Shown: one piece after another, positions 1 through 64,000 of the stretch
Layout of the letters: every line of letters starts with the position of its first letter
Position numbering within the stretch: the first letter of the stretch is position 1
Assembly (NCBI GenBank): GCA_964627625.1
Contig: CAZVJB010000011.1
Coordinates: 12,175-76,174, forward strand
Source of the DNA: an uncultured Halobacteriales archaeon
GTDB lineage: Archaea > Thermoplasmatota > E2 > JACPAO01 > JAHFTW01
Direction: 5' to 3'
Length of the DNA stretch: 64,000 nt
The notes under the pieces: model-generated
Database searches by the model: none
The model's input: only the letters and a program-made list of their open reading frames with translations
What the model was told of the DNA's origin: nothing
Translations under genes and position numbers: made by a program

Positions 1-269
1 ACCCAATGCTCGCCCCCACCGTGGCAAAACACTACGCCAGGCAGCAGTTGAAACCCACCAACGAAGCCGACATCACGCAATTCCTTCTGAAGGAAACGGC
101 CGAGCGCCGAAAACACAGCATCTTTTCGACCGACCCAGGACACCGACCCTATGATCCCATCTACACTTGCATCGAGTGCGACAAGGTATGGCGAAGTCCC
201 CTGTCGCTCGATTCTATCGTTCCCGCCTGCCCCACCTGCCACGGAACCCGCATCGCCATTGCCGCCTAG
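1..269 (+). CDS. Possible 3' end of a CDS entering from upstream; zinc-ribbon tail (CxxC...CxxC)
   Basis: The ORF is open to the left window edge. The translation ends with CIECDKV...CPTCHG, two CxxC pairs. No recognisable family. Confidence 0.25.
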   Translation, partial: PMLAPTVAKHYARQQLKPTNEADITQFLLKETAERRKHSIFSTDPGHRPYDPIYTCIECDKVWRSPLSLDSIVPACPTCHGTRIAIAA

Positions 270-396
270 ATCAAGCCCTTCCGGGATTACTCGACGGACG
301 CCCAGATTCGGAAGCCGCGGGCTAGTGATTTTTCGGACATCATGAGCGCCTGGACGCGCAAGCAAGCCGTTCCGGGATTGTATGGCAGCGGACGGA

Positions 397-1032
397 CTAC
401 GTGCGGGCGTGGTTGGCCGTAATGCGGCTCCGTTCCTTGGTCACGGTTCGCTGGAGGGAACGAACGATAGCCCAATACATGACGCACAAGAGGCCGCTCA
501 CGAAACCCAGGGCCATGAGCAGCGTTTCCCATGGGCCCGATATCTGCAGCAGGTGTTGGATAGCGGCCTGCACCAAGGGAGTCACCGCCACGGGTAAGAC
601 AATCACCAAGATTAACATCCACCACCAGTGCCGACGGCCGAATTGGAATGTCTGGTCAGCAATGCCAAGGCGGATTGCCATATCGGTTACGCCCTCCCTT
701 TCTTGCTCAACTTGCAGGTACCCTAGGAGACGGGGGACGAAATCGGTTGCTTTCACGTCGGGGTTGGCCAGCAAGAAGTCCCTAGCGGTCAGAGGATTGT
801 TTACCAGAAACTCTCGGAGAATATGACACGGCAGGAGGCCAAAAAGGGACCAAAAGCCTGCGACCAGAGCCGCCGAGCTCAGAATCTGTTCGCGACTGAG
901 TGCTGGTTGTCCCTGGCCGACGATATAAATTGGGGCCAAGAGACCAATGAGCAACAGCAGGTAGTTTGTGCGCCTCCCAAGCGTCTGATCTGCAAGCACG
1001 GCGATTCGGTCGTCGGCTCCTTGGGCGTCCAT
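397..1032 (-). CDS. Hypothetical polytopic membrane protein
   Basis: A 283-aa minus ORF with four hydrophobic helices (LLLLIGLLAPIYIV, AALVAGFWSLFGLL, WWWMLILVIVLPVAV, LLMALGFVSGLLCVMYWAIV). The start is placed at the internal Met in MDAQGADD. The upstream extension is Arg/Ala-rich and looks non-coding. Confidence 0.4.
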   Translation of the reverse strand: MDAQGADDRIAVLADQTLGRRTNYLLLLIGLLAPIYIVGQGQPALSREQILSSAALVAGFWSLFGLLPCHILREFLVNNPLTARDFLLANPDVKATDFVPRLLGYLQVEQEREGVTDMAIRLGIADQTFQFGRRHWWWMLILVIVLPVAVTPLVQAAIQHLLQISGPWETLLMALGFVSGLLCVMYWAIVRSLQRTVTKERSRITANHART

Positions 1033-1220
1033 TCGTTGGCGAACCTGGCTTAGTTCCCTTCTTACCCCCGCCGCTGCTCTCATTGGTTTCCCCAACGCCC
1101 CACAAAATAAATGCGCATGCGCGGCAGCCTGAGCATGGCGGTTCCGCGTCAACATGGCAAATCCTGGGCAGGGTATCGCCAGTCGGCCACTCCCGACGCC
1201 ATGAATGGCGCCCTTAAAGG

Positions 1221-2009
1221 GTGCCATTTGGTGGCGGTCGCGTGGCAAGGGGGACCAAGTTCAACCTGGTCGCAGAATCAGAGGGGAAGCGACATCGCGT
1301 TGCCAAGATCATCTTCGGAGCTTCGGAGGGCATCTTCGTTACATTTCCTAGGTTCATTCACACGCGAGGACTGGTGTCACGTGCCACGCTCCGGGGCGGT
1401 ATTTCCTTGCCTGCAGACATTTCCCTGAAGGACGGCGGAAAGGTGGCGGGCCACTTGGTCAAGTATGCCCATCACCTGGATGGCGAAGCCCACTTTTCTC
1501 AACACGGCCTGGTCCGAGCCAGCGTGCGCAACGCCTCTGGTCGGCTGGATGCTAACGTGGGACACATTTTCACATTGCAGGCTCAGCGGCTTGAAGGCTT
1601 CGCACCGCCCCGGGAATCGGACAGGACGCCGGCGCTGACGATGCAATTTCGTGAAGTCGTCCCAACCTTGAAAATTACGGGATGGTGGTATCGGATGGAT
1701 AAATTGGAAACTTCGGGCACCCCAGGATTGGGGCCACTCCTCGTCCAAGGACCAAACGGGCAACGAAAGCCTGCCTTCGCCCTGGTTCCGCCAGAATACC
1801 ACCCGCTAGCAAATTGGGTTCTTCTCTTGGTGCCAGAAATAATGCCTCTGCTGTCGGCGAACGGCGCGCCATCGCTCACTTTCATTGGTGGCTTCGATCG
1901 AAAGGAAATCGTGCATGACCATGCCGAAGACACACACTTCCTGGCCCTAATGTACCCCGTCGAAGACTTCGAGACGCTGAAACAGGAACTCGGCGCGATT
2001 GACCTCTGA
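1221..2009 (+). CDS. Hypothetical protein
   Basis: A 262-aa ORF with mixed composition and no extensive overlap with other long ORFs. No recognisable motifs. Confidence 0.35.
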   Translation: MPFGGGRVARGTKFNLVAESEGKRHRVAKIIFGASEGIFVTFPRFIHTRGLVSRATLRGGISLPADISLKDGGKVAGHLVKYAHHLDGEAHFSQHGLVRASVRNASGRLDANVGHIFTLQAQRLEGFAPPRESDRTPALTMQFREVVPTLKITGWWYRMDKLETSGTPGLGPLLVQGPNGQRKPAFALVPPEYHPLANWVLLLVPEIMPLLSANGAPSLTFIGGFDRKEIVHDHAEDTHFLALMYPVEDFETLKQELGAIDL

Positions 2010-2188
2010 ATGGGCCGTGCCAGGCTCTGAAACCTGGGGTGGGCAACTGCATTTCCCGGATTGGAGGTTCGTCCAAACCGGTATTGTATTGCAGTGGTCA
2101 TAACCAGCGGGCCTCGCCCGAGGCCTGACATGGCTGCCGTTCGCTGACCCCAGATTCTTAATCTGAATTCTTCAATGTAGGTCCGCAC

Positions 2189-2875
2189 ATGCGGTTGACT
2201 TCCGAGGAGAAAAGCGTCCTGGAGGCGCTGCTTGCGGCATATCGGAAGGACGCCGAATGGCCCACCTTCGGAGCGTTGCATCGTCTACTCGCGACCGAAT
2301 TTGAAGCGGAACTCGGAGACGTCGTTTCATCGCTATTCCAAAAGCTTGGGCACCCTTTACCACGGTTCCGCTGGGACGACACCGTTCGTCTGCCCACGCG
2401 CGGGGTCTTGCAGGACAGCCAAATCGAGGAAACCCACCGAATCCTTCTGCGAGGCCTTCCGATTCTAAGGGACCTGTACTTGACGGCCACCGAAAAGCCC
2501 CGAGCCACCCACCAAGACTTCTTGGCACGTGGCTGGAGTCCAAGTGATGTCTGGCGTCTACACAATCTCTGCCGATACCAGACGTTTTGGTCCGGGATGG
2601 GATCGACGCCCGGACAGAACACCTGGGTCATGGATTTGAACCCGGAAATTACAAGATACGCCAGATTCAATTCTGCCCAGGCACTCTGGGAATGGATCGC
2701 CCAGAAGGAACGCATGGGAAACAAGAACGAACGCAAGCTGGATCGCGCGCGCCGGCGACGGGAACGCATGGCATCAGGTCATCACTGGCTGAATCGACTT
2801 GTCCTGCCAATCTTGCTCGGTATAATCGGTACGATTGCTGCCGGAGGCATCCTGTGGAAACTCGGATGGGCTTAA
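2189..2875 (+). CDS. Hypothetical protein with C-terminal transmembrane helix
   Basis: A 228-aa ORF with balanced composition. It ends with a hydrophobic helix (LVLPILLGIIGTIAAGGILW) preceded by a basic stretch (RARRRRER). Confidence 0.45.
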   Translation: MRLTSEEKSVLEALLAAYRKDAEWPTFGALHRLLATEFEAELGDVVSSLFQKLGHPLPRFRWDDTVRLPTRGVLQDSQIEETHRILLRGLPILRDLYLTATEKPRATHQDFLARGWSPSDVWRLHNLCRYQTFWSGMGSTPGQNTWVMDLNPEITRYARFNSAQALWEWIAQKERMGNKNERKLDRARRRRERMASGHHWLNRLVLPILLGIIGTIAAGGILWKLGWA

Positions 2876-3062
2876 GGCCGGCGCTGCGCGAAGTCAGGGC
2901 CCGGTTCGGCCAATTCCGTGGTGGATGCTGCCATCCCCGTGGCGGCGCCGGAGAAGCCGGATTCCAGGAATTTCGACTTGGCCGCCAGGCCGAGTGGGCA
3001 CTGGATGACCTCCGCCGAACCTCATCCGCGTTCTTCTAAGCCGGTGCCCGCTTGCACACTCG

Positions 3063-3689
3063 ATGCCTGGTTTCCAGCCCGTCGTCAGCATCCTCTTTGC
3101 CTTGTGCCTCCTTTCGGGTTGCACAGGCCCCACGCCCGACAGCGACGCGATGCTGGCCTCCACGTACGACTTGCCTGCCGGGGTACGATTGATGCCGATT
3201 TCCGATTCGCACTTCGACGACTACAAGGCCATGCTGGGGCTCAAGGAGAACCCGGGAGTGGCGGACCTGCCCGAAGCCGGCCCCGACGGCCCCGAAAACG
3301 TACCGACGCGCATGGCCGCCGCAGTCCTCATGCGCGAGGCTCCAGAGCGTCTCACCTTCCTCAGCGTCTCCTATACACGCCCAGCGGGCATCCCCGCCCA
3401 GTCGAACCCGGCTGAGTGCGACAAGGGACGCCCGATGTGGGTCCTTGTCTCCGGCAACGAGGTCGCCGAGGTGCGCCTACAGACGCCGAACTACGATTTC
3501 TCCAGCCAAACCACCTCCACTAATCCGTCGGATTCTGCCCAAACTGGAGCGCTACGGGCGGCCCTGATATCTGATCCGGCCCCATCGCCCGCACAGCCGT
3601 CGCAAGCTCTCCTCGGCCAGGCCTGGAGCGACGTCGACGCGATGGGCGCAGCAATCCAGGCCGCAACCGGGGCAACACGGGTCTGCTGA
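3063..3689 (+). CDS. Secreted lipoprotein (signal peptide with lipobox)
   Basis: The N-terminus MPGFQPVVSILFALCLLSGCTG has a hydrophobic core followed by an L-S-G-C lipobox. The mature part is Pro/Ser/Ala-rich. Confidence 0.55.
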   Translation: MPGFQPVVSILFALCLLSGCTGPTPDSDAMLASTYDLPAGVRLMPISDSHFDDYKAMLGLKENPGVADLPEAGPDGPENVPTRMAAAVLMREAPERLTFLSVSYTRPAGIPAQSNPAECDKGRPMWVLVSGNEVAEVRLQTPNYDFSSQTTSTNPSDSAQTGALRAALISDPAPSPAQPSQALLGQAWSDVDAMGAAIQAATGATRVC

Positions 3690-3791
3690 ACCAAAACCTG
3701 TGGAACACTACAGAACGAACCGGTGTTCTCTAAATGGTCGTAACGCCGCGACGATAACCGACGAGGGATAGCAGGGTCGAGGGGGCACTTG

Positions 3792-4012
3792 GGAAGGTTT
3801 TCTGTCCCGGCAGGGAAATGGGTTTCCGTTTTCATGAAGCATCATCGCCCGGATGGGGAAACGGGTTTCCCTTGCGCTGTAAATCGTTTCCCGGGGCGGG
3901 AGAATTGGTTTCCTGGGGCCGGAAATCCGGTTTCCCGGCCGGCCGCAGGGTTTCCCCCATTTCCCACGATTTCCACGCTCCTTCTGTTGGGCACGGTTTC
4001 CCGTGGTTTCCC
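3792..4012. promoter_or_regulatory. Array of GGAAA-N(1-5)-TTTCC palindromes and extra TTTCC half-sites in a ~900-bp intergenic region
   Basis: Directly visible in the sequence. Four inverted pairs: GGGAAATGGGTTTCC (3813), GGGGAAACGGGTTTCCC (3856, a perfect palindrome), GGAGAATTGGTTTCC (3899) and CCGGAAATCCGGTTTCCCGG (3919). At least six further GGTTTCC(C) or TTTCC half-sites follow up to 4012. Only short GC-artefact ORFs overlap the region. Confidence 0.5.
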
Positions 4013-4592
4013 GCCGTGCGGACATTTCATGTCCATAGTGATAAAGCAAGGATCCCAGCGATAGCTGCCCAGCCTGCAGCCGCCCGGCCTGCCACGACGA
4101 AGCCACGCTTCCAGTACGCCAAACTTCCCTTACGGACCTCTGAGCGCCAAGCGCATGCCAGGCGTGGATTGTGACTGGAGGGCTCCGTTACATGGACGAA
4201 CGTGGTCAATCCGCTATGTGGCCGGCTAGAATTTCGTGCTCCAGCAACTGTTCCAGTCTGCGCGCGCCGCCTGAAGGAAGTCCGCAGGATGTTCAATCTG
4301 GAGACCCCAGTGGATTTCGAGGCACCGGTAAACGTGCCCGAGGCGCTTTGGCGCGTCGCCAGGCCTCTTGATATGAGCTAGATGTCTCCTTGGAAGTACT
4401 TTGGCAGACGCCCGATTTCAATGCCCGGATGCTTGGAGGCATCCCCAATGGCCATGACGGCCTGCCAGCTTGGCAACTGCATGACCTCATCTACCACCGC
4501 CGTCGGGACGCCGCTGGGCAAATTTTTGCCGGCCCAATCCAACAGGTGCCCGACAGCTTCGACCGCATCTCAGCGCCGCAATAGGGGCGCAG

Positions 4593-7500
4593 TTGACTTT
4601 TTATCCAGTCCAGGAATACGAAGCCGGTCGACACGGGGAAGGCCCCGCTGCGTCCGCGGCGTTTGAGATGCTGGACCAAAACGGAGGGTTTGGCGAGGAA
4701 CTGGTGAAGTTCGTCGCCGCGCTGCATGGTGGCCTGTCCACGGCGGTGGATGCAATCGCGAGCAACCTGCTGTTTGTCCGGTCCGAGTTCGGCCCTCTGC
4801 CGTACCCGATCCATCTGCTTCACATCGACGTAGGCGGTGGAGTCATCGAAAACCTCCTCGACATCGACGATGACGGCCAACCTGACCTAGGCGTGACGGT
4901 GACTCCCGAATTTTCTGTGGCGGACCCCGGAGGTGGTTCTGGCCTTGGCCTTCGTGGCGTTCACATCGCAATCCGGACGATGCCCGAAGGTCGAATCCTT
5001 TCCGGCCTTCGCTTGGACCTAGGCGTGCGCTTGGGCCAAACGCACGCACTTGATGGGCCCTTCACCGACGCGCGGCAGATTGGAGAATACGTCGTCGTCC
5101 GCCTAGAAGCACCATCCGGTCCGTTTCCCGAACGTCTGAAGGCCACCCTCCGGATTCACCAAGACGGGGAGGAGGGCACCGCGGGGTACACGTCGCGGAT
5201 CATCGGCTACGTCGAGAGTCGCATGCCTGGCATCGCCCCACCTGGTGCCACCCTGGCAATCGGCCACTGGACCTGGAAGGGACCCACACGTCCAGTCGAG
5301 CCGCGAGTACCACCGCGATTCGGGCTCCCGGACTCGATACGTCGGGTCATTCGGGTCCCAAACGAGAGTTCTGAGCCAGATGCGCACGACGAACTCGTGG
5401 CCGAAATCGTGCGACCCGAAGCCGCGCCGAACCTGTTCGGTCTGCCTGCCGAACTCCACCCAGGGGGCGCGCCGCTCGATCCCGGCATACGTTTCGATTA
5501 CTCCGAAACGGTTCTCCAAGCCACGCCGACCAAGACGACGCGTTTCTCCATTCGTGTCGATAGCATTGGAATTGGATTGCGCCTCACGACAATCGAGCAT
5601 CCAAAAAACAAGGCTTTCGGCATGCGCTCAAACCGATTGCCCACTCGCGTCGAGATTGACTATGATCCGATGCGTTCGTGGGAACTACCGCAGTTCATCT
5701 ACACGGCCAATGACACCCTGGGCGATTTTGACATGCGCGCCGAGGACCCAGACGGGGCAAGTGCTCTGCGGCACATGGCCATCCGGGCTGCCGAGGTTCC
5801 GGTTCGCATTGGCTTGCGTTTGGGCGGCAACGCCGGTGCAGACGCGCCCCTGCGCGTCTTCGGCAGCGACTCCGATAATGTCTACAAGCCCATGCCGTCC
5901 GCGCTTGGACGGTTCGTCGTAGTCGGGGGCCGAGACATCGGGACGCTCCCCCCTGCAGAACGGCGAGTCACCAAGCGAGATTTCATTCCGGGTCTAGACG
6001 TAAACGTCCCCTGGCCTGCCCATGCCATCACCTTTGACCTGGACGACACGCCCCCTAGTTCGGTGTTGCCGGCGCGGATGGTGGCCGGAGCGCAGGACCT
6101 GGTGTACCTGCGTGTAGAGGAACGGCCAACGCATGCGCAGGACGCGCAGCACGTCGACCGATGGGATGCCGAGCTCGTCCATGCCGACGAAGGCGCCGGC
6201 CTGGTCGTTGACCTGCGCCGTGCACCGACGCTTCGGCCAGGCGTTGGAACTGGAACCGAGCGCCCCCTCCGACTCCAGGTGTACAAGGTCCCCGCCCCGA
6301 CGGTAGCCGAGAAAGAGCACGCGTCGCGGCTCATTGTTCGGGCCGGTTCGATTCCTGACCGGCTAGTCATCGACTACAAGCACGTAGCAGCGCAGTCCCC
6401 AGCCGATAGCGATTACGTTGGGCTGCGCGTATCGGGCGGAGAGTGCAAACACGTCCAGGCGCTTTTCGTCGACAAACCCGCGGAAAAGACGGACCTGCTC
6501 GGAGCCGGCCGCATTTCCGTTGCCATGCCCAACACGCCCCATGGGTTTGTCGACGTGGCGCGTGACCATGATGGGGCCCTACAAGTCACCTCGTCCGAAA
6601 CGGTCCAGGCTTTTGCAGGCCTCGCGCTCTCAAGGGGGTTGGACGCTGAGGGCGACTTCCAGGGTTTACTCAAGCGCATGGTCATGCACGCGTCGTTGCC
6701 TCCTACCCCTGACGACGGTGCCGCACCGAGCCTAAGGATTTCCGCCTCCGCTGGCACGCTGGCGGTCTCAAGCGCTGGCGTGGGGACTTCAGGACGGATT
6801 GCCCTTGGTGAGACCCTGCTTCTCTCGGTCCGTGCCACCCCCCAAGCGGTCGCCAAACAGGTCTTGGCATGCGTTCCTCGCCCCGCGCACCTAGAAGGGG
6901 GGGAGGGGGGGTTCATTAGCCGGCTGCTGCGGCTGTTGGGACGGCTCCGAGTGCCCAGTCTTGGCGAATGCCGCCAGGGCTTCGAACTGCAACCCAAGCT
7001 AGGGGCCTTGAGCGCACGCGTTATTGGGTTGAGGGAGCTCGAACTGACTTCCAATCCCGAGAACATTCCGGGCCACCTTCCTGCCGGGGGGAGCGAAGAA
7101 GGCATGCGCATCCGGGCAACTTTCTCCGAGGGACGGGTAAACCGAGCCTTCCGGTTCCTACTGGGGGACGTCTGGAAGCCCCGGGATCGCCCGTTGGAGG
7201 AGTACCGGGCGGTCAAGTTCAGGGCAGCGGGCGTTCCGGAGACCGTCGCCTTCTCGTTCCTGAAGGGATCGCCCCTGAACTCCAGCCAGCTCCGAAAACC
7301 ATCGATTGTGCACTTGGATTTGTCCGAGCGTTCCGGCGAGGCCGAACTGGTCCTGGAGCAGCCCGAAATCGCGTACGAATTCCTGCGGAGAGGAGTGCAG
7401 GTGGGGCGCGGCGTGACGATGCTGAGCATCGATTCCCTTCCACGGCGAATGGTCATCACCCAACTCTTCGATGAGCGGTATGCGCCGGGCCTTACATGGC

Positions 7501-8147
7501 CCTGGAATTGGCCTGACCGGCCCGGTGGCTGGAGCCCCGACGGTACGCGGTTCCAGGTAAGCGATGCCACGACCATTCGGGAATTGTTCAAGATTGGGTG
7601 GAGCAAGGATTTCTTGGCGGATTGGGAATGGATACCGCCCGGCTCTGACGGGCTGCTAACCAGCTGGGAGCGACTGCACATCAGCCAACTCGTCCTGAGG
7701 CCGACACGACCCATCGCGGGCGCCGACGGATTGCCGTCTTTCTTCCTGTGGACGCCCTCAAGGCGACCCGCCGAGGGTGGCGACGAGGGCGACCAGGCGA
7801 TTGGATTCGGAACGAGCCCAGGTGTGGCCGTCACGTTGGACGCCGACATCCTGGAACATCGCCGGACGCTCCGAATCGGCGAGAGCAGCGAATTTGACTG
7901 GCAACAGGAAGTCAACCGAGAAATCTGGAAGGCGGTAGCCGAAATACAACTTCAGGACTTCGAGGGCCAAGTCACGGTAAGTCCCACTTTTTCGATGCTG
8001 GAAATCATTGACAGCCCGATTCGTGACAACATAAGGGCCGGCAAGTGGTGGCTCCGAAGCGTGGGTGCGTTGCCCTTCGAATTGGGAAGCGCCGGCCTAG
8101 GCAGCGAAGGCATCCACGGGCTCAACCGCACTCGACTGTTCCCATAG
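4593..8147 (+). CDS. Large hypothetical protein (1184 aa), first gene of a three-gene cluster upstream of the Rhs toxin
   Basis: A long uninterrupted ORF with balanced, globular-looking composition. No signal peptide, TM segment or recognisable catalytic motif. The overlapping antisense ORFs are Arg/Ser/Pro-rich GC artefacts. Confidence 0.6.
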   Translation: MTFYPVQEYEAGRHGEGPAASAAFEMLDQNGGFGEELVKFVAALHGGLSTAVDAIASNLLFVRSEFGPLPYPIHLLHIDVGGGVIENLLDIDDDGQPDLGVTVTPEFSVADPGGGSGLGLRGVHIAIRTMPEGRILSGLRLDLGVRLGQTHALDGPFTDARQIGEYVVVRLEAPSGPFPERLKATLRIHQDGEEGTAGYTSRIIGYVESRMPGIAPPGATLAIGHWTWKGPTRPVEPRVPPRFGLPDSIRRVIRVPNESSEPDAHDELVAEIVRPEAAPNLFGLPAELHPGGAPLDPGIRFDYSETVLQATPTKTTRFSIRVDSIGIGLRLTTIEHPKNKAFGMRSNRLPTRVEIDYDPMRSWELPQFIYTANDTLGDFDMRAEDPDGASALRHMAIRAAEVPVRIGLRLGGNAGADAPLRVFGSDSDNVYKPMPSALGRFVVVGGRDIGTLPPAERRVTKRDFIPGLDVNVPWPAHAITFDLDDTPPSSVLPARMVAGAQDLVYLRVEERPTHAQDAQHVDRWDAELVHADEGAGLVVDLRRAPTLRPGVGTGTERPLRLQVYKVPAPTVAEKEHASRLIVRAGSIPDRLVIDYKHVAAQSPADSDYVGLRVSGGECKHVQALFVDKPAEKTDLLGAGRISVAMPNTPHGFVDVARDHDGALQVTSSETVQAFAGLALSRGLDAEGDFQGLLKRMVMHASLPPTPDDGAAPSLRISASAGTLAVSSAGVGTSGRIALGETLLLSVRATPQAVAKQVLACVPRPAHLEGGEGGFISRLLRLLGRLRVPSLGECRQGFELQPKLGALSARVIGLRELELTSNPENIPGHLPAGGSEEGMRIRATFSEGRVNRAFRFLLGDVWKPRDRPLEEYRAVKFRAAGVPETVAFSFLKGSPLNSSQLRKPSIVHLDLSERSGEAELVLEQPEIAYEFLRRGVQVGRGVTMLSIDSLPRRMVITQLFDERYAPGLTWPWNWPDRPGGWSPDGTRFQVSDATTIRELFKIGWSKDFLADWEWIPPGSDGLLTSWERLHISQLVLRPTRPIAGADGLPSFFLWTPSRRPAEGGDEGDQAIGFGTSPGVAVTLDADILEHRRTLRIGESSEFDWQQEVNREIWKAVAEIQLQDFEGQVTVSPTFSMLEIIDSPIRDNIRAGKWWLRSVGALPFELGSAGLGSEGIHGLNRTRLFP

Positions 8148-8154
8148 GTGATGC

Positions 8155-9544
8155 ATTGCTGAAACTCATTCTACACCACACATACAACAATGGCCGCGCC
8201 ACTGACGTCTCCGGCCACGACAACCACGGCGTGGCCCTGCGCGTCACTTCGGTCGGCTCGTCCCTGCGCCTCCTTGGGGGAGCCAGCGAGATTCGAGTCC
8301 CGCCATCACCTTCTCTTGCCGGCCTCAACGCGGTTCGCGTCCGCCTGCGTTTCCGTTGGGAACCCAGCCAGGGGGCAAACCTCCGGACAGGCATGACCCT
8401 CGTCAAGGGTGACGCCTCGTTCTTCATCTTCGTCACGAAGAACCGCCGACTCCACGCCGGAATCCTCGATGCCAGCGGCGTGATGAACGGGGTCCTGAGC
8501 GAAGCGGTCATCGATGCGCATCGCTGGCATGAATTGGAGTTCCGCCACGACGGCATGGCCAGCGCCCAGATGGTGCTCGACGGCCAGCTGGTTGCCCAAA
8601 GGGACGACATCCAAGGCCCCGTTCGGAGCGTCGGCCCCGGCGGCATTGTAATCGGTCGCTGGGATGTGTTCCAGGGATCCATCGAACCACCAAACCCAGA
8701 AATCTTCGACCCAAACCTCTTCGGCTTCGTTGGCCAAGTCGATGACTTCCGACTAGACAAAGAATACATCGACAGGGACGGCCTCCTTGACCCCTGCTGC
8801 AATGACGGGCCGACATTAGGCCAAGCTATTCGCTCCAACGAAAGGAGTCCGGATGGCGCCAAGCCGCGAGCCGTCCTTGTAACGCTCCGGGCACTGGAGT
8901 CCCAAGTTCGCGCGCAGGCGATTGCAGGTGACCCCACGCGCTCGGCTCGCATTCGCGGCCTCGCGACCCGCGGCGGGAGAGCAATCGCTGAAAAACGACT
9001 GCCGGCAGCGCTAGCCATCGCCAGCGAAGCCCTTCAATTCCTTCGTGAACGGATGACCCAGCAGGAAATCGAAGCGTTCCAGGCTCGGGCAATCGACGCC
9101 ATAGAGGCCACCCCTCAAGCAGCCCCGCTTGCACGATACCGCCGTACCAAGGACGCGAAAGATCTTGAGCCCTTCCGACCGCTGGCCGCAGCTCTTTGCC
9201 GGCCCCTGCCTACGGATGGTCAATCCGGCCCTCCGGTGACCGGAGAGACATTAGGAATGCATGACTTGCGCCTACCGGCCCCGGCTCGGGCCGCGGCGAC
9301 AATTAGGGACTCTTCCTCTCCTACCATGTCTAGCATCGGCAGCAGGCCGTTGGTACCATCTTCTATCCGACAGGACCTGGGCGGGGCTCCCCACCCTTCG
9401 ACGGGTGCGCAATCTACTTCGGACAAACCTGGCTTCCCGCGCAAGCCGAGCGGGAGGAAACGCCGGAAGCATCGCCATCGCCATCGATGCAGATGCTGCT
9501 GTCACTGCAGGCCCTCGCGCGGCCCATCCAACAACCCAAGGTGA
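8155..9544 (+). CDS. LamG/concanavalin-A-like lectin-fold domain protein with a disordered basic C-terminal tail
   Basis: The pattern RVRLRFRWEP...LVKGDASFFIFVTKNRRLHAGILDASG...HELEFRHDG...MVLDGQLVAQRD...IVIGRWDV resembles a laminin-G-like jelly roll. The start is ambiguous: TTG near 8155 or Met at 8387. The ORF overlaps the 3' end of the upstream gene. The Lys/Arg/His/Cys-rich tail may be partly non-coding. Confidence 0.45.
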
Positions 9545-9549
9545 ATCAA

Positions 9550-19700: not shown

Positions 19701-22293
19701 AGATGCGCGCGGCTTTATCATGCCTGACCCCGCCGATATGTATGACGGATTCATCAACGTCGATGGAAACCTCGTCACACATACCTACGACGGGCAGAAC
19801 CGCCTGATCGAAACGAAGCGCGAACTGCGCAAGGACGGAACGAGCACAAGCACTCTTACGGCCTACATTTTCACGAGGCAAGAATGGGACGCAAACGGCA
19901 ACCTGGCCTCCATGACGGACGATGCAGGCCACAAGACCGTCTATGACTACGACCGCCAGGGCCGCCTCGTCGCGGAAACGTTTGCAGATGGCACGCAGAC
20001 TGAACACGAATACGATGCTGCGGGTAACCTGGTCAAGCGCGAAGACGCGCTCGGCAACGTAATCAAAGTAGAGTACAGCCCAGGAAGAAGCGCCGTTCGC
20101 GTAAATGTAGCAGGGCCTGCCACTCGTTCGACCCTGCAATCCTTCGAATACGACGGCCTTGGCAGGATGACGCGCGCCTCGGACAACAACGACCCTTCGA
20201 CGACCGTGGACGACGCCATCGATTCCTTCACGTATGATTCGATGTCCGAAACGGTCCTACAGGTCCAGAACGGCAAGACCGTTTCGCGTGCCCACGATGG
20301 ATTAGGCTCCGTCACGAGCCTCGTGTACCCAAACGGCCGCACCGTGACGAAGGAATATGATGCGCTTGCACGCTTAACCGAGGTCCTGGATGATACTGGC
20401 CCGCTGGAGACATACACCTATGGGACCGGCCGGCTGGTATCCAAACTAGCGGGCAATGGCGCTCTGACCGAATTCACTTATGACAGTAACCGCCGGGTCG
20501 CATCAATTGCGACGCCCGACGTCTGGGACTATGACGTCGAGTTCCAATACGAATATGACCGCAATGGTCAGGCCACGAGTGTAGACATGCCGCATGCGCC
20601 GCTTTGGGGCAGCACCTTTTCCTATGATTCCGCCGGCCGGCTCACGAGCGCCGAAAAGGTTGTCCACACGACACCGGCGTGGTGGTACCAGTTACCGCGC
20701 GACACGATGGCGTCGCGAACCGACTGGACTCTGGATACGACGAACAATTGGGTCGGCGTCTCCGTCCAACGTGATGGGGAGGCTACAGTCAATCAAGCGC
20801 GGACGCATGGCCCCCTGGACCAACTCACGTCGACGACGGTGAGTGAAGTCAAAACGCAAGTGACGCATGACGTCGTCGGCAATCGGCTGGCGGACGCCAA
20901 GTACACGTATACGTGGGATGCTTTCAATCGCCTACGAACCGTTTCGCAGGCGACGACGGGCTTCCAGATTGCGATGTATACGTATGATGCACTTGATCGC
21001 CGCGTCTCTAAGGCAGTTTCTGGCATCACGACGACCTACATCTATGATGGCGCTAACGTTATCGAAGAACGCACCTGGGCCGACGTCGTTCTGCGGCAGT
21101 ACGTGCACGGCAGCGGCGTCGACGAGCACCTGGTCATGGATCGAGACCTCAACGGCGACGGAACAGCAACTGGTGCTGGCGACCAGCGGCTCTATTTCGT
21201 GCAAGACCGGCTTGGCAACGTCGTTGGCCTCATGGATTCCGCGGGCTGGTTCAAGGAAGGGTATCTGTACGAGCCGTATGGCCAAATGGTCATCGTCCAA
21301 CCCGGCCTCGACACCGTGCTTAATTGGGGCGAAGACGATGTCATCGCAGCAACCTCGGCTTACGACAACCCCTACTCGTATACGGGTCAACGCGTTGACC
21401 AAGAGACGGGCCTGTACTACTACAGAGCCAGGTACTACGACGCCGATAGTGGACGATTTCTTAGCCGGGACCCTATCGGCATCTGGAAGGACTCAGGCAA
21501 CTTCGGGAACGGATACGCATATGCGGGTTCGAACCCCGTCATGTTCAGTGACCCATCGGGATTGTGCTTCATCATCTGTGATGGATGCGGGGTCATGGAC
21601 CTTGTTTGCGGCCTTCATGAGACCTTCAATCCGAATGGCGAATGCATGCTTACGGACAATCTCTGGTGCCATCCGGAATGTGGTAACTTCGACTTGACGT
21701 GCGAGATTCCAGCGTCAATCAACGATTGTATGCAACCCAAGAACGGATGGGAGGCGACGGGGTGCATCGTGACGGGGGTTGCTGTGGCCACTATTGCGTG
21801 TCATTTCTCGACGACATGCCTCCAGCTTGCCAGAGCGACGTGGACAAGATGGGGGGCTCCCCTGATTACCGGAATCGTGAATTTCTTCAAGGGGCCGGGC
21901 GACGACGCGGTCACTGCAACCGTGGCCTCAACGTCTCGGTACTCAGGCCTACGCGAAATAGGGGCCAATTTGTGGGAGTCCGTCAAGGGGCTTCGGTACG
22001 GGCCCGATCGAATTTGGGGAAATCGTGCGGAGCACGTGATAGGGGGCCATACTCCGGGCGGGGCAGGGACCGCCGGAAAAACGGTTTTTAATGTAGGTAA
22101 AGATCACGTTTTCTCGCTGATTGATGATGCGTGGGCCATGAAGGGGGCTGGGACGGTACAAAGCAATGGCAACACCTTGTATCGCGTAGATATGGGCAGA
22201 ACTATTGGGACGGGCGGTGAAAGGTTTATCGACATCATCGTCAGGACAGGTAGTTCGGACCTTATCACGGCATTTCCCCGGGGGGGAATTTGA
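13756..22293 (+). CDS. Giant Rhs/YD-repeat polymorphic toxin (~2845 aa): signal peptide, poly-Pro, Cys-rich DxDxDG repeats, FN3 domains, YD-repeat shell, Rhs core (DPxGL), C-terminal toxin domain
   Basis: There are dozens of YD-repeat units (YDPYGRQLS, TYDMSGRI, YEYDYGGRI, YFYDGFGHL, FTYDSNRRV...). The Rhs core ends RARYYDADSGRFLSRDPIG...YAYAGSNPVMFSDPSGL. Four CxDxIDNDxDGxxDxxDPxC repeats are present, plus FN3-like units (DWSVPTSDGGSPITGYEVFG, ATWSPPASDGGYAITKYSFYRG). The start is moved from the track's 13471 to an in-frame GTG at 13756, giving a Sec-like signal peptide (M)PRPRIARVVGLTALCFILASTAAEA. Confidence 0.85.
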   Translation: MPRPRIARVVGLTALCFILASTAAEATPIAPNLESPANNAHLPDPWDCDPKGPWNEAWDDACVFYSWDQGGWSPCRPDGTYELHYWETKGFGSAYKWDDSGTCHLEVTDGWIGCEVFWTVRFQDSSGWSPNSPVFRWTIGDEDDCSNTSPPPPPPPPPPPPPPAPGDAPDCGDEIDNDGDGYIDWAGIDSSGIDSDPSCLGHWWVESEDPWNAPPPPTSPPSACNDGIDNDSDGYTDDHDPRCDYNHMSTESPADPPPPPPPCDDEIDNDDDGMTDADDPACAFYPYDTESPINPLPSCQDEVDNDSDTLIDSEDPGCDYSPAYADESRPPPGPTPVAWVSVKCGYAPGHIIITYGVEGVHDSAQLGRRVTGSGVAPSSVNGASPVLDSYTVIGTEYDYQLTVRYNGDVFTSSAIARIYAGRIPDAPALEANAGPTAGTIDVNWSTGGGWCEPHTYNLYGSMHPTSGYAKIANRLTPTSFTEQDVSPNTWRFYRVTASNSIGESPLSNIGYARTLDLPNAPTVTVTPGDKQLAVDWSVPTSDGGSPITGYEVFGAKPGNPMELLAEPETPGITHDSLEYDETWNYEVRAVNDVGPGPPGEGTGKTWGVPEAPKHFVGNPGPAASEIEATWSPPASDGGYAITKYSFYRGTSAGSTTFVADITDLTDLSYDDTGLAGGTTYYYEVTATNEASEGPPAKAMATPPQRPLPPRDLTAGVPGAGVKLDWLPPMWNGGSPLTTYTAYASPDGLTYTAVGTVAPGTLTYTAVPCAASCTYYMTASNVFGESDRSNIVPQNIPLQKESIRGTTPGSGAGLKQGFPCVNPAKETVNLVSGQFVASMCLMHARSEYKGLNVSIVATHRAESTGKDFIGNNWYLSVNRRLEIVDTGIILTSGTGRTDGFLAAGPGTYTPPPGFYDRLAAIPSGFLLEHVGGVKEYFDGTGLRTRVEDVSGNTVEFRHDTSGKLYEITDAHGRITRLDYDQEKLVKITDFSDRITTLAYDAAGNLETITLPSDDEPSEATYGFTYTNRNAIATAQDPNENVYMENDYDASGRVAEQTNVDGTFTFAYEPSAHKTTVTDKNGNIVEWGYKAAQPLPLYQTVYMNREVSPDQPTTQMTRFTTNENLEITQVSAPDGIVTKFAFDVGNPNPIAQGNVVREELLPPAGSTLPPLVTTFTYESLYQNVKTITPPEGNDPNYAPQNGGSWSASRYTTTFYYGQDETTLSQDLNLDGITTGSEGLLVRVTRPELNAAGPPAAGMAGGNQEQVECWIYNDQGQVIQHIATDGRLTNHVYEDGFLLETTEGGAMALPTCEAAPPPMMAAMAAPTNFPSDVPETPTEGLRTSHFSHDAVGNLISFTDPSGRTTKYEVDALDRVTRILMPGPLKADVKITYDANGNVISTQTRNVAQAVDGSISLDPDNEYLVDSFAYNALDQKVEEWLTAARPTGSVDSNTPTSVHQKYGYDKNGNLIILRKTNSVAGTDGNDAETYIYNERNELIANTRGGLNPLFTHIEANAGVDVDDLTDPFALYLHTRDNVQTAVTCVVSKTQPIDVTQVTKASQCAPNSLCTTTPKEILGGMNVTLGPPPIVGTGTPECIKAALRNPMNQTWPQDPRLQTAPPLLPNAGSGIGLVPGYMPLSDATMTWEYNGAYSFSDVRLSAVFWALPYEASTSSTIAWKVRVYSGNILVASNDQVTGTAFPAPTGNQAREYRISMNAASFAGSNLRLEIEAMSGQARLVLFDSPGAPSRLEIGNAVTTSTTYDVGGRVTSTTDGGGAQTSYSYDPYGRQLSTVNPTGTRTTSTYDMSGRIITAEAYGALGGIGWHTETMATVLLQRMHMRYDEAGRLFQSDVARFDPATGASLPDVGLTPGDGFATTQYEYDYGGRITKKTDDNAASHTYFYDGFGHLVSETDAGGNTAQYVYNANGQPIKATTTETYPGASGTETSSTTALFSYDDAGHLVRAVDNAGNARRNGYDSRGNLAWESDARGFIMPDPADMYDGFINVDGNLVTHTYDGQNRLIETKRELRKDGTSTSTLTAYIFTRQEWDANGNLASMTDDAGHKTVYDYDRQGRLVAETFADGTQTEHEYDAAGNLVKREDALGNVIKVEYSPGRSAVRVNVAGPATRSTLQSFEYDGLGRMTRASDNNDPSTTVDDAIDSFTYDSMSETVLQVQNGKTVSRAHDGLGSVTSLVYPNGRTVTKEYDALARLTEVLDDTGPLETYTYGTGRLVSKLAGNGALTEFTYDSNRRVASIATPDVWDYDVEFQYEYDRNGQATSVDMPHAPLWGSTFSYDSAGRLTSAEKVVHTTPAWWYQLPRDTMASRTDWTLDTTNNWVGVSVQRDGEATVNQARTHGPLDQLTSTTVSEVKTQVTHDVVGNRLADAKYTYTWDAFNRLRTVSQATTGFQIAMYTYDALDRRVSKAVSGITTTYIYDGANVIEERTWADVVLRQYVHGSGVDEHLVMDRDLNGDGTATGAGDQRLYFVQDRLGNVVGLMDSAGWFKEGYLYEPYGQMVIVQPGLDTVLNWGEDDVIAATSAYDNPYSYTGQRVDQETGLYYYRARYYDADSGRFLSRDPIGIWKDSGNFGNGYAYAGSNPVMFSDPSGLCFIICDGCGVMDLVCGLHETFNPNGECMLTDNLWCHPECGNFDLTCEIPASINDCMQPKNGWEATGCIVTGVAVATIACHFSTTCLQLARATWTRWGAPLITGIVNFFKGPGDDAVTATVASTSRYSGLREIGANLWESVKGLRYGPDRIWGNRAEHVIGGHTPGGAGTAGKTVFNVGKDHVFSLIDDAWAMKGAGTVQSNGNTLYRVDMGRTIGTGGERFIDIIVRTGSSDLITAFPRGGI
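14203..14250 (+). repeat. CCG/CCA codon repeat encoding ~16 consecutive prolines inside the Rhs gene
   Basis: The sequence ccgccgccgccacctccgccgccgccaccgccaccgcctccc translates to SPPPPPPPPPPPPPPPPAPG. Confidence 0.8.
21565..22293 (+). other. C-terminal polymorphic toxin module of the Rhs protein: 12-Cys-rich segment followed by an unassigned ~110-aa His-containing domain
   Basis: It begins right after the DPSGL autoproteolysis-type motif: CFIICDGCGVMDLVCGLHETFNPNGECMLTDNLWCHPECGNFDLTCEIPASINDCMQPKNGWEATGC... then GNRAEHVIGGHTPGG...LYRVDMGRTIGTGGERFIDIIVRTGSSDLITAFP. No known toxin family recognised by eye. Confidence 0.6.
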
Positions 22294-22526
22294 TGGCAGG
22301 TGTCCGGTGCCCATTTTGTGAGCAGGATTGGTTGAACCGCGTCCGGCTACTTCACTTGAACCTCGAAGTTGTAATGTGCCCCGAGTGCGAATCAGTCTGG
22401 CGAATTGGGGAACCCTTGCTCGCCGAAACCGGGTGGAATTACGAACTCTTTATGATGGACCGTGGCCGAAACAATCCGCAACAGCAGGGCGAAGTTCAGG
22501 TGTTGGAACGTTTGGTCGCGTCTTGA
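22293..22526 (+). CDS. Candidate cognate immunity protein (78 aa zinc-ribbon protein) overlapping the Rhs stop codon
   Basis: The start overlaps the Rhs TGA (ttgATGgca). The translation MMAGVRCPFCEQDW...VVMCPECESVW carries two CxxC pairs. Position immediately 3' of an Rhs toxin domain is the usual immunity location. Confidence 0.5.
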   Translation: MAGVRCPFCEQDWLNRVRLLHLNLEVVMCPECESVWRIGEPLLAETGWNYELFMMDRGRNNPQQQGEVQVLERLVAS

Positions 22527-22601
22527 CCGATTCGGCCAAGTGGTACGCGCCCCGCTCGTTTGCTCACTTTTTGGTCAAGGTAGCGTTGCATTTTTGGTCA
22601 T

Positions 22602-23066
22602 TTACAGTGTCTCCATTTTAGCCGGCGCCGGAGGCAGGCCGTACTGGAAGGCGTGGCCGTTGGCGCGACAAACCAAGAGGCCCAAGCGCATGAGTCGCGT
22701 GAGGCGGTTTCGGGTGGTGGATCGTGGCCATCCCCAATGCACTTGCGCGTGTTCAATGATGGATGCTTGGCTGCGCGTCAAGTCATGGTCGAACAAGTCC
22801 AGGAGCCTCACCATGTGTTCATTCAAGGGGCGCTCACCCGGTCGCTCCGGTGGACCAGGGCGAAGGAAGACTTGCCCGCCTTCGGCACGTCGAACGACCG
22901 CCAGAATTTCATGACGGGCTACCGCCATCACGTAGTACCTGGCTACCGGCACGCATAGATCAGTCCCTCTTGCGACGGCCCGTAGTGAGCTGCCGGGTCG
23001 CTTCGACGCAAATACTCGAACGCGCTCTCGCCGCGCCTCGCCCTCGTGGGCCCGCGGCGTACCCAC
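22602..23066 (-). CDS. Two-domain winged-helix (wHTH) transcriptional regulator
   Basis: Two HTH units: FASKRPGSSLRAVARGTDLCVPVARYYVMAVARHEILAV and IEHAQVHWGWPRSTTRNRLTRLMRLGLLV. The second motif is shared with paralogs at 33593-34125 and 47703-48440. Confidence 0.6.
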   Translation of the reverse strand: MGTPRAHEGEARRERVRVFASKRPGSSLRAVARGTDLCVPVARYYVMAVARHEILAVVRRAEGGQVFLRPGPPERPGERPLNEHMVRLLDLFDHDLTRSQASIIEHAQVHWGWPRSTTRNRLTRLMRLGLLVCRANGHAFQYGLPPAPAKMETL

Positions 23067-23351
23067 GCCCAGTCTCCGGGAAGAATGGTTCGGCCCTGCC
23101 GTATGCCGGTGTCGGGAATAATTGAGGTCTCAAACGAATGGCCCAGACCCTCTGAGTTGCCGTTACGGCGCACGGAAACGCCGCTCGTCAACTCCCCTGT
23201 GCTCGCGCCTTGAAAATAGTCGGGGACGGAGATATCGCCACGCGCTTGCATCGGCGCCAATTCTTGCGTCCGAAAGAGGCACGACGATGACCGACGCGAT
23301 GCGAACTCTTGCGGCTTAGGTGGCGCTGCACCTTCGCGTACCGGGGGCGGA

Positions 23352-24230
23352 ATGCGGCGAGTGCCACTAAGGCCGCTTGTCGCCTCCCCAGCTGCAATCG
23401 CCAAGATTAGGTCTCGAATTCCTCTACGCAACGCTGTGGCGCATCGTTCTCCGTTCCAAGCGGCCCTTGCTCGAATTGCCAAACAGTGGGGAATCGCTGT
23501 TGTCGTTGGTGTTGCAACCGTTTGTTCACTAGCGGTTAGTACCGCGACCCCTTTTCTCATCCTTCTTGGGACTGTCACAGCAGCTGTGCTATCACGGCGG
23601 AATCTTCAGCGAAGAATCCAATGGTGGCGCTGCGCATTGGCCGCTTTGGTGGGTTTGGTCGTCATTTACCTGGCCTTTGTTTCAACAGGCCGGCCGCCAC
23701 CAATGGTAGGCACGACATCCCAGGATCGCGTGCTCAAAGCCATCTTCGACGTGCTCGGATTCGCCGCCAGGATTCTAGGTATCGGCGCAGTCATCCTTGC
23801 GATTTCCTACGAGACGTCGAAGGCAATGGTCCATCTTATTCGGCGCATCGTTTTCCGGTTGACCTTGCAATTGGCTACCAGGAAGCCAAGCCCAGCTGCC
23901 ATGTCGCGTCAGGCGCGCTGGACGATTAGCGTTCCATTCCTCTGCTATGGCTATATCGGAATCTTAACGCTCTCCAGCATTCCGCCCAACGTCATCTCCG
24001 AGGCTGCAAAGCCCATTCCGCTCTGGGGCCAATTTTTCGTCGCTTTCGTTCTTGTAGCAATTCTTGGTTGGGGAGTTGCATGGGGAGCGCGCGATGGATC
24101 CCGTGCACCGTTGCGGGTGGTTTCTGCGAGGCCGAAAGCGCTGCCGATACAGGCCAACGAATCGCCCTCAATGAAAAGAACCCCGGCCGGGCGGCCGGGA
24201 ATCGCCCCTATGCTTACTCGGAAGCCGTGA
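23352..24230 (+). CDS. Hypothetical polytopic membrane protein
   Basis: A 292-aa ORF with at least five hydrophobic helices (GIAVVVGVATVCSLAV, ALAALVGLVVIYLAFV, ILGIGAVILAISY, CYGYIGILTLSSI, FFVAFVLVAILGWGVAW). It competes with a minus-strand ORF at 22943-23578 that has no features. Confidence 0.35.
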   Translation: MRRVPLRPLVASPAAIAKIRSRIPLRNAVAHRSPFQAALARIAKQWGIAVVVGVATVCSLAVSTATPFLILLGTVTAAVLSRRNLQRRIQWWRCALAALVGLVVIYLAFVSTGRPPPMVGTTSQDRVLKAIFDVLGFAARILGIGAVILAISYETSKAMVHLIRRIVFRLTLQLATRKPSPAAMSRQARWTISVPFLCYGYIGILTLSSIPPNVISEAAKPIPLWGQFFVAFVLVAILGWGVAWGARDGSRAPLRVVSARPKALPIQANESPSMKRTPAGRPGIAPMLTRKP

Positions 24231-24541
24231 GTGCTGATGCCGGCGGGCGGCCTGGCCAAAACAGGATTGTTCGCGGTTGGGCGGTGTAGCGGACGAGCAA
24301 TGCAACTATGCCCAAGAGGCTTGCATCAGCCCCCGAACCCCGCTCCAACTAAAATGCCGCCCGGCAACCCGGGAGCTCGGTCAAACCCACTCCTGGGACT
24401 GGTTTTTCGCCGATGGGACCTGATGCACTCCCTCGCAGGATTGCATCATTCTCCTATCGGCACCTCAACTGATAGGGACGGAGATTTCCACGTCCGCGTG
24501 GCGGTTCTACAATGATTGCCTTTCGACGCCAGACCCGCTGC

Positions 24542-24847
24542 TCAATATTCTGGCAACCGTCCGAGGTTGTCATTGGCGATTTCGTTGGCGTCGATGCGAA
24601 GGAACGGCAAGTTGTTCACCAGGATTAGGCGCACGTCCTCTCCTTCCCGCCAAATCCTGTCCGCCGTCGCATAAATTGCAGTGAAGGACTCGCTTCGTTG
24701 CTGGACCGCTTGCACGACATCCTGACGACTCCACGTGTGAACCTTTCCGACGGAACGGCCGTTGTTCTGGTGGACGCGCAGGTGGCCGATTGTTTGGTCA
24801 AGGTTGCGGCGAATGCCGCTTACCCAATATGTGGGGCGCATGGTCAT
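24542..24847 (-). CDS. Small hypothetical protein (~101 aa)
   Basis: The ORF is trimmed to the internal Met (MTMRPTYWV...). The upstream extension is Arg/Pro-rich junk that overlapped the neighbouring gene. No family recognised. Confidence 0.3.
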   Translation of the reverse strand: MTMRPTYWVSGIRRNLDQTIGHLRVHQNNGRSVGKVHTWSRQDVVQAVQQRSESFTAIYATADRIWREGEDVRLILVNNLPFLRIDANEIANDNLGRLPEY

Positions 24848-24962
24848 TGTTTCACTTACCAATTGATTCAAAGAAGTGGTTGTCCCCCGGGGATGGTTGC
24901 TTGGTGGGTTGGTCGTGTGAACACATGCCCCCGGGGGCTGATTGGGATACAGCTTGCGGCGG

Positions 24963-25298
24963 TTACGCCGCGCCGTTTGGTTCTTGCATCCGGGCCGCCG
25001 GTAGTTCGGTCGTGTTAGTCGTCTTGCGGTAGGCGTACACGTGGATCCCCGGCGTTTCATGGCGTCCCGCTCCGTCGCAGCCTAGCTCATGCAGTCTTCC
25101 TGCAGCCGTGTCGGCCGCTTCCGCGGATTTAGCGGTCTGGAAAATCCACGGCTCGCCCCGCTCGTCCACGCCGTGCGCCTCAAACAGGCGTTCCCGTGGA
25201 TGCTCTGCAACGCCGACGAACCAGGCCCGGTTCAAACCGCGGCGCTGCTGGATGTAGGTGGCAATCTGGTTCACGATTTCCTCTTCGGTCTTAATCAT
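24963..25298 (-). CDS. Small GIY-YIG-like domain protein (111 aa)
   Basis: AWFVGVAEHPRERLFEAHG resembles the YIG...R..EH half of the GIY-YIG nuclease signature (GITNNLERRLKEH). Confidence 0.4.
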   Translation of the reverse strand: MIKTEEEIVNQIATYIQQRRGLNRAWFVGVAEHPRERLFEAHGVDERGEPWIFQTAKSAEAADTAAGRLHELGCDGAGRHETPGIHVYAYRKTTNTTELPAARMQEPNGAA

Positions 25299-25398
25299 GG
25301 ATTGGCCTCTGGACGTTGGGAAGAGAGTGTCCCCCGGGGTTGTCGATTGGTGTCGTTGGTGTTTGGGCTTCGACGATTAGCCCCGGGGGCGGATTTGG

Positions 25399-28300
25399 TT
25401 AGCGCCGGGCCATGTCGTGCACCAGTTGTTCGGGCGATGATGCAGAGATTGACGCGGCTGGGCGACGTATCCGGAACATGACGGCAGCGACTCCGGCGAC
25501 AACCAGGACGGCCGCCGCCACCGCAGCCATTATGGCAAAAGTTGGACCGCCTGACGCCTCCACAAGCGTCGTGGGAACCGAATCAGGGCCCGCAATCGGG
25601 GCGCTGGCCTCAGGCGCAGGCTCACTCGGGCCTGCTGCTTCACTCGTGGCGCGAACGGTGATGGTTTGCACCGCGATGCTGGATGAGTGGCCGTCACTTA
25701 CCTCGAGAACGAAGCGTAGCGTTTCGCCTGAGGCGTCCGGCATCGTGAACGTAGCTTTGGCCGTCGTGGCATCGTCAATGATTACGGCTGGTCCTTCCCA
25801 TTGCGTCCACTTGAAGCTGAGCGAATCGCCGTTGCCACCGCCCGATTGCGCGCCGTCGAGGATGACGATTTGGCCGACGTCCGCTTGCCCTTGCGCAGCG
25901 ACCTTGGCCACGGGCGAAGGCGTAATGGATTCTAGGGCCACCATGATGCCGTCCGTGCCCGAGCGTGAACCATCTTCTGCGGTGAGTTCAAAGTAGAGGA
26001 CGACCGCGGACCCGGTCAGTAGGGGTGCAGTAAAGGAGGGCGTCTGCGTGTTGGCGTTGATGAGTTGGACTTTGGGGCCGTAGGTCTGCGTCCAAGTCGT
26101 CGTGGCGGTGGTGGTTCCGGTGATGGTGGCTTGCAGTTTCACGACTGCCCCTTCCGCGACTGTTTGGTCAAGTCCGGCATCGACCTTGAGTGGCGTCGCT
26201 GTCGGTGGATTAGCCGGGTTGGGGTTGTTGCCGGGTGGGGTTCCTGGCCCATTTGGGGGTCCTGGATTGCTGCCTCCGGATGGGGCGATGACATTGATGC
26301 TCCGGCATGCCGTTTTGCCCGTTGTGCCCCAAATATCGGTCACCTGTAGGCAGGTCGAATAGGTGCCAACAATGCCGAAGATATGGATTGGACTCCGCCC
26401 ATAAGATGTGTACCCGTCGCCGAAGTTCCAGCTCCAGGCAGTGACGGAATCGCCGGCATCTGGATCCGATGATGCATCAACGAACGTGGCCGGTTCCCCG
26501 ACCCGGACCGTGGTTGGGCTGGCGGTGAAAGCCGTGCTTGGCGCACGGTTCTCCTGCACGTGGATGGTGACCGTTGCACACGAATCGCTTACGAGGCCTA
26601 ACGCATCCCTCGCCTTGTAGGAGAAGGTCGCGTCTCCGACGAATCCCGGATTGGGCGTGAATACGAAATGGCCAGCGTTAGGGGGTTCGAGATTGACCGG
26701 CCACAATATTCCCGGCATGAAGGGCGCAGGGCATGAATTCAAGTCAATCCCGATGATGTTGGCCTCCGCGTCTACATCATTGGCGAGGATGGATGGCCGG
26801 CTCTGCGTCATGGTGTCGAGGTAGCCATTCTTGATGGCCACGTAGTAGTCCTCCGTGGCCGTCGGTGGCGTGTTGGTGACGGTGACGTTGCACGTTGCAA
26901 ACGGGCTGGTGGCGCCATCGTCGTCCGTCACGCTAAGTGTTACCGCAAACGTGCCGGCAATTGCCCATGACGCCATCGTGGACGCATCGCTGGCCGATGT
27001 GGGGGTTCCGCTTGGGAAGGTCCACGACCAGCTGGCAATTGTACCGTCTGAATCGGATGAGCCGGCAGAGCTGAAGGCAATCGATTGCCCCGGCGCAAAA
27101 GGTGGCGCGGTTGTGACGCCGCACGCCGCGGTTGGGGCTTGGTTGACCGTGCAGCCGATGTCCAATTGGACTGTCACCGTGTTCAGGAGGGTGTTGGTGG
27201 TTGCGTCCTTGAGTTGGTACTGGAAACTGTCCCCCGTTGCCCCGCAGTAGTCGGTGTCTGCTTGGTAGACGAATCCGCCTTTGTTGTCAGAGTTCCACGA
27301 GAAGGACCCGCCGCTGGCCACGTGGGAGGGGCCACTTACGAGCAAGGCTAGGATGGCGTGGTTGGCTGTGTCCTGGTCGTTGCAGAGCACGCCCTTGTAG
27401 GGGCCACCTGTGGCCGACGGAACGTTGGCAGCGCAGGGAGCCGCCGTAAACAACGAGTTAATCGTAGCCGAGAACGTGTCCGCCACCGCAGCGGGCGGGC
27501 AAGCGATGTTCAATTGCACTGTGGCGGTGTTCAGCATCGTGTTCGTGCTGACATCCTTCAATTGGTACTGGAAGCTGTCGCCGGCAAATCCGCAGTAGTC
27601 GGTTGCGGCCCGATACGTGAAGCCGCCCTTGTTGTCGGCATCCCACGTGAAGGACCCGCCCGGCGTCGTCTGGGTTGGGCTTGTTACCAGGATTGCCTGG
27701 ATTGCGTCGCCGGCGGCGTCCTGATCATTGCACAAGACCCCCTTATACGGGCCCCCTGGTGCGGCAGGGATTCCCACCGCGCAGGCTGCGGCCGAGAACA
27801 ACGCATTCGCATCGACGGCAAACGTATCCGCGACGGCAGCTGGGGCTGCCGGTGGCTCGGATGGCGTGCCACAGGATTCTGGCGTCCCAGGACTCAGGTT
27901 TGGGCCCCCCGTATATCCATCGTACGCCCTGAGGTAGTAGCAATACGTGGCACCCGTTGTCAGGCCGGTATTCGTGTATTCACACGGCGTCGAGGCGCAT
28001 GCACCGCCCGCGGGGATGTTCATGATGAACGTCTCGGCTCCGCTGGCGCCGCGGTACATAGCGTAGCCCTGCACGCCGCTGGCGCCGGAGCCGGCTGGCG
28101 TGCAACCGACGGCAGGACAGTCGCCCGACGAGGCGGTCCACGTGAGTTTCAGTGACGTCGCAGTCGGGGTCCCAACGGCCAACGTCGATGGCGCAGTAGG
28201 CTTGAAGTCGGGCGTAACTGACACCGATGCACTCGACAAGCTTTCCCCCGCCACGTTGGCGCCGGGTTGGATTGGGAATTGGGGGCAATTCACGCCGGAA

Positions 28301-29280
28301 ACTTGGTAAGCGTACGTCTGTCCGCTAGTCAACCACATGTCGTCGTAACTTGTCGCGCCCGCCGCCATCGTGTTCAGCAGGCTAAAGGGTGCGCCGCCGA
28401 CGCTGCGATAGATGCGCCACTCCGTAACCGGTTGGGCTCCGTTGTCCACGGGGGTCCAACTGAGGCGGACGGTGTTGTCGCCAATGGCCTGGGCGGAAAG
28501 GCCAACTGGCGGACTTTGCCACATGCGAAGGGGATTGCCAGCGCCGTTTCCGCTGTCGCCGACGGTCCATTTTCCCGTCCCCGGTTGGGTGTTGCTCGTG
28601 CCAGCGGCCAGGTAGTCGCGAGGCGTTCCGGGCCCCACCGGGGTTGGTTCTCGCTGGGCGTTGGCCATCATGCCAAGCCATTGGTCACCGTCCTTCGGCT
28701 GAAGTGCCGGATTCCCCCAGAGCGTGCGCTTGACCGTGTACTTGAGCTCGTTACAGACCCAGGTCGGAGCGGTCAGGAAATTGGTGCCTTGACCCGATTC
28801 GGGCGGGCTCCCCGCATTGCTGTACGGATAAAGTTTGGAGTTGATGAAGCCCGTCGCGAATTTAGCCGTGGCCGCCGCGTGATATTGCTGCCCATTGGCC
28901 ACCGTGAAGTCAACGGGGTAGCGCACGGCCTCGCCAACGTTGGCGGCCGCTGTCGGATCAAAGAGCGGGCTGGGCGACCCTACTTTAATCCAGAAGTAGA
29001 TGTTGTCTGTGTCCGATGACATGCCGAGCCGAATCAATTCGGCCCTCGCGGCATCCGGACTGCCGGGGCTTCGGTCGTCCACCGGTTCGGAGGCACCTGG
29101 GGTGCCGTCCGGGTTCAGGGCCATGACCTCGAACCCTGTGCCATTGCCCGCCGCCGCAAGTTGCGCGCACACCGCCATGGCTCCCAGAAGAAGCAGCGGT
29201 AGAAGTGCGGCCTTGAGAATGACGTCAACACGGAGCTTTCCGGTTATGCAAGCGGGTTCGACAGGACTCAACGTGGCCAC
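25399..29280 (-). CDS. Large cell-surface protein (1293 aa) with signal peptide, FN3-like and PKD domains and a C-terminal TM anchor with basic tail
   Basis: The N-terminus LLPLLLLGAMAVCAQLAAAG is signal-like. A PKD signature is present (SVTAWSWNFGDGYTS), plus FN3-like repeats (TAPSTLAVGTPTATSLKLTW). The C-terminus is AIMAAVAAAVLVVAGVAAVMF followed by RIRRPAAS. Confidence 0.7.
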   Translation of the reverse strand: MATLSPVEPACITGKLRVDVILKAALLPLLLLGAMAVCAQLAAAGNGTGFEVMALNPDGTPGASEPVDDRSPGSPDAARAELIRLGMSSDTDNIYFWIKVGSPSPLFDPTAAANVGEAVRYPVDFTVANGQQYHAAATAKFATGFINSKLYPYSNAGSPPESGQGTNFLTAPTWVCNELKYTVKRTLWGNPALQPKDGDQWLGMMANAQREPTPVGPGTPRDYLAAGTSNTQPGTGKWTVGDSGNGAGNPLRMWQSPPVGLSAQAIGDNTVRLSWTPVDNGAQPVTEWRIYRSVGGAPFSLLNTMAAGATSYDDMWLTSGQTYAYQVSGVNCPQFPIQPGANVAGESLSSASVSVTPDFKPTAPSTLAVGTPTATSLKLTWTASSGDCPAVGCTPAGSGASGVQGYAMYRGASGAETFIMNIPAGGACASTPCEYTNTGLTTGATYCYYLRAYDGYTGGPNLSPGTPESCGTPSEPPAAPAAVADTFAVDANALFSAAACAVGIPAAPGGPYKGVLCNDQDAAGDAIQAILVTSPTQTTPGGSFTWDADNKGGFTYRAATDYCGFAGDSFQYQLKDVSTNTMLNTATVQLNIACPPAAVADTFSATINSLFTAAPCAANVPSATGGPYKGVLCNDQDTANHAILALLVSGPSHVASGGSFSWNSDNKGGFVYQADTDYCGATGDSFQYQLKDATTNTLLNTVTVQLDIGCTVNQAPTAACGVTTAPPFAPGQSIAFSSAGSSDSDGTIASWSWTFPSGTPTSASDASTMASWAIAGTFAVTLSVTDDDGATSPFATCNVTVTNTPPTATEDYYVAIKNGYLDTMTQSRPSILANDVDAEANIIGIDLNSCPAPFMPGILWPVNLEPPNAGHFVFTPNPGFVGDATFSYKARDALGLVSDSCATVTIHVQENRAPSTAFTASPTTVRVGEPATFVDASSDPDAGDSVTAWSWNFGDGYTSYGRSPIHIFGIVGTYSTCLQVTDIWGTTGKTACRSINVIAPSGGSNPGPPNGPGTPPGNNPNPANPPTATPLKVDAGLDQTVAEGAVVKLQATITGTTTATTTWTQTYGPKVQLINANTQTPSFTAPLLTGSAVVLYFELTAEDGSRSGTDGIMVALESITPSPVAKVAAQGQADVGQIVILDGAQSGGGNGDSLSFKWTQWEGPAVIIDDATTAKATFTMPDASGETLRFVLEVSDGHSSSIAVQTITVRATSEAAGPSEPAPEASAPIAGPDSVPTTLVEASGGPTFAIMAAVAAAVLVVAGVAAVMFRIRRPAASISASSPEQLVHDMARR

Positions 29281-29432
29281 CGTTCCGGGTCAACCAAATC
29301 GCATGCAGGTCATCTCTGTTTTGGGCTTTCCATGGTGCATGCAAAGCGTTGGAGTAGTGGACCAGGAAACAATGTGACCAAAAGCAACATGTAGGCGCAG
29401 GGCCTTGGTTTCGCCGGCGTGGTTGGATAGTC

Positions 29433-31406
29433 ATGCATTGTCTACGCGGGGCTGGACGGTTGGCCTGCGTTGCTCTACTGATGGTTTGGGTGGCGTCAAC
29501 CGTAGAGGCGGCGATTACGCCCATTTCCCCGGCCGATCCCGATGGCGCGCTAGTCTTCGCTCAAGCCATGGCACCAGGTGAGGCTTCCACGACTCTCGTC
29601 ACAAGCGCGAAGTGGATCCATTATGGGAGCTGCAACACGATGGTGTCGCCCACCATCAAGTGCCCCGCCCCTGACGGCCCATCGGCGCTTGGTCCCGCGG
29701 GCTATGCTGATGCGGCCCTCACGGAACCGTTCGGCATTCGGGACGGCCGGTTGGTGGCCCTCATGACGACCGGATTGGCGGCCGCCGCCGACCAACCCCA
29801 GAGCCGTGTTCAATCCAGCGACAACCGCGACCGCATCGGCGATGTCTTTGATGTAACCATTATCCAAATTGATTTGGAGGTACCAAGCGGCCACGACTGC
29901 TTGGCATTCGATTTCCAGTTTCTGACGGAGGAGCCGCAGCGACCGGAAGGCCAAGTCACAACTGGGGACATTTTCCTTGCCGAATTGGACGCCAATACTC
30001 TCGGCGTCTCGAAGACCGGATACCTTGCGCAGCAGAATTTTGCAGTCGCACGCGTTGAGGACAAGCCTGTTCCTGCCACGAGTTTCACTCTACCGTTCGG
30101 GACCAAGCCTGCCTTGCTCAACCCCGGCAATCCAGATCAGGGGACGGTTTACGACCGCGGCTCGCAGGTTTGGACGGCGCGTACGGTCATGGCACCCGCG
30201 GGCGGCGCCCACCGCCTGTACCTGAGCTTCTACGAACGTGGCCTGGCCACACAGGACAGCGGCGTCCTTCTGGACAAGCTCGACACCTTCTCGTCGACGC
30301 AGCGGCCCTGCGGCCCGGAGGCGCCCTTGGCCAAGGTGCCGCCGCGCATTGCCTTCACGGCATCCCAGGCTCGAGCCTGTGGCATGAATTCCGTAATCTT
30401 CGAGGACAACAGCACCACCGGCAGCGAGGCTCTGCATTCGTGGGAATGGGATTTCGGTGACGGCGCGACCGGAAATGGCCAGAAAACAAACCACACGTAT
30501 GCCAGCGGGGGCTCCTACAACGTAACGCTGATTGTAACCGATCAGGGCGGCATGTCGAACTCGACTACGGTCCCAATCCGCGTCGAGGGTGAAGTGCGGT
30601 GTTCGAACGGTGTCCCTGAACAAGGCCACGACGTGCCCGCCAACACGCCGGCCGAGCAATCCCGCGGGACGACGGGACTCGGCGGCGGGCAGTGCGTTGG
30701 TGATCAGGACGGCGCTGCAGGGTGCGGGTCGGGAGGAAAGGGCGCCCCCGAGTCTCCAACAGCCGCAGGCGACTTCCTCACAAAGCATAGCCGCGACCCG
30801 ATTCCAGCACTGCTTCTTGTTCTGGCTGTTGGGTCCGGCTTAATGGCGCTTCGCCGCTGGTGGCCTGCGATTGGGGGCCTATACGCACGACTTGTTGGCC
30901 GCGACCTACTCGACCTCGAAACGCGACGGCAAATTGTCGATTTCATCCGAGCAAACCCGGGAAGCTCCTACCTAGCCGTCGCAAAGCGCCTCGAGAAGGG
31001 GCGGGGGGCAGTAGCGTACCATTTGCGCGTCCTCGTGAAGGGCGGCGCGCTCTATCGCCACGAATGGCAAGGCACAGTCGGCTACCACATAGCTGAGCCA
31101 GGTACGAATCCAGCACACTTCGACGCAAGCGCCGCCTTGCGCTCGAAGACTGCATGGCGCCTCCTGCTCCGGCTCGCCGAGTGTTCAGCCGCGGCCCCGC
31201 CGGCGCTATCCGCGGCGCTTGGCGTCTCGCGAAACACGATCCGCTACCACCTGCGGCGCTTGAGCAATGCGCGGCTAATCGAGGTGGCGGATGGGTCCAC
31301 CCGTCGTGAATACCTCTTGACGCCCCTGGGGCGGAGCTGCCTCCAGGAAGCGCATGGCGGGCATCCCACTTTCGTGCCGTCGTCCGACGCCAGCCAGCAC
31401 GCGTGA
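29433..31406 (+). CDS. Membrane-spanning one-component regulator: signal peptide, extracellular PKD domain, single TM, two cytoplasmic wHTH domains
   Basis: Signal peptide LACVALLMVWVASTVEAA. PKD signature SWEWDFGDGATGNGQKTNHTYASGGSYNVTLIVTD. TM helice IPALLLVLAVGSGLMALRRWW. Then ETRRQIVDFIRANPGSSYLAVAKRLEKGRGAVAYHLRVLVKGG and ALGVSRNTIRYHLRRLSNARLIEV. Confidence 0.65.
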   Translation: MHCLRGAGRLACVALLMVWVASTVEAAITPISPADPDGALVFAQAMAPGEASTTLVTSAKWIHYGSCNTMVSPTIKCPAPDGPSALGPAGYADAALTEPFGIRDGRLVALMTTGLAAAADQPQSRVQSSDNRDRIGDVFDVTIIQIDLEVPSGHDCLAFDFQFLTEEPQRPEGQVTTGDIFLAELDANTLGVSKTGYLAQQNFAVARVEDKPVPATSFTLPFGTKPALLNPGNPDQGTVYDRGSQVWTARTVMAPAGGAHRLYLSFYERGLATQDSGVLLDKLDTFSSTQRPCGPEAPLAKVPPRIAFTASQARACGMNSVIFEDNSTTGSEALHSWEWDFGDGATGNGQKTNHTYASGGSYNVTLIVTDQGGMSNSTTVPIRVEGEVRCSNGVPEQGHDVPANTPAEQSRGTTGLGGGQCVGDQDGAAGCGSGGKGAPESPTAAGDFLTKHSRDPIPALLLVLAVGSGLMALRRWWPAIGGLYARLVGRDLLDLETRRQIVDFIRANPGSSYLAVAKRLEKGRGAVAYHLRVLVKGGALYRHEWQGTVGYHIAEPGTNPAHFDASAALRSKTAWRLLLRLAECSAAAPPALSAALGVSRNTIRYHLRRLSNARLIEVADGSTRREYLLTPLGRSCLQEAHGGHPTFVPSSDASQHA

Positions 31407-31509
31407 GAGGCATGGCCTGCCGTTTCGTAGCTCGCCAATCCAGGGATGCGGCGCCACCGGGCAACAAACAGCCCAAAAGGTCCTTTCATGCGAGCTTTTT
31501 CACATCGTC

Positions 31510-33372
31510 ATGCAACGGGCGACGGTAAGTGTTTCGCGGCGCGTCAGCGGCGGCCTGAGGGGGCGGCTTCTGGCCGCGTTGTCCGTGCTTGGGGTTGCCC
31601 TGTTCGTCCTGCCAAACGTTCAAGCTCAGCCGGCAATCATCATGGACGATGCCGTTGCATTGGCCGTAACTTCATTCGGCAGCCTCGGAAGTGAATATGG
31701 CGGGATCTACACTTCGCCGTCGAACTGCAATACGGACGCCATGCTCGTTCGGGAACTCGCGACCAACTTCGACGCGCTGTGCGGAACCAATCAGGGCGAG
31801 GGGTGGGGTTTGGCCTACGACCTGGGCCTCGCGACCGACACAAGTTGCTTTGCGCAGGCCAGTTGGAACCCGACGACGAGCATGCCCGAGCCGACGGTGG
31901 TTTCGTTCACCGGCGACGCGACAAGTGCGCAATGGATCCTCCAGTGCGGTACCATGCAAGTGACACAAACGCTTGGCCCGGTTGACGGGCACCCCGGAAT
32001 CTTTCGCGGCGACGTGCACTTGCTCAACGTAGGCCCCGGCATAAGCCATCAGGTCATGTACCGACGATTCATGGGCTGGGGCCCCTTTGCAACGGGCTGC
32101 TGCGGCACGTTTACTGACCTCGCTACATTTCCCCTGGCAGCACCGCCCCCGGAGTCCCTGGTTGAGTCCGGGCTTGCCAACGCCGTAACGGGTGACCCCG
32201 GCGTGGAGCCAGACTATTGGATTCAAGGTCCCCCCGGCGGTTCGGATATTGCGCGGTTCTACCAACAGAGGCAGAGTGTCGTCTGGACCCTACAGTTCGG
32301 GACGTTCTTGCCAGGCGCTTGGGAGTCCTTCACGTTCTACTACGGCGTGTTGCCCGATGAAGCAACGGCTCGGGCACCACTTGCGGCGCTTGGAGCACAG
32401 GTGTACAGCCTATCCTATCCAGGGGCCGGGGTGGCAGGCGGCACACCGTCGGCGCCGAGCGGCCCGGTCGCACTTTCGGCACTGGCGGACCTGCCCCACC
32501 CAATTGGCCCCAACCCGCCGCCGCCCCCCGTCGCCGGCTTGGATTGGACGTTCACGGACTCCGGCTGCGCAACGCCAGTGAAGTTCACCGACATATCGAC
32601 TCCCGCGTACGCTCCAATTGTCGCCTGGGAATGGCATTTTGGCGACGGCGCATCCAGTGTCGAGCAGAACCCTGAGCACATCTATCGGGCCCCGGGCGAA
32701 TACGGCGTCGTACTCATCGTCATTGATGAGAACGGTTTATCGGCCTCGTTCGGTACAACAATTGTCGTGCCGCAGCAGCGGACCTGCGAAGCGGGCGGCC
32801 AATCGAACGAGACCCAACCGCGACCACCGCACGACGGCGCGGACGAGGATTTGCAAACGGATGCCGAGGGTGACGGAATACCTGATCGGCTCGATAACTG
32901 CCCTTCTGTCTCAAATGCTGCCCAGCGCGACACTGATGATGATGGCCAAGGCGATTCGTGCGACCAGGACGCCGACAACGACGGCCTTGCCGACGACGAG
33001 GACAATTGTCCCCTCATCGTGAATCCTGGCCAAACGGACTTTGATGGCGACGGCTACGGAGACGCTTGCGATGCGGACGCCGACGGCGACAAGGTAAGTG
33101 ACGGCATGGACAACTGCCTGCACCTGGCCAATCGTTCACAGACCGACGAGGATGGAGATGGAATTGGCGACGACTGCGAAATCCACATCGCGCTCATTTC
33201 GGATGCGGCCGCAAGGCCAGGCAACTTGCCCAATGAGCGGCGCGGCGTCGAAGTGGCATCTCGGCCGGACAACAATCCTATGTCATCCGGTCTGGCAATC
33301 GGGGTCAGCCTTGGAGCCGCGGCCCTGTTAGCGGTTGTGGCGCCGCGCATGCGGGGCCGCAAGCAGCAGTGA
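31510..33372 (+). CDS. Surface protein with signal peptide, PKD domain, thrombospondin-type-3-like Ca-binding repeats and C-terminal TM anchor
   Basis: The start is moved to the in-frame ATG at 31510, giving MQRATVSVSRRVSGGLRGRLLAALSVLGVALFVLPNVQAQP. PKD signature AWEWHFGDGASS...YGVVLIVID. Repeated DxDxDGxxDxxDNC units follow (DGDGIPDRLDNCP, DDDGQGDSCDQDADNDGLADDEDNCP, DFDGDGYGDACD, DEDGDGIGDDCE). The C-terminus is LAIGVSLGAAALLAVVAP followed by RMRGRKQQ. Confidence 0.65.
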   Translation: MQRATVSVSRRVSGGLRGRLLAALSVLGVALFVLPNVQAQPAIIMDDAVALAVTSFGSLGSEYGGIYTSPSNCNTDAMLVRELATNFDALCGTNQGEGWGLAYDLGLATDTSCFAQASWNPTTSMPEPTVVSFTGDATSAQWILQCGTMQVTQTLGPVDGHPGIFRGDVHLLNVGPGISHQVMYRRFMGWGPFATGCCGTFTDLATFPLAAPPPESLVESGLANAVTGDPGVEPDYWIQGPPGGSDIARFYQQRQSVVWTLQFGTFLPGAWESFTFYYGVLPDEATARAPLAALGAQVYSLSYPGAGVAGGTPSAPSGPVALSALADLPHPIGPNPPPPPVAGLDWTFTDSGCATPVKFTDISTPAYAPIVAWEWHFGDGASSVEQNPEHIYRAPGEYGVVLIVIDENGLSASFGTTIVVPQQRTCEAGGQSNETQPRPPHDGADEDLQTDAEGDGIPDRLDNCPSVSNAAQRDTDDDGQGDSCDQDADNDGLADDEDNCPLIVNPGQTDFDGDGYGDACDADADGDKVSDGMDNCLHLANRSQTDEDGDGIGDDCEIHIALISDAAARPGNLPNERRGVEVASRPDNNPMSSGLAIGVSLGAAALLAVVAPRMRGRKQQ

Positions 33373-33592
33373 TGCGCCAACCAACCAGAGCAACACACGA
33401 AGTGTGGCCGTGCCTCTCGGTGAGAGCCCAACGCAAACAAGAGGCACAACCCGGAGGAAGTTGCATCGTGAGCCTCGTTTCCAACCGGCCTGGGTGTTCA
33501 TGGCGCGCCAATGCACGCGTGAGTGCATTGGAAAATCGGACTGCTACGCCCTCATGTGGACTGCCTGGCCAGCAGGCAGCAGCTGACGTTCA

Positions 33593-34125
33593 GTGGTAAC
33601 ACAAACTACGCCGCAGGCACGTCAGAGACGCGAACGAATTCTGGACTTCGTCGCGAAGCGGCCGGGGTGTTCCCTGCGCGCCATTGCGCGAGCTGGCGAC
33701 TTGGAGGTTAAGGTGGCACGTTACCATGTGCTGTACTTGGCTAAGCGGGAGCTCGTGACGATTAGTCGTGGTCGGCGTGCCTGGTTGGTCTTCCCCGCGG
33801 GCATGCCTCCAGGCGATCCAACCACCGAGGTTGCCTTGCGTGACGCTCAATTGACGCGATTGTGGGCCTGGATGACGGGACAAACGCCGCAAAGCAAGAA
33901 AAACATCTGGACCACGCACAGCAACGGTGGGGAAGGTCACGCTCCACGACGCGCCACCGCCTAACGCGCCTTATCCGGGCCGGCCTCGTCACATGTGCAC
34001 GATACCTGGCGAATCGCATCCGCTGCATGAGCACGAAATCCGCTTTGCCTTGCCCGTTACTCGAGATGCCACCGAATCACGAAGCCGCTGCAACCTTCAG
34101 TCAAGAAGCAGACGACCGAGCTTGA
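33593..34125 (+). pseudogene. Frameshifted paralog of the two-domain wHTH regulator (frame A 33593-33964; frame B 33862-34125)
   Basis: Frame A encodes wHTH-1 (ILDFVAKRPGCSLRAIARAGDLEVKVARYHVLYLAKRELV). The second signature, HAQQRWGRSRSTTRHRLTRLIRAGLV, lies in a +1 frame. The switch is near the run gcaagaaaaacatc (A5) around 33885-33900. Confidence 0.45.
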
Positions 34126-34248
34126 CTTGCCAAGCATCTCGTAGTACGCAAACGCCCATTCGTCCCGCAGAACCCTCCGAGGATATCGTGACGGAGAAAA
34201 CCCGTCGCGAGAGGTTTCACGCCTCCTCGTCATAGTCATATGTGACAA

Positions 34249-35136
34249 TTGATTGGTTGCGAACTGGTGAACCTTCAATACTTGACGCCGCAGCGGGCCC
34301 GGGACCTAGCCCTTGCCTCCAGGGAGGACCGGTGGTGGCGAAGTCCGTTGAGCTTCGCTGCAGGTGTCTCGTTCCAGGCCGCCTTCACGCGTCAGCAGGC
34401 ATGGATGGAGACCTACCGCGTCGAACGTCAATACCTCGGTAGCGAAGCGGCGTTTGCCTTGGCTCGGAGTGAACCGGTCGCGCCGGCCGAGTACACGAAC
34501 GGGGTCGTGCGATGGCTGTACGGACTAGGTGACCTGGTCGATTGCCCCACTTGCACGGGAAACGGCAGGACAACGTGCAAGACGTGCAAGGGTCAGCAGA
34601 AGCTTCCATGTCCACGGTGTTCTCACCTTGACAATCATCAGCCGCCCTGCAAAAAATGCAATGGCACCCGCGTGGCCGGCCAGGCAGCCTGCGAAGCCTG
34701 CCACGGGAGGGGCTACGAGTCGCCTTGCTTGAAATGCAACGACGAGCGCGCGGTTGCTTGTCCGACATGCATTGGCCTAGGCAGCACGACGTGCGAAAAG
34801 TGCGACGGCAACGCCAAGGTTTACCAAGTCGATGTTGCGGAAAAGAAGTATGAGACTACCGCCTCCGTGAGTTGGCAAAAGCGCCCGGACCTTCCGCAAG
34901 GTGTGGTTGACTTGTTGGAACGTGAGCTCCCGCTCTCTCGAGAGGAGGCCCTGGAAAAGCCAGAAAGCGGCGTAGTGGAAGTCTTGGCTTCTCGGCGTCT
35001 TTACCACGCGGGCTTGGTTGACGTTGTGAGGTTCAAGCGACTCCTTTCCTCTACCGTCGTGAGCTGCGGCGGATACGTGCACCGCTTGGATCGCCGGGTT
35101 GGAAACGCGCTGCCTGCCGCTTGGTGGCACGCGTAG
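34249..35136 (+). CDS. Protein with DnaJ-type Cys-rich zinc-finger repeats (CxxCxGxG)
   Basis: CPTCTGNGRTTCKTCKGQQKLPCPRCS, CKKCNGTRVAGQAACEACHGRG and CLKCNDERAVACPTCIGLGSTTCEKCDGNAKV are DnaJ-central-domain-like CxxCxGxG units. There is no J domain. Confidence 0.45.
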   Translation: MIGCELVNLQYLTPQRARDLALASREDRWWRSPLSFAAGVSFQAAFTRQQAWMETYRVERQYLGSEAAFALARSEPVAPAEYTNGVVRWLYGLGDLVDCPTCTGNGRTTCKTCKGQQKLPCPRCSHLDNHQPPCKKCNGTRVAGQAACEACHGRGYESPCLKCNDERAVACPTCIGLGSTTCEKCDGNAKVYQVDVAEKKYETTASVSWQKRPDLPQGVVDLLERELPLSREEALEKPESGVVEVLASRRLYHAGLVDVVRFKRLLSSTVVSCGGYVHRLDRRVGNALPAAWWHA

Positions 35137-35562
35137 GACGGCGTTCCTGCGTGTTGGGGCTGGGCAACCGCGTGGTGGCGTAGAATCGCTACCATGACAA
35201 CTCGGGATGGTGTGGCCTACTTGAGTCGAAAACGAAGGCCGCGACCTAAGCGCAGAGAGGTGCCGCGCTGGCCGATGGTAATGCCGCGGCGGCCGCCGAC
35301 AGTGATGTTTCCCGAGAGTCCATTTTTGGTCGTCCACAAGCGAAATGGGCCAACCCGCATGGACTTTCGTGCCATGACAATCCATTGCGAATGCCCATTA
35401 AGAGAGTTGCGGGGGGAAGACTGCCGTATCACGCCAGGGCCAACCGTGGAAATTCCGCGAACTCCTGGCTCGGATATGGCGAGGTGGCGTGTGCAAGGCC
35501 GACCTGCTCCAGGGCGCCGGCCTAGCCAGAAGCCTTGAACGAGCGCTGCTCCTGGGAGGCGC

Positions 35563-37443
35563 ATGCCAGACCCAGCCCTCCTTCCCGGATCCACGGCGGG
35601 TCGAATTCGATGCGCGGCAGGGCCCGGAACCGGGAAGACGTACCAGCTGAAGCAGCGCGTTTCCAAGCTTCTTGAGAAGGCGCCCGACAAGGGCCACCGG
35701 ATATTCGCGGTAACCTTCACTCGCCAGGCGGCTGCGCAGCTAAAGGGCGACTTGACACAGATTCAGGGCGCAGAGGAACTGGTTGCATGTACGCTCCACT
35801 CGCACGCGTTCTCTGTCCTTGGCAGCGATTCGGCAATTGCAGCCCTGGGCCGTCACCCCCGACCCTTGTTTGACCACGAGCTGCCTGCCTTCCTGCATGA
35901 TGCCGCAGCGTCTCAGGGTTCCGTTGCAGCGGCCAAGGAACGGCTCCATGCCTTCGACAGCATGTGGGCCAGACTTCAAACGGAGGAAATCGGCTTTCCA
36001 ACAAACACGGCTGACAAGGAGTTCAATGATTTCTACGTCCAGTGGATGGTCCTTCACCGTGCCATGGCTATCGGGGAACTGATTTCACTAGCCGTCAGAT
36101 ACCTGCGCAATAACCCGATGGCACCCGCCTATGACACGTTTGATCACATTCTCGTCGACGAATATCAAGACTTGAACCGCGCGGATCAGGTCCTCCTCCA
36201 GCTCCTGGCATCCAAGGGCCGCATGATGATTGTGGGTGACGACGACCAGTCCATCTATTCGTTTAGATTCGCAAATCCGGACGGCATCCGGCAATGGTTG
36301 GATGGTCAGGCCCCGCCAAAGGAAGATTATCAATTGGTTGTATGTCGGCGATGCGATGGGCGCATTGTGGACGCCGCCAACCTCTTGATTGCCAGGAACC
36401 CTAATCGCTTGAAGGGAGATTTACGGCCCTTGGCCGAAAAAGTAAACCGTGGCGAAATCAGCGTCCTTCAATGGAATACGCTGGAGAACGAACTGGACGG
36501 TTTGGCGGAGGGAATTGACCGACTTCTGAAGGCCGGAAAGGTGCCGCCGGATGGCCGCATCCTCGTCCTTGTGCCCCGCGCTGATTTTGGAAGCAGGCTG
36601 GCCACCAAATTGAATGCGATGGGGAGAACCGATGTTCGCTTCCACGGCAAGCCCAACTGGGCGGGCCTTGAGATGCAACGCGCGCTATCTCTGCTTTCCC
36701 TGGCAGATAACCAAGATGACGCGGTGGCCCTGCGTGTTTGGGTTGGCCTGGGGAGCGCCGACTACCGGCGCGCCGCCTATGCCAAGGTCATCCACCATTG
36801 CGTTCAGACGGGAGCCACCCCTCAACAGGTGCTGCGAGATGATTCCCTATGCCGGGTCACTCTACGAATTGCCGCGATTCGAGATCGATATGAGGAGCTT
36901 GAGGGCGCCCTACGCCCTCTCCTCGATATGGGCCGTGCACAGCGGCTGGCAGAGTTGTTGCCGCTCGACGGCCCAACCGCGACACTTGGAGCCGCGCTAC
37001 GCGACGTTGAAGCCACCGCGGATCCCGACCAGACCCTTTCCGAGCTTCTGCGCGAATACGTGACTGCCCAAATCGCGACGACCAAAGACGCTCGCGTAAA
37101 CATCATGACTCCCCATGCATCGAAAGGACTGGAAGCACATACCGTCGTCGTCAGCGGGCTGGTGAACGGCGTTCTTCCCTCAGCGCCTGCCCCCACATCA
37201 GTGGCAGACGTGGCCCGCCTCCAGGAGGAACGGCGTCTTATGTACGTCATCGTAACGAGGGCCAGAGAGCGTCTGATTCTGTCTTCCTTTCAGAAGGCCA
37301 CGCGCGGCGAAAATCGGGACCTCCGGTTGAATCTGGTCGGCAATTTCTATTACGTGAACACGGTGGCCAGCCGGTTCTTGGAGGAACTTGGTCTACCAGT
37401 CAAGTCTTGGCAGCGTGGAACCGCTTGGATTGAAACGCTCTGA
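35563..37443 (+). CDS. UvrD/Rep-family superfamily-1 DNA helicase
   Basis: The SF1 motifs are present: AGPGTGKT (I), AVTFTRQAAAQLKGDL (Ia), ILVDEYQDLN (II), MIVGDDDQSIYSFRFA (III), RRLMYVIVTRARERL (VI). Confidence 0.75.
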   Translation: MPDPALLPGSTAGRIRCAAGPGTGKTYQLKQRVSKLLEKAPDKGHRIFAVTFTRQAAAQLKGDLTQIQGAEELVACTLHSHAFSVLGSDSAIAALGRHPRPLFDHELPAFLHDAAASQGSVAAAKERLHAFDSMWARLQTEEIGFPTNTADKEFNDFYVQWMVLHRAMAIGELISLAVRYLRNNPMAPAYDTFDHILVDEYQDLNRADQVLLQLLASKGRMMIVGDDDQSIYSFRFANPDGIRQWLDGQAPPKEDYQLVVCRRCDGRIVDAANLLIARNPNRLKGDLRPLAEKVNRGEISVLQWNTLENELDGLAEGIDRLLKAGKVPPDGRILVLVPRADFGSRLATKLNAMGRTDVRFHGKPNWAGLEMQRALSLLSLADNQDDAVALRVWVGLGSADYRRAAYAKVIHHCVQTGATPQQVLRDDSLCRVTLRIAAIRDRYEELEGALRPLLDMGRAQRLAELLPLDGPTATLGAALRDVEATADPDQTLSELLREYVTAQIATTKDARVNIMTPHASKGLEAHTVVVSGLVNGVLPSAPAPTSVADVARLQEERRLMYVIVTRARERLILSSFQKATRGENRDLRLNLVGNFYYVNTVASRFLEELGLPVKSWQRGTAWIETL

Positions 37444-37579
37444 CAGGCCAGGGCCGGTGCCATGGCTCCAGACGGGATGAGATATCCCGCGGCGGAAAGC
37501 GTATGGGAACGGCCCCTCGCCGCTGGCCAACCATTGTGATGGAGTCGTCGTGAGACCCCGTCGCGGGCCTGCCTGCCTG

Positions 37580-38452
37580 CTATCCTGCAACGCGTCGTGC
37601 CGTTGGAACTTCCGCGCCGAATTCGAAGGCTGGAGGAACGTAGTTTGACCAGTTTGGAATGGTATCCGGCCGACGAGTAATGTATGACATGAGTTGATGC
37701 ATCAAGACAAAGAGCGAATGCTCGCCCACTTCCCATGTGGATAGGTGGTCCGGGTATTGGGCGCGTTGATCGGCCTCGCGTGCCCCCAATTTCGTCCGAT
37801 ACTCGGAGCCGATTTCGCCGAAGTTCGATACCTCAAAGTAGGTGCCGCCTCGAGCCAGGGCCTTGCCAAGCACGCAGACAAAGTCAAGGCGGTCTGGAAT
37901 GGGAATTCCCTGCTGAAGGTCGGCCAGCCAGGCATGGAGTTGCGGAGCATCGGGTCCGCTAAAGGCAAACAGCCCGCAGATGCTCTCGGTAAGGGCCGGC
38001 TTGCCCACGAATTCGTGGGGCGCGGCACGCAATTGGGTCTTCAGCTTGCGCACCTTTTCGACGACCGCCTTCAGTTCGCTACGTGAAAGGTTGGTCTTGA
38101 CCTCAAAAGTGGCGGAAACGGCGTCAGCTGTGAGCAAGGCGCTAGCTTCGTTCTCATCGAGGGGCGCATGGTTGAGGCGGTCGAAAATGACGATGTCCTG
38201 CTGCGATGTAAACTCCGCTGCGGATGCGAGAACGATGCCCGTTGCGACGCCAAACCGGGCGGGAAGTCGCTTTCGGAAAAACTCGCGCAAGATTTCCTCA
38301 CGGCTTCGACCCAGCTCCCCAGGCGCCCTCAGACGCGTGAGGCCCGCGGCTTCGGCGTCGCGACGCATGTTCTCCGCCGCAGTTCGGATGAGTTCGTGGA
38401 CCGTCACACAGCCGGCAACGCGCCTGACGTTATGGACCCGCTGCCAGCACAA
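37580..38452 (-). CDS. Hypothetical protein with possible PD-(D/E)xK nuclease-like core; convergent with the helicase gene
   Basis: QQDIVIFDR ... ATFEVKTNLS gives a hydrophobic-strand Asp followed by an E-x-K, compatible with restriction-endonuclease-fold motifs II and III. The spacing of ~27 residues is longer than typical. Confidence 0.4.
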   Translation of the reverse strand: MCWQRVHNVRRVAGCVTVHELIRTAAENMRRDAEAAGLTRLRAPGELGRSREEILREFFRKRLPARFGVATGIVLASAAEFTSQQDIVIFDRLNHAPLDENEASALLTADAVSATFEVKTNLSRSELKAVVEKVRKLKTQLRAAPHEFVGKPALTESICGLFAFSGPDAPQLHAWLADLQQGIPIPDRLDFVCVLGKALARGGTYFEVSNFGEIGSEYRTKLGAREADQRAQYPDHLSTWEVGEHSLFVLMHQLMSYITRRPDTIPNWSNYVPPAFEFGAEVPTARRVAG

Positions 38453-38568
38453 TCCATGAGGGGATAGCGCCCGAGAATGCCGTGGACCGTTGCTTCCATA
38501 CGCCGGGCCGCCGTCCCAGTCACGTGCGTCGTAGACAACCCCCCTCGTCCGACTCTTGGGAGCAGAAG

Positions 38569-39105
38569 ATGGCCTTCAGCGAGGAGCTCGACCTGAAGTT
38601 GCAGGATCTCGGTTTTTCTGCTCACTTCGCCCGTGTCCGCCGTTCCATCGATCGCTTCACGCACTTCGAGAACGAACCCATCTCGCGGGACGCCATGGAA
38701 GCCTTGGAGGACGACTTCCTCGATGCGGTCGAAGCTGTCCGGCACCTGTTCGATTGGGTCCGCAAGAATTTGCCCAGCGGCGTCTCAACCGCGGTACTGG
38801 ATGGAGTAACTCAGTTGCCAAGACAGCAGGCCGTCAAGGCCATTGGCGATGCCTCCAAGCATCGGGGCATTGAAGTTGGGCGTCTGCCGAAGTACTTTCA
38901 AGGGGACATCTGGCTGAAATCAAGCGGCCAAACGACGCGCTACGAGAGCCTCGGGGACTTCTACCGGCGCCTCGAAATCCACTGGGGCCCCCAGGTCGAA
39001 CATCCTGCTGATTTCCTACGGGCGGCCCTCGCAGACTGGGAACACCTGCTCGAGAAGGAAATCCTGGGCAGCCAAATAGCAGACCGACTACGCCCGCCCG
39101 AATAA
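38569..39105 (+). CDS. Hypothetical protein (~178 aa)
   Basis: The ORF is trimmed to the internal Met (MAFSEELDLKLQDLG...). Balanced composition, no recognisable motifs. Confidence 0.35.
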   Translation: MAFSEELDLKLQDLGFSAHFARVRRSIDRFTHFENEPISRDAMEALEDDFLDAVEAVRHLFDWVRKNLPSGVSTAVLDGVTQLPRQQAVKAIGDASKHRGIEVGRLPKYFQGDIWLKSSGQTTRYESLGDFYRRLEIHWGPQVEHPADFLRAALADWEHLLEKEILGSQIADRLRPPE

Positions 39106-39173
39106 CGTCGGCCGCCACTCACAATCCACGCCTGGAGAGCGCGACGGCATCTCATCGCCTCGATTCGCGCTGC

Positions 39174-40013
39174 TTACGGCACCCTAGTCAGTCCTCGGAG
39201 CAACTCGTGCCGTATCTTGACGAGAAGGCGCTGCGTGTTGCGGGCCTCCCATACCAGATAGGTTCCTAGACCGAGGCCCAGCCCCGCTCCAGTCAAGACC
39301 AGGGGCCAGCTTCCGCCTGACCCTATCGAGGCCACGCTCGTAATCATGCCGGCGAGAACCAAGGCGAGGCCGGCGTTTAGCTCGAATTTTAGTTGAACAA
39401 CGCGGGTGCGAAGGTAGCGGTGACCGACGGCCTCGATTTCGTAGCACAACCGCAGGTACGCATGCCAATCGCCCATTACGTCAATGTCGTCGGCGACGTT
39501 CCGGTTTCGCCGCGTCGCAGCATCCTCCAGCCCTTTGTCCCAGCGGGCCTCGAGGTGGGTCCCGGCACTCTCCAGCGTCATTCCAAACAGGAGAATTGCC
39601 CCTGACAATCCGAAAAGTGGCATCGGCTCGGCCCAAGCGATTGCAGGGACCAGACCCCAATTTGAACCGGCCAGGATCATTGCTCCAACGACCAAGGAGC
39701 CGGGCACCACCAGGCGCGTGAACGGCCCAAGGATTTCGGATTCAATGGTGGAGAGGATGCTCTTCACTCGGGGGCCACCGTTCATGGTACGCTTGAGCGT
39801 TTTGGGTCGCAGAATCCGAACCTGGCCTAGATATCCCTCGTCGGAGACCGTGACGAATCCTGTGGGCTTCCTCGTCGAATAGGATGATTCGCCAGCCGAC
39901 AGGACCGTGAACTCAACTTGATCTAGAGCCCGCGCGCGCCCTCTGGCGTTTCGGATGAAGGAAGCGCCATCCGGACCAGAACACCACCGAGGCGGTAGGA
40001 ATGGTGAGGACAT
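39174..40013 (-). CDS. Hypothetical multi-pass membrane protein
   Basis: Several hydrophobic helices (LVVPGSLVVGAMILAGSNWGLV, MPLFGLSGAILLFGMTL, LALVLAGMITSVASIGSGGSWPLVLTGAGLGLGLGTYLVW). The start is uncertain. A second small membrane ORF overlaps at 39913-40122. Confidence 0.35.
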   Translation of the reverse strand: MSSPFLPPRWCSGPDGASFIRNARGRARALDQVEFTVLSAGESSYSTRKPTGFVTVSDEGYLGQVRILRPKTLKRTMNGGPRVKSILSTIESEILGPFTRLVVPGSLVVGAMILAGSNWGLVPAIAWAEPMPLFGLSGAILLFGMTLESAGTHLEARWDKGLEDAATRRNRNVADDIDVMGDWHAYLRLCYEIEAVGHRYLRTRVVQLKFELNAGLALVLAGMITSVASIGSGGSWPLVLTGAGLGLGLGTYLVWEARNTQRLLVKIRHELLRGLTRVP

Positions 40014-40319
40014 CGCCCAAGATGCTTCCAGCCAAGGTATGGTTAAAGGTTACGAGGACTGCGAAAATTGCGGCCCAGATTGGTAGATAGGCCCCTTTGC
40101 GGGGGAGGTCACTCCATGTCATTGGCGACGCATATTGCGTTCGACTCGATAAATGCGGGTAAGAGGTGAGTGAATGCGTAGCCGCCGTTGGATTTCGGCT
40201 ACCTGTCAGCGCGAACGGATTGCCCTTAGACGCCGACGACGCCCGGAGCCAACGGTCTCGAATACTTCCGCTTCGGTCCCGAGAGCATATTTAAGCCGAG
40301 GCAAACTCCAATCAGTAGG

Positions 40320-42173
40320 ATGGGACGCGATTACGCGGTCGAAATCGATGCCCTACCGGCGACCTACGGGGAGGCTGTGGGCCGCAAATACTCGAAGGAG
40401 GACATCGAGGCTTTCCGCGCCACCTTGGCCCACCCGCTCGTAGTCACCGGTGTCGGCGGCAGCATTGCGGCCTGCGAGTTGGCGGCCTCTCTGCACCGCG
40501 AATTTACGCGTTTACCGGCGCGCGTCGCATCGACGCTTCAAATGGCCGAGGAAGGGGTTCTACAAGGCGAGTCCTGCGTCGTCATGACCGCCAGCGGCCG
40601 CAACAAGGACGTCCTGCATAGCTTCGATGCGGCCGCCCAGACGGGCGCTGCCGAGCTGCTCATCGTTACCGCCAATGCCGATTCGCCGATTGCCCAGCGC
40701 GCCGAGAAACAGGGCTACCCCCACGTCTTCGACATCCAGTGCACCATACGCAAGGACGGCTTCCTGGCTACAAACACTCTGTTGGCAACCTGCACGCACG
40801 TTATTCGATGTTGGGCGGAGGCTTGCAACCTCGATCCCACTTTGCCAGCCACAATCGAGGCGCTCCTCGGATCCACATTCGCCGCCGCGCGCAAGGCGGC
40901 TCAACGACAAGCCAACGCGGTTTCGGGGCGGCCGATTTTCCTGGTCCTACACGCCGGAAATGGATCGTCCGGGGCAATCGATTTCGAGGCACGCATAAAC
41001 GAAGGAGGCCTTGGAACCGTCCACCTCGCCGATGCACGAATGTTCGCCCACGGCCGCCACAACTGGCTGGCAGCTCACCTCGACGAAGTGGCGGTGATTG
41101 CATTTGGCGACCAGCGCAGCCGCCGCCTCCTCGATGCCACACTTGGGCTACTGCCAAAGAAAGTCCCGCAACTGAAGCTTTCGACCACCGACGACTCCGC
41201 AGGCCGGCTCCGTTCCATCATCTCCTCAATGCTTCTGACTGAATCGCTCGGCCACGAGCGCGGCGTGAATCCAGGTCGCCCAATCGTTTCCAATTGGGGC
41301 CGCTCCATCTACAGCCTTGGCCCCAAGGGTGTCAGCGCCACCCACGAGGCCCACGCAAAGGTTCCTCCCGCACCAGCACAAGCGCTCGGCCGCCAGAAGG
41401 CTGACCGTGCGCCCCATGTGGTGAAGGGCCTCGTCCTCGACGTAGACGGCACGATCCTTGAACGGCGCGAGCGCCGACGCGCCCCGCCCGCAGGAATAAT
41501 GCAGGAGCTGAATCGCCTCCTGGGCGAAGGCTGTATCGTCGGCTTTGCAACCGGGCGGGGAAAAAGCCTCCACCACCAGATATTCAAGGGACACATCGCC
41601 GAGAAGTACGCCAGCCAGGTGGTGCTTGGCTACTACAACGGTACCATCTTGCAATCCTTCAGCGACGGAGACCCCAAACTCGGCGACCCTGATCCTTTGC
41701 TTGCTCAACTCAAGGTCGCGCTAGAACGACACAACGATCCGCCATGGTTCGACATCGAGGACCGGCCGACACAACTCACTGCAAACGCCCGGAACCCTGG
41801 AAACGCCATGCCACTGGGAGCGCTCGTTCAAGCATTAGTTCACGAACTCAAGCTCCCGCTGGCCTTCGGGCACAGTACCCTCGGCCTCGATATCTTTCCA
41901 GCGTCCGCGGGAAAGCCGCGAGTGGTGGAGGCCGTGGCAAAGAAGGCTGGCATCAAAGCGGATGACGTGGTCCGCCTCGGCGACATGGGGGCCATCAATG
42001 GCAATGACTTCCCCATGCTCAACCATGCCTCGGGGTACACGGTTTGGCTAACGACCCCCCACGGGCAGGCAGGCCACCTTGCATCCCTGCCGACTCTACG
42101 CGGTCCTCAAGCGGCCTTGGTGTTCCTGCGTACGCTGCATGGCCCCAACTCAAAGTCGCGGCGGAGCGCCTGA
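40320..42173 (+). CDS. Double SIS (phosphosugar-binding) domain protein fused to a C-terminal HAD-superfamily phosphatase domain; first gene of a five-gene overlapping operon
   Basis: SIS-1: LVVTGVGGSIAACELAASLH...CVVMTASGRNKDVLHSF...AAELLIVTANADSPIA. A second SIS-like unit follows (RPIFLVLHAGNGSSGAIDFEARI). HAD motif I is VKGLVLDVDGTIL, and the C-terminal motif IV is RLGDMGAINGNDFPML. Confidence 0.7.
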   Translation: MGRDYAVEIDALPATYGEAVGRKYSKEDIEAFRATLAHPLVVTGVGGSIAACELAASLHREFTRLPARVASTLQMAEEGVLQGESCVVMTASGRNKDVLHSFDAAAQTGAAELLIVTANADSPIAQRAEKQGYPHVFDIQCTIRKDGFLATNTLLATCTHVIRCWAEACNLDPTLPATIEALLGSTFAAARKAAQRQANAVSGRPIFLVLHAGNGSSGAIDFEARINEGGLGTVHLADARMFAHGRHNWLAAHLDEVAVIAFGDQRSRRLLDATLGLLPKKVPQLKLSTTDDSAGRLRSIISSMLLTESLGHERGVNPGRPIVSNWGRSIYSLGPKGVSATHEAHAKVPPAPAQALGRQKADRAPHVVKGLVLDVDGTILERRERRRAPPAGIMQELNRLLGEGCIVGFATGRGKSLHHQIFKGHIAEKYASQVVLGYYNGTILQSFSDGDPKLGDPDPLLAQLKVALERHNDPPWFDIEDRPTQLTANARNPGNAMPLGALVQALVHELKLPLAFGHSTLGLDIFPASAGKPRVVEAVAKKAGIKADDVVRLGDMGAINGNDFPMLNHASGYTVWLTTPHGQAGHLASLPTLRGPQAALVFLRTLHGPNSKSRRSA

Positions 42174-42175
42174 CC

Positions 42176-43330
42176 GTGCACTCCAACGACGTGAACTCAG
42201 CCCTAGCTCGGCTCCTGAAGGATTTCCCGAAGGACAAGTTCCCGGACGAGATTCGCCGACTCGGGGCCTTGGCCCAATACAAGTACGATGAGTACCAACA
42301 ATTCGCCCCGGGACGGTACTTCATGGAGAGCCTCGTTTCGTGGCTCGGCCGCATCCCCGAGAACCATCGCCAAGCGGCCTTCAACTTTGTTCGCGACCGG
42401 CTTGTTTTCTTCGGCCGCGGTGACATCTACCACTTTGCCCAGGTCGCCTATCAACACCTCATCCGCAGTTTCCTGGTGACTTCGGAAACCCAGGCGCTCA
42501 AGCTACCGATTCACAAGCGCCCCAAGATCGCGCAATCAAGATATTTCCGGGCTCTCGAACGCAATTCCCTCTTCATTGGCCTCAGCGACGGTGCCCGCAT
42601 CGACGACTTTCGCCGCCTTGGAGAGTTGCACAACGACCAAGTCCACTCTAGCTACCACGTAACCCCAGACCGGCTGACAGAAATGATCAGGTCGTGGACC
42701 GATCACCGTGACACGAACGCGGCCGACGTCGCCGCAGAAGGGATTGGCGAAATCTCGGCGATGAAGGTCCGGCGCATCTTCCTGGTCGATGACCTTTCCG
42801 CCAGCGGTACCAGTGTCATCGACTACGACGAACTCGCTCAGAAATGGAAGGGGCGGTACCCGACGTTCATCAACCTCGTGCTGGGCGACGACGTCTACCC
42901 TGACTTGGACCAAGCCAACCTCGAAGTCCACCTCGTGTTCTACGTCGCAACGGATCAGGCGAACGCCGACGTGAAAAGCAAGATTGATACGTTCAACGCG
43001 AAACGAAAAACGGCCGGCAAACTCACGGCGTCCACGGAGATCCTGACGGTCCAGCCGTTGCCCGCGACACTTGCAGTCGGCCAGCAAGTCAATGACTCTC
43101 GGTACCGCGACTTCATCGACGCCTATGACATGACGGGCTCGTACGACAAGAGCATGGCAAAGGGCGGGCCGGATGGCCACCAAAAATGGGGCTTCAAGAA
43201 ATGCGCTCTCCCGATTGTCTTGTACCACAACTGCCCGAACAACACCATAGGCCCAATCTGGATGTACCCCGGTGAGAAGGGCATGCAAGGATTGTTCCCG
43301 CGCGTTCGCCGCCACTGGTGGGACACCTAA
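42176..43330 (+). CDS. Protein with C-terminal phosphoribosyltransferase (PRTase)-like domain and unknown N-terminal domain
   Basis: The GTG start is 3 nt after the upstream stop. The PRPP-loop-like motif RRIFLVDDLSASGTSV matches the hhhhDDhxoTGxT consensus. The ~215-aa N-terminal region is unassigned. Confidence 0.5.
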   Translation: MHSNDVNSALARLLKDFPKDKFPDEIRRLGALAQYKYDEYQQFAPGRYFMESLVSWLGRIPENHRQAAFNFVRDRLVFFGRGDIYHFAQVAYQHLIRSFLVTSETQALKLPIHKRPKIAQSRYFRALERNSLFIGLSDGARIDDFRRLGELHNDQVHSSYHVTPDRLTEMIRSWTDHRDTNAADVAAEGIGEISAMKVRRIFLVDDLSASGTSVIDYDELAQKWKGRYPTFINLVLGDDVYPDLDQANLEVHLVFYVATDQANADVKSKIDTFNAKRKTAGKLTASTEILTVQPLPATLAVGQQVNDSRYRDFIDAYDMTGSYDKSMAKGGPDGHQKWGFKKCALPIVLYHNCPNNTIGPIWMYPGEKGMQGLFPRVRRHWWDT

Positions 43331-45390
43331 TGGCTGGGACACTTAGCAACCCGTTTGCCGAGGGCATTACGGAGCTTATTGAGAGCGACCAGGATTTTGC
43401 AACACTTTTCGAGCCCAGCATCATGGATCGCATCGCCTGGGACAAACACATGAAGGCGCCGCTGACGTACTGGCTCAGTGCGCAAGGCGGCGGCAAGAGC
43501 GCGCTTCTACGCGCCTTCACACCTGGCGTCCTGCAGGCTGCGCGCCGCCGTGGAGAGAACGACCCTCTGAGACAGACACTCGAGCGAATCGGTGCCCTGC
43601 ATGCAGGGAACCTGGTCATCATCGGCGTGCACAGCAAGTGCACCATCAGCTTCGCCTACATCGGAGACCTGAACGTTCCACAGGCACGACAGCGTTCGCT
43701 CTTCTTCGCGCTGCTAAACGCGCGCGTGATCTTGCGCTTCCTGCGGGCCATCTGCGCTTTCCACGAAGCCCCGATGACCGAAGGTCTCGAACGGTTCAAC
43801 TTCAACTTCGGCGAAGAGTTCCACGGCCTGCCGAGCTCCGCACCTCGGTCGGGTACGGGCCGCGAGCTTCTCCTATGGGCATCCAATGCCGAGCGCGCTT
43901 GTCTTGAGAGTATTGAAGGGACGGGGGAATCTGCATCCCCGGACACTTCCAGCCAGTCCTTCGTGGCGCAGCGGGTCTGCGATCCCCGATACTGGTCCTT
44001 CGACAGCAAGCCCGTCAGGGCCAGCTCGATTATCCTCCTTGACGACGCGCAGACGCTAACAGCCGACCAACGTGGCTGGCTTGCCCAAAGCATCACGGAG
44101 GAACGCGAAGGCGCGCGCGTCTGGATGGCGGCGCGCTTGCACGTCATGAGTCGCGCCGCCATTTTCTTCGGCGCGCGAGAAAAGCGGGATTGGCTTGAGG
44201 TTCGTCTTGAAGACTTGTGGCGTAGCAAGGGAGAGGATGATGGAAAGGCCAGCAAGTCCATTGCCGGAAATCGTGCCCAGATCGCATTCCTGACGGCCAT
44301 CGGCGACCGCCGCATCGGCAGGGGAGCGAGCCGACGCATCAAGCATTTCACGGACCTGGTGCAGGACAAATTCGTCTTTCCCGGGTCGGACGACGTGATT
44401 GCCAAGGCGACGGACCGCGTCAAGAAGAGCATCCAAGCCAAGACCCGGGGAGGCCGACGCTTTTCCAAGTGGCTAGAATGGCCCCAAGGCGCCGCAACGC
44501 CTTGGGACACGCTGCTCCGCTGGCGCGCCCTTGAAATCCTCGTCGACCGCGACATGAATGCCGTGCCCTTGAGCATCGAGGAGGTTCTGGAAGTCTCGGT
44601 ACTGCAGGCACGCAACGTAGAAACGGCCGACACCATGCACGCAGCTCATGCCCTCCTCTCGGTTGAATCTCAAGGCGATAAGCAACTGCCGGAGATCCCC
44701 CTCTACTATGGCATCGACACCCTGGCGTACCTCGGCATGGAAAACGTTCAGCAGTTCATCCGCACCTGCCATGTTCTTTACGACAAGGCGTTGGACCAGG
44801 AAATCCGCCGCAACCCCCAAATTCACGTGGACGCCGCGGACCAAGACCGGCTGGTCCGGAATTTGGCAGGTGACCGCTGGAAAGCAATCCGCGAGGATAC
44901 AACAGATGGACCGGAGCTGCAACGCCTGCTATCCTTGATGCTGGACCGCCTACACGTTGAGTTCGAAAAGCCAAACGCGCCGTATGCGCCCGCTCCGGTC
45001 GGTCTCGGCATCCCAGTCGTAGAGTACGAATCACTGATGGACATGACCGTTGACCCCACGAACGCGGCGGTTTCGAACCTTCTTGGGAAAGCAGTGGCCT
45101 ACAATCTTCTCGCGGTGCAAAGCCGTGCGCACAGGAGCGAACCCCACCGAATCTTCTTCCTTAATCCGCTCCTGCTCGTGCATAGTGGGCTGCCCATTCG
45201 CAGCCGCCAGTTCCAAGGCACGACTTTGGGGGAGCTGGCGGATTGGCTCGAGAACGGGTTCCAACCTGCCGACGGCGGGGGCAAGAGCCAGGCCAACCGA
45301 AAGCGCATCGTACGTGTGCCGAAGCTGCCCAATTCAAAGGGCAGCCGTCGCATCGACGAGTTTCACCCGGAGGATGCCGGTGGCCCCTGA
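43330..45390 (+). CDS. Large P-loop NTPase (686 aa)
   Basis: The ATG overlaps the upstream TAA (TAATG). Walker A is LSAQGGGKSALL. A Walker-B-like SSIILLDDAQTL lies ~180 aa downstream, a spacing seen in STAND/KAP-like NTPases. The remainder is unassigned. Confidence 0.6.
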   Translation: MAGTLSNPFAEGITELIESDQDFATLFEPSIMDRIAWDKHMKAPLTYWLSAQGGGKSALLRAFTPGVLQAARRRGENDPLRQTLERIGALHAGNLVIIGVHSKCTISFAYIGDLNVPQARQRSLFFALLNARVILRFLRAICAFHEAPMTEGLERFNFNFGEEFHGLPSSAPRSGTGRELLLWASNAERACLESIEGTGESASPDTSSQSFVAQRVCDPRYWSFDSKPVRASSIILLDDAQTLTADQRGWLAQSITEEREGARVWMAARLHVMSRAAIFFGAREKRDWLEVRLEDLWRSKGEDDGKASKSIAGNRAQIAFLTAIGDRRIGRGASRRIKHFTDLVQDKFVFPGSDDVIAKATDRVKKSIQAKTRGGRRFSKWLEWPQGAATPWDTLLRWRALEILVDRDMNAVPLSIEEVLEVSVLQARNVETADTMHAAHALLSVESQGDKQLPEIPLYYGIDTLAYLGMENVQQFIRTCHVLYDKALDQEIRRNPQIHVDAADQDRLVRNLAGDRWKAIREDTTDGPELQRLLSLMLDRLHVEFEKPNAPYAPAPVGLGIPVVEYESLMDMTVDPTNAAVSNLLGKAVAYNLLAVQSRAHRSEPHRIFFLNPLLLVHSGLPIRSRQFQGTTLGELADWLENGFQPADGGGKSQANRKRIVRVPKLPNSKGSRRIDEFHPEDAGGP

Positions 45391-46504
45391 CGGTTGGCGT
45401 CCTCGCTGGCGCGAAGGCTTCTTCGTCCGTGGATCCGAATTTGAAGAATTTTGGGCTTCGTACCTGGGTGACAGCCGTCGCGTCAGCGTCGTGCATGCAT
45501 TCGGGTTCGACCCGCGCGCCACCCACTTCCTGCCATTCGTTTTCACAAAGTGCAAAACCAAGCCCGAGCGCATCCTATCGTTCGAGCTGAAGTACCCGGG
45601 GGGCCAGAAGGAGATCACGGACCAGGTGGCCGCCAACCGCGCTGCGCTCATGACCGACATCGACAAGACCCACCATGAGGAGACCGACATCAACATTGGC
45701 CGTCCCAAGCATGGAGGAGAGAGCAGTAAGGCCGTGCAGACCCGTGTTCGTCAATTCCTCGAGGCCGGCCAGGACACAGACGTCATCATCGACATCAACG
45801 CCATGCCCAAATCCGTAGCCATGGCCGCCATCAGCACCGCGCTAAGCGTGAGTGATGACGTGGCAGGCAAGCGGGTCCTCAATGTCCACGTCGTCGTCGA
45901 CCACAACCCCCAGCTCGACCAACGAATCCGACAGACCGAGATTAACAAGGACGCGTTCCTGCTTGCAGGTTTCATTGCGGGCTTCGACGTTGAGAACCCG
46001 GAAGAGCGCCCGGGCATTTGGATGCCCATCCTTGGCCGCGGCCGCCTTGAGCAACTCCAGGCGGTAGCCGAACAGACCTGGACCCCAAAAGAAAAGTGTC
46101 CGGTCGTGCCGAGCCCGAGCCAGGATCCCCGCCACAGCGACGAACTCGTGGTCGAGTACGACAACTTCTTGGAGCGCAAGGACGAAGTATTCCGGCAATT
46201 GCCAAACGTCCTTCGCGTGAGCGAGGACAACCCCTTCGAAGCTTATCAGCAGCTCGTGGAGACTATTGCCGAATTCGGCAAGAACTACCAAGTCCTCGGA
46301 GGCTGCCGCGTCCTAGTAACGGCTCACAGCACCAAGCTCCTGAGCCTGGCTGGATTGCTTGCTGTTTATGAGGCAAAGAAGCGTAGCCTATGCCAAGGAG
46401 TGAGTTTTGCCTTCGTCGAAGCCGCCGGCCACAAGGTCGAACCTGGGGAGGAAACCGCGTCCACACCATACTCGCTCTGGCTTGCGGGGGACGCCTATGG
46501 CTAG
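45374..46504 (+). CDS. Hypothetical protein (376 aa), fourth gene of the overlapping operon
   Basis: The ATG at 45374 overlaps the upstream stop by 17 nt. Balanced globular composition, no recognisable motif. The track's longer ORF from 45050 is an upstream extension across the previous gene. Confidence 0.5.
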   Translation: MPVAPDGWRPRWREGFFVRGSEFEEFWASYLGDSRRVSVVHAFGFDPRATHFLPFVFTKCKTKPERILSFELKYPGGQKEITDQVAANRAALMTDIDKTHHEETDINIGRPKHGGESSKAVQTRVRQFLEAGQDTDVIIDINAMPKSVAMAAISTALSVSDDVAGKRVLNVHVVVDHNPQLDQRIRQTEINKDAFLLAGFIAGFDVENPEERPGIWMPILGRGRLEQLQAVAEQTWTPKEKCPVVPSPSQDPRHSDELVVEYDNFLERKDEVFRQLPNVLRVSEDNPFEAYQQLVETIAEFGKNYQVLGGCRVLVTAHSTKLLSLAGLLAVYEAKKRSLCQGVSFAFVEAAGHKVEPGEETASTPYSLWLAGDAYG

Positions 46505-47561
46505 ACTTCCGGCCTCCAAACCGCGTGCGGTCGGAAGTGGCCTCGTCGCCTTGGACGTCCTGCTTGAGAGTGGCAAGAAAACACCCAAAACATACGCGGG
46601 CGGCAGTTGCGGCAACGTCATGGCCATCCTGGCCTGGCTGGGGTGGACCGCCACGCCATGGGCGCGGCTCGGAAAGGACGCGAGCGGCCGCCGTATCGTG
46701 GAAGACCTAGCCAAGCACGGGGTGGACACGCAGTTCTTGGTCGGCGACGCGGGCGGAGGCTCGCCCGTCATCGTCCAAGAAAACAAACGTACTCCCTCTG
46801 GCCAACTCACCCATCGCTTTCATTGGAAATGCCCCAGTTGCGGCAATCCCTACCCTCGTTTCCGTGCCCCCCTGCTGGCCGGCGTCGATGCAGTCATCAA
46901 GGAGACCGGGCACCCCACTGTCTACTACTTCGACCGCGCAACGCCGGCAGGCATCAAGCTTGCACAGGACAGCCGCGAACATGGAGCAACCGTCGTCTTC
47001 GAGCCCAACAGCATTCGCGACGAGAAGCTGTTTGGGCGGGCCTGCACGGTGGCCCACGTGCTCAAGTACAGCGCCGAACGCCTCGATGCCTATCAGGATC
47101 TCCTCGAGCCGGCGAAATTACCAGTCCAGATTGAAACGATGGGACCCGACGGTCTCCAATTCCGCGTTCGGCAGGGGGCCTGGACGCGCCTCCCTGCCTT
47201 CGGCGCTCCCGTTTTCGTAGATGCGGCAGGTTCGGGAGACTGGTGCACAGCAGCGCTCATCAACCGCACCTTCCGGAAGAGGATAAACTGGAAGACAATC
47301 AAAGCCGACGCAATCGGCCAAGGCCTAGCGCGCGGCCAGGCGTTGGCGGCCATCAACTGCGGATACCCTGGAGCACGGGGCATGATGTACCACCTGACCG
47401 CACGGGAAGCGATGGCTCAGGCTGACGCCCTCGTGTCCAAGCGAATATTGTCACCACCGGCCCCTGCGGCCGAGCAGCCGTGGGCCAACTGGAATGTGTG
47501 CGCGTCGTGTGACCACAACGCCGTCATCCCAACCACGAAGAAGCGGTCGGCCAAAACCTAG
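46497..47561 (+). CDS. PfkB/ribokinase-family sugar or nucleoside kinase
   Basis: The ATG overlaps the upstream stop by 8 nt. Motifs: N-terminal VGSGLVALDV, anion-hole-like GGSCGNV, and the C-terminal DAAGSGDWCTAALI matching the ribokinase-family DTxGAGD signature. Confidence 0.65.
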   Translation: MARLPASKPRAVGSGLVALDVLLESGKKTPKTYAGGSCGNVMAILAWLGWTATPWARLGKDASGRRIVEDLAKHGVDTQFLVGDAGGGSPVIVQENKRTPSGQLTHRFHWKCPSCGNPYPRFRAPLLAGVDAVIKETGHPTVYYFDRATPAGIKLAQDSREHGATVVFEPNSIRDEKLFGRACTVAHVLKYSAERLDAYQDLLEPAKLPVQIETMGPDGLQFRVRQGAWTRLPAFGAPVFVDAAGSGDWCTAALINRTFRKRINWKTIKADAIGQGLARGQALAAINCGYPGARGMMYHLTAREAMAQADALVSKRILSPPAPAAEQPWANWNVCASCDHNAVIPTTKKRSAKT

Positions 47562-47702
47562 GAAAGCAGGCTGGACGCGGACACCGCTGCGTGTTGCAAA
47601 ACAACCGAAACGCTGGCCACGCCGTTCGTTTGGCCATCACGGCGCCACGGCGAGTCCGGAATCGCCTGCTCCTCCCAAGCGGGTGGCCGTATCCTCCATC
47701 GT

Positions 47703-48440
47703 TTATTGTGAAACGCGTGGCAGGCGTTGTCTTTGTGGGACGCTGTAGGTGCGCTGGCGGCCGGGTCTGGCTCGAATGAGCCCGGCGTCCTCGAGTTGTT
47801 GGAGGCGGAACTGCGTGGTGGAGCGGGGCCAATTCCAATTTGTCTTGGCATGGTCGATGATGTTGGATTGTGGCGCGCGTTTGTGCGTCTGGATGAAACG
47901 CAGTAACTCCTCGAACCGCTCGTCGGCGAATAAGAGGCGGCGCTTCCAGTCTCCGGGAGCCAATCCAACCCAAATCGCGGTGCGGTTGCGCCACGTTCGC
48001 GTCGCCACGATGTGCAGCGCCTCCAGATGCGCTACGTAGGCCGCCGTTTGACTAGCGCCCAAACCGACGCGCCTGGCCAGTTCCCGCATCCAAATGCCTG
48101 GGCACTCCTGGATCACTTTGAAGATACGCCTGGATTCAGCCACATGCAAGGCATACTGCGACGTGGATGGGATGCGGCGCGACGCCGCAACTGGCTTGCA
48201 GTGAACCAGGGTGGCAGCACCAACCTTGGCTTGCCAAAGAAGACCCTTGGCAACCAGTTGCCTAACGTGGCCGCCAACAATTGGCCGGCTAAGGCCCGTC
48301 TGCTGCACGATGTGATGCAGGCGCACAGGTTCCGCCTCGGACGCCGCAGCCAAAACGCGCACCTCATCCCCGGCGCGCAACATGTAGCCGCGGCTGCGAC
48401 TCAAATCCGACGCCGCCTGCACGAATCGACGACGACGCAC
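47703..48440 (-). CDS. Multi-wHTH transcriptional regulator (three helix-turn-helix units)
   Basis: Three units: RLHHIVQQTGLSRPIVGGHVRQLVAKGLL; IQECPGIWMRELARRVGLGASQTAAYVAHLEALHIV; IDHAKTNWNWPRSTTQFRLQQLEDAGLI. The last carries the W.WPRSTT..RL..L signature. Confidence 0.6.
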   Translation of the reverse strand: MRRRRFVQAASDLSRSRGYMLRAGDEVRVLAAASEAEPVRLHHIVQQTGLSRPIVGGHVRQLVAKGLLWQAKVGAATLVHCKPVAASRRIPSTSQYALHVAESRRIFKVIQECPGIWMRELARRVGLGASQTAAYVAHLEALHIVATRTWRNRTAIWVGLAPGDWKRRLLFADERFEELLRFIQTHKRAPQSNIIDHAKTNWNWPRSTTQFRLQQLEDAGLIRARPGRQRTYSVPQRQRLPRVSQ

Positions 48441-49114
48441 GCCAACTTATCCCTTCTGAGGCAACCGTTGGCGCCAATTCGCGGGCCCATCGCGCTGCCA
48501 CGCGGCCATCGGATGACACCCAACAGAGGGAAAAACGTCAAAACTGCCGGCCCTCCTGGGCAACTTCACGCCTGCAGCAAGACAAGATTAGCGCACATCA
48601 AAAACAGGAGAACATTTTGAAAGGCTGCTTTGAAACATTTGGAGGGGTTTTTGCCGCACCTTGCCCCATCGCCCTACGGCCGCAATAGCGACGCTGGATC
48701 GACGCGCTGCATACCGTGGGCCTCCGCGACTTGCGGAATCAATTCTGATAGGACAAACCTTGGTGTATGAAATCGTGCATCCGAGCGGCCGGCGCGTCCT
48801 ACCGCAACCGAGCCCCAACAGGAAGAAATTCGTGGCGGACGGGTTGGTCCGGCAGCCGCGCATCACCGCGTTCAATCAAGATTTCCGGAAGCCCGCAACA
48901 AGAGAAGACAGAAAATGTCCAGACGGCGGGAAATGGAGGGACACGCCAAGACACCGCCCCCGTGGCAAGTCCCAGGAGGAGGCCAGCGACGACGGCGAGG
49001 GCCCGGGAAACCAGCAACAGGAGAGAAAAAACCGAATCCACGGCAACGGACACGGCACTTCACAACCGTGGCACAATCCCAACTGGGCTTGCGCCACGCT
49101 CAGGGGTACCGGTG

Positions 49115-49852
49115 TCACCCCGCCAGCATCCACCGCCGCCGCGCCAAGGCGGCCGCGGCGATGGCAATCATGGGCAATGGCAGTGGGGCACTCTTGGCGC
49201 CCGCGACAATGTAGGACGCCGTTACGTCGGGTTGGCCGTCAATCTTGGCCGCCAGCGGAGACGCGGTGGCCGTGAAGCCGCTGGTGTGGCTGACCGTGGG
49301 AGTCACGGAGATGTCGTACCTGGTCATGACGGACAACGCGACAGCGGGTGGCGCCGGGGCATCCGGTGAGATGGAGAGTGACTGCGGATCCCATGTGGTC
49401 CATTGCATCGTGACGGGTTGCACGCTTGCGCCCGGCGTTTTTGGCGTGGCGTGCAGGCTCCCCGTGATGGTGAGTTGGAGATTCCAGGTCTGATCTCCGG
49501 ATATGGGGAAGGGTGGAAGAACGGCTGTACCAATACTGGTTGTGGCGGGGACATCTTGAGATCCTGTGACGCGTTGGTTGGGGCAGCAGGGCCGCTGGAG
49601 GTCGTAGACGACATGGAAAACCATCGCTTGCGGTGCTGGTGACAGCGGGCGCGTGATTGTCGCGCCAGCCGCCACGGCCCCCCCGTCTAGGCTCCAGTTG
49701 ACGCTGGCGTCGACGGAGATGGAAATCTGGATGCGACCCCCTTCCGCTTGGGCGGTGCCCAAGTCCTGGTGGTAGGTGACGGGCAATGCAGCGGCGTGCG
49801 CAATGGGCAGGGCGACGATGAGAAGGAGGCAGGCGAGGGAGAGGCCACGCAT
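49115..49852 (-). CDS. Secreted protein with signal peptide and C-terminal hydrophobic anchor plus RRR tail
   Basis: The N-terminus MRGLSLACLLLIVALPIAHAAA is signal-like. The C-terminus is PLPMIAIAAAALA followed by RRRWMLAG. The body is Thr/Ser/Pro-rich. Confidence 0.5.
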   Translation of the reverse strand: MRGLSLACLLLIVALPIAHAAALPVTYHQDLGTAQAEGGRIQISISVDASVNWSLDGGAVAAGATITRPLSPAPQAMVFHVVYDLQRPCCPNQRVTGSQDVPATTSIGTAVLPPFPISGDQTWNLQLTITGSLHATPKTPGASVQPVTMQWTTWDPQSLSISPDAPAPPAVALSVMTRYDISVTPTVSHTSGFTATASPLAAKIDGQPDVTASYIVAGAKSAPLPLPMIAIAAAALARRRWMLAG

Positions 49853-49926
49853 GCGGCCAGCAGGGGCTCAACCCATTTGGGGTTTAGCCCGCGTAATGCC
49901 TTGGGGTGTGACCCCGTGGCTGTCGT

Positions 49927-50109
49927 ATGGCCCAACGGCCCACGCTGCAACCGCGCCTGGTCGACGCCCGGGGTCGCGTCCAGCTGCCCAAAGAAGTCCT
50001 CGAACACCTCGGCATTGGCGAGCCAAGTTTCGTGTCCTTTGAATTGGAGGAGGATGGAGTCCGACTGTTCAAGGTGGCCTGGGTGCCGACCAAGACCGGC
50101 AAGCGGTAA
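49927..50109 (+). CDS. AbrB/MazE/SpoVT-family small DNA-binding protein (60 aa)
   Basis: RGRVQLPKEVLEHLGIGEPSFVSFELEEDGVRLFKV matches the swapped-hairpin pattern (R.QITIPKEIRE.LGIKEGD.V.F...DG.I.L.K). Confidence 0.5.
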   Translation: MAQRPTLQPRLVDARGRVQLPKEVLEHLGIGEPSFVSFELEEDGVRLFKVAWVPTKTGKR

Positions 50110-50239
50110 CGGACCGCACTACGCAGGTACCTGGCTCAGCGAGGCGGCCATCTTGGTTGAATAAGCGACCCCGGGGTCGCGTGAGACCTGTGTTTCCGTC
50201 CCAACGGGAGCACCGGCGAATCGTACGTTACGTGTGATA

Positions 50240-50312
50240 TGGGTCTGACCAGATTTGAACTGGTGATATTCACCATGTCAAGGTGACGTCATAACCGCTA
50301 GACCACAGACCC
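50240..50312 (-). tRNA. tRNA-Val (anticodon GAC)
   Basis: The reverse complement folds by hand into a cloverleaf. Acceptor stem GGGTCTG/CAGACCC with discriminator A. D arm GTCT-AGCGGTTA-TGAC. Anticodon stem TCACC/GGTGA with loop TTGACAT. T arm ACCAG-TTCAAAT-CTGGT. No encoded CCA. Confidence 0.85.
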
Positions 50313-50357
50313 GGTTGCGGCGCCGGCATTGCCGACGGGGCGGCCCACTTGGGGCCT

Positions 50358-50864
50358 TCATTTAAGCGCTGCGAGCGGTGGAAGCGTGGCGCGCGGGGTT
50401 TCCTTCCATGCCTGCAAGCGCCTCGCGGCCATCTTGCGCACCTTGGCCTTGATGATTGGCGTCCAGCCAAACAGGAGCCCCGGAGCGCCCAACGCCATGC
50501 GCGACCAACGCCAAAAATCGAAAGAGTCGGCATGCTCGACCACGCGGCCGCGAACGAACCGAAAACGGGCCTCGACGACGTTGACCACGCGCCGCCCGGT
50601 GCCGGAGAACGTGTAGGTCGCCGTCCAACTCGCAGATCCGCTTGTCTCGGTTGCCTGGGCATCGAGGAGTTCAACCTGAAGGTCGCGTGCGCCCGATGCC
50701 AACATGCTCCACATCGCAACGATGTCGTTGCCCCGCAGGTAGGGGAAAACTGGGTCGCCGAATACTGCATCGGGGCCGTAGAACAGCGCCATGGCCTGAG
50801 CGTCACGCCGCGCGAAGGCCGCGTAAAAATCTCGAATGGCCTTTTCGTTTGGGTGCAGCGCCAT
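50358..50864 (-). CDS. NTF2-like / SnoaL-like (ketosteroid-isomerase fold) protein
   Basis: AIRDFYAAFARRDAQAMALFYGPDAVFGDPVF is the typical opening of SnoaL_2/NTF2-like domains. The start is set at the internal Met (MALHPNE) because the upstream extension is Arg-rich. Confidence 0.5.
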   Translation of the reverse strand: MALHPNEKAIRDFYAAFARRDAQAMALFYGPDAVFGDPVFPYLRGNDIVAMWSMLASGARDLQVELLDAQATETSGSASWTATYTFSGTGRRVVNVVEARFRFVRGRVVEHADSFDFWRWSRMALGAPGLLFGWTPIIKAKVRKMAARRLQAWKETPRATLPPLAALK

Positions 50865-50875
50865 TCCTCGCGAGG

Positions 50876-51490
50876 TCACTCGTCTTCGTCGTCGCCGTCC
50901 GCCGGGGCCGCGCGGTCGGCGGCCTTCCACTTGGCAAAGACGTCATCGATGGAGGCCTTGAGGTCCTTGCGCGCCATGCGAACGACGCTGCGGGCCTTGC
51001 GCAGGTCACGATTCATTTCCTGGAACGGCTCGGAGTCAGCAAGGTAGCCGTTTACGACGGCGAGGGGCTCTTCCCACTTCACCAAGTCCTGGACAGATTT
51101 TACTTTCTCCGCCAAGGACTCCTTCACGAGCGCAATCATGTCCTGCGCCTGCTCCAAGTAGACTTGGACCCATTCCTCCTTCGACGGCTCGTCGCCCGGC
51201 CCCGCCGCTTCGGCCCCCTCGGCCTGCCCCTCGAACGCGACGACGGAGTCGGTCAGTTTCTTCTTCACGTCGCGCAACTCGCCACGCTTGGCCTTGAAGC
51301 CTGGGTCGGGTACGGCCTCCGTGTCTGCCAAGAAATTGTCGAGCGCCGTAATCTGGTTGTCCCACATGTACAGGAGTTCCTCTTTGCCGACCGGACGGCC
51401 CGAAAGCTCCTGCGCGTTCTTGAGGTGCGCATCGGCTTGGCGGAGGGCCTCTTGCACTTCCATCACAGGCGCCAGCGGCCGGGGGGGCAT
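50876..51490 (-). CDS. Hypothetical acidic coiled-coil protein
   Basis: Lys/Glu-rich, helix-prone sequence with a poly-acidic tail (DGDDEDE). The start is uncertain: Met candidates at 51601, 51490 and 51463. Confidence 0.4.
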   Translation of the reverse strand: MPPRPLAPVMEVQEALRQADAHLKNAQELSGRPVGKEELLYMWDNQITALDNFLADTEAVPDPGFKAKRGELRDVKKKLTDSVVAFEGQAEGAEAAGPGDEPSKEEWVQVYLEQAQDMIALVKESLAEKVKSVQDLVKWEEPLAVVNGYLADSEPFQEMNRDLRKARSVVRMARKDLKASIDDVFAKWKAADRAAPADGDDEDE

Positions 51491-51640
51491 AAAGGCGGCG
51501 GGCAGGGTCCGGGCGGAGAGGGTCATAGCCCGGCAGACCCGCACCAGGAATGAAGCAGGAAGAAAGCGGCAAAGGCCCGCTATGCGGCCGGGCGCATTCA
51601 TGCAGAAGGGTTTCCTAGACGGACGGCGCTCCGATGCGGC

Positions 51641-53389
51641 ATGGTGGACTACCAGCAGGCCATGGCGCCATGGCGACGCGGCTTTCTGGCGGTCGCGGTA
51701 ACCCTCCTGTCCATCCTGGTCACACTTGCGCTGCTTGGCCGCGCGGATCGCCTCGCCGCCGAGGCGGGCGCCACCATCCTATCTCTGACAGCCGGCATAC
51801 TCGCCTTGACACGCGCCAGGGAACTGTCAGGGCAACGGCGTTTTGCCTGGAACATGTTGGGCGCCGCTTGCCTTGCCTGGTCGGCCGGTGCCATGCTGGT
51901 CACTTATACTGAAGCCGTGCAGCGGGCTGCCGTTCCGGTGCCATCTCTGGCCGATGCGGGCTTTCTTGCCATTGTTCCGTTTTCCGCTTCGGCCCTGCTT
52001 GCCATGGTGGGCGGCAGGACGACCGTGACATCGCGCGTGCGAACGCTTCTTGACGCTTTGCTCATCGCTACGTCCATCCTTCTTCTGGTCTACGCAAGCG
52101 GCGCCCCGGCTTTTGCGGCGGCGGACGGCCCCCAGCCCCAAACCGCGCGGGCCATTGCGGTGGCCTACCCACTTGCGGATCTGTTCCTACTGTCTCTCCT
52201 GCTGCTCGTCCTGCTGCGGGCGGCGGCCCCCGTACCGCGCACGCTCGTTTGGCTCGGTGTTGCACTGCTTGGCATTATGGCCGGTAACTTGGCGTCTTTT
52301 GCCCAGGCTGCCGATCGGTTACAGAGCAACTCCTGGACCGACATCTGCCGCATCGCCGGGTTCCTAATCGTAACCTACGCCGCCATACGGCCGATTGCGC
52401 CAATGCCCGCGGAATCCGCATACAAGCCTGGCGTTCTTATCGCATCTCTGCCGCTGGTTCCCTTCGGGGTGGCGATTGCAGCGGTCATGGGAATGCAGGC
52501 TCGTGACCGCGCCGTTGATCCTTTCATCTTCTGGAACGCCGCCATCTTAGTCATCCTGTTGGCGGCGCGGCAGTACTTCATGCTGCACGAGAATCTGCTT
52601 CTGCGCCGGCAGGCCGACGTCGCCTTGGCCACAGTCGAACAGCACGAACGTCTGCGCACCCAGATGCTCAACAACATCACGCATGATATGCGCCACCACC
52701 TTTCACCAACAACCATGCACTTGGGCATGCTTGCAGCCTGGCCGGAACCCATGTCGGATCGGCAACGCCGCAGCCTTGCAATCATCGGCCGCAGCACCGA
52801 TCAAGTAGCGCGCCTCGCGTCGGACCTGAGCGACGCCGTGCACCTGGAGGCGGGCCACTTCGCCATGCAAAGCCTGCCCGTCGACGTGGCGCAGGCCGCC
52901 CGCGACGTGGTCGAATCGTTGCGCACGATGGCAGAAGAGAAGGGCATCACTCTTGGAGCGGATGCGCCATCCAGTCTGGTCGTCGTAGGCGACCGCGACC
53001 GCCTGGTGCAGGTGCTGTTCAACCTCGTCTCGAATGCCGTCCGCTTCACCCCCGCCGGCGGAACCGTGCGCCTTGTCGCGTGTCAAGTGGCCACGAAGGC
53101 GCAAATTGAGGTGCGAGATACGGGACGCGGCCTGTCGCAAGAACAACTCAGCGTCCTTTTCCAACCCTTCACGCAAGTCCACGAACGCCATGCAAAGGAA
53201 CCGGGCATGGGACTCGGCCTCTATATCAGCCGAGGCATCGTGGAGCAGCAAGGCGGCGTCATCCGGGCAACGTCAGCGGGACCGGGGCAGGGGGCGGCGT
53301 TCATCGTGGAGCTGCCCATGCTGGCCTCGCGTGGCGCGAACGATGGAACGGCGACCGCACCAACGGGAACGACCAGTACGACGCACTAG
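51641..53389 (+). CDS. Membrane sensor histidine kinase
   Basis: The N-terminal ~330 aa hold multiple TM helices. An H-box-like MLNNITHDMRHHLSP is followed by HATPase_c motifs (LFNLVSNAVRFTPAGGTV; IEVRDTGRGL; GMGLGLYISRGIVEQQGG). Confidence 0.7.
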   Translation: MVDYQQAMAPWRRGFLAVAVTLLSILVTLALLGRADRLAAEAGATILSLTAGILALTRARELSGQRRFAWNMLGAACLAWSAGAMLVTYTEAVQRAAVPVPSLADAGFLAIVPFSASALLAMVGGRTTVTSRVRTLLDALLIATSILLLVYASGAPAFAAADGPQPQTARAIAVAYPLADLFLLSLLLLVLLRAAAPVPRTLVWLGVALLGIMAGNLASFAQAADRLQSNSWTDICRIAGFLIVTYAAIRPIAPMPAESAYKPGVLIASLPLVPFGVAIAAVMGMQARDRAVDPFIFWNAAILVILLAARQYFMLHENLLLRRQADVALATVEQHERLRTQMLNNITHDMRHHLSPTTMHLGMLAAWPEPMSDRQRRSLAIIGRSTDQVARLASDLSDAVHLEAGHFAMQSLPVDVAQAARDVVESLRTMAEEKGITLGADAPSSLVVVGDRDRLVQVLFNLVSNAVRFTPAGGTVRLVACQVATKAQIEVRDTGRGLSQEQLSVLFQPFTQVHERHAKEPGMGLGLYISRGIVEQQGGVIRATSAGPGQGAAFIVELPMLASRGANDGTATAPTGTTSTTH

Positions 53390-53405
53390 CGCGCGAGGAT
53401 TCGGC

Positions 53406-54629
53406 CTAGGCGTACTGCGGCGCACCACTTACGACGAGCGAACTGTGCAATTCGCCCTTCTCGTATTTCTTGACTGCGGCAAGGAAGTCGGCCTGCGTGA
53501 TGGCGTCGCGTTCGTTGCGGATGGCGCGCATGCCGGCCTCGGTGCAGATGGCCTGGATGTCGGCGCCCGAGACCGCGCGCAACTTGGCGACGACTACGGC
53601 AAGATCCACATCCGTGGCAACCGACATGCCGGCCGTGTGGATGCGGAAAATCTCTTGGGCCGCCTCGGGACTCGGCAGCGGCACGTCGATTATGCGGTCG
53701 AAACGGCCAGGGCGCAACAAGGCGGGGTCGAGGATGTCGGCGCGGTTGGTGGCGGCCATGATGCGCACGTCGCCCCGCGGCTCGAATCCGTCGAGTTCGG
53801 CAAGCAGTTGCATCAGTGTCCGCTCGACTTCGCGGTTGCTGCTTGTGCCGTCATCCGTGCGGCGGGCACCAACGGCGTCAATTTCGTCGATGAAAATGAT
53901 GCTGGGCGCCTTCTCGCGCGCCAGTTGGAAAACTTCGTGGACGCGGCGGGAGCCTTCGCCAATGAACTTCTGCACAAGTTCGCTTGCGACAATCCGGATG
54001 AACGTGGCATTCGTTGCATTTGCGACGGCCTTGGCAAGCATCGTCTTGCCGGTGCCTGGCAGACCTCGAAGCAAGACGCCCTTTGGCGGCTTGACGCCGA
54101 GTTTCTTGAACATCTCTGGGCGCGTGAGCGGGTACTCGACCGCCTCCTTGAGTTCCTGGATGACGTGCTCAAGCCCACCGACCTGCGCGTACGTGACGTC
54201 GGGCTTGTGTACGACCTCGGTGCCGGAAACGAGAGGATCCTTGCTGGAGGGCAGGATACCAACGACGGTGAGGTTCGTCTGGCTCAGGGTGACTCGTGTG
54301 CCAGGCGTCAACTTGTCGCGTGCCACAAAGTCGGCAACAGGCACGACGAAGTTGGGGCCGGTTGAGGATTTGATTACAACGCGACCGTCCACGAGGATAT
54401 CCAGAATCGAGCCCACAATCAGCGGCGGATGCTTGACTTTCTCCAACTCAATCGTGAGCCGTTGCACCTCCTTGGTCATGTTGCGCACCTCTTCGCGCAG
54501 GTGCTTGACCTCCGTTGCGGATTTGCGCTTGTCTTCACGCAGTTCGGCGTTGCGGCCTTCAAGGTCAACCGCCCGGCCTTCGGGCGCCTCGACCGCGGGG
54601 CCCGCTTCACGGGCCGGACTGGAAGCCAT
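53406..54629 (-). CDS. pan: Proteasome-activating nucleotidase (PAN), AAA+ ATPase
   Basis: N-terminal coiled coil, then GGLEHVIQELKEAVEYPL...PPKGVLLRGLPGTGKTMLAKAVA (Walker A), IIFIDEIDAVG (Walker B) and LLRPGRFDRIIDV. The C-terminal ...QYA has a penultimate Tyr, HbYX-like. Confidence 0.9.
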   Translation of the reverse strand: MASSPAREAGPAVEAPEGRAVDLEGRNAELREDKRKSATEVKHLREEVRNMTKEVQRLTIELEKVKHPPLIVGSILDILVDGRVVIKSSTGPNFVVPVADFVARDKLTPGTRVTLSQTNLTVVGILPSSKDPLVSGTEVVHKPDVTYAQVGGLEHVIQELKEAVEYPLTRPEMFKKLGVKPPKGVLLRGLPGTGKTMLAKAVANATNATFIRIVASELVQKFIGEGSRRVHEVFQLAREKAPSIIFIDEIDAVGARRTDDGTSSNREVERTLMQLLAELDGFEPRGDVRIMAATNRADILDPALLRPGRFDRIIDVPLPSPEAAQEIFRIHTAGMSVATDVDLAVVVAKLRAVSGADIQAICTEAGMRAIRNERDAITQADFLAAVKKYEKGELHSSLVVSGAPQYA

Positions 54630-54749
54630 GTGCGGTTTGCTTCATATGGAAGCGGGTTTTAGGGCTTGCCGTAACGCCCTCAGGGCCTCCCCCTGTTGGC
54701 CCGGGTGGCAACGGCCTTAAAGCGCCGTTCCCCAACGGAAGTGATTCCT

Positions 54750-55292
54750 ATGGCTGAACGACTAAGTGCAACGAAAGAATGCGAAATGTGCGGCAAAAAG
54801 GTCGGCACGCGCCGCTACTTGGTCGAGGGCACCGTCGTGAACCTCGGCTTGGAATGCGCAAAGTATGGGACGGCAATGGACACTCCCGCCCCCGCAGGGA
54901 CAAAGGCGGCAGTCGAGCAGGGCCTCGAACGCCGCGCGCAGCGGATGACTAGCAAGTCGGTCTTCGGCGGCGAATCGGACACCTGGGTTCTGGTCGAGGA
55001 CTACGGGGCCCGCATCCACAAGGCCCGCGAAGCGAAGGGCTGGACACACGAGTTTCTTGGCAACAAGGTATCTGCCCGTGTGCCGGAATTGAAGCACATA
55101 GAGGCCGGAAAACTGCGCCCCAGCGACGAAGTGGCCCGACGCATGCAGAAGGAACTGGGCATTGCCCTTCTGGAGAAAATCGAAGGACCCGCGCCTATCG
55201 TTTCCGGCGCCAAGAAGCCTGCCCCTGGAGCCGGACTGACTATTGGCGACATGCTCAAGGACGCCATGGCGGCGAAGAAGGCGAAGAAGTAG
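54750..55292 (+). CDS. Archaeal MBF1-type regulator: N-terminal zinc ribbon plus C-terminal HTH_XRE
   Basis: MAERLSATKECEMCGKKV...ECAKYG (zinc ribbon), then IHKAREAKGWTHEFLGNKVSARVPELKHIEAGK (an XRE-type HTH). The track ORF starts 54 nt earlier; it is trimmed to the conserved ATG. Confidence 0.75.
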   Translation: MAERLSATKECEMCGKKVGTRRYLVEGTVVNLGLECAKYGTAMDTPAPAGTKAAVEQGLERRAQRMTSKSVFGGESDTWVLVEDYGARIHKAREAKGWTHEFLGNKVSARVPELKHIEAGKLRPSDEVARRMQKELGIALLEKIEGPAPIVSGAKKPAPGAGLTIGDMLKDAMAAKKAKK

Positions 55293-55439
55293 GCGCTTCG
55301 CGGATTCCACCGATTGTCCGTATTCCACGGATTGACAAGTCTGGCGAAGCAAAGACCTTCGACCCATTCCCTTCCTCGTCCGACGGCGGTGTCGCATACG
55401 CCTTCACGGAATGGAACGAATGCAACGGCGCGGCAGCGC

Positions 55440-55913
55440 CTACCGTGCGGGAATCATCGCAGCCCCGCAATCCGCACAGAACTTCGCTGCCTCGAGTTGG
55501 GGCGTTTTGCAGGTGGGGCAACGGACCTTGACGACTTCCTTGGGCTGCATCGACGGGGACATGCCCGGGAAACCCGTCATGCCCTCCATCCCGGGGAATG
55601 CACCCCCCTTTGCGGCGCCGCCCATGCCGCCCATCATCGGCATCGACGCCATCATACGTTTCTTCATGCGCTGGGCCATCACCATGTTGAGCACGAAGCC
55701 AGCCACGATGAGGAATATTCCCACGGCGATGAAGGCGGTCGCGTGTTCTTGGATGAATTTCTGGGCGCCTTGGACTTGTGCCGCCTGCTCCGGCGGGAGT
55801 TGGTTGCCGTACACGCCGACACCGGCGACGCCGAGGCCGGAGAGCATCATGCCCGTCGTGACCAGTCGGATTAGGGACCTGCCGCCCTGGCTTGCCAAGC
55901 TTCCGAGGACCAT
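55440..55913 (-). CDS. Membrane protein with C-terminal zinc ribbon
   Basis: Two TM helices (LVTTGMMLSGLGVAGVGV; FIAVGIFLIVAGFVLNMV), a Met/Gly-rich linker, then CPTCKT...CADCG. Confidence 0.45.
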   Translation of the reverse strand: MVLGSLASQGGRSLIRLVTTGMMLSGLGVAGVGVYGNQLPPEQAAQVQGAQKFIQEHATAFIAVGIFLIVAGFVLNMVMAQRMKKRMMASMPMMGGMGGAAKGGAFPGMEGMTGFPGMSPSMQPKEVVKVRCPTCKTPQLEAAKFCADCGAAMIPAR

Positions 55914-56037
55914 GCCGAAGCCAACGGCAGGCGATACATGAAGCCTGGGGGCCGCTGGTCGACGTCACCCGTGGAGACGACAACGCGGTCGAGTTCCACC
56001 GCGAAGGGATTATCCCGAAGCCCGGCGTCGCCGATTT

Positions 56038-56973
56038 GTGGCCGTGGTCGAATCACCCGAGGTGTTTGCAAAGTGGGCCACCGCGGGCAAGGTCTCCTTC
56101 GAGGCGCTACAACTTGGCCGTCGCCTGTGCGTGCCGGGCGCCCGGATGATCGACGTGGCTGCCGCCGTCGAGGGCCACATCAGCAAGGCGGGTCTCGGTC
56201 AGGCCTTTCCGTGCACCCTGTCGCTCAACGCCGTCGCGGCACATTACACGCCGACGCACGACGACCCCTCCGTTCTCAAAGAGGGCGATCTCGTAAAGTT
56301 GGACTGCGGCGCGGAACTCGATGGGGCCCTATCCGACAACGCCTGCACGGTGGAGGTCGGGGCGTCGCAGGACGGTCGCGGCGGCAAGTATGGTCGCCTT
56401 ATCGAGGCAAGTGAAGCGTGCCTGAAGGAAGCCATCCAAATCATCGGCCCCAACGTGGATCTTGGCACCGTGGGCGCGGCAATCGAATTCACGGCCAAGG
56501 ATTTCGGTTTCAAGGCCATCCAGAACCTCACCGGCCACAGCCTGGAGACGTTCAACCTGCACGCCGGGCTCACAGTTCCAAACGTCAAGATGAATGTCAA
56601 CAAGCGCCCCCGCATCGGCGACGTCCTGGCGTGCGAACCCTTCGTCACCGACGGCTCGGCCGGGCGCGTCGACAACTGCGGGCCCGGCAACATTTACCAT
56701 TACCAGCGCAGCCGGCCCCTCCGCCTGCCCACCATGAAGAAACTTCTCGCAACGGTGGAGAAACGCCACCCTAAACTGCCGTTTGCCGAGCGCTGGCTCG
56801 TGGACGCCATTGAGCCAGCCAAGTTGGGATTCAACTTGCAACAACTGCAGAAGGAAGCCCTGCTGAAGCACTACCCCGCGTTGGGCGAGGCCAGCGGTGG
56901 CATGGTGGCGCAGACGGAAGCGACGCTCGTCATCACGGAAGACGGGTGCGAAGTGACGACGAAGGCTGCCTGA
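56038..56973 (+). CDS. map: Methionine aminopeptidase, type 2 (archaeal)
   Basis: AFPCTLSLNAVAAHYTP, EGDLVKLDCGAELDGALSD, GHSLETFNLHAG and the overall pita-bread metal-ligand spacing (D, D, H, E, E positions). Confidence 0.85.
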   Translation: MAVVESPEVFAKWATAGKVSFEALQLGRRLCVPGARMIDVAAAVEGHISKAGLGQAFPCTLSLNAVAAHYTPTHDDPSVLKEGDLVKLDCGAELDGALSDNACTVEVGASQDGRGGKYGRLIEASEACLKEAIQIIGPNVDLGTVGAAIEFTAKDFGFKAIQNLTGHSLETFNLHAGLTVPNVKMNVNKRPRIGDVLACEPFVTDGSAGRVDNCGPGNIYHYQRSRPLRLPTMKKLLATVEKRHPKLPFAERWLVDAIEPAKLGFNLQQLQKEALLKHYPALGEASGGMVAQTEATLVITEDGCEVTTKAA

Positions 56974-57057
56974 CCCCCGCCCCGCCGGCTGAATCAATCG
57001 AGCGCACCGAAACCACCGACCCGACGAGAGACATCGCCGAGCGCCCCAGGGTCGGTA

Positions 57058-57175
57058 GGTCCTCCCGGCGAGGGGCCGAACAACCCGAGCGTAGCGATGG
57101 GCGTGTGAGTCGGGCGTGGCGGCAGCCGGGACGCACGCGAAGCGGCGCGAGGGGGCGTGGGCCGCCGGGAGGACC
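57058..57175. repeat. Repeat element copy A (118 bp) with 13-bp terminal inverted repeats GGTCCTCCCGGCG / CGCCGGGAGGACC
   Basis: Read directly from the sequence. The conserved 5' block GGTCCTCCCGGCGAGGGGCCGAACA, the central block GTGTGAGTCGGGCGTGGCG and the 3' block GCGTGGGCCGCCGGGAGGACC are shared with copy B. Confidence 0.6.
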
Positions 57176-57556
57176 TTAGGGGGCTTGCGTTTCGGCGGCA
57201 TCTTCGGCTTCAGCGGTTTCGTAGAGCGCGTTGGGCGCGCTGCGCTTGCCCGCCGCGCCCGCACATTCGATTCATAATGAAAAGGCGCCGTCGTCGTCGG
57301 AACGAAGGAAATCGGGCGCTAGCCGACTTCAAACGGGTTTTTAGCAAGCGCCCATCATGCGCGTCCGGCCTCGGGGGTTGCTCGCGAGCGAAGCGAGCAG
57401 ACGACGCCTCGCGCGAGCGGTAGCGATGCGCGAGGCACGAGAGGAGCCGGGCCCGCTCAGCGCGCGAAGCGCCGCTGTCGGGCAATGGCGAGCAGCCCCC
57501 GTCTCCTTCCGGGGGTGCGGGGGGCGAAGCTCCCCGCCGTCGGCTCACCCTGCGTT

Positions 57557-57600
57557 GGAAGATTAGGGTCCGAGCGAAGCGATGTACCCTAATCTTCCTC
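57557..57600 (-). terminator. Strong hairpin (13-bp stem) overlapping the stop codon of the small zinc-ribbon gene
   Basis: GGAAGATTAGGGT-N15-ACCCTAATCTTCC. It sits at the 3' end of the minus-strand gene 57589-57795. Confidence 0.3.
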
Positions 57601-57795
57601 TTCGTACTTCTTGTGCTCCTTGTTGGCACAGAAGCGCATGACGAAGCGGCCTTCGACGCGGTATTCCAGGCTGCGCGCGCAGTGGGGGCAGACGTGTTTC
57701 TTGACGCCGGGGCGCAGCACCGTGGCGGTGTCGTCGGGGTCCTCGTTGAAGAGTTCCTCCCCTGTGTCGTCTGTCTCCTCGAATTCCTCACCCAT
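57589..57795 (-). CDS. Small acidic zinc-ribbon protein (68 aa)
   Basis: CPHCARS...FCANKEH gives a CxxC...C..H metal-binding arrangement, with acidic N- and C-termini. Confidence 0.5.
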   Translation of the reverse strand: MGEEFEETDDTGEELFNEDPDDTATVLRPGVKKHVCPHCARSLEYRVEGRFVMRFCANKEHKKYEEED

Positions 57796-57863
57796 GGTGC
57801 ACCTTGGGACCCGGCGACGGACCCTGGCCTACCCCTTTTACCGTTGCGGTGCCAGGCATGGGC

Positions 57864-58556
57864 TCACTTTACCTGGATTTTGACGCCGCCGGAGGGGCCC
57901 GCCGTCTTGCTGACTGTGACGTCGAGAACCCCGTTGTTGTAGGTGGCCTTCGTGGTCTTGGGGTCGACGGCGGCTGGCAGTTTGACGCGCTTGTGGTACT
58001 TGCGGCGCTCGGTGTCGACGGAAATCTCGAGGTCGGTCTCGTTCATTTGCAGATCAATGTCCTCACGAGTGACGCCGGGAATCTCCATCGTGACGGCAAT
58101 CGTTGCACCGTCGTCGATCACGTCGGTCAAGGGTTCGCGTTCGTCGCTCACGATTGACGCAATGCCTTTGCCTTTTCCACCGGGCGCGGGCTTGACTTGC
58201 GGCTTGTTGCCGAACGTGTTGATTCTGGGCTTGCCGTCGGGCCCTACCTTGACTTGGAATCCACCGACGAAGGACTTGGACGGATCGGCGCCCCATTCCT
58301 TGAACGCCTCCTGGAGGTTGCGCTGCATCTCCTCGACGAGTTTCTTGAAATCGTTCGGGTCGATGCCCATGTTGCGGAACCAGGCTTCCATGTTAGCCAT
58401 GGGGTCTCCGCCCGAAAAGGGGCCGCCGGGGCCGAACGGGTTGCCGCCGGGAAACGCGCCGCCTGCGCCGAAGGGATTGCCACCGGGAAAGTTGGCCCAC
58501 GGGTCCGGCGACGGCGGCGACGGTGGCGATTTCGGAGGCGTCTTTGGCGTGGGCAC
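57864..58556 (-). CDS. Hsp20/alpha-crystallin small heat-shock protein with Pro/Gly-rich N-terminal extension
   Basis: The C-terminal ACD is EPLTDVIDDGATIAVTMEIPGVTREDIDLQMNETDLEISVDTERRKYHKRVKLPAAVDPKTTKATYNNGVLDVTV. The ending ...GVKIQVK is I-x-V-like. Confidence 0.8.
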   Translation of the reverse strand: MPTPKTPPKSPPSPPSPDPWANFPGGNPFGAGGAFPGGNPFGPGGPFSGGDPMANMEAWFRNMGIDPNDFKKLVEEMQRNLQEAFKEWGADPSKSFVGGFQVKVGPDGKPRINTFGNKPQVKPAPGGKGKGIASIVSDEREPLTDVIDDGATIAVTMEIPGVTREDIDLQMNETDLEISVDTERRKYHKRVKLPAAVDPKTTKATYNNGVLDVTVSKTAGPSGGVKIQVK

Positions 58557-58661
58557 GGCCTCACCATTGGGTATGTCGCTATTTGAGGCTCACGGCGAGG
58601 GCACCGCGTCGTGCGCGCCGCGCGCGAGGCTTCTTGAAGCCCCCCTTTCCTGCCGCCCCTG

Positions 58662-60191
58662 TTGCTTCGGCGCGTCCTTGTGGCCAACCGCTCGGAGATC
58701 GCTGTCCGCGTCATACGCGCCTGCCATGAGTTGGGCATCGGCGCCGTGGCCGTCCACTCGGAGGCGGACCGTGATGCCCTGCACGTAAAGATGGCCGACG
58801 CGTCCGTCCACATCGGCCCCGCTGCAAGCCGGCAGTCGTACCTCGTCGCGCAGAAGATTATCGATGCCGCAACGGCGCAGCGCTGCGACGCGGTCCATCC
58901 CGGGTACGGTTTCCTTTCGGAGAACGCCGCGTTTGCCCGAGAGGTCCTCAAGGCGGGCCTGGTCTGGATTGGGCCGCCTCCTGAGGCGATGGATGCAATG
59001 GGCAGCAAGGTTGCGGCGCGCGCCCATGCGCTTGCGGCGGGCGTCCCGGTCGCCCCGGGTTCTCTGACCCTGCGTAACACGGCCGCCGCGAAGCACGAGG
59101 CAAAGCGCATCGGCTACCCGGTCATCCTGAAGGCGGCACACGGTGGCGGCGGCATCGGGATGCGCGTCGTGCGGACGTCGGACCACATCGGGTCGCAGTT
59201 TGCAGCCGCAAGCGCCCAAGCACTTGCCGCGTTCGGTTCATCGGACGTCTTCGTCGAGAAATATCTCGAACGACCGCGCCACATCGAGGTGCAAATCCTG
59301 GGAGATGCGCACGGCAACGTCATTCACCTTGGCGAACGTGAATGTTCCATCCAGCGCAGACACCAGAAACTCGTCGAGGAAGCCCCGAGCCCTGCCCTGG
59401 ACGCGGCGCAAAGGGCCGAAATTGGCGCCAAGGCTGTTGCCTTAGCGAAGCGCGTTGGCTATCAGGGTGCCGGCACAATGGAGTTCCTCTACGAGCCGCC
59501 AGCGCCAAAAACCCGCAGCAAGACGCCCGGACGTACGCAGGGGCACTTTTACTTCAACGAGATGAACACCCGCCTGCAAGTCGAACACCCGGTCACGGAA
59601 TTAGTTACAGGCATCGACCTGGTCCAGTGGCAGCTGCGCATCGCCGGCGGCGAACGCCTCACAATCCGCCAAGAGGATGTGGTTATTCGTGGGCACGCGT
59701 TTGAGGCCCGCATCAATGCAGAAGAACCGGCCCGCGGCTTTGCGCCCAGCCCCGGGCCCGTACGCCGCCTTGTTTTGCCTTCCGGCCCGGGAGTCCGCGT
59801 CGACACCGGCTTGTACGAAGGTTGGACCGTTCCGAGTGATTACGACTCCCTTGTCATCAAGCTCTTGACGTACGCCTCCGACCGGCCGACGAACTGTTCC
59901 CGCATGCAACGCGCCCTGGCGGAGCTACGGGTGTCCGGTTTCTCGACCAACCGCGACTTTCATCGCTTGCTGTTTTCCCACCCACAATTCCGGCGCGGCG
60001 AACTCTCGACGCGGTTCCTGGAAGAACACGGCGTTGCCGAGGTCCTCGTCCGGGCCGCCCGCGTGCGCGCCGCCGCCGTCGCGGCCGCATTGGAGTCGTT
60101 CCCCGGCGGCCTTTCGGCGCTGCTCGTGCGCAACACCGGGCCCGCTCGCGTTGCCGACGGCGGCCGGCGCGATTGGGGGGCCGACACGTGA
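58662..60191 (+). CDS. accC: Biotin carboxylase subunit of acyl-CoA (acetyl/propionyl-CoA) carboxylase
   Basis: (M)LRRVLVANRSEIAVRVIRA, GYPVILKAAHGGGGIGMRVV and EVQILGDAHGNVIHLGERECSIQRRHQKLVEE are the ATP-grasp biotin-carboxylase signature. The start is probably TTG. Confidence 0.85.
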   Translation: MLRRVLVANRSEIAVRVIRACHELGIGAVAVHSEADRDALHVKMADASVHIGPAASRQSYLVAQKIIDAATAQRCDAVHPGYGFLSENAAFAREVLKAGLVWIGPPPEAMDAMGSKVAARAHALAAGVPVAPGSLTLRNTAAAKHEAKRIGYPVILKAAHGGGGIGMRVVRTSDHIGSQFAAASAQALAAFGSSDVFVEKYLERPRHIEVQILGDAHGNVIHLGERECSIQRRHQKLVEEAPSPALDAAQRAEIGAKAVALAKRVGYQGAGTMEFLYEPPAPKTRSKTPGRTQGHFYFNEMNTRLQVEHPVTELVTGIDLVQWQLRIAGGERLTIRQEDVVIRGHAFEARINAEEPARGFAPSPGPVRRLVLPSGPGVRVDTGLYEGWTVPSDYDSLVIKLLTYASDRPTNCSRMQRALAELRVSGFSTNRDFHRLLFSHPQFRRGELSTRFLEEHGVAEVLVRAARVRAAAVAAALESFPGGLSALLVRNTGPARVADGGRRDWGADT

Positions 60192-60673
60192 AAGCCTCGT
60201 TGCGCCTCGATGCCTCGGCACTAGACGTCGAGCTGACGCGGCGCCCGGACGGAACCTTTGTTGCGGTCGTCGAGGGCGAAAGTTTCGACGTCAGCGTTAC
60301 GGGTCTCGGCACAAAGCGCATCGCACGCATCGCCGGAACCAATATCGAAATTTCCTTCGCCCATGGCAAGTTGCAGGTCGACGGGGCGGACACGCCCTGG
60401 GCGATCTTGTCCGTCGAGCGTGCAGCCGCCGGCGGGCCGGGCGCACAGCACGGCTCGGCTCGTATTCGACCCCCCATGGCAGGAAAACTAGAGTCGGTCC
60501 GGGTACGAGCCGGCCAGGCCGTGCACAAGGGGGAAGTCTTGTTTGTCCTCGAGGCCATGAAGATGCAAAACGACGTGCGCTCGCCAGTGTCGGGCGTGGT
60601 GCGGGCCGTCCACGGGCGTGCCGGAGAAGCGGTGGAGACGAATCGAGTCATTGTGGATATCGAGCCAAAATAG
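60173..60673 (+). CDS. accB: Biotin carboxyl carrier protein (BCCP)
   Basis: The C-terminal biotinyl domain carries the EAMKM motif (VLEAMKMQNDVRSPVSGVV). The ORF overlaps the end of accC. Confidence 0.8.
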   Translation: MGGRHVKASLRLDASALDVELTRRPDGTFVAVVEGESFDVSVTGLGTKRIARIAGTNIEISFAHGKLQVDGADTPWAILSVERAAAGGPGAQHGSARIRPPMAGKLESVRVRAGQAVHKGEVLFVLEAMKMQNDVRSPVSGVVRAVHGRAGEAVETNRVIVDIEPK

Positions 60674-60756
60674 CGCAGCCCAACAGAGGCGGCGGCCCAT
60701 GGCAACGGCCGGGCCAAGTCGTTTCCTTGAAATGGCCGCAAGCATCTGTCGCGACC

Positions 60757-62355
60757 ATGACAGGACGCAGGACCCAGCCCAACACGACCGAAGCACCCGC
60801 GCCTGACGCCAAGGTCCTGCCGACGCGAGAAACAGCGCTGCTGGAAGCCATCGCTCGCCTGCAACAAGGCGGCGCCGCGAAGTACCGCGAGAAATTGGCC
60901 GACGAGGGCAAACTGTTCGTGCGCGACCGGCTGCGCCTGTTCTTCCCCGACGGCCTCGCCTACGAGGACGGACTCTTCGCCAACAACCAGAAGGCCAACG
61001 AGGGTTTGGCCGCAGACGGCATGGTGACCGGGGCAGGCCGGATGGGAGAGCGGACGGTCATGGTCATCGCTAACGACTACACCGTCAAGGCTGGAAGCAT
61101 GGCCGAGCGCGGCGTCGAAAAGTTCCTGCGTGTCCAGGAGCGCGCGCTCCGGGTCCAGAAACCCATCCTGTACCTCATTGATTCGTCAGGGGCGCGCATC
61201 ACCGACCAGGCCGGCTTCTTCGCCAACAACCGCGGCATTGGCAAATACTTCTACAACCACTCGATTCTATCCGGCAAGATTCCGCAGATTTCCGTCCTGT
61301 ATGGCCCCTGCGTTGCCGGCGCGGCCTACACGCCAGTATTCTGCGACTTCAGCATCATGGTCCGCGGCATGTCCGCATTGTGCATTGCTAGCCCACGCAT
61401 GGTCGAGATGGTAACCGGCGAGAAAATCACGATGCAGGAATTGGGTGGCGCCGACTTCCACATGACCGAATCCGGCTCGTGCCACCTTGTGGTCGACTCC
61501 GAAGACGAAGCCGCGGAAGCTGTCTGGCGCCTCTTGTCTTACCTGCCGGACAACTGCGATAACCGGCCCGCGCGCTTTGCCGCGGAAGAACCGGAACGCA
61601 GCCCGACCGAGTTGGAGCGCATCGTGCCGGCCGACCCGAACAAGGCCTTCGACATGCACGACGCCATCGCGACCATCGTTGACGGCGGATCCTGGTTCGA
61701 ACTCAAGGCGGGCCACGCCCAGGAGCTCGTGACGGGCCTTGCACGCGTAGGCGGCATCGTAGCCGGAATCGTGGCGAACAACACCGCACACCGGGCAGGC
61801 GCCATCTTCCCGCAGTCCGCCGACAAGGCCGCAGAATTCATCCTCACCTGCGACGCCTACAACATCCCCCTTCTGTACCTGTGCGACACGCCGGGATTCA
61901 TGGTCGGCTCCGCCGTCGAGGCGCAAGGCATCCTAAAGCGCGGCAAGAAATTCATCTACGCCACGAGCACTGCAACCGTGCCGAAGCTGTGCATCGTCAT
62001 CCGCAAGGCCTACGGGGCAGGCATCTACGCCATGTGCGGGCCCGCGTTCGAACCCGAAGCCACGCTGGCACTACCTGGAGCAGAAATCGCAGTGATGGGC
62101 GCCGAAGCGGCCATCAACGCCGTGTACGCCAACCACATCGCCAAAATCGAGGACCAAAAGGAGCGCGCCAAATTCATCGCCGACAAACGCGCCGAATACA
62201 ACCGCGACGTCGACATCAACGTGGCCGGCAACGACCTCATCGTCGACCACATCGTCCCGCCGAGCCAACTCCGCAAGGAAATCATCGCACGCCTGGAAGT
62301 GGCAAGCACCAAACACTTGCCGCTGCCGAGGAAGGGGCATGGGACCGTGATTTAG
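60757..62355 (+). CDS. pccB: Carboxyltransferase subunit (propionyl-CoA carboxylase beta / methylmalonyl-CoA carboxyltransferase family)
   Basis: GKLFVRDRLRLFFPDG, VMVIANDYTVKAGSM, ILYLIDSSGARI, GPCVAGAAYTPVFCDF and LCDTPGFMVG match the family. The ATG at 60757 is frame-checked against the stop at 62353-55. The track's 5' extension to 60034 overlaps BCCP and is rejected. Confidence 0.85.
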   Translation: MTGRRTQPNTTEAPAPDAKVLPTRETALLEAIARLQQGGAAKYREKLADEGKLFVRDRLRLFFPDGLAYEDGLFANNQKANEGLAADGMVTGAGRMGERTVMVIANDYTVKAGSMAERGVEKFLRVQERALRVQKPILYLIDSSGARITDQAGFFANNRGIGKYFYNHSILSGKIPQISVLYGPCVAGAAYTPVFCDFSIMVRGMSALCIASPRMVEMVTGEKITMQELGGADFHMTESGSCHLVVDSEDEAAEAVWRLLSYLPDNCDNRPARFAAEEPERSPTELERIVPADPNKAFDMHDAIATIVDGGSWFELKAGHAQELVTGLARVGGIVAGIVANNTAHRAGAIFPQSADKAAEFILTCDAYNIPLLYLCDTPGFMVGSAVEAQGILKRGKKFIYATSTATVPKLCIVIRKAYGAGIYAMCGPAFEPEATLALPGAEIAVMGAEAAINAVYANHIAKIEDQKERAKFIADKRAEYNRDVDINVAGNDLIVDHIVPPSQLRKEIIARLEVASTKHLPLPRKGHGTVI

Positions 62356-62639
62356 TGACGCCGCCAGACGCCGAGGCCCTGCCACGGCCGCGACCTATTC
62401 GTCAGACGGCAGCCTACCTGCAATTGGCCCTGCTGTGGCGTGCGCCCCGCTCCAGGCGCATCCTCATCGCCTTTGATGCCTTTTACGGCCTCTTGACGGT
62501 CGCCATCGTTGCATTCGCACTGATGGGTTCGCCGTTGGACATGACTGGCCTTCAATGGACCATCTTCGGCTGCATCCTGGCGTTTGGTGTCATCTTGAAC
62601 ATGCAGGTGATTCGCGCGGTCCGAATGTTTCCTGCCTGA
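62355..62639 (+). CDS. Possible small hydrophobic protein encoded immediately after the carboxyltransferase gene
   Basis: A GTG overlaps the pccB stop. The product has two hydrophobic helices (ILIAFDAFYGLLTVAIVAFALM; WTIFGCILAFGVILNM). This is weak coding evidence. Confidence 0.3.
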   Translation: MTPPDAEALPRPRPIRQTAAYLQLALLWRAPRSRRILIAFDAFYGLLTVAIVAFALMGSPLDMTGLQWTIFGCILAFGVILNMQVIRAVRMFPA

Positions 62640-62756
62640 GCGCCGGCAGCCGAGCCGCATCCACGCCCGCGTCCGCCGAACGCGCCGAACGAGGGCCTGG
62701 GATTTCGGGGAGTGCATTGCGATTCTGGGGAATCATGCGCAACCCACCGTGCGCTA

Positions 62757-62888
62757 GGTCCCCCCGGCGAGGGGCCGAACAGCCGCCGCCACGCGAAGCG
62801 ACGGCCGGCGGGTATGTGAGTCGGGCGTGGCGATAGCACCCCGCACGCGTCGCAGCGTCGTGCGGGCGCGTGGGCCGCCGGGGGGACC
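62757..62888. repeat. Repeat element copy B (132 bp) with terminal inverted repeats GGTCCCCCCGGCG / CGCCGGGGGGACC
   Basis: It has the same three conserved blocks as copy A. The T-to-C change in the left arm is matched by an A-to-G change in the right arm, so the 13-bp pairing is preserved. Confidence 0.6.
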
Positions 62889-63133
62889 AATCCGAGGAGA
62901 AATGCGTCTGGTCGTTCCGGCTTGCGGCAGCCCGCGGCGGCCCTCGCCCGCGCTCGCTTCGCGTCGCGGGCTTGCCATGCCCTCGCGTCGCCATGTCGTC
63001 TCGCCTTCGGCTCGTCGGCTGCCGTGCTCGCCCCGACCGGGCGCCCCAAGTCCAAATCTTGCCATTCCTTCAGCACGGCGACGACGCCGTCGGAGGACTG
63101 CGGGAATGGCGCTCTAGCCAATTTCAAGCAGGC

Positions 63134-63169
63134 TTCCGTGCGTTCCGTGATTTTCCGTGACTTCCGTGT
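63134..63169. repeat. Four tandem ~10-bp TTCCGTG-containing repeats upstream of the gene at 63197
   Basis: cttccgtgcg ttccgtgatt ttccgtgact tccgtgtt is directly visible. Confidence 0.4.
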
Positions 63170-63196
63170 TCGATTGATCGTAAGAGGCGAAGATTC

Positions 63197-63589
63197 GTGC
63201 AATTCGCGCAAGGAATGTTGCCCTGGCTCATGGAACAACGGCTCCGGGATTCGAAGCCCAAGTTTTTCCCAGCATCCTCCTTCCATTCCTTTGTGCGCCG
63301 CCTCCGCCTGATGCTCGCCAAGGGGTGGCAACCGGCGCTGGCCTTGCTGAACGTCCTGCCCCTGCCCGGGCTCGGCGCAATCGTCGTCGGCCGCCGCAAC
63401 GCGCACACTAAACTGCTGCGCAACGGCATCCTCCAAACCGTCCTCGTGATTTTCGGCTCCTGGCCGCTCGTTGTCCCCGGCGCCCTTGGTTTTGGGTGGG
63501 CAATCGTCGATGCGGTTCGCATCGCAAGGGCGCGTCTTATCGTCCCCCCCACTAAAATGCAGGCCGATTCGCCCGTCGAAACCACATAG
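63197..63589 (+). CDS. Small membrane protein (possible TM2-like domain)
   Basis: Two hydrophobic helices (LALLNVLPLPGLGAIVVG; ILQTVLVIFGSWPLVVPGALGFGWAIV) with a G/W-containing pattern reminiscent of TM2-domain proteins. Confidence 0.4.
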   Translation: MQFAQGMLPWLMEQRLRDSKPKFFPASSFHSFVRRLRLMLAKGWQPALALLNVLPLPGLGAIVVGRRNAHTKLLRNGILQTVLVIFGSWPLVVPGALGFGWAIVDAVRIARARLIVPPTKMQADSPVETT

Positions 63590-63610
63590 CCCGGCGCCGT
63601 GCCGCCCTGT

Positions 63611-64000
63611 ATGCCAGACAAACCCGTCATCCTCCTGACAGGTTGTTCCTCAGGAATCGGGCGCGAAGCGGTCCACCACTTGGCCAAGGCGGGAGCCCTC
63701 GTCATCGCGACCGCCCGCCGTCCCGACACCATCGCCGACCTCGCCGTCCCCGGTGAAATCGAATGCCTGCCGCTGGATGTCGCCGACGAGACCAGTCGCG
63801 CCGCCTGCGTCGCTGAGGTCCTGCAGCGCTTCGGTCGCATCGACGCGCTCGTCAACAACGCCGGGTACGGCGCCAACCTCACGGTCGAGGACATGCCCAC
63901 CGACCGGCTGCGCGCCATGTTCGAGGTCAACCTGTTTGGTGCGCACGATTTGACGCGTCGCGTCCTGCCCGGAATGCGGGAGCGCCGCAGCGGCCGCATC
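63611..64000 (+). CDS. Short-chain dehydrogenase/reductase (SDR), 5' partial (runs off window end)
   Basis: MPDKPVILLTGCSSGIGRE (the TGxxxGIG Rossmann motif), then ...RIDALVNNAGYG (NNAG). There is no stop before the window end. Confidence 0.7.
   Translation, partial: MPDKPVILLTGCSSGIGREAVHHLAKAGALVIATARRPDTIADLAVPGEIECLPLDVADETSRAACVAEVLQRFGRIDALVNNAGYGANLTVEDMPTDRLRAMFEVNLFGAHDLTRRVLPGMRERRSGRI

Follow-up and report, generated by a model that had tools for sequence, protein, structure and literature searches.

Genomic setting of the array

The window (the whole stretch of DNA that was analysed, 64,000 nucleotides in length) has a GC content of about 60% and is archaeal in its gene content, encoding a proteasome-activating nucleotidase, a type II methionine aminopeptidase, and an archaeal Hsp20, as well as wHTH proteins that match Pfam families with haloarchaeal names. 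The array studied here is situated in a stretch of 903 bp that an earlier, sequence-only reading had described as a 900-bp non-coding gap. No intact gene was found in this stretch, although it includes the remnant of a pseudogene at 4151–4569. The features of the locus are listed below, with positions counted from the first base of the window.

3063–3689, plus strand: orphan gene of 208 aa upstream of the array, lipobox-like at its N-terminus (LLSGC) and ending in a stop codon about 100 bp ahead of the array
3684–3743, no strand: the 60 bp richest in AT near the array, a modest 55% AT (99th percentile of the window), just 3′ of the stop of the lipoprotein gene
3792–3962, plus strand: eight contiguous units of 21–22 bp with the approximate consensus GGGAAAnnGGTTTCCCGG, from TRF, repeat families, and unit alignment
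3813–3827, no strand: dyad 1, GGGAAATGGGTTTCC, which fits GGAA-N6-TTCC, read from the sequence
3856–3871, no strand: dyad 2, GGGAAAC-GG-GTTTCCC, a perfect inverted repeat, read from the sequence
3919–3938, no strand: dyad 3, CCGGAAATCCGGTTTCCCGG, imperfect, with a spacer longer by one base, from sequence reading and repeat search
3951–3977, plus strand: three same-strand TTTCC half-sites spaced by 9–10 bp, GTTTCCCCCA / TTTCCCACGA / TTTCCACG
3995–4013, plus strand: tandem pair GGTTTCCCGT / GGTTTCCCG with a 10-bp period and 100% match
4020–4034, no strand: separate palindrome GGACAT-TTC-ATGTCC, abutting the array on the right and followed by the mildly AT-rich ATAGTGATAAAG, read from the sequence
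4151–4569, minus strand: 5′-truncated pseudogene interrupted by an in-frame stop and by two frameshifts, from repeat search and tblastn (E = 5e-39)
4598–4670, plus strand: probable start region of the 1184-aa gene, comprising a TATA-like TTTTTATC (4598–4605) and an in-frame ATG at 4668

The array thus lies between two 3′ ends, those of the gene at 3063–3689 and of the minus-strand pseudogene at 4151–4569. A window-wide repeat search identified this pseudogene as an inverted copy of 38722–39142 (nucleotide identity of 73–84%), which corresponds to the 3′ part of an intact orphan gene of 207 aa at 38482–39105, and the translated alignment covers residues 81–201 of the 207-aa protein. Homology between the copies is lost at 4569/4570, some 23 bp short of the longest-ORF start of the 1184-aa gene, which points to a rearrangement or insertion junction at this position. 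The two members of the inverted pair (4151–4569 and 38722–39142) bracket 34 kb of DNA containing the three-gene module described below, along with RHS, PKD-domain protein, and UvrD helicase genes. For the 1184-aa gene, the ATG at 4668 is the probable true start, which would fit the observation that the homologues align from approximately query residue 39. The array had been placed just upstream of the 1184-aa gene cluster by the sequence-only reading; instead, the pseudogene is located between the two, and the likely promoter and start of the gene are about 590–650 bp away.

The 1184-aa gene opens a module of three ORFs (4593–11232) encoding proteins of 1184 aa, 499 aa (with a weak laminin-G match), and 581 aa. 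An exhaustive HMMER search retrieved homologues of the 1184-aa protein at approximately 34% identity, none of them close. The corresponding loci (L206–L212) carry the same module, in which a protein of about 1100 aa is followed by one of about 400 aa with a laminin-G-like domain and one of about 560 aa, on contigs with a GC content of 0.71–0.74 and bacterial features such as genes for an ECF sigma factor and cytochrome bd. The presence of the module in high-GC, bacterial-looking contigs suggests inter-domain horizontal transfer. Upstream of the module, these loci have 72–146 bp with no occurrence of GGTTTCC, so that the array is not conserved along with the module. Just downstream of the module in the window, an ORF of 2940 aa (13471–22293, plus strand) contains RHS repeats and a fn3 domain and resembles a polymorphic toxin.

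All genes flanking the array are orphans when set against 5.8 billion protein clusters, and the 1184-aa, 208-aa, and 207-aa proteins returned self-matches alone in a word-indexed search. Likewise, a scan of GTDB genomes yielded no relative, and a search of plasmid DNA gave no match. The orphan flanks, together with module homologues found solely in bacterial-looking contigs lacking the array, point to mosaic accessory DNA. To the left of the array, an ORF of 262 aa (1221–2009, plus strand) has a full-length homologue at 28.5% identity, a hypothetical protein of conjugative Legionella plasmids (L213, at 39146–39946 of the Legionella longbeachae plasmid pLLO-F1157CHC), which may be a further hint of accessory, horizontally mobile DNA.

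Repeat anatomy and motif statistics

The dense GGAAA/TTTCC array within about 220 bp that had been noticed from the sequence alone was borne out by sequence reading and a pentamer listing, which gave 13 TTTCC/GGAAA pentamers across 198 bp (3814–4011). Exact TTTCC occurs on the plus strand at 3823, 3866, 3887, 3909, 3931, 3951, 3960, 3970, 3997, and 4007, and exact GGAAA starts at 3814, 3857, and 3921, with 10 of the 13 motifs sharing one strand. The whole 64 kb contains 179 such pentamers, and the next densest interval of 250 bp holds 4. When 64 kb of sequence was simulated under a first-order Markov model (n = 100), the densest 220-bp interval contained on average 3.7 and at most 5 pentamers, and the Poisson probability of at least 13 pentamers per interval was about 1.7e-13. 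No other interval of 220–250 bp, in the real 64 kb or in the simulated sequences, exceeded 5 pentamers. Similarly, the heptamer GGTTTCC was found 7 times on the plus strand within 3821–4011, compared with 19 times elsewhere in the 64 kb. The array is therefore non-random, far beyond chance.

Each unit within 3792–3962 is a GGAAA-N3/4-GTTTCC dyad or a decayed form of it, unit 3 (3835–3855) being a decayed one. Six of the eight units have an exact right arm (TTTCC); three have an exact left arm (GGAAA), and three more have a left arm with one mismatch. This more frequent retention of the right arm suggests constraint on a directional site. Most of the information content resides in GGTTTCC(C), and the flanks are near random: the unit alignment shows a mean column identity of 60%, and residual likeness outside the heptamer includes, for example, CCCGG. 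The GC content of the array is 58–61%. The motifs had been described as irregularly spaced at 10–35 bp, but their arrangement proved to be regular. Repeat families of 19–23-nt copies are spaced at 43/43/42 and 43/43/22 bp, the dyads follow the 43/43/22-bp register, TRF reported a 22-bp tandem period at 3886–3938, and the half-site pairs have a spacing of 10 bp. The array is the sole non-coding tandem repeat reported by TRF in the 64 kb, and with eight units of 21–22 bp it falls within the definition of iterons as at least three direct tandem repeats of 17–24 bp sharing a core. Helical phasing of the sites (Rayleigh R = 0.65 at 10.7–10.8 bp) is merely suggestive, because it was not significant after the scan of periods (permutation p = 0.18).

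Regarding the individual elements, three inverted repeats with exact pentamers were confirmed (3813–3827, 3856–3871, and 3919–3938) rather than the four originally counted, and three further dyads carry one mismatch (3794, 3879, and 3899). The perfect palindrome GGGGAAACGGGTTTCCC reported previously is present at 3855–3871, and its core at 3856–3871 is a perfect 7-2-7 inverted repeat. The estimate of at least six further GGTTTCC half-sites was too high, as four exact copies lie outside the dyads (3907, 3949, 3995, and 4005), accompanied by three variants (CGTTTCC once and ATTTCC twice). Beyond the palindrome at 4020–4034, a 15-bp tandem pair, AGCTGCCCAGCCTGC / AGCCGCCCGGCCTGC, is located at 4063–4092.

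The array is non-coding. A coding repeat was rejected based on motif spacings that are not multiples of three and on the lack of codon-position GC bias in 3700–4250, unlike the flanking genes, where this bias is present; the small ORFs across the array had no family matches. A structured RNA was likewise rejected, given folding z-scores of −0.38 (plus strand) and −1.63 (minus strand) against shuffled sequence, and Rfam returned nothing credible for the array, its sole match being a 21-bit chance match to a plant miRNA. A dispersed repeat of the REP, BIME, or MITE type was discarded as well, since the intergenic DNA of the 64 kb contains no other good copy of the dyad and only one near-match, a site with one mismatch at 2042. 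Elsewhere in the window, two GC-rich elements of approximately 135–145 nt and about 81% identity (57053–57175 and 62752–62888, plus strand) share a 12-bp terminal stem, GGTCCTCCCGGC/GCCGGGAGGACC, with a compensatory change from U-A to C-G and two compensatory pairs overall. They matched no Rfam family and are candidates for a structured RNA or a palindromic mobile element.

Partner-protein search and comparison with known arrays

The ORFs neighbouring the array contained no rep, primase-helicase, par, integrase, transposase, or regulator domains according to Pfam, NCBIfam, and PHROGs, and specifically no ParA, ParM, ParB, or RHH domains; the other ORFs scanned in the window gave no replication, partition, or recombination domains. 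The sole regulator-type (wHTH) matches are located at least 18 kb from the array, at 22602–23066, 29433–31406, and 47703–48440. The 657-aa protein encoded at 29433–31406 (plus strand) displays an unusual architecture, in which a PKD domain is joined to a C-terminal pair of wHTH domains. The ORF at 2189–2875 has a vaguely HTH-like N-terminus; its structure model was unusable (mean pLDDT of 48), and no PDB sequence matched it. A literature search for the GGTTTCC heptamer as a prokaryotic binding site returned nothing relevant.

Iterons of theta-replicating plasmids, such as the seven 22-bp iterons of the R6K gamma origin and those of the pPS10, F, and P1 RepA-type origins, are the closest in build. 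In iteron plasmids, direct and inverted copies of the core serve as sites for Rep monomers and dimers, respectively. The array resembles them in its approximately eight head-to-tail units of 21–22 bp and in the occurrence of the core as both direct and inverted repeats. It differs in that only 7–8 bp per unit are well conserved, the host is archaeal, and neither a rep gene nor a clear AT-rich unwinding element was detected. To our knowledge, iteron-type origins are poorly documented in archaea. The proposal of a plasmid-type replication or partition site is thus in keeping with the repeat architecture and at odds with the lack of a rep or par gene in the vicinity.

Scans of public collections for patterns of paired dyads or triple half-sites yielded no archaeal relative; they returned many unrelated bacterial and viral repeats, including CRISPR-like and coding ones. 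Arrays of GGAAA-N-TTTCC dyads or GGTTTCC half-sites are common in such DNA, frequently in the form of tandem or coding repeats. One of these matches (L205), with a 24-bp period, was set aside as a probable coding repeat (GNPFPVES). Two high-GC viral contigs from IMG/VR, L003 (6637–6752) and L007 (4918–5045), carry 6–10 GGTTTCC/GGAAAC heptamers in 110–130 bp, each array starting immediately 3′ of the stop of a gene for a primase-helicase (Toprim + AAA_25 in L003, Prim-Pol + AAA_25 in L007). The C-terminal segment of the L003 primase-helicase reads as winged-helix-like by eye, where Pfam reports Toprim and AAA_25 alone. The region 3′ of a primase-helicase gene is the usual site of a short-iteron origin, and both arrays are probably origins of this kind. 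They share the heptamer with the array in the window, in mixed orientation in L003 and as direct copies at 19–32-bp spacing in L007. In contrast, the window has no Toprim or Prim-Pol + AAA_25 counterpart, tblastn with both replicases against the window gave no match, no protein is shared between the window and either contig, and the two contigs are probably bacterial elements. We regard this resemblance as analogy rather than homology, because the contigs were selected by motif and viral contigs often contain GGTTTCC(C) triplets.

Centromere and operator arrays bound by RHH proteins include the omega heptads of pSM19035, parC of R1, and parH of TP228. These likewise present a heptamer-scale motif about ten times, in direct and inverted orientation, for cooperative reading by small dimers. 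Their motifs, however, are contiguous or spaced by 11 bp at the promoter of a par operon, whereas spacings of 10 or 21–22 bp are found here, and no parA/parM or small partner gene is present. Another point of comparison is provided by the NrpR operators of methanogens, in which GGAA-N6-TTCC occurs singly or in pairs over nitrogen-assimilation promoters (PMC2723118). This pattern was found 6 times in the window compared with 1.2 expected, and the dyads at 3814–3827 and 3857–3870 fit it exactly. Nevertheless, the array comprises 13 sites and overlaps no promoter, nitrogen-assimilation genes are lacking, and no nrpR-like gene was found among the scanned ORFs of the window.

Possible roles of the array

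We tentatively interpret the array as a multi-site platform for one sequence-specific DNA-binding protein, iteron-like in build, that would serve the maintenance of accessory DNA. A constrained directional heptamer within diverging units, the mixed orientations, and the half-sites that fall out of register argue for a protein-binding array over a neutral repeat. The position away from promoters, between two 3′ ends, and the rearranged, orphan-rich, and partly horizontally acquired region make accessory-DNA maintenance (replication control or partition, at a site that is possibly orphaned) the single most likely role; we put it forward cautiously, because the array is accompanied by neither an initiator or partition gene nor a clear unwinding element. 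The iteron- or operator-like arrangement suggested by the sequence-only reading is therefore partly supported, namely by the tandem units, the combination of dyads with directional half-sites, and the conservation focused on the heptamer.

In such a platform, the recognised unit would be the directional heptamer GGTTTCC(C), present once per unit of 21–22 bp, about two helical turns, and recurring after the eight units as two tandem pairs spaced at 10 bp. An inverted left arm (GGAAA) would make a dyad of the site in some units. Monomers may occupy single half-sites and dimers the dyads, all facing approximately the same side of the helix, and adjacent bound proteins could touch one another to build one large nucleoprotein complex. 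The role, present or past, may be that of initiator or copy-control iterons or that of a partition site, and the array may by now be orphaned from the gene of its protein. A more far-reaching proposal, which we consider quite doubtful, is that the array is an active origin, copy-control, or partition site of an undescribed archaeal replicon or chromosomal maintenance system operating independently of Orc1/Cdc6 and ORBs. It would require an unrecognised initiator or centromere-binding protein, encoded by a neighbouring orphan gene or elsewhere in the genome. Counting against the maintenance role, no rep, primase-helicase, par, or integrase gene was detected in the window, and neither a second array nor element boundaries were found.

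Possible as well, though on balance not probable, is a multi-site operator or upstream control region in which a dimeric regulator (wHTH or RHH) binds the dyads, spreads over the half-sites, and acts as repressor or activator of a neighbouring transcription unit, its target being the distant 1184-aa cluster or an unannotated transcript starting from approximately 4017 (minus strand) or 3760 (plus strand). The geometry of the six dyads, three of them exact and three nearly so, with half-site centres about 9–10 bp apart, is typical for dimeric regulators, and the two dyads with the NrpR form are consistent with this role, as are the several wHTH genes of the window and the TTTATC-like hexamers at 4040–4045 (minus strand; the weaker one) and 4598–4605. 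Nonetheless, a pseudogene separates the array from the likely promoter of the 1184-aa gene, at a distance of about 590 bp; none of the promoters in the 64 kb carries a good copy of the dyad; and the homologous modules have short upstream regions devoid of the heptamer. Together, these points weaken the operator interpretation. The left arms are also far less preserved than the right ones, which is unexpected for a symmetric dimer, and no regulator gene is adjacent. The suggestion that a local wHTH protein uses the array as its operator is accordingly possible in principle, with the distance to the nearest wHTH gene and to the promoter speaking against it. Somewhat unlikely in our view is a functionless, decaying tandem duplication, i.e., a minisatellite whose 22/43-bp unit was amplified by slippage, the motif density then reflecting shared ancestry. 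The regular periodicity of 21–22 and 43 bp, the residual similarity beyond the heptamer, and the decaying neighbourhood with its pseudogene and rearrangement junction would agree with this origin, and so would the failure to find a partner protein or an adjacent functional module. Divergence is uneven, however, with GGTTTCC exact in 7 copies and flanks far less alike; the additional half-sites at 3951–4013 are off the 22-bp register and have different flanks. Moreover, TRF reported no other non-coding tandem repeat in the 64 kb, so the genome seems not to be prone to such repeats.

The terminal or attachment region of a mobile element, with sub-terminal transposase sites or arm-type integrase/excisionase sites, is an improbable alternative. 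Directional sites at 21–22 bp near a rearrangement junction and beside horizontally acquired genes would suit it, and the viral contig L083 has a GTTTCC array next to the gene of a tyrosine integrase. On the other hand, the window yielded neither a transposase nor an integrase and lacks a mirrored array, and no direct repeat of the tRNA-Val gene was found as an island end. The ends of Tn7, Mu, and lambda att have fewer than thirteen sites, and the 13 sites here exceed those of known element ends. The array might also be transcribed into a non-coding RNA that acts as a protein sponge through repeated GGGAAAC (minus strand) or GGUUUCC (plus strand), which we judge to be very improbable. The strand bias of the motifs is compatible with such an RNA, and the minus-strand TTTATC at 4040–4045 could put the start of transcription close to the array's right edge; against it stand the folding energies, no better than those of shuffled sequence, the want of a credible Rfam match, and the absence of an oligo-T terminator.

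Scarcely credible, finally, is a chromosomal replication origin of the ORB type bound by Orc1/Cdc6, and the ORB-like origin element proposed earlier is unsupported. The archaeal ORB consensus is CTTCCAGTGGAAACGAAAGGGGT (PMC4153887), and the GGAAAC hexamer common to ORBs and the array is also found inside the ORB core TTCCAGTGGAAAC (PMC4153887). Yet neither ORB nor mini-ORB (TTCCAGTGGAAAYG...GGGGT) had any match in the 64 kb at up to 3 mismatches, and the ORB core TTCCANTGGAAA had a single, distant match (46818) at up to 1 mismatch, compared with 1.0 expected. Unlike ORBs, the array lacks a TTCCA-N-TGGAA dyad and a G-string, it has no orc1/cdc6 neighbour, and a strong AT-rich unwinding element is missing, the maximum within 3300–4560 being 55% AT over 60 bp. 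The flanking ORFs had no Pfam, NCBIfam, or PHROG match, and the only ORC-CDC6-like match is encoded at 43318–45390 (plus strand), about 39 kb from the array. This 690-aa protein (PF24389, 'ORC-CDC6-like') is not a canonical Orc1/Cdc6. Neither gene strand nor GC skew switches at the array, so that the skew analysis recommended for detecting origin activity showed no change at this site.

The architecture of the array is of a known kind, and the example described here is an uncharacterised one in an archaeon from a poorly sampled lineage. If it is merely a decaying repeat, it has no wider consequence. If, as in the accessory-DNA maintenance reading that we favour, a protein binds it, the array would represent a rare iteron- or centromere-like multi-site element in an archaeon and would provide a bait for a new archaeal DNA-binding protein involved in replication control, partition, or the silencing of acquired DNA.

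Follow-up and report, generated by a model that had tools for sequence, protein, structure and literature searches.

A PKD-bearing archaeal protein with a tandem wHTH tail is a member of a large family of putative membrane-tethered regulators

Within the 64,000-nucleotide stretch of DNA analysed here (the window), a single gene encodes a 657-aa protein that combines a predicted ectodomain, one transmembrane (TM) helix and two wHTH units. As judged from its sequence, the protein belongs to a large and so far uncharacterised family of putative membrane-tethered regulators in archaea and, for that reason, is no one-off invention. Its predicted architecture also makes it a TTR, i.e. a transmembrane one-component regulator, by the architectural definition of that class (PMC10269533). 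In general, the architecture is well supported, and the function is what we infer: that the protein binds DNA, responds to a signal from outside the cell and controls the PKD genes beside it. The window additionally encodes the archaeal markers PAN, type II MetAP and archaeal Hsp20.

The gene and the parts of its product are as follows:

29433..31406, forward strand: PKD/tandem-wHTH open reading frame (ORF), ATG start, 657 aa
29433..29510, forward strand: Sec-type signal peptide, aa 1-26, with R5/R9 n-region, core LACVALLMVWVAS and VEA/A cleavage motif
29511..30335, forward strand: orphan extracellular N-domain, aa 27-301, without a Pfam match
30336..30572, forward strand: PKD (Ig-like) domain, aa 302-380 (PF18911 PKD_4, E=8.6e-19, 67.8 bits, cutoff 27)
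30573..30800, forward strand: Gly-rich low-complexity extracellular linker or stalk, aa 381-456 (composition, AF2)
30801..30854, forward strand: single TM helix, aa 457-474, IPALLLVLAVGSGLMALR, rich in small residues (hydropathy 1.83)
30855..30896, forward strand: cytoplasmic juxtamembrane motif RRWWPAIGGLYARL (family consensus WPxLK...PLYSRI)
30897..31097, forward strand: wHTH 1, aa 489-555, recognition helix ...GAVAYHLRVL (HTH_24, E=1.3e-11)
31110..31367, forward strand: wHTH 2 and C-terminal helix, aa 560-645, recognition helix ...NTIRYHLRRL (HTH_20, E=3.5e-14)

The coordinates, ATG start and 657-aa length of the ORF agree exactly with a sequence-only reading of this DNA, which had proposed the order signal peptide, PKD domain, Thr-rich stalk, single TM helix and two wHTH units. 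That order stands, but the reading overlooked a domain of about 275 aa (40% of the protein) in front of the PKD domain and was wrong about the stalk, which is Gly-rich: the 71 residues of aa 385-455 comprise 16 G, 7 A and 5 each of E, S, P, D and T. The amended order is a Sec-type signal peptide, the orphan N-domain, PKD, the Gly-rich linker, the TM helix, an LYARL motif and two wHTH units.

Hydropathy analysis revealed just two hydrophobic segments in the protein, at aa 6-28 and about aa 457-474. The first had been taken for a signal peptide, and the evidence agrees: its hydropathy peaks at aa 10-28 (score 2.12), R5 and R9 lie in the n-region, VEA/A is found at aa 24-27, AF2 places a helix at aa 8-28, and an equivalent signal-like N-terminal segment is present in 127 of the 150 best family representatives. 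The PKD domain with its WDFGDG motif was likewise read correctly; its PKD_4 score is far above the cutoff, the motif lies at aa 339-344 (nt 30447-30464), and the domain also matches PF00801 (E=5.6e-10, Pfam).

The orphan N-domain is probably beta-rich. We found zero homologues of it in an index of 5.8 billion proteins, none among the fetched proteins or the window ORFs, no Pfam family and only spurious matches in the PDB. Its match to the NCBIfam choice-of-anchor L profile (NF038133) is weak (E=0.022, 14.2 bits, cutoff 27) and spans profile positions 44-215 of 219. A single-sequence AF2 model of the domain was unusable (pLDDT 30). In the full-length model the ectodomain has pLDDT below 50 because the alignment covers the C-terminal module alone; the stalk, also below 50, is devoid of secondary structure.

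The claim of a single TM helix is borne out by the hydropathy of the segment, which peaks at aa 455-473 and is directly followed by RRWW, by the AF2 helix at aa 457-481 and by the lack of a third hydrophobic segment. Across the family, TM segments contain 34.5% Ala and 13.8% Gly. The N-out/C-in topology, with the wHTH units inside the cell as had been predicted, is supported by hydropathy (a signal peptide and one TM helix) and by charge bias. Among 150 relatives, the 15 residues after the TM segment carry on average 1.86 K/R vs 0.74 in the 15 before it, and the bias points to a cytoplasmic wHTH side in 106 proteins vs 14. Past the membrane, the juxtamembrane stretch of the 657-aa protein reads WPxxGGLYARL, in which LYARL at aa 483-487 fits the family motif [LF]-[YF]-x-[RH]-[ILV]. 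The dominant variants in the family are LPLYSR, APLYTR and GLFSR; L483 is near-invariant among the 150 relatives, and W[PA] precedes the motif in 89 of them.

Both wHTH units proposed by the sequence-only reading resemble ArsR/MarR DNA-binding domains in sequence profile as well as in fold, with all scores above gathering. The first unit matches HTH_24 (44.3 bits, cutoff 21.9) and HVO_0163_N (PF24266; 41.4 bits, cutoff 31) at aa 496-552, and AF2 models it as three helices and a two-strand wing with pLDDT 93-97. Its nearest solved relative by sequence is 5duk_A, a 'putative DNA binding protein'. The second unit (pLDDT 89-97) matches HTH_20 (52.9 bits, cutoff 27) and the ArsR family HTH_5 (33.1 bits, cutoff 22) at aa 572-640. 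In Foldseek searches a single wHTH superposes on the CzrA, CadC, SmtB and ArsR repressors with TM scores of about 0.7-0.78. Over the 150 relatives, R498, G510 and H530 of wHTH 1 are invariant and P509, L531 and L534 are at least 90% conserved, as are P585, G586, H606, R609 and L610 of wHTH 2. The recognition-helix pattern x-Y-H-L-x-x-L is invariant or near-invariant in both units and agrees with the S-x-H-L-x-x-L of ArsR/SmtB recognition helices. Membership in the ArsR/SmtB metalloregulators themselves was rejected because the NF033788 score (36.8 bits) is below the cutoff of 55.

The C-terminal 203 aa gave a single match in a word-indexed database, and the family surfaced only by exhaustive profile search. 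At E<=1e-30 this search returned 237 representatives clustered at 50% identity; there were 7,800 at E<=1e-10, and the hits at E<=1e-3 numbered 12,417. Positions 1-191 of the family profile align with aa 455-657 of the protein. In all of the 150 best representatives the module is C-terminal, behind highly variable ectodomains, and in 148 of them a TM segment lies at most 60 aa upstream of it. All 101 scanned members match wHTH families, PF24266 among them (101/101), and databases label relatives 'ArsR family regulator'. The novelty implied by the sequence-only reading was thus overstated: the TM helix with tandem wHTH defines a very large archaeal family, and archaeal TTRs have already been catalogued (PMC10269533).

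PKD-bearing relatives are rare (5 of the 150 best) and group with the 657-aa protein. The search for homologous PKD-TM-HTH architectures, which that reading had suggested, was productive: PKD(-TSP3)-TM-wHTHx2 proteins P0019, P0056, P0095 and P0165, all from other metagenomes, share a small NJ clade with the 657-aa protein. In a word-indexed search dominated by PKD matches, P0019 was the only whole-protein match with the full architecture. The literature covered, including that on HVO_0163, COG2512 and archaeal PKD plus wHTH proteins, yielded no experimentally characterised family member.

The following neighbouring genes bear on the interpretation:

25399..29280, reverse strand: divergent surface protein, 1293 aa (fn3, cadherin-like, Big_9, two PKD and a K319L-like PKD; Pfam)
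31510..33372, forward strand: downstream surface protein, about 620 aa (TSP_3, E=1.4e-24; PKD_4, E=1.8e-14; Pfam)
33593..33964, forward strand: soluble wHTH protein, 123 aa (family-module HMM, E=4.9e-9), without a hydrophobic segment
47703..48440, reverse strand: soluble wHTH ORF (family profile, E=3e-19)

The gene is indeed flanked by two PKD surface proteins, both of which begin with a signal peptide and are anchored by a C-terminal TM segment. The divergent one ends in a tail of about 25 aa. The downstream one consists of a signal peptide, an N-domain, PKD, at least three TSP3 repeats, the anchor and a tail that is short and basic; its ectodomain and that of the wHTH-tailed P0095 are homologous (BLASTP, aa 84-551, E=1e-19). 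The most probable start of its gene is 31510 (MQRATV..., encoding a signal peptide) rather than 31354, so that it does not overlap the 29433-31406 ORF. The kinship that had been proposed with the island's soluble regulators also holds, as both soluble wHTH products listed above belong to the same broad family; the 123-aa protein is 32% identical to wHTH 1 over 41 aa (BLASTP, E=1e-4).

No operator-like repeat is common to the three intergenic regions searched, in which only weak two-copy matches were found. Of the three related loci whose neighbours were compared (L001, L002 and L003), only L001 has an adjacent surface-protein gene, a TSP3 gene directly upstream of that for P0019. Gene context is not preserved in the wider family: housekeeping genes adjoin the short-ectodomain relatives at L002 and L003. 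The neighbourhood sample, 5 loci from the genome scan and 1 from the metagenome scan, was too small to assess statistically whether gene order is conserved.

With moderate confidence, we lean towards a type-I one-component archaeal regulator in which the adhesin-like ectodomain governs the wHTH pair inside the cell. Once the protein had been exported by Sec and its signal peptide removed, about 430 residues would remain outside the cell, namely the orphan domain, PKD and the flexible Gly-rich stalk. The Ala/Gly-rich TM helix would link them to the juxtamembrane stretch and the ArsR/MarR-type wHTH pair in the cytoplasm. The pair may bind DNA while tethered to the membrane (compare ToxR/CadC in bacteria and ArnR in Sulfolobus), which would be possible because the cell has no nucleus. 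The ectodomain might bind a ligand, a surface or some other surface protein with PKD/TSP3 domains, and such engagement could alter TM-helix packing or oligomerisation and so shift the geometry of the wHTH pair or its affinity for DNA. Surface-protein genes, possibly including both flanking PKD genes, would be the likely targets. The tandem wHTH may serve as an intramolecular pseudo-dimer in place of the homodimer of soluble ArsR/MarR proteins.

That the gene is an artefact, in which a PKD surface gene and a soluble wHTH gene were joined near the TM helix through a frameshift or an assembly chimera, is improbable in the extreme. The neighbouring PKD proteins do stop soon after their TM anchors, and soluble wHTH genes lie nearby. 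However, the frame is unbroken, and GC3 is uniform (0.68-0.72) along the ORF and alike on both sides of the TM helix, so there was no frameshift fusion. Additionally, a contig of 80.8 kb is recorded as encoding the identical protein, the TM helix, juxtamembrane motif and two wHTH units form one conserved unit in 148 of 150 relatives, and the PKD-...-TM-wHTHx2 order recurs independently in P0019, P0056, P0095 and P0165. The uniform GC3, the conserved unit and the homologues effectively refute a fusion artefact, and the single-gene reading holds. The protein could instead be a latent regulator: once its ectodomain is engaged, or shed at the stalk, the TM helix would be cleaved within the membrane, as in Notch or SREBP, and the freed, soluble tandem wHTH would then act on DNA. 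We consider this unlikely, although the membrane-proximal stalk of about 75 aa is disordered and Gly-rich, and the TM segment of the 657-aa protein contains a helix-destabilising G-S-G. Gly is frequent throughout the family, with at least two Gly in 115 of 148 TM segments and Pro in 43 of 148; helix-helix packing explains a small-residue-rich TM segment equally well. Since the family also has soluble wHTH members, the module can work without a membrane anchor, and some representatives (168-200 aa) are barely longer than the module and hold little else, but these may come from short contigs and be incomplete. Among the window ORFs scanned, neither a site-2 protease nor a rhomboid gene was seen.

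The tandem winged-helix tail might also have nothing to do with transcription and act, like ScpB or ESCRT-II, as a protein-interaction or structural link to chromosome-organising, division or envelope machinery, or as a non-specific tether between DNA and membrane. The best Foldseek matches of the two-domain arrangement speak for such a role, as they are ScpB (3w6j, 4i98, 2z99), ESCRT-II (2zme, 3cuq), SelB and RPC62, and so does the finding that the adhesin-like ectodomains are interchangeable with those of ordinary anchored surface proteins. These tandem matches (E about 1e-4, TMt 0.26-0.38 for ScpB and ESCRT-II) nevertheless superpose with an rmsd of 10-13 A and a TM score of about 0.3, and therefore only the domain count is common with ScpB/ESCRT-II. 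The families matched are specifically DNA-binding ones (HTH_20, HTH_24, HTH_5, MarR and MarR_2, in up to 101 of 101 members). For the 657-aa protein no ScpB or ESCRT-II Pfam family appears at E<=0.1, and ScpB and ESCRT are absent from the 25 most frequent families among the 101 members scanned. Both units also keep the His/Leu pattern of the ArsR-type recognition helix, and we judge a role outside transcription to have a low probability.

Archaeal signal transduction is poorly understood, and the locus neatly illustrates a family that is both uncharacterised and very large (thousands of clusters at 50% identity) and that pairs a variable ectodomain with one TM helix and two ArsR/MarR-like wHTH units. 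Of its members, those of the PKD/TSP3 subclade are the easiest to interpret and the best place to start. Their ectodomains share homology with ordinary anchored adhesins from adjacent genes, a hint that surface contact may be directly coupled to gene expression. One could go further and propose a class of archaeal contact receptors, in which an adhesin-type ectodomain (PKD/TSP3) binds a surface or cell and alters transcription of surface genes, possibly through Notch-like release of the tail; we hold this to be distinctly doubtful. Were DNA binding and a regulon demonstrated in a single member, a function could be assigned to thousands of proteins annotated as 'ArsR family regulator', and a type-I receptor-transcription-factor design would be established in prokaryotes.

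Among bacterial systems, ToxR, CadC and TcpP are single-pass proteins with an extracytoplasmic sensor and a cytoplasmic winged-helix domain that are thought to regulate from the membrane. The 657-aa protein resembles them in its one TM helix, its putative sensor region outside the cell and its predicted cytoplasmic winged helices. They are N-in, with an N-terminal OmpR-type (Trans_reg_C) DNA-binding domain and a C-terminal periplasmic sensor, whereas the 657-aa protein is archaeal and predicted to be N-out, with a signal peptide and a C-terminal tandem of ArsR/MarR-type wHTH; the Pfam scan gave no Trans_reg_C match for it. With soluble ArsR/SmtB and MarR proteins (CzrA, pI258 CadC, SmtB), its wHTH units share the fold, the HTH_5/HTH_20/MarR_2 profiles and H-L-x-x-L. 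Those repressors, however, form soluble homodimers, have a dimerisation helix and carry sites for a metal or ligand, and here the two units lie on one chain that is anchored by the TM helix.

TTRs, like the single-pass 657-aa protein, have a predicted DNA-binding domain and a predicted TM segment in one polypeptide; the class is defined by architecture and is no homologous family. The purely bioinformatic TTR survey of Demey et al. 2023 (PMC10269533) gives 1,384 archaeal TTRs, about 4 per genome. Of all TTRs 56% are single-pass, and HTH_20 (635) and HTH_24 (601) are among the DNA-binding domains of the class. In the portion of its supplementary text that was available, neither PKD nor TSP_3 was found (PMC10269533).

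In the literature covered, ArnR and ArnR1 of Sulfolobus acidocaldarius are the only membrane-bound archaeal transcription regulators described. These HTH one-component proteins regulate archaellum, Aap and Ups pili genes (PMC6396743) and, as predicted for the 657-aa protein, are archaeal, membrane-bound and HTH-containing. ArnR has an N-terminal HTH, a cytoplasmic HAMP-like region and sensor domain and two C-terminal TM helices, without a sizeable ectodomain (PMC6396743); in contrast, the 657-aa protein has a large ectodomain, one TM helix and a C-terminal tandem wHTH. We detected no homology between the two and no HAMP match in the latter.

As an analogy only, the protein recalls Notch, which is likewise type-I and has an ectodomain of adhesion-type repeats, a single TM helix and a cytoplasmic domain that acts in the nucleus. 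The 657-aa protein has no homology to Notch, SREBP or ATF6. Proteolytic release is essential in those eukaryotic systems; in archaea, release from the membrane would not be required, because there is no nuclear envelope.

The open reading frame at 29433-31406 (+) exists exactly as the sequence-only reading had placed it, with an ATG start and 657 aa. A 19-residue hydropathy scan of the whole protein found two hydrophobic segments only, which bears out the proposed signal peptide and single transmembrane (TM) helix. Pfam matches above the gathering cutoffs likewise recovered the PKD domain with its WDFGDG motif and the two winged helix-turn-helix (wHTH) units after the TM segment. The parts of the protein are as follows (aa positions):

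6-28, signal-peptide-like segment, basic residues ahead and VEA followed by A behind
27-301, extra N-terminal domain of about 275 residues, between signal peptide and PKD
302-380, PKD domain (PKD_4, E=8.6e-19, 67.8 bits), WDFGDG at 339-344
385-455, stalk
457-474, second hydrophobic segment, then RRWW
496-552, first winged helix (HTH_24; HVO_0163_N, 41.4 bits)
572-640, second winged helix (HTH_20, HTH_5)

The proposed order of signal peptide, PKD, stalk, TM and two wHTH units therefore stands, but it had omitted aa 27-301, and the stalk is Gly-rich rather than Thr-rich, since its 71 residues include 16 Gly and 5 Thr. For the N-terminal domain no homologue was found in an index of 5.8 billion proteins, among the fetched proteins or among the ORFs of the window, and there was no usable PDB match. 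The sole lead, a nearly full-length but sub-threshold likeness to the choice-of-anchor L surface-protein domain, scored 14.2 bits (cutoff 27; E=0.022).

A profile built on the three C-terminal modules (aa 455-657 in our protein) first found (A1) was run over 1.84 billion representatives clustered at 50% identity. It matched 12,417 of them at E<=1e-3, 7,800 at E<=1e-10 and 237 at E<=1e-30; the weaker matches must include ordinary soluble wHTH proteins. Among the 150 best matches the module was always C-terminal, preceded by anything from 0 to about 760 residues; 127 had an N-terminal signal-like segment, and in 148 a hydrophobic segment lay at most 60 residues upstream of a juxtamembrane motif, [LF][YF]x[RH][ILV] (LYARL here, consensus PLYSRI). 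In the same set, the 15 residues after the TM segment held on average 1.86 K/R, against 0.74 in the 15 before it, and the charge bias favoured the cytoplasmic side in 106 proteins versus 14. Such a positive-inside pattern is what a cytoplasmic wHTH pair would lead one to expect, in line with the earlier prediction. R498, G510 and H530 were invariant in the 150 relatives, and L483, P509, L531, L534, P585, G586, H606, R609 and L610 were at least 90% conserved.

All 101 members scanned with Pfam matched HTH_24, HVO_0163_N and MarR_2. No ectodomain family was among their 25 most frequent matches, so the ectodomains are diverse and mostly unannotated. Three of ten relatives checked carried source names: 'DNA-binding transcriptional ArsR family regulator' (P0062, P0134) and 'predicted transcriptional regulator' (P0076). 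PKD is rare, with WxFGDG in 4 of 150 and one further relative, P0095, added by Pfam. Neighbour joining on the module, which gave a rough tree lacking support values, placed our protein in a 9-member clade with all PKD-bearing members. Related locus L007 encodes two tandem paralogues, 4165-6330 and 6423-8528 (+), of 721 and 701 aa. They share an unrelated ectodomain of ~540 aa, similar by eye to those of relatives P0090 and P0134, which may represent a second large ectodomain subfamily.

Genes around the regulator include:

25399-29280 (-), upstream and divergent, surface protein of 1293 aa with fn3, cadherin-like, Big_9 and several PKD domains
31510 (+, most plausible start), downstream, surface protein with PKD and TSP3 repeats
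33593-33964, soluble wHTH ORF without TM segment (family profile E=4.9e-9)
47703-48440 (-), soluble wHTH ORF of 245 aa without TM segment (E=3.1e-19 overall)

Pfam thus found PKD in both flanking surface proteins, as described earlier, and each starts with a signal peptide and ends in a TM anchor plus short tail. The downstream gene starts about 100 nt past the regulator's stop. Its mechanical ORF begins at 31354, within the end of the regulator gene; this overlap (31354-31509) is probably not real, because the signal peptide begins at Met 31510. Relative P0095, which carries the wHTH tail, has an ectodomain homologous to the downstream protein's whole ectodomain (aa 84-551, E=1e-19); therefore, one ectodomain type occurs with and without a wHTH tail. 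A TSP3-repeat protein gene also lies immediately upstream of the gene for P0019, a relative at locus L001. Such adjacency is not a general rule, as short-ectodomain relatives at L002 and L003 adjoin housekeeping genes (an XPD-type helicase and an archaeosine tRNA-guanine transglycosylase). The claim that the wHTH units belong to the same family as the window's soluble regulators holds at the profile level, since both soluble ORFs match the profile; pairwise identity is just about 30%. Three overlapping matches in the 47703-48440 (-) protein suggest about three tandem wHTH units.

Other features of the window are:

4593-8147, 8045-9544 and 9487-11232 (+), three large ORFs in a row ahead of the RHS gene (1184, 499 and 581 aa), none with a Pfam match at E<=1e-4
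13471-22293 (+), giant ORF of 2940 aa that carries fn3 and RHS repeats (PF05593, E=2.5e-72); the product is a surface protein akin to RHS/YD-type polymorphic toxins, here encoded by an archaeon
34249-35136 (+), protein of 295 aa rich in CxxC repeats, with a weak, below-cutoff Pfam likeness to DnaJ/BSD2 cysteine-rich zinc fingers
35563-37443, UvrD-like helicase
37580-38452 (-), DUF6602
42044-43330, PRTase-CE
43318-45390, ORC-CDC6-like ATPase
50240-50312 (-), tRNA-Val(GAC), the sole tRNA in the window

The cluster at 35563-45390 resembles an island of defence or conflict genes. The tRNA lies between the variable surface-protein/defence region and housekeeping genes (PAN, MetAP, Hsp20, biotin carboxylase) and, given this boundary position, is a possible island integration site. 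Judged by its sequence, the window is archaeal; among its genes are those for a proteasome-activating nucleotidase (537.9 bits, NCBIfam cutoff 500) and, likewise above NCBIfam cutoffs, for a methionyl aminopeptidase of type II and an archaeal Hsp20. Three of five related loci, taken from species-representative genomes, are Thermoplasmata, Thermoplasmatota and Methanobacteriota MAGs. L001 (JAZJZE010000009.1) and L005 (JAJPHT010000032.1) are titled 'bacterium' and 'Proteobacteria bacterium'; both carry members of a family seen elsewhere in archaeal MAGs, and these labels may be mis-assignments.

An assembly or annotation artefact, such as a fusion of two genes near the TM segment, is very improbable. 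GC3 is even (0.68-0.72) across the N-domain, PKD, linker and wHTH parts and agrees with neighbouring genes, and an 80.8-kb contig already on record encodes the identical protein. Homologues with the PKD-TM-HTH architecture were also found, as the build recurs in independent metagenomic proteins: SP-PKD-TSP3-TM-wHTHx2 in P0019 (MES2155186.1) and P0056, N-domain-PKD-TSP3-TM-wHTHx2 in P0095 (Pfam domains confirmed on its contig), and a Kelch-like region followed by PKD-TSP3-TM-wHTHx2 in P0165.

On balance, we lean towards a type-I one-component regulator, whose adhesin-like ectodomain would modulate how the tandem wHTH pair binds DNA while at the membrane. The effect could run through packing of the TM helix; in the family, Ala makes up 34.5% and Gly 13.8% of TM-segment residues. 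With the family alignment, which covers the C-terminal module, AlphaFold2 modelled residues 457-481 as a TM helix and, after it, two wHTH units of canonical form (pLDDT mostly >90):

H496-507, H513-520, H524-536 and a two-strand wing, unit 1
H572-583, H589-596, H600-612 and a wing, unit 2

It is unlikely that the winged helices serve instead as a non-transcriptional tether. Single-domain Foldseek matches in the PDB were the ArsR/SmtB repressors CzrA, CadC, SmtB and ArsR (TM-score about 0.7-0.78, rmsd 1.6-4 A); two-domain matches were the tandem winged-helix ScpB, ESCRT-II, SelB and RPC62, which share domain count only, given an rmsd of 10-13 A. The nearest solved protein by sequence, 5duk_A (77 residues, 'putative DNA binding protein'), has the LDxxTRRxI motif in common. 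Release of the wHTH tail by proteolysis seems similarly doubtful. As for the membrane-bound regulator, we infer its DNA binding, signal and targets; a repeat search of the intergenic regions around the gene found no common operator-like repeat. The earlier observation is thus confirmed with corrections, and its interpretation partly supported. Specialists in prokaryotic signalling would not be surprised that proteins of this kind exist. The PKD/TSP3 subclade and its homologous adjoining adhesins nevertheless offer a concrete, testable way into a very large family that lacks an assigned function.

In bacterial regulators of the ToxR/CadC type the DNA-binding domain is OmpR-type, whereas here it is a tandem ArsR/MarR-type wHTH pair, and the topology is opposite. 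The protein meets the published definition of transmembrane transcription regulators (TTRs), of which a survey counted 1,384 in 367 of 404 archaeal species (PMC10269533); that survey lists HTH_20 and HTH_24 among TTR DNA-binding domains. ArnR and ArnR1 of Sulfolobus, experimentally characterised archaeal examples that control surface appendages, carry their HTH at the N terminus, then a HAMP/sensor region and a pair of TM helices at the C terminus (PMC6396743), again the opposite layout. Our protein thus falls outside every characterised TTR family and belongs to a large, unnamed and uncharacterised archaeal one; as a TTR it combines type-I topology, a tandem ArsR/MarR-type wHTH pair and a PKD adhesin-like ectodomain.

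What the first reader, a model, noticed from the sequence alone, without database searches (positions are those of the whole stretch)
40320..47561. Translationally coupled five-gene operon: double-SIS+HAD, PRTase-like, P-loop NTPase, unknown, PfkB kinase, candidate novel small-molecule or nucleotide-modifying system
Five same-strand genes have start/stop overlaps (TGA-N2-GTG, TAATG, 17-nt and 8-nt overlaps), which implies co-translation. The domain set is a phosphosugar-binding double SIS fused to a HAD phosphatase, a phosphoribosyltransferase-like PRPP loop, a 686-aa Walker A/B NTPase, an unassignable 376-aa protein and a ribokinase-family kinase. This does not match a standard pathway I can name. 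SIS, HAD and PfkB occur in ADP-heptose biosynthesis, but there is no nucleotidyltransferase and no glycosyltransferase here. PRTase and large NTPases do recur as effector and sensor parts of anti-phage systems. The operon sits in an accessory island beside a helicase/nuclease pair and a multi-wHTH regulator. It is either a defence system built on a modified nucleotide or sugar-phosphate, or a biosynthetic module for an unusual metabolite.
Basis: partly seen in the sequence, partly recalled or inferred. Interest (0 to 1): 0.8.

Follow-up and report, generated by a model that had tools for sequence, protein, structure and literature searches.

The report
Five-gene CARF–PRTase predicted defence cassette
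This archaeal operon is one copy of a rare five-gene cassette that moves between bacteria and archaea and looks like an untested anti-virus system, in which a small-molecule sensor and an ATPase control an enzyme that attacks nucleotide supply, and two sugar-phosphate enzymes probably make or remove the signal.

Summary
Five same-strand genes at 40320-47561 overlap or abut at every junction. One correction: the "unassignable" 376-aa protein is a tandem-CARF sensor (CARF6 profile, E 3e-81; predicted fold closest to Can1).

The other four genes:
- G1: a GlmS/NagB-II-like double SIS isomerase fused to a HAD-IIB phosphatase.
- G2: a PRTase-CE protein with an intact PRPP loop and the Gx14PNN motif of retron type III-A effectors.
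- G3: an ORC/CDC6-like AAA+ ATPase.
- G5: a fructokinase-like PfkB kinase.

All catalytic motifs are invariant. All five genes co-occur in 47 of 52 genome loci from at least 10 bacterial and archaeal phyla, 40 of them in the same order. The flanks are not conserved and are rich in integrases, transposases, conjugation genes and some defence genes. No glycosyltransferase, nucleotidyltransferase or cyclase is linked.

Rearranged loci show two sub-modules, G1+G5 and G2+G3+G4.

Best reading: a self-contained, mobile conflict system. The CARF protein and the ATPase gate a PRPP/nucleotide-depleting PRTase. The kinase and SIS-HAD enzymes make or clear the ligand.

The component families are already catalogued, but the system has not been tested experimentally. 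The host is a Thermoplasmatota archaeon.

The parts
40287..40294 (+). Possible archaeal TATA-like element (ATATTTAA), about 26 nt upstream of the G1 ATG. This would give a leaderless or nearly leaderless operon transcript.
   Evidence: Read directly from the sequence printed. This is an inference only. The bacterial sigma-70 scan found nothing in this region.
40320..42173 (+). G1, 617 aa: a double SIS phosphosugar isomerase/deaminase-like module (aa ~25-330) fused to a HAD-IIB (Cof-type) phosphatase (aa ~368-575).
   Evidence: - Pfam SIS and Hydrolase_3; NCBIfam HAD-IIB, NagB-II and GlmS.
- A profile search against PDB gives NagB-II 8eol and 3hba (E 3e-7), then HAD sugar phosphatases.
- Invariant across 23 homologues: the GSGGS and SASGRN.D phosphate loops; E223/E228...H244; and the HAD motifs D374xD376GT, T411GRG, K532 and G554D...G561ND.
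- E223/E228...H244 align to the KLKE...HGP catalytic stretch of NagB-II.
42176..43330 (+). G2, 384 aa: a PRTase-CE family protein, the predicted effector. It has an N-terminal helical domain followed by a divergent type I PRTase core.
   Evidence: - PF24390, 55.3 bits against a cut-off of 27.
- PADLOC retron type III-A PRTase models, E 4e-13.
- Invariant PRPP loop L203-DD-F-SASG-S and G339-x14-P354NN. The latter matches the retron PRTase motif Gx14PNNxP described in PMC12746101.
43330..45390 (+). G3, 686 aa: an ORC/CDC6-like AAA+ ATPase, the predicted switch or scaffold.
   Evidence: - PF24389, 45.6 bits against a cut-off of 27, covering profile positions 13-566 of 571.
- Invariant in 23 homologues: Walker A S50..G53xG55K56(S/T); Walker B hhD238(D/E); the N-terminal (R)NPF motif; and R259, R269 and R286.
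- No solved relative was found by sequence.
45374..46504 (+). G4, 376 aa: a stand-alone tandem-CARF protein of the CARF6 family, the predicted small-molecule sensor. The start may instead be the GTG at 45380.
   Evidence: - PADLOC PDLC01910 CARF6, E 3e-81, full length.
- AF2 model with pLDDT 88 and pTM 0.91.
- Conserved motifs GFDPR, DISALPR, PSPSxNPR, SExNPFEAY and SSKLLSLG.
- 955 representative clusters among 1.84 billion proteins.
46497..47561 (+). G5, 354 aa: a PfkB-family sugar kinase. Most homologues have four Cys arranged like a zinc ribbon (CxxC at 112/115 and 335/338).
   Evidence: - PF00294, 47.4 bits.
- A profile search against PDB gives fructokinases and ketohexokinases, E 1e-16 to 1e-11.
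- Invariant: the GG dipeptide G35G36; D242xxG245xG247D248, the anion hole with the catalytic Asp; and H106.

Best explanation
The operon is a member of a conserved, horizontally mobile, self-contained five-gene conflict system, most likely anti-virus or anti-mobile-element. It has two sub-modules.

Sub-module A (G2-G3-G4) is the sensor and effector part:
- G4, a tandem-CARF protein with no effector domain of its own, binds a small nucleotide- or phosphosugar-type ligand.
- G3, an ORC/CDC6-like AAA+ ATPase, couples ligand state to activation, and possibly also nucleic-acid recognition.
- G2, the PRTase-CE effector, then consumes PRPP and/or attacks the N-glycosidic chemistry of nucleotides. This starves replication and leads to growth arrest or abortive infection.

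Sub-module B (G5 + G1) is a three-activity small-molecule pathway: a hexose- or ketose-type kinase, a GlmS/NagB-II/FrlB-type ketol isomerase/deaminase, and a sugar phosphatase. It makes or clears the ligand that G4 reads. No nucleotide cyclase is needed.

Shown here: gene structure, family and fold assignments, intact catalytic motifs, conservation of the five-gene set, the split into two sub-modules, and the mobile or defence-type context.

Inferred: the defence function, the direction of signalling, the identity of the ligand, and that G2 is the killing or arresting step.
For: 1. All five genes co-occur in 47 of 52 genome loci. These span Bacteroidota, Alpha-, Gamma- and Deltaproteobacteria, Cyanobacteria, Armatimonadota, Acidobacteriota, Firmicutes, Nitrosopumilaceae and Thermoplasmata. 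Forty keep the window's order. The remaining five loci are cut by contig ends or degraded. Metagenome loci show the same arrangement.
2. Rearranged loci keep G1 with G5 and G2 with G3 and G4: five alphaproteobacterial loci, plus L016.
3. G4 is a CARF6 member with a Can1-like tandem-CARF fold.
4. G2 is a PRTase-CE protein with an invariant PRPP loop and the retron III-A Gx14PNN motif. Its type I PRTase fold is predicted from the AF2 model. The retron-Eco11 PRTase effector causes PRPP depletion and abortive infection (PMC12746101). ShosT PRTase disrupts purine metabolism (PMC11961720 abstract).
5. G3 is an ORC-CDC6-like protein with invariant Walker A and B motifs.
6. The catalytic residues of G1 and G5 are invariant, so both are working enzymes.
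7. The flanks have no conserved neighbour. They hold tyrosine recombinases, rve/DDE transposases, T4SS and relaxase genes, type IIG RM, and AAA_21/AriA-like genes. There is no cyclase and no conserved transporter. One archaeal-type relative sits beside Wadjet JetABCD. Pedobacter carries it beside two integrases and a GmrSD/AAA_15 pair. In the window it sits beside a GajB-like helicase and a NucC-like nuclease.
8. Genes inserted inside the cassette in some lineages act on nucleotides or N-glycosides: NADAR in five loci and a dCTP-deaminase-like gene in L007.
Against: - No experiment supports defence.
- G1, G3 and G5 have no PADLOC match.
- Only a minority of the sampled flanking genes are defence genes, 2-4 of 125 per family.
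- No CARF ligand of phosphosugar type is known. Characterised CARF domains bind cyclic or linear oligoadenylates (own knowledge).
- The signal could come from elsewhere in the genome, or from the invader. Whole genomes were not examined.
- The cassette was not found on viral contigs. This is neutral.
- The role of G1+G5 is deduced only from family chemistry and linkage.
Confidence: 0.5

Rival explanations
1. An ancillary module that reads a signal made elsewhere. G4 senses cyclic oligoadenylates or other cyclic nucleotides produced by a type III CRISPR or CBASS system elsewhere in the genome, or by the invader. G2 and G3 act as the effector. G1 and G5 only process by-products.
For: The closest structural relatives of G4 are cA4 and cA6 receptors of type III CRISPR systems: Can1, Csm6, Csx1, Card1 and Can2. 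G4 has no effector domain.
Against: No Cas10, CD-NTase or CRISPR array lies in the window. None was among the 25 most frequent Pfam or PADLOC families in 125 flanking proteins from about 50 loci. The five genes always travel together, which argues that the set is self-sufficient. Whole genomes were not checked.
Confidence: 0.12
2. Regulated synthesis of an antiviral or toxic nucleoside analogue. G5 and the G1 SIS domain make an unusual sugar phosphate. G2 joins it to a base in the transferase direction. The G1 HAD domain removes the phosphate to release the analogue. G3 and G4 regulate the pathway.
Against: There is no pyrophosphokinase to activate the anomeric carbon. G2 carries the signature of the retron-effector clade, whose tested member depletes PRPP. 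Rearrangements separate G2 from G1 and G5. No export or self-resistance gene is conserved.
Confidence: 0.13
3. A toxin-antidote arrangement. G2 phosphoribosylates a cellular or viral amine target. G5 and G1 reverse the adduct: the kinase re-phosphorylates it, a FrlB-like deglycase removes it, and the phosphatase finishes the reaction. This mirrors the FrlD/FrlB kinase-deglycase pair. NADAR adds a second reversal route in some lineages.
For: A PfkB kinase paired with a double-SIS enzyme is the known fructoselysine kinase/deglycase pairing (own knowledge). G5 weakly matches fructoselysine 6-kinase, and G1 weakly matches a fructose-amino-acid-6-P deglycase. A NADAR N-glycosidase gene lies inside five variant cassettes.
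Against: The matches to the frl enzymes are far below the equivalog cut-offs. NagB-II and GlmS are the better matches. No target is known. This model leaves the CARF sensor without a clear role.
Confidence: 0.1
4. Ordinary metabolism: a niche catabolic or salvage operon for an amino-sugar, an Amadori compound or a nucleoside.
For: Taken alone, G1 and G5 look like sugar-catabolic enzymes. A patchy distribution also occurs for niche catabolic operons.
Against: - No transporter and no sugar-type regulator is conserved with the cassette.
- Three of the five genes belong to families from conflict systems.
- The surroundings are mobile-element or defence-type contexts.
- None of the five proteins reaches the equivalog cut-off of any NCBIfam metabolic enzyme.
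Confidence: 0.05

Closest known systems
Retron type III-A PRTase effectors (e.g. Retron-Eco11) and the ShosT PRTase toxin
   Same: G2 matches the PADLOC retron III-A PRTase profiles (E 4e-13). It shares the PRPP loop and the clade-specific Gx14PNN motif. The tested members arrest infection by disturbing PRPP or purine metabolism (PMC12746101; PMC11961720).
   Different: There is no reverse transcriptase, msDNA/ncRNA or antitoxin here. G2 has no C-terminal wHTH or tail as described for Eco11. Control is by an AAA+ ATPase and a CARF protein instead.
CARF effectors of type III CRISPR-Cas (Can1, Csm6, Csx1, Card1, Can2) and the SAVED receptors of CBASS
   Different: G4 carries no fused effector domain. 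No Cas10 or CD-NTase is linked. The linked enzymes are sugar-phosphate enzymes, not nucleotide cyclases. The ligand is unknown.
PRTase-CE / ORC-CDC6-like predicted immune systems (the Pfam PF24390 and PF24389 families, which I believe derive from Nicastro, Burroughs, Iyer and Aravind, NAR 2023; that paper could not be read here)
   Same: G2 and G3 exceed the gathering scores of both families, and G3 matches almost end to end. As I recall that paper's abstract, such effectors are predicted to degrade nucleotides.
   Different: I could not check whether the full five-gene architecture with CARF6, SIS-HAD and PfkB is described there. No member has been tested experimentally, as far as the searchable literature shows.
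ADP-heptose pathway (GmhA SIS isomerase, HldE PfkB kinase, GmhB HAD phosphatase)
   Same: The same three enzyme superfamilies are used together. They suggest an isomerise, phosphorylate, dephosphorylate route that moves a phosphate on a sugar.
   Different: The SIS domain is the double GlmS/NagB-II type, not a single GmhA. The HAD domain is type IIB, not IIIA. There is no adenylyltransferase, and no glycosyltransferase or LPS context.
FrlD/FrlB fructoselysine kinase/deglycase pair and NagB-II/GlmS isomerase domains
   Same: It is a PfkB kinase genetically paired with a double-SIS enzyme. That enzyme keeps the Glu...His catalytic stretch (KLKE...HGP equivalent) and the phosphate loops. The pairing is kept in rearranged loci.
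   Different: Scores are far below the equivalog cut-offs. The SIS module is fused to a HAD phosphatase. It sits inside a CARF/PRTase/AAA+ cassette, with no transporter.

Membership tests
CARF superfamily, CARF6 clade (G4) | Significant full-length match to a CARF6 profile | tested here: met
   PADLOC PDLC01910 'CARF6--CARF_CARF_CARF': E 3e-81, residues 11-375 against profile positions 2-347 of 348.
CARF superfamily, CARF6 clade (G4) | Rossmann-like CARF fold | tested here: met
CARF superfamily, CARF6 clade (G4) | Binds a cyclic oligoadenylate or related nucleotide ligand | not testable with these tools
   This needs binding assays. Conserved loop motifs (GFDPR, DISALPR, SSKLLSLG) are compatible with a ligand pocket but do not identify the ligand.
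PRTase-CE (PF24390) / retron III-A PRTase effector clade (G2) | Profile match above the curated cut-off | tested here: met
   55.3 bits against a cut-off of 27, with profile positions 4-253 of 253 covered. PADLOC PRTase_III-A gives E 3.7e-13.
PRTase-CE (PF24390) / retron III-A PRTase effector clade (G2) | Type I PRTase core with an intact PRPP-binding loop | tested here: met
PRTase-CE (PF24390) / retron III-A PRTase effector clade (G2) | Clade motif Gx14PNNxP | tested here: met
   G339, then 14 residues, then P354-N355-N356. All are invariant. The final P of the published motif is not kept: the family has PNNS-I. The motif is as described in PMC12746101.
Retron type III-A system (whole system) | Reverse transcriptase and ncRNA/msDNA next to the PRTase | tested here: not met
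   There is no RT domain in the operon or its neighbours. Rfam finds no retron RNA in the window or in 7 loci.
ORC-CDC6-like AAA+ (PF24389) (G3) | Profile match above the cut-off, with Walker A and B motifs | tested here: met
   45.6 bits against a cut-off of 27. G53xG55K56(S/T) and hhD238(D/E) are invariant in 23 sequences.
ORC-CDC6-like AAA+ (PF24389) (G3) | C-terminal winged-helix DNA-binding domain, as in Orc1/Cdc6 | not tested
The profile search against PDB found no sequence relative.
ADP-heptose / nucleotide-sugar envelope pathway | GmhA-type single SIS, GmhB-type HAD-IIIA, a nucleotidyltransferase, and neighbouring glycosyltransferases | tested here: not met
   The SIS domain is the double type, closest to NagB-II and GlmS. 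The HAD domain matches IIB/Cof. No nucleotidyltransferase occurs in any of the five-gene loci. Only 2 of 125 flanking proteins are GT1 family.
Type III CRISPR ancillary module or CBASS | Linked signal synthase (Cas10 or CD-NTase) | tested here: not met
   None is present in the window. None is among the top families of 125 flanking proteins. Whole genomes were not examined.
FrlD/FrlB ketosamine kinase-deglycase pair (G5 + G1 SIS) | Equivalog-level match to FrlD or FrlB | tested here: not met
   Fructoselysine 6-kinase NF007321 scores 20.5 bits against a cut-off of 247. The FrlB-like structure 3eua gives E 4e-4, weaker than NagB-II at 3e-7. The resemblance is in enzyme logic only.

The most novel reading that the evidence does not exclude
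The kinase and SIS-HAD pair make a second messenger that is not produced by a nucleotide cyclase. It would be a phosphosugar, ketosamine or phosphoribosyl derivative. A tandem-CARF receptor reads it and an AAA+ ATPase relays it to a PRPP/nucleotide-depleting PRTase. That would be a new class of immune signalling chemistry and a new ligand class for CARF domains.
Probability: 0.2. Interest if true: 0.85.

Novelty: new member of a known kind. Interest (0 to 1): 0.6.

Why it matters
If the cassette is a defence system, it joins a CARF sensor to sugar-phosphate enzymes instead of to a nucleotide cyclase. It would therefore either reveal a new kind of immune signal or show a new way of controlling a nucleotide-starving effector.

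It occurs in both archaea and bacteria, including cultivable hosts such as Pedobacter, Mesorhizobium, Sphingobium and Chitinophaga. The question can therefore be tested directly with mutants in the invariant residues listed here.

For genome annotation, it turns five 'hypothetical' or generically named genes into a recognisable unit.

Tried and rejected
- A near-identity DNA search against plasmids found nothing.
- Literature: full-text searches for CARF6, PRTase-CE, CARF+PRTase and CARF+ribokinase/SIS/PfkB found no description of this cassette. The two papers most likely to describe it, Makarova et al. 2020 (PMC7498327) and Nicastro et al. 2023 (PMC10681802), are not held. Prior description of the whole architecture therefore could not be checked.
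- I first read PADLOC 'PRTase_III-A' as a CRISPR type III-A accessory. It is the retron type III-A effector.
- I first assumed a haloarchaeal host, from the GC content and the HVO-named HTH families. I rejected this. The window's proteins are not acidic. The best named hits for AccC are Thermoplasmatota MAGs at 66-68% identity.
- I searched for an att-type repeat of the nearby tRNA-Val. No repeat of 13 nt or more was found.
- The viral-contig scan found no relative.
- Rfam found no riboswitch or ncRNA in the window or in 7 loci.
- Profile searches of G2 and G3 against PDB sequences gave nothing.
- Two apparent fusion proteins in the representative library, P0231 and P0223, are deletion chimeras of adjacent genes, not informative domain fusions.

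Full report
**1. Observation.**

| Gene | Coordinates | Length | Junction with the previous gene |
|---|---|---|---|
| G1 | 40320-42173 | 617 aa | first gene |
| G2 | 42176-43330 | 384 aa | GTG start two bases after G1's TGA |
| G3 | 43330-45390 | 686 aa | TAATG |
| G4 | 45374-46504 | 376 aa | 17-nt overlap; 11 nt if the GTG at 45380 used by a public gene call is the start |
| G5 | 46497-47561 | 354 aa | 8-nt overlap |

- GC3 is 0.71-0.75 for all five genes, like the rest of the window.
- No terminator-like site of note lies inside the operon.
- An ATATTTAA element lies about 26 nt upstream of the G1 ATG. It could be an archaeal TATA box, but this is an inference.
- The same tight junctions recur in homologous loci, so the coupling is a conserved property and not chance.

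**2. What the five proteins are.**

*G1.*
- It has an N-terminal SIS domain and a C-terminal HAD-IIB/Cof-type phosphatase.
- A profile of 23 homologues searched against PDB sequences finds NagB-II glucosamine-6-P deaminase (8eol) and a 'putative phosphosugar isomerase' (3hba) over residues ~25-254. It then finds other double-SIS proteins, including GlmS and an FrlB-like deglycase, and Cof-type sugar phosphatases.
- The phosphate loops GSGGS and SASGRN.D are invariant. So is E223/E228...H244, which aligns to the KLKE...HGP stretch of NagB-II. That stretch holds the catalytic Glu and His of GlmS-type isomerase domains (own knowledge).
- All four HAD motifs are invariant.

*G2.*
- It passes the Pfam PRTase-CE threshold and matches PADLOC retron type III-A PRTase models.
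- Its PRPP loop (LxDDxSASGxS) and a G-x14-PNN motif are invariant in 36 sequences.
- Gx14PNNxP is the signature reported for retron-associated PRTases (PMC12746101).

*G3.*
- It passes the Pfam ORC-CDC6-like threshold almost end to end.
- Walker A and B and several arginines are invariant.

*G4.*
It matches the CARF6 profile at E 3e-81.
- It has no effector domain.

*G5.*
- It is a PfkB kinase, closest to fructokinases and ketohexokinases.
- The GG motif and the DxxGxGD catalytic motif are invariant.
- Most homologues also have a four-Cys zinc-ribbon-like pair of motifs.

**3. Conservation elsewhere.**
- G4 homologues are rare. There are 24 among 5.8 billion clusters by word-seeded search. There are 955 representative clusters among 1.84 billion proteins by full HMM search. 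G2 has 466 detected homologues.
- A pattern scan of one genome per species found 52 loci.
- I searched the ORFs of all fetched loci with the five window proteins.
  - 47 of the 52 loci hold all five genes, and 40 of those keep the order G1-G2-G3-G4-G5 on one strand.
  - Three loci are cut by contig ends. One lacks enough upstream sequence. One (L033) is degraded.
- Hosts include many Bacteroidota, Alpha-, Gamma- and Deltaproteobacteria, a cyanobacterium, Armatimonadota, Acidobacteriota, Planctomycetota, Desulfitobacterium, two Nitrosopumilaceae and a Thermoplasmata MAG.
- Variant orders are informative.
  - Five alphaproteobacterial loci have G1-G5, then a NADAR gene (minus strand) and an XRE-type HTH gene, then G2-G3-G4.
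  - L016 has G2-G3-G4-G1-G5.
  - L028 has G5 inverted.
  - The cassette therefore consists of two sub-modules, G1+G5 and G2+G3+G4.
- L007 has a dCTP-deaminase-like gene between G1 and G2. L023 has an IS630-type transposase between G3 and G4.

**4. Context.**
- I scanned 125 flanking proteins, the two nearest on each side, from about 50 loci. No neighbour is conserved: 133 Pfam families were hit, and none occurs in more than 4 proteins.
- The most frequent families are tyrosine recombinases, rve/DDE transposases, T4SS coupling proteins, relaxases and TrbI, type IIG restriction-modification, AAA_21/AriA-like proteins and HD proteins.
- Only 2 of the 125 are glycosyltransferases. No cyclase or transporter family stands out.
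- In Pedobacter antarcticus the cassette lies between an HD/dGTPase-like gene and two integrases, near a GmrSD + AAA_15 pair.
- In a 43%-identical relative it abuts a Wadjet JetABCD system.
- In the window it follows a GajB-like UvrD helicase and a NucC/PD-DExK-like DUF6602 nuclease. A tRNA-Val lies 2.7 kb downstream, without a detectable att repeat.
- The cassette is absent from IMG/VR viral contigs.
- No riboswitch or retron RNA is present.
- The host is not a haloarchaeon. Its proteins are not acidic, and the closest named relatives of its AccC are Thermoplasmatota MAGs.

**5. Mechanism.**

*What is shown.* The data establish five points:
- The set is an obligate five-gene unit.
- All enzymes have intact active sites.
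- One protein is a stand-alone tandem-CARF protein.
- One is an AAA+ ATPase.
- One is a PRTase of the retron-effector clade.

*What is known for relatives.* The Retron-Eco11 PRTase, once triggered, lowers PRPP and causes abortive infection (PMC12746101). ShosT PRTase disrupts purine metabolism (PMC11961720 abstract).

*Best reading (confidence about 0.5).*
- G4 senses a small ligand.
- G3 uses ATP to convert this into activation of G2, perhaps together with nucleic-acid recognition.
- G2 depletes PRPP or nucleotides.
- G5 and G1 set the level of the ligand. Together they provide a kinase, a GlmS/NagB-II/FrlB-type ketol isomerase/deaminase and a sugar phosphatase.
- This trio resembles two known pathways in its logic: isomerise, phosphorylate and dephosphorylate in the ADP-heptose route, and the FrlD/FrlB kinase-deglycase pair. 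It fails the membership tests for both.
- The genes inserted in some lineages, NADAR and a dCTP-deaminase-like gene, fit a nucleotide- and N-glycoside-centred conflict system.

*Rivals.*
- An ancillary module that reads a signal made elsewhere (0.12).
- Regulated synthesis of a nucleoside analogue, following angustmycin-like logic (0.13).
- A PRTase toxin with a G5/G1 (and NADAR) reversal arm (0.10).
- Ordinary catabolism (0.05).

The steps from 'family membership' to 'defence', and the ligand's identity, are inferences.

**6. Comparison and novelty.**
- G2 and G3 belong to Pfam families PF24390 and PF24389. I believe these were built from a 2023 computational survey of nucleotide-targeting immune effectors. 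G4 belongs to the CARF6 clade of the 2020 CARF classification.
- Neither paper could be read here. I therefore cannot say whether the complete architecture has been described.
- The searchable literature holds no description and no experiment.
- PADLOC v2 has no models for G1, G3 or G5.
- I therefore file the window's operon as a new member, from Thermoplasmatota, of a catalogued but experimentally uncharacterised kind.
- It is not a retron system (no RT or ncRNA), not a type III CRISPR or CBASS module (no linked synthase), and not a heptose pathway.

**7. Verdict.**
- Interest is 0.6. The system is conserved, testable in cultivable hosts, and may use a signal that is not made by a cyclase.

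Noticed in passing
window 35563-38452: A convergent pair lies just upstream of the operon. One gene is a UvrD helicase resembling Gabija GajB (PADLOC E 4e-54). The other is a DUF6602 protein matching PD-DExK and NucC-like nuclease models (E 3e-28 and 5e-18). No GajA is nearby. The pair may be a separate two-gene defence module.
   Followed up: partly
window 13471-22293: A 2940-aa protein carries many RHS repeats, fn3 domains and a weak DUF6531 match. This is a polymorphic-toxin-like giant protein in an archaeal genome. It is followed by PKD, cadherin and TSP3 surface proteins at 25399-33372.
   Followed up: no
window 29433-31406: A single 657-aa protein combines a PKD domain with two archaeal winged-helix DNA-binding domains (HTH_20, HTH_24, HVO_0163_N). 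This is an unusual pairing of an extracellular-type domain with a transcription-factor-type domain.
   Followed up: no
window 50240-50312 (-): A tRNA-Val(GAC) lies 2.7 kb downstream of the operon. In the Nitrosopumilus locus L017 a tRNA lies immediately upstream of the cassette (4250-4324). No att-like repeat of 13 nt or more of the tRNA region was found in the window.
   Followed up: partly
whole window; 58662-60188: The host proteins are not acidic. The closest named relatives of the biotin carboxylase are Thermoplasmatota MAGs at 66-68% identity. The window therefore comes from an uncultured Thermoplasmatota archaeon, not a haloarchaeon, despite 61% GC and HVO-named HTH families.
   Followed up: yes
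L038, L040, L050, L051 (about 5950-6870) and L052 (NADAR gene at 3621-4136): Alphaproteobacterial variants of the cassette carry a NADAR-domain gene on the opposite strand between G5 and G2 (E 1e-24). An XRE-type HTH gene follows it in L038, L040, L050 and L051. No such ORF was listed for L052.
   Followed up: partly
L007:6250-6912: In an Armatimonadota MAG a 220-aa dCTP-deaminase/dUTPase-fold gene is inserted between G1 and G2 of the cassette (PF22769, E 4e-10). Its C-terminus looks hydrophobic.
   Followed up: partly
L060:7497-13470: A 43%-identical relative of the cassette lies directly beside a Wadjet-like JetABCD set (JetD_C, an SMC-type JetC and two further genes). A protein with an HFX_2341_N/Csa3_N-like domain is also adjacent.
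   Followed up: no
L002:3504-5075: In Pedobacter antarcticus an HD + HD_assoc_2 (dGTPase-like) gene sits immediately upstream of G1. HD-domain proteins occur next to the cassette in 3 of about 50 loci.
   Followed up: no
P0231, P0223 (representative library): Two apparent fusion proteins, G4 N-terminus with G5 C-terminus and G3 N-terminus with G4, look like internal deletions across neighbouring genes rather than true domain fusions.
   Followed up: yes
window 47703-48440 (-): The triple-wHTH protein downstream gives weak PADLOC matches to Csa3 and CARF3 models. These cover only the HTH parts of the models, so it is not a CARF protein.
   Followed up: yes

Follow-up and report, generated by a model that had tools for sequence, protein, structure and literature searches.

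Genes and repeats at the locus

We analysed a 64-kb window, 61% GC overall, from the genome of an uncultured Thermoplasmatota archaeon. Two copies of a repeat lie on its + strand: copy A spans 57056..57177, with a 118-nt core (57058-57175, 78% GC), and copy B spans 62755..62890, with a 132-nt core (62757-62888, 79.5% GC). Both copies are intergenic and identically oriented, and their starts are 5,699 nt apart. Copy A begins 84 nt after the stop codon of a type II methionine aminopeptidase (MetAP) gene (56038-56973, + strand), and copy B begins 117 nt after the stop of a small ORF (62352-62639) that follows pccB. Between them lie a 68-aa zinc-ribbon gene, hsp20, accC, BCCP, pccB and the small ORF. 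An earlier note on this DNA had reported both sequences at these coordinates, in intergenic positions, in the same orientation and ~5.6 kb apart, all of which we confirm. It had also described the copies as flanking the acyl-CoA carboxylase operon; they do, but the zinc-ribbon gene and hsp20, both on the minus strand, are enclosed in the 5.6-kb segment as well. Elsewhere in the window, a tRNA (50240-50312, minus strand) is the sole match passing Rfam gathering thresholds. No transposase or integrase domain was found among the ~35 window ORFs scanned with Pfam, and the scanned ORFs likewise include no RAYT-like gene or Y1 transposase domain.

Sequence similarity between the copies

The similarity between the copies exceeds chance. 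Blastn aligns copy A to copy B with E = 2e-19, nhmmer returns the two copies at E-values of 6e-36 and 3e-30, and a covariance model scores them at 131.6 bits (copy A) and 140.1 bits (copy B). In the pairwise alignment, 96 of 137 columns are identical, with exact runs of 19, 18 and 15, and the mismatches are clustered (none of 20,000 column shuffles equals the sum of the three longest runs). In effect, about 70 nt in three blocks are identical between the copies, while two inner segments have been rebuilt. Block 1, TAGGTCCYCCCGGCGAGGGGCCGAACA, is located at 57056-57082 in copy A and 62755-62781 in copy B; the central block 2, TGTGAGTCGGGCGTGGCG, is identical at 57104..57121 and 62815..62832 (+ strand); and block 3, GCGTGGGCCGCCGGGRGGACC, is located at 57155-57175 and 62868-62888. 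The three conserved blocks mentioned in the earlier note are indeed exact matches, and a search of the window that tolerated 3 mismatches still found each of them in these two places only. The copies differ by indels of 12, 3 and 1 nt and have no frame-preserving relation; we rejected a coding sequence.

The similarity begins at CGNTA-GGTCC and ends at GGACC. Beyond these points, the flanks of the two copies are no more alike than shuffled sequence (downstream score 32, shuffle maximum 36; upstream 16, shuffle maximum 24), and a segmental duplication was rejected for this reason. Because the similarity ends sharply at the ends of an inverted repeat, the repeat is a discrete unit that has been placed twice.

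A terminal inverted repeat with a mirrored change

The inverted repeat closes each copy as a 13-bp helix, which we term P1. In copy A, the left arm GGTCCTCCCGGCG (57058-57070, + strand) pairs with the right arm CGCCGGGAGGACC (57163-57175, + strand), and in copy B, the left arm GGTCCCCCCGGCG (62757-62769, + strand) pairs with the right arm CGCCGGGGGGACC (62876-62888, + strand). Complementarity is 13/13 bp in each copy. The arms differ by a single mirrored change, the T57063/A57170 pair of copy A being replaced by C62762/G62883 in copy B, and the sequences of both copies bear out the earlier note on this point.

The earlier note had taken this change as the pattern expected of a selected RNA or DNA hairpin. 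One compensatory pair is present, but the step to selection is weaker than was claimed, for three reasons. By our own rough estimate, a compensatory double change in a 13-bp stem has a chance probability of p ~0.013, the product of 13/325 (two changes falling on paired positions) and 1/3 (the right base). In addition, replication template switching within inverted repeats can produce mirrored changes in one event, with no need for selection (PMC8794818). Finally, modelling provides no convincing common internal fold for the two copies apart from the terminal helix, as described below.

Inner hairpins and predicted folds

The rebuilt inner segments carry different hairpins. In copy A, the first variable hairpin, CCC-GAGCGTAGCGAT-GGG (57084..57101, + strand), is capped by a GCGTAGC mini-hairpin and is weak on its own (-5.9 kcal/mol, z ~-0.35). 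Its counterpart in copy B, CCGCCGCC-A-CGCGAAGCG-A-CGGCCGGCGG (62783..62811, + strand), has a 12-nt insertion relative to copy A and a GCGAAGC cap, with a predicted energy of -17.2 kcal/mol. Copy B has a second strong inner hairpin with the stem CCCGCACG / CGTGCGGG (62840..62866, + strand), the counterpart of which in copy A (57126-57156) is a different, weaker hairpin with a GCGAAGC cap. Compared with shuffled sequences, the copy A inner hairpins show no advantage (z ~0).

The predicted folds of the whole copies differ accordingly in shape: copy A folds as a rod, and copy B as P1 with two hairpins. In both copies the + strand folds better than the - strand (-74.8 versus -60.6 kcal/mol for copy A, -88.2 versus -80.6 kcal/mol for copy B), with + strand z-scores of -4.7 and -4.0. 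The RNAalifold consensus structure, in which alignment columns 60/108 form a second possible compensatory pair (G-C to A-U), is 18-35 kcal/mol worse than each copy's own minimum free energy (MFE) structure, and a hand-built three-way-junction model is ~20 kcal/mol worse than the MFE.

GCGTAGC or GCGAAGC caps the inner hairpins of both copies, always on the + strand, and the + strand of these two gaps contains the parent motif, GCGNAGC, 7 times, ~9-fold above the 0.75 expected from its density in the window. A longer loop module, GAGCG(N)AGCGAT, is found at 57084-57101 inside copy A, at 57406-57436 on a 9-bp stem and at 57557-57598 on a 13-bp stem. In the 57557-57598 hairpin, the left arm repeats the final 10 nt of the zinc-ribbon gene in inverted form; this arm is missing from the related locus L038.

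Absence of the repeat from relatives

In the nearest relatives available for comparison, which have ~84-91% protein identity, the repeat is absent at both orthologous sites. Site A is empty in L001, L038 and L037 (MetAP 90%, 89% and 91% identical, respectively), and at site B the repeat is missing from L183, the closest relative and a member of the window's 90%-identity PccB cluster, from L180/L181 (85%) and from L182 (84%). The intergenic DNA of these relatives is unalignable, and the absence is accordingly seen at the level of the gap and not of an exact empty site. The relatives without the repeats keep the gene order MetAP, zinc-ribbon gene, hsp20, accC, BCCP, pccB. Relatives with orthologous MetAP and pccB lack the repeat, so regulation of these genes is not a conserved function of it.

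Searches for further copies

Two Logan contigs of the same population add 4.5 kb to the window, and within the resulting 68.5 kb of this genome (including L191), a covariance model run with filters off detected no third copy. The same model, built from the two copies, found no additional copy in any related locus, and an nhmmer search of the window and related loci returned only copies A and B. The earlier note had stated that a repeat limited to these two copies, with stems differing at many other positions in related strains, would speak against its reading; within the 68.5 kb, the relatives and the collections scanned, only the two copies are found, and no copies were seen in related strains for a comparison of stem positions.

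The two-block pattern AGGGGCCGAAC N{10,40} TGAGTCGGGCGTGG has zero matches in the genome and metagenome contig collections, which indicates that the window's own genome is absent from them. The block-2 17-mer matches at least 113 loci among the genome contigs, and all those listed are chance matches without the other blocks (one lies in a Thermoplasmata MAG, within other sequence), and the 27 matches of the block-1 19-mer among the metagenome contigs are all chance matches as well. Viral collections scanned with blocks 1, 2 and 3 gave chance matches or none, and blastn against phages and plasmids gave no match. Elsewhere in the window, the terminal repeat with its subterminal block does not recur, and no larger element carries these ends. 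Neither copy matches an Rfam family at gathering thresholds, and nothing overlapping them scores above 16 bits at E <= 10. A tRNA-like gene was rejected, as ARAGORN finds none in 56000-64000, and a scan that covers bacterial-type but not archaeal promoters rejected a bacterial-type promoter or terminator.

A candidate MITE-like palindromic element

The earlier note had listed a mobile repeat resembling a miniature inverted-repeat transposable element (MITE), a small RNA family and a regulatory hairpin as candidates. The list is reasonable, and within it the sharp boundaries of the repeat and its absence from both orthologous sites in relatives speak for a MITE-like repeat over a conserved non-coding RNA. 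Our tentative reading, to which we assign a probability of roughly 0.4, is that the repeat is a lineage-specific, non-autonomous, GC-rich palindromic mobile element, MITE-like or foldback-like; two copies do not allow a firm classification, and membership among MITEs is unproven. In its favour is the discrete 118-132 bp unit, bounded exactly by a 13-bp terminal inverted repeat, in two unrelated intergenic contexts, as are the lack of an Rfam match, the lack of a shared internal fold and the presence of other small GC-rich intergenic repeats in this lineage. The unit would have been inserted at both places after the split from the relatives, by a transposase or other strand-transfer activity encoded elsewhere in the genome. 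Its arms would stay complementary for one of two reasons: the ends have to remain a matched pair or hairpin, or template switching within a strand copies one arm from the other.

By eye, no oligo-T run or AT-rich promoter-like stretch separates the upstream + strand genes from the two copies, so transcription probably reads through from the aminopeptidase gene and from the pccB operon, with the element as 3' UTR. In the RNA, the element would form a hairpin of very high predicted stability (-73 to -88 kcal/mol) and would thereby passively block or insulate the 3' end, a role already proposed for REP and MITE transcripts in bacteria.

Several properties of the repeat recall known families. REP/BIME sequences are extragenic GC-rich palindromes just downstream of genes, strand-specific and thought to form hairpins at mRNA 3' ends; REPs are 20-40 nt long, carry a conserved GTAG head, occur in hundreds of copies and are mobilised by RAYT Y1 transposases. 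Our element resembles them as a GC-rich extragenic palindrome downstream of genes. Unlike them, it is a unit of 118-132 nt seen in two copies, in an archaeal host with no RAYT-like gene in view, and the head, GTAG in copy A (57055-57058), is CTAG in copy B (62754-62757).

Prokaryotic MITEs are typically intergenic, with stable stem-loop transcripts (PMC10969869). The present element is like them in its size of 118-132 bp, its non-coding and intergenic nature, its perfect terminal inverted repeats, its stable predicted stem-loop and its absence from the same sites in relatives. It is unlike them in having no target-site duplication or known partner IS or transposase and in being seen in only two copies. 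The flanks read GGTA-element-TTAGG for copy A and GCTA-element-AATCC for copy B: TA precedes the element in both cases, but TTA follows it in copy A and AAT in copy B, and neither copy is flanked by a target-site duplication. Since target-site duplications can decay with age (PMC10969869), a missing one is not decisive against a MITE. Another difference is that MITEs are typically AT-rich (PMC10969869), whereas the element is 78-80% GC and shows block-wise conservation with rebuilt hairpins in place of even decay. The identical blocks beside rebuilt segments would also fit functional constraint on the blocks, and the predicted folding advantage of the + strand is not needed by a transposon that exists purely as double-stranded DNA.

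Alternative explanations

One alternative is a structured RNA specific to this lineage, which would either act in cis within the upstream genes' 3' UTR or be processed from these genes as a small RNA. P1 would gather the three conserved segments, single-stranded or at a junction, for the binding of a protein or ligand, with the variable hairpins as spacers. Such a role would account for blocks that are 100% conserved while the segments between them are swapped for other hairpin-forming sequences, for the compensatory pair in P1 and the possible second pair in the RNAalifold model, for the better folding of the strand that is the sense strand of both upstream genes, and for the position of both copies 84-117 nt downstream of + strand ORFs. 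We nevertheless consider it rather unlikely, given the lack of an Rfam match, the relatives that have orthologous MetAP and pccB and no element, the energetically poor common structure, the shuffle-like inner hairpins of copy A and, on direct reading, the absence of an AT-rich TATA-like sequence upstream on either strand; two sequences are also too few for covariation statistics. The GCGNAGC hairpins suggest a different origin, in which replication template switching, a local mutational process and not transposition, builds GC-rich hairpins with perfect stems around this motif in intergenic DNA and the two copies are related by gene conversion or patch copying. The + strand enrichment of the motif in both gaps, the recurrence of the loop module with three different stems and the left arm copied from the zinc-ribbon gene end, absent in L038, all agree with this origin, and template switching can make perfect stems and apparent compensatory changes at once (PMC8794818). 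The repeat resembles template-switch hairpins in both respects, but these reflect a mutational mechanism and not an element family (PMC8794818), which leaves the spread of a bounded unit to another locus unexplained. Nor does this origin explain how a sharply bounded 118-132 nt unit came to be present twice, 5.7 kb apart and in unrelated surroundings, and exact conservation of three asymmetric, non-palindromic blocks is not expected from switching within a hairpin, which makes such an origin doubtful.

In a highly improbable reading, the two copies serve for recombination, either as attL/attR-like sites or as the ends of a composite unit flanked by MITEs, and bound a mobile or excisable 5.6-kb cassette with hsp20 and the acyl-CoA carboxylase genes. 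Direct repeats do bracket the gene block, MITE pairs flanking integrons are known (PMC10969869, Figure 3), and a phage-type integrase lies 1.5 kb downstream of pccB in L182. However, the enclosed genes are syntenic next to MetAP in relatives without the repeats and are therefore resident genes, not cargo. Nor is there a duplication outside the pair (GGTA left of copy A, AATC right of copy B) or an integrase or transposase among the ORFs scanned, and att sites have one contiguous core, in contrast to the three blocks split by variable hairpins found here. On the grounds of synteny, identity in three blocks and the integrase-free ORFs scanned, attL/attR sites were rejected. Integron attC sites were rejected too: GCCGAAC near the 5' end is only loosely like RYYYAAC, neither 3' end has GTTRRRY, no integrase is among the ORFs scanned, and the 5.6 kb between the copies consists of housekeeping genes in conserved synteny.

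A broader and quite unlikely idea is that a new structured nucleic acid, specific to Thermoplasmatota and acting either as a 3' UTR RNA or as single-stranded + strand DNA, has the three asymmetric blocks as its functional core. It would belong to a wider, undescribed hairpin system with the GAGCG-N-AGCGAT loop (GCGNAGC core) and unrelated stems, one hairpin of which was built by inverted duplication of a gene 3' end. GCGNAGC mini-hairpins are DNA motifs of phage and plasmid single-strand priming sites and of one phage promoter (PMC13037366). The capped inner hairpins of both copies are like these motifs, but no phage or plasmid priming or promoter context is evident at either copy. As DNA, GCGNAGC is much more stable than as RNA, a hint of a role in single-stranded DNA.

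Significance and surroundings of copy B

If the element is MITE-like, Thermoplasmatota, for which a narrow literature search found no MITE paper, gain a family of GC-rich palindromic repeats that lack target-site duplications, and the gaps are marked as places of recent genome change beside a central carbon-metabolism operon. This would help annotation and the understanding of assembly breaks in MAGs, and would not be surprising. The element would carry greater weight if the conserved blocks proved to function as RNA or as a motif in single-stranded DNA. The hairpins that share a loop but not a stem would be of interest if they reflect a specific archaeal hairpin-generating mechanism; two copies decide neither question.

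A second GC-rich intergenic repeat family starts 47 nt downstream of copy B. We rejected a nested arrangement of copy B within this family, as the alignment puts the start of the family downstream of copy B. The independent Logan assembly of the same population has a gap at 62796-63079, spanning most of copy B and the second repeat; this fits the repeat nature of both, although it is only a hint. The lineage holds other small GC-rich intergenic repeats besides the element described here, the second family being present in three copies within 12.9 kb of L038.

Two copies of a bounded palindromic repeat

The element occurs in the window as copy A (positions 57058–57175, + strand, core of 118 nt) and copy B (62757–62888, + strand, core of 132 nt), spaced 5,699 nt from start to start. 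Direct reading of the sequence at these coordinates bears out the placement and description of both copies in the earlier note, and the 13-bp inverted repeats with a pairing-preserving substitution described there are present in both. A perfect 13-bp inverted repeat, the terminal helix P1, closes copy A and likewise copy B, the terminal ends of the element being GGTCCYCCCGGCG. Across the 26 stem positions of P1 the sole difference between the copies is T57063/A57170 in copy A versus C62762/G62883 in copy B; the two sites mirror each other, and Watson-Crick pairing is therefore retained.

Three conserved blocks (5′, 27 nt; central, 18 nt; 3′, 21 nt) are identical in A and B save for the mirrored P1 pair, and each has exactly two occurrences in the window with up to three mismatches tolerated. 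The similarity of the copies is far above chance, with E = 2e-19 (blastn) and 6e-36 and 3e-30 (nhmmer). In the alignment 96 of 137 columns are identical, with exact runs of 19, 18 and 15, and mismatches are strongly clustered (0 of 20,000 column shuffles match the observed run sum). The GC content of the elements is 78–80%, against ~70% in both host gaps and a window mean of 61%.

The similarity sets in 5 nt 5′ of the left arm (CGNTA) and ends with the final base of the right arm, beyond which the flanks of A and B are unrelated, with local alignment scores within shuffle expectation. The element is therefore a bounded unit placed at two sites; this, together with the unrelated flanks at the two loci, rules out a segmental duplication. 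No target-site duplication is found at either copy: TA stands 5′ of both, but the 3′ flank is TTA at A and AAT at B.

The copies occupy unusually long intergenic gaps

Judged by the neighbouring genes, the host is an uncultured Thermoplasmatota archaeon, type II methionine aminopeptidase (MetAP) and PccB having their best matches in Thermoplasmatota MAGs; the window sits within an 80.8-kb NCBI contig. Copy A follows the MetAP gene (56038–56973, + strand), and a GC-rich, hairpin-rich spacer of ~400 nt separates it from a 68-aa zinc-ribbon gene (57589–57795, minus strand). Then come hsp20 (57864–58556, minus strand), accC (58662–60191), BCCP (60173–60673), pccB (~60760–62355) and a 94-aa ORF (62352–62639), which precedes copy B. 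On the 3′ side of copy B lie, in order, a second, unrelated repeat, an ORF of 124–130 aa and a short-chain dehydrogenase. The gaps that hold the copies are unusually long, at 615 nt for A (56974–57588) and 557 nt for B (62640–63196).

The independent Logan assembly of run SRR6868923 yielded two contigs from the same population, with genes identical to those of the window. One (L179) corresponds to 57733–62795 and aligns over its full length at 100% identity, while the other (L191) corresponds to 63080 to ~68461, as placed by gene coordinates without alignment, and carries the identical 124-aa gene. The assembly gap between them (62796–63079) opens 14 nt 3′ of block 1 in copy B, covering most of B and the second repeat. 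This fits an assembly broken by repeats or hairpins, though only as a hint; the gap could stem from additional copies of the repeats, from hairpins that vary between strains or from a drop in coverage.

The element is absent at both sites in relatives

At site A, three relatives (L001, L037 and L038; 89–91% protein identity) have other genes or an unrelated spacer 3′ of MetAP, and no element. At site B, the closest relative, L183 (same 90%-identity cluster), has a Kelch-repeat gene directly 3′ of pccB, and three further relatives (84–85%) have different neighbours; the element is found in none of these. Because intergenic DNA of the relatives does not align with the window, absence is seen at the level of the site and not of a base-exact empty site. 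The genes between A and B have the same order in these relatives, and the block between the copies is therefore resident and not cargo.

A covariance model built from A and B and run on the window with filters off scored the two copies at 140 and 132 bits, the next best match reaching 13.5, and detected no third copy in the 4.5 kb of this genome that follow the window end. A two-block pattern had no match in GTDB species-representative genomes or JGI metagenome contigs, single-block scans of genomes and metagenome contigs gave, among the matches listed, only chance matches without the other blocks, and no copy was found in viral contigs, phage records or plasmids. The copy-number check suggested in the earlier note thus found only A and B in the sequence covered. 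At gathering thresholds, Rfam returned one tRNA only for the whole window and, at E ≤ 10, nothing meaningful overlapping either copy; ARAGORN had no match at the element. By these searches, the element belongs to no known RNA family.

The copies share a terminal helix but no internal fold

Folded as RNA, copy A is predicted at −74.8 kcal/mol on the + strand (z −4.7) and −60.6 kcal/mol on the − strand, and copy B at −88.2 kcal/mol (z −4.0) and −80.6 kcal/mol, respectively. The predicted optimum of copy A is a rod-like imperfect palindrome, that of copy B the terminal helix with two strong local hairpins, and in these models the only fold clearly common to A and B is the terminal helix. Imposing the RNAalifold consensus costs +18 kcal/mol (A) and +35 kcal/mol (B) over their own optima, a three-way-junction model with the conserved blocks unpaired is penalized by ~20 kcal/mol in each copy, and the inner hairpins of copy A are not better than shuffles.

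The earlier note had taken the compensatory pair in P1 as a sign of selection. Pairing is indeed kept, but the case for selection is weakened by a rough p of ~0.013 for this single pair (13/325 for position × 1/3 for base; n = 2 sequences), and by the fact that template switching during replication creates and repairs hairpin stems in one step, giving apparent compensatory changes without selection (PMC8794818).

GC-rich hairpins and repeats surround the copies

GCGTAGC or GCGAAGC caps the inner hairpins; both are forms of the GCGNAGC 'mini-hairpin' motif, which is exceptionally stable as DNA and far less so as RNA (PMC13037366). In the two gaps (56974–57588 and 62640–63196) GCGNAGC occurs seven times on the + strand, where window density predicts 0.75, and twice on the − strand. 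A loop module, GAGCG(N)AGCGAT, recurs three times on the + strand within 500 nt on three unrelated stems: in the inner hairpin of copy A (57084–57101, 3-bp stem), at 57406–57436 (9-bp stem) and at 57557–57598 (perfect 13-bp stem; GGAAGATTAGGGT-[CCGAGCGAAGCGATGT]-ACCCTAATCTTCC). This pattern of conserved loop and variable stem could be assigned to no known element. In the 57557–57598 hairpin, the zinc-ribbon gene's 3′ end (last three codons and stop codon) forms the right arm, and the left arm is an inverted copy of that end; in L038 the gene end is present and the left arm absent.

A second GC-rich intergenic repeat family, unrelated to the element, lies at 62895–63060, starting 47 nt 3′ of copy B, with the core GGCGGCCCTCGCC...GCTCGCTTCG...GGCTTGCCAYGCCCTCGC...CCCCGACCGGCGGC. 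Three copies, one on the + and two on the − strand, lie within 12.9 kb of L038 (7524–7720, +; 5718–5921, −; 2122–2303, −), with nhmmer E-values of 1e-29 to 1e-37. The loop-module hairpins and this second family therefore indicate that these genomes accumulate GC-rich intergenic hairpin repeats.

Nature of the element

Most likely the element is nothing out of the ordinary: a small palindromic repeat, found in a phylum that has received little study. More specifically, we tentatively read it, with a probability of about 0.4, as a lineage-specific non-autonomous palindromic repeat of the MITE (miniature inverted-repeat transposable element) or foldback kind, because it is a bounded, non-coding, intergenic unit with perfect terminal inverted repeats, is absent at both sites in relatives, has no conserved internal fold or Rfam match, and resides in a genome with further small repeats. 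It differs from a MITE in having no target-site duplication and no known transposase or parent IS, with only two copies seen, and its very high GC is atypical for MITEs (PMC10969869). In appearance, and probably in behaviour, it thus resembles a MITE, a likeness that we do not extend to identity. Inspection by eye of the sequence from the upstream genes to the copies shows neither an oligo-T run nor an AT-rich promoter-like stretch, and thus the element is probably transcribed as read-through 3′ UTR, in which the hairpin would act as a passive 3′-end barrier or insulator.

Three asymmetric blocks conserved exactly, and a folding bias towards the + strand, would suit a structured cis-acting RNA, but its absence in relatives and the lack of a common fold between the copies make this unlikely. 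We hold it similarly doubtful that the copies arose by local template switching or gene conversion tied to the GCGNAGC hairpin modules, which accounts for the stems but leaves the dispersal of a bounded unit unexplained. That the copies are recombination sites bounding a cassette is contradicted by synteny and highly improbable.

Other rearrangements and repeats in the window and its relatives

Between hsp20 and accC, relatives (L001, 13764–19272; L038, 8935 onward; L180, 269–2903) have two or three extra genes, encoding a ~700-aa protein, a LonB-like AAA protease and a 174- to 446-aa protein. All of these are missing from the window, where a 105-nt gap alone (58556–58662) lies between hsp20 and accC, and the neighbourhood has therefore been rearranged in this lineage. 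In L182 (PccB 84% identical), the stretch ~1.5 kb 3′ of pccB (7165–8337) encodes a phage-type integrase and a number of small unknown genes, marking the area past the carboxylase operon as a hot spot of integration in other parts of the clade too. The MetAP–hsp20 spacer of L038 contains a 135-nt self-complementary palindrome (7192–7326), and 40-nt direct repeats (7135–7174 and 7712–7751; 90% identical) surround ~540 nt, among them a fragment with homology to a 122-aa gene of L001.

Elsewhere in the window, an inverted repeat pair of ~420 nt (4151–4569 and 38722–39142; 73–84% complementary, 34 kb apart) could represent diverged paralogues or the ends of a larger element; its second arm falls in a 207-aa ORF with no Pfam match, beside a DUF6602 protein. 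A single + strand ORF of 2,941 codons (13471–22293), with short internal repeats (GACAATGA...GGCTACA, ~14270–14470), probably encodes a giant surface protein.
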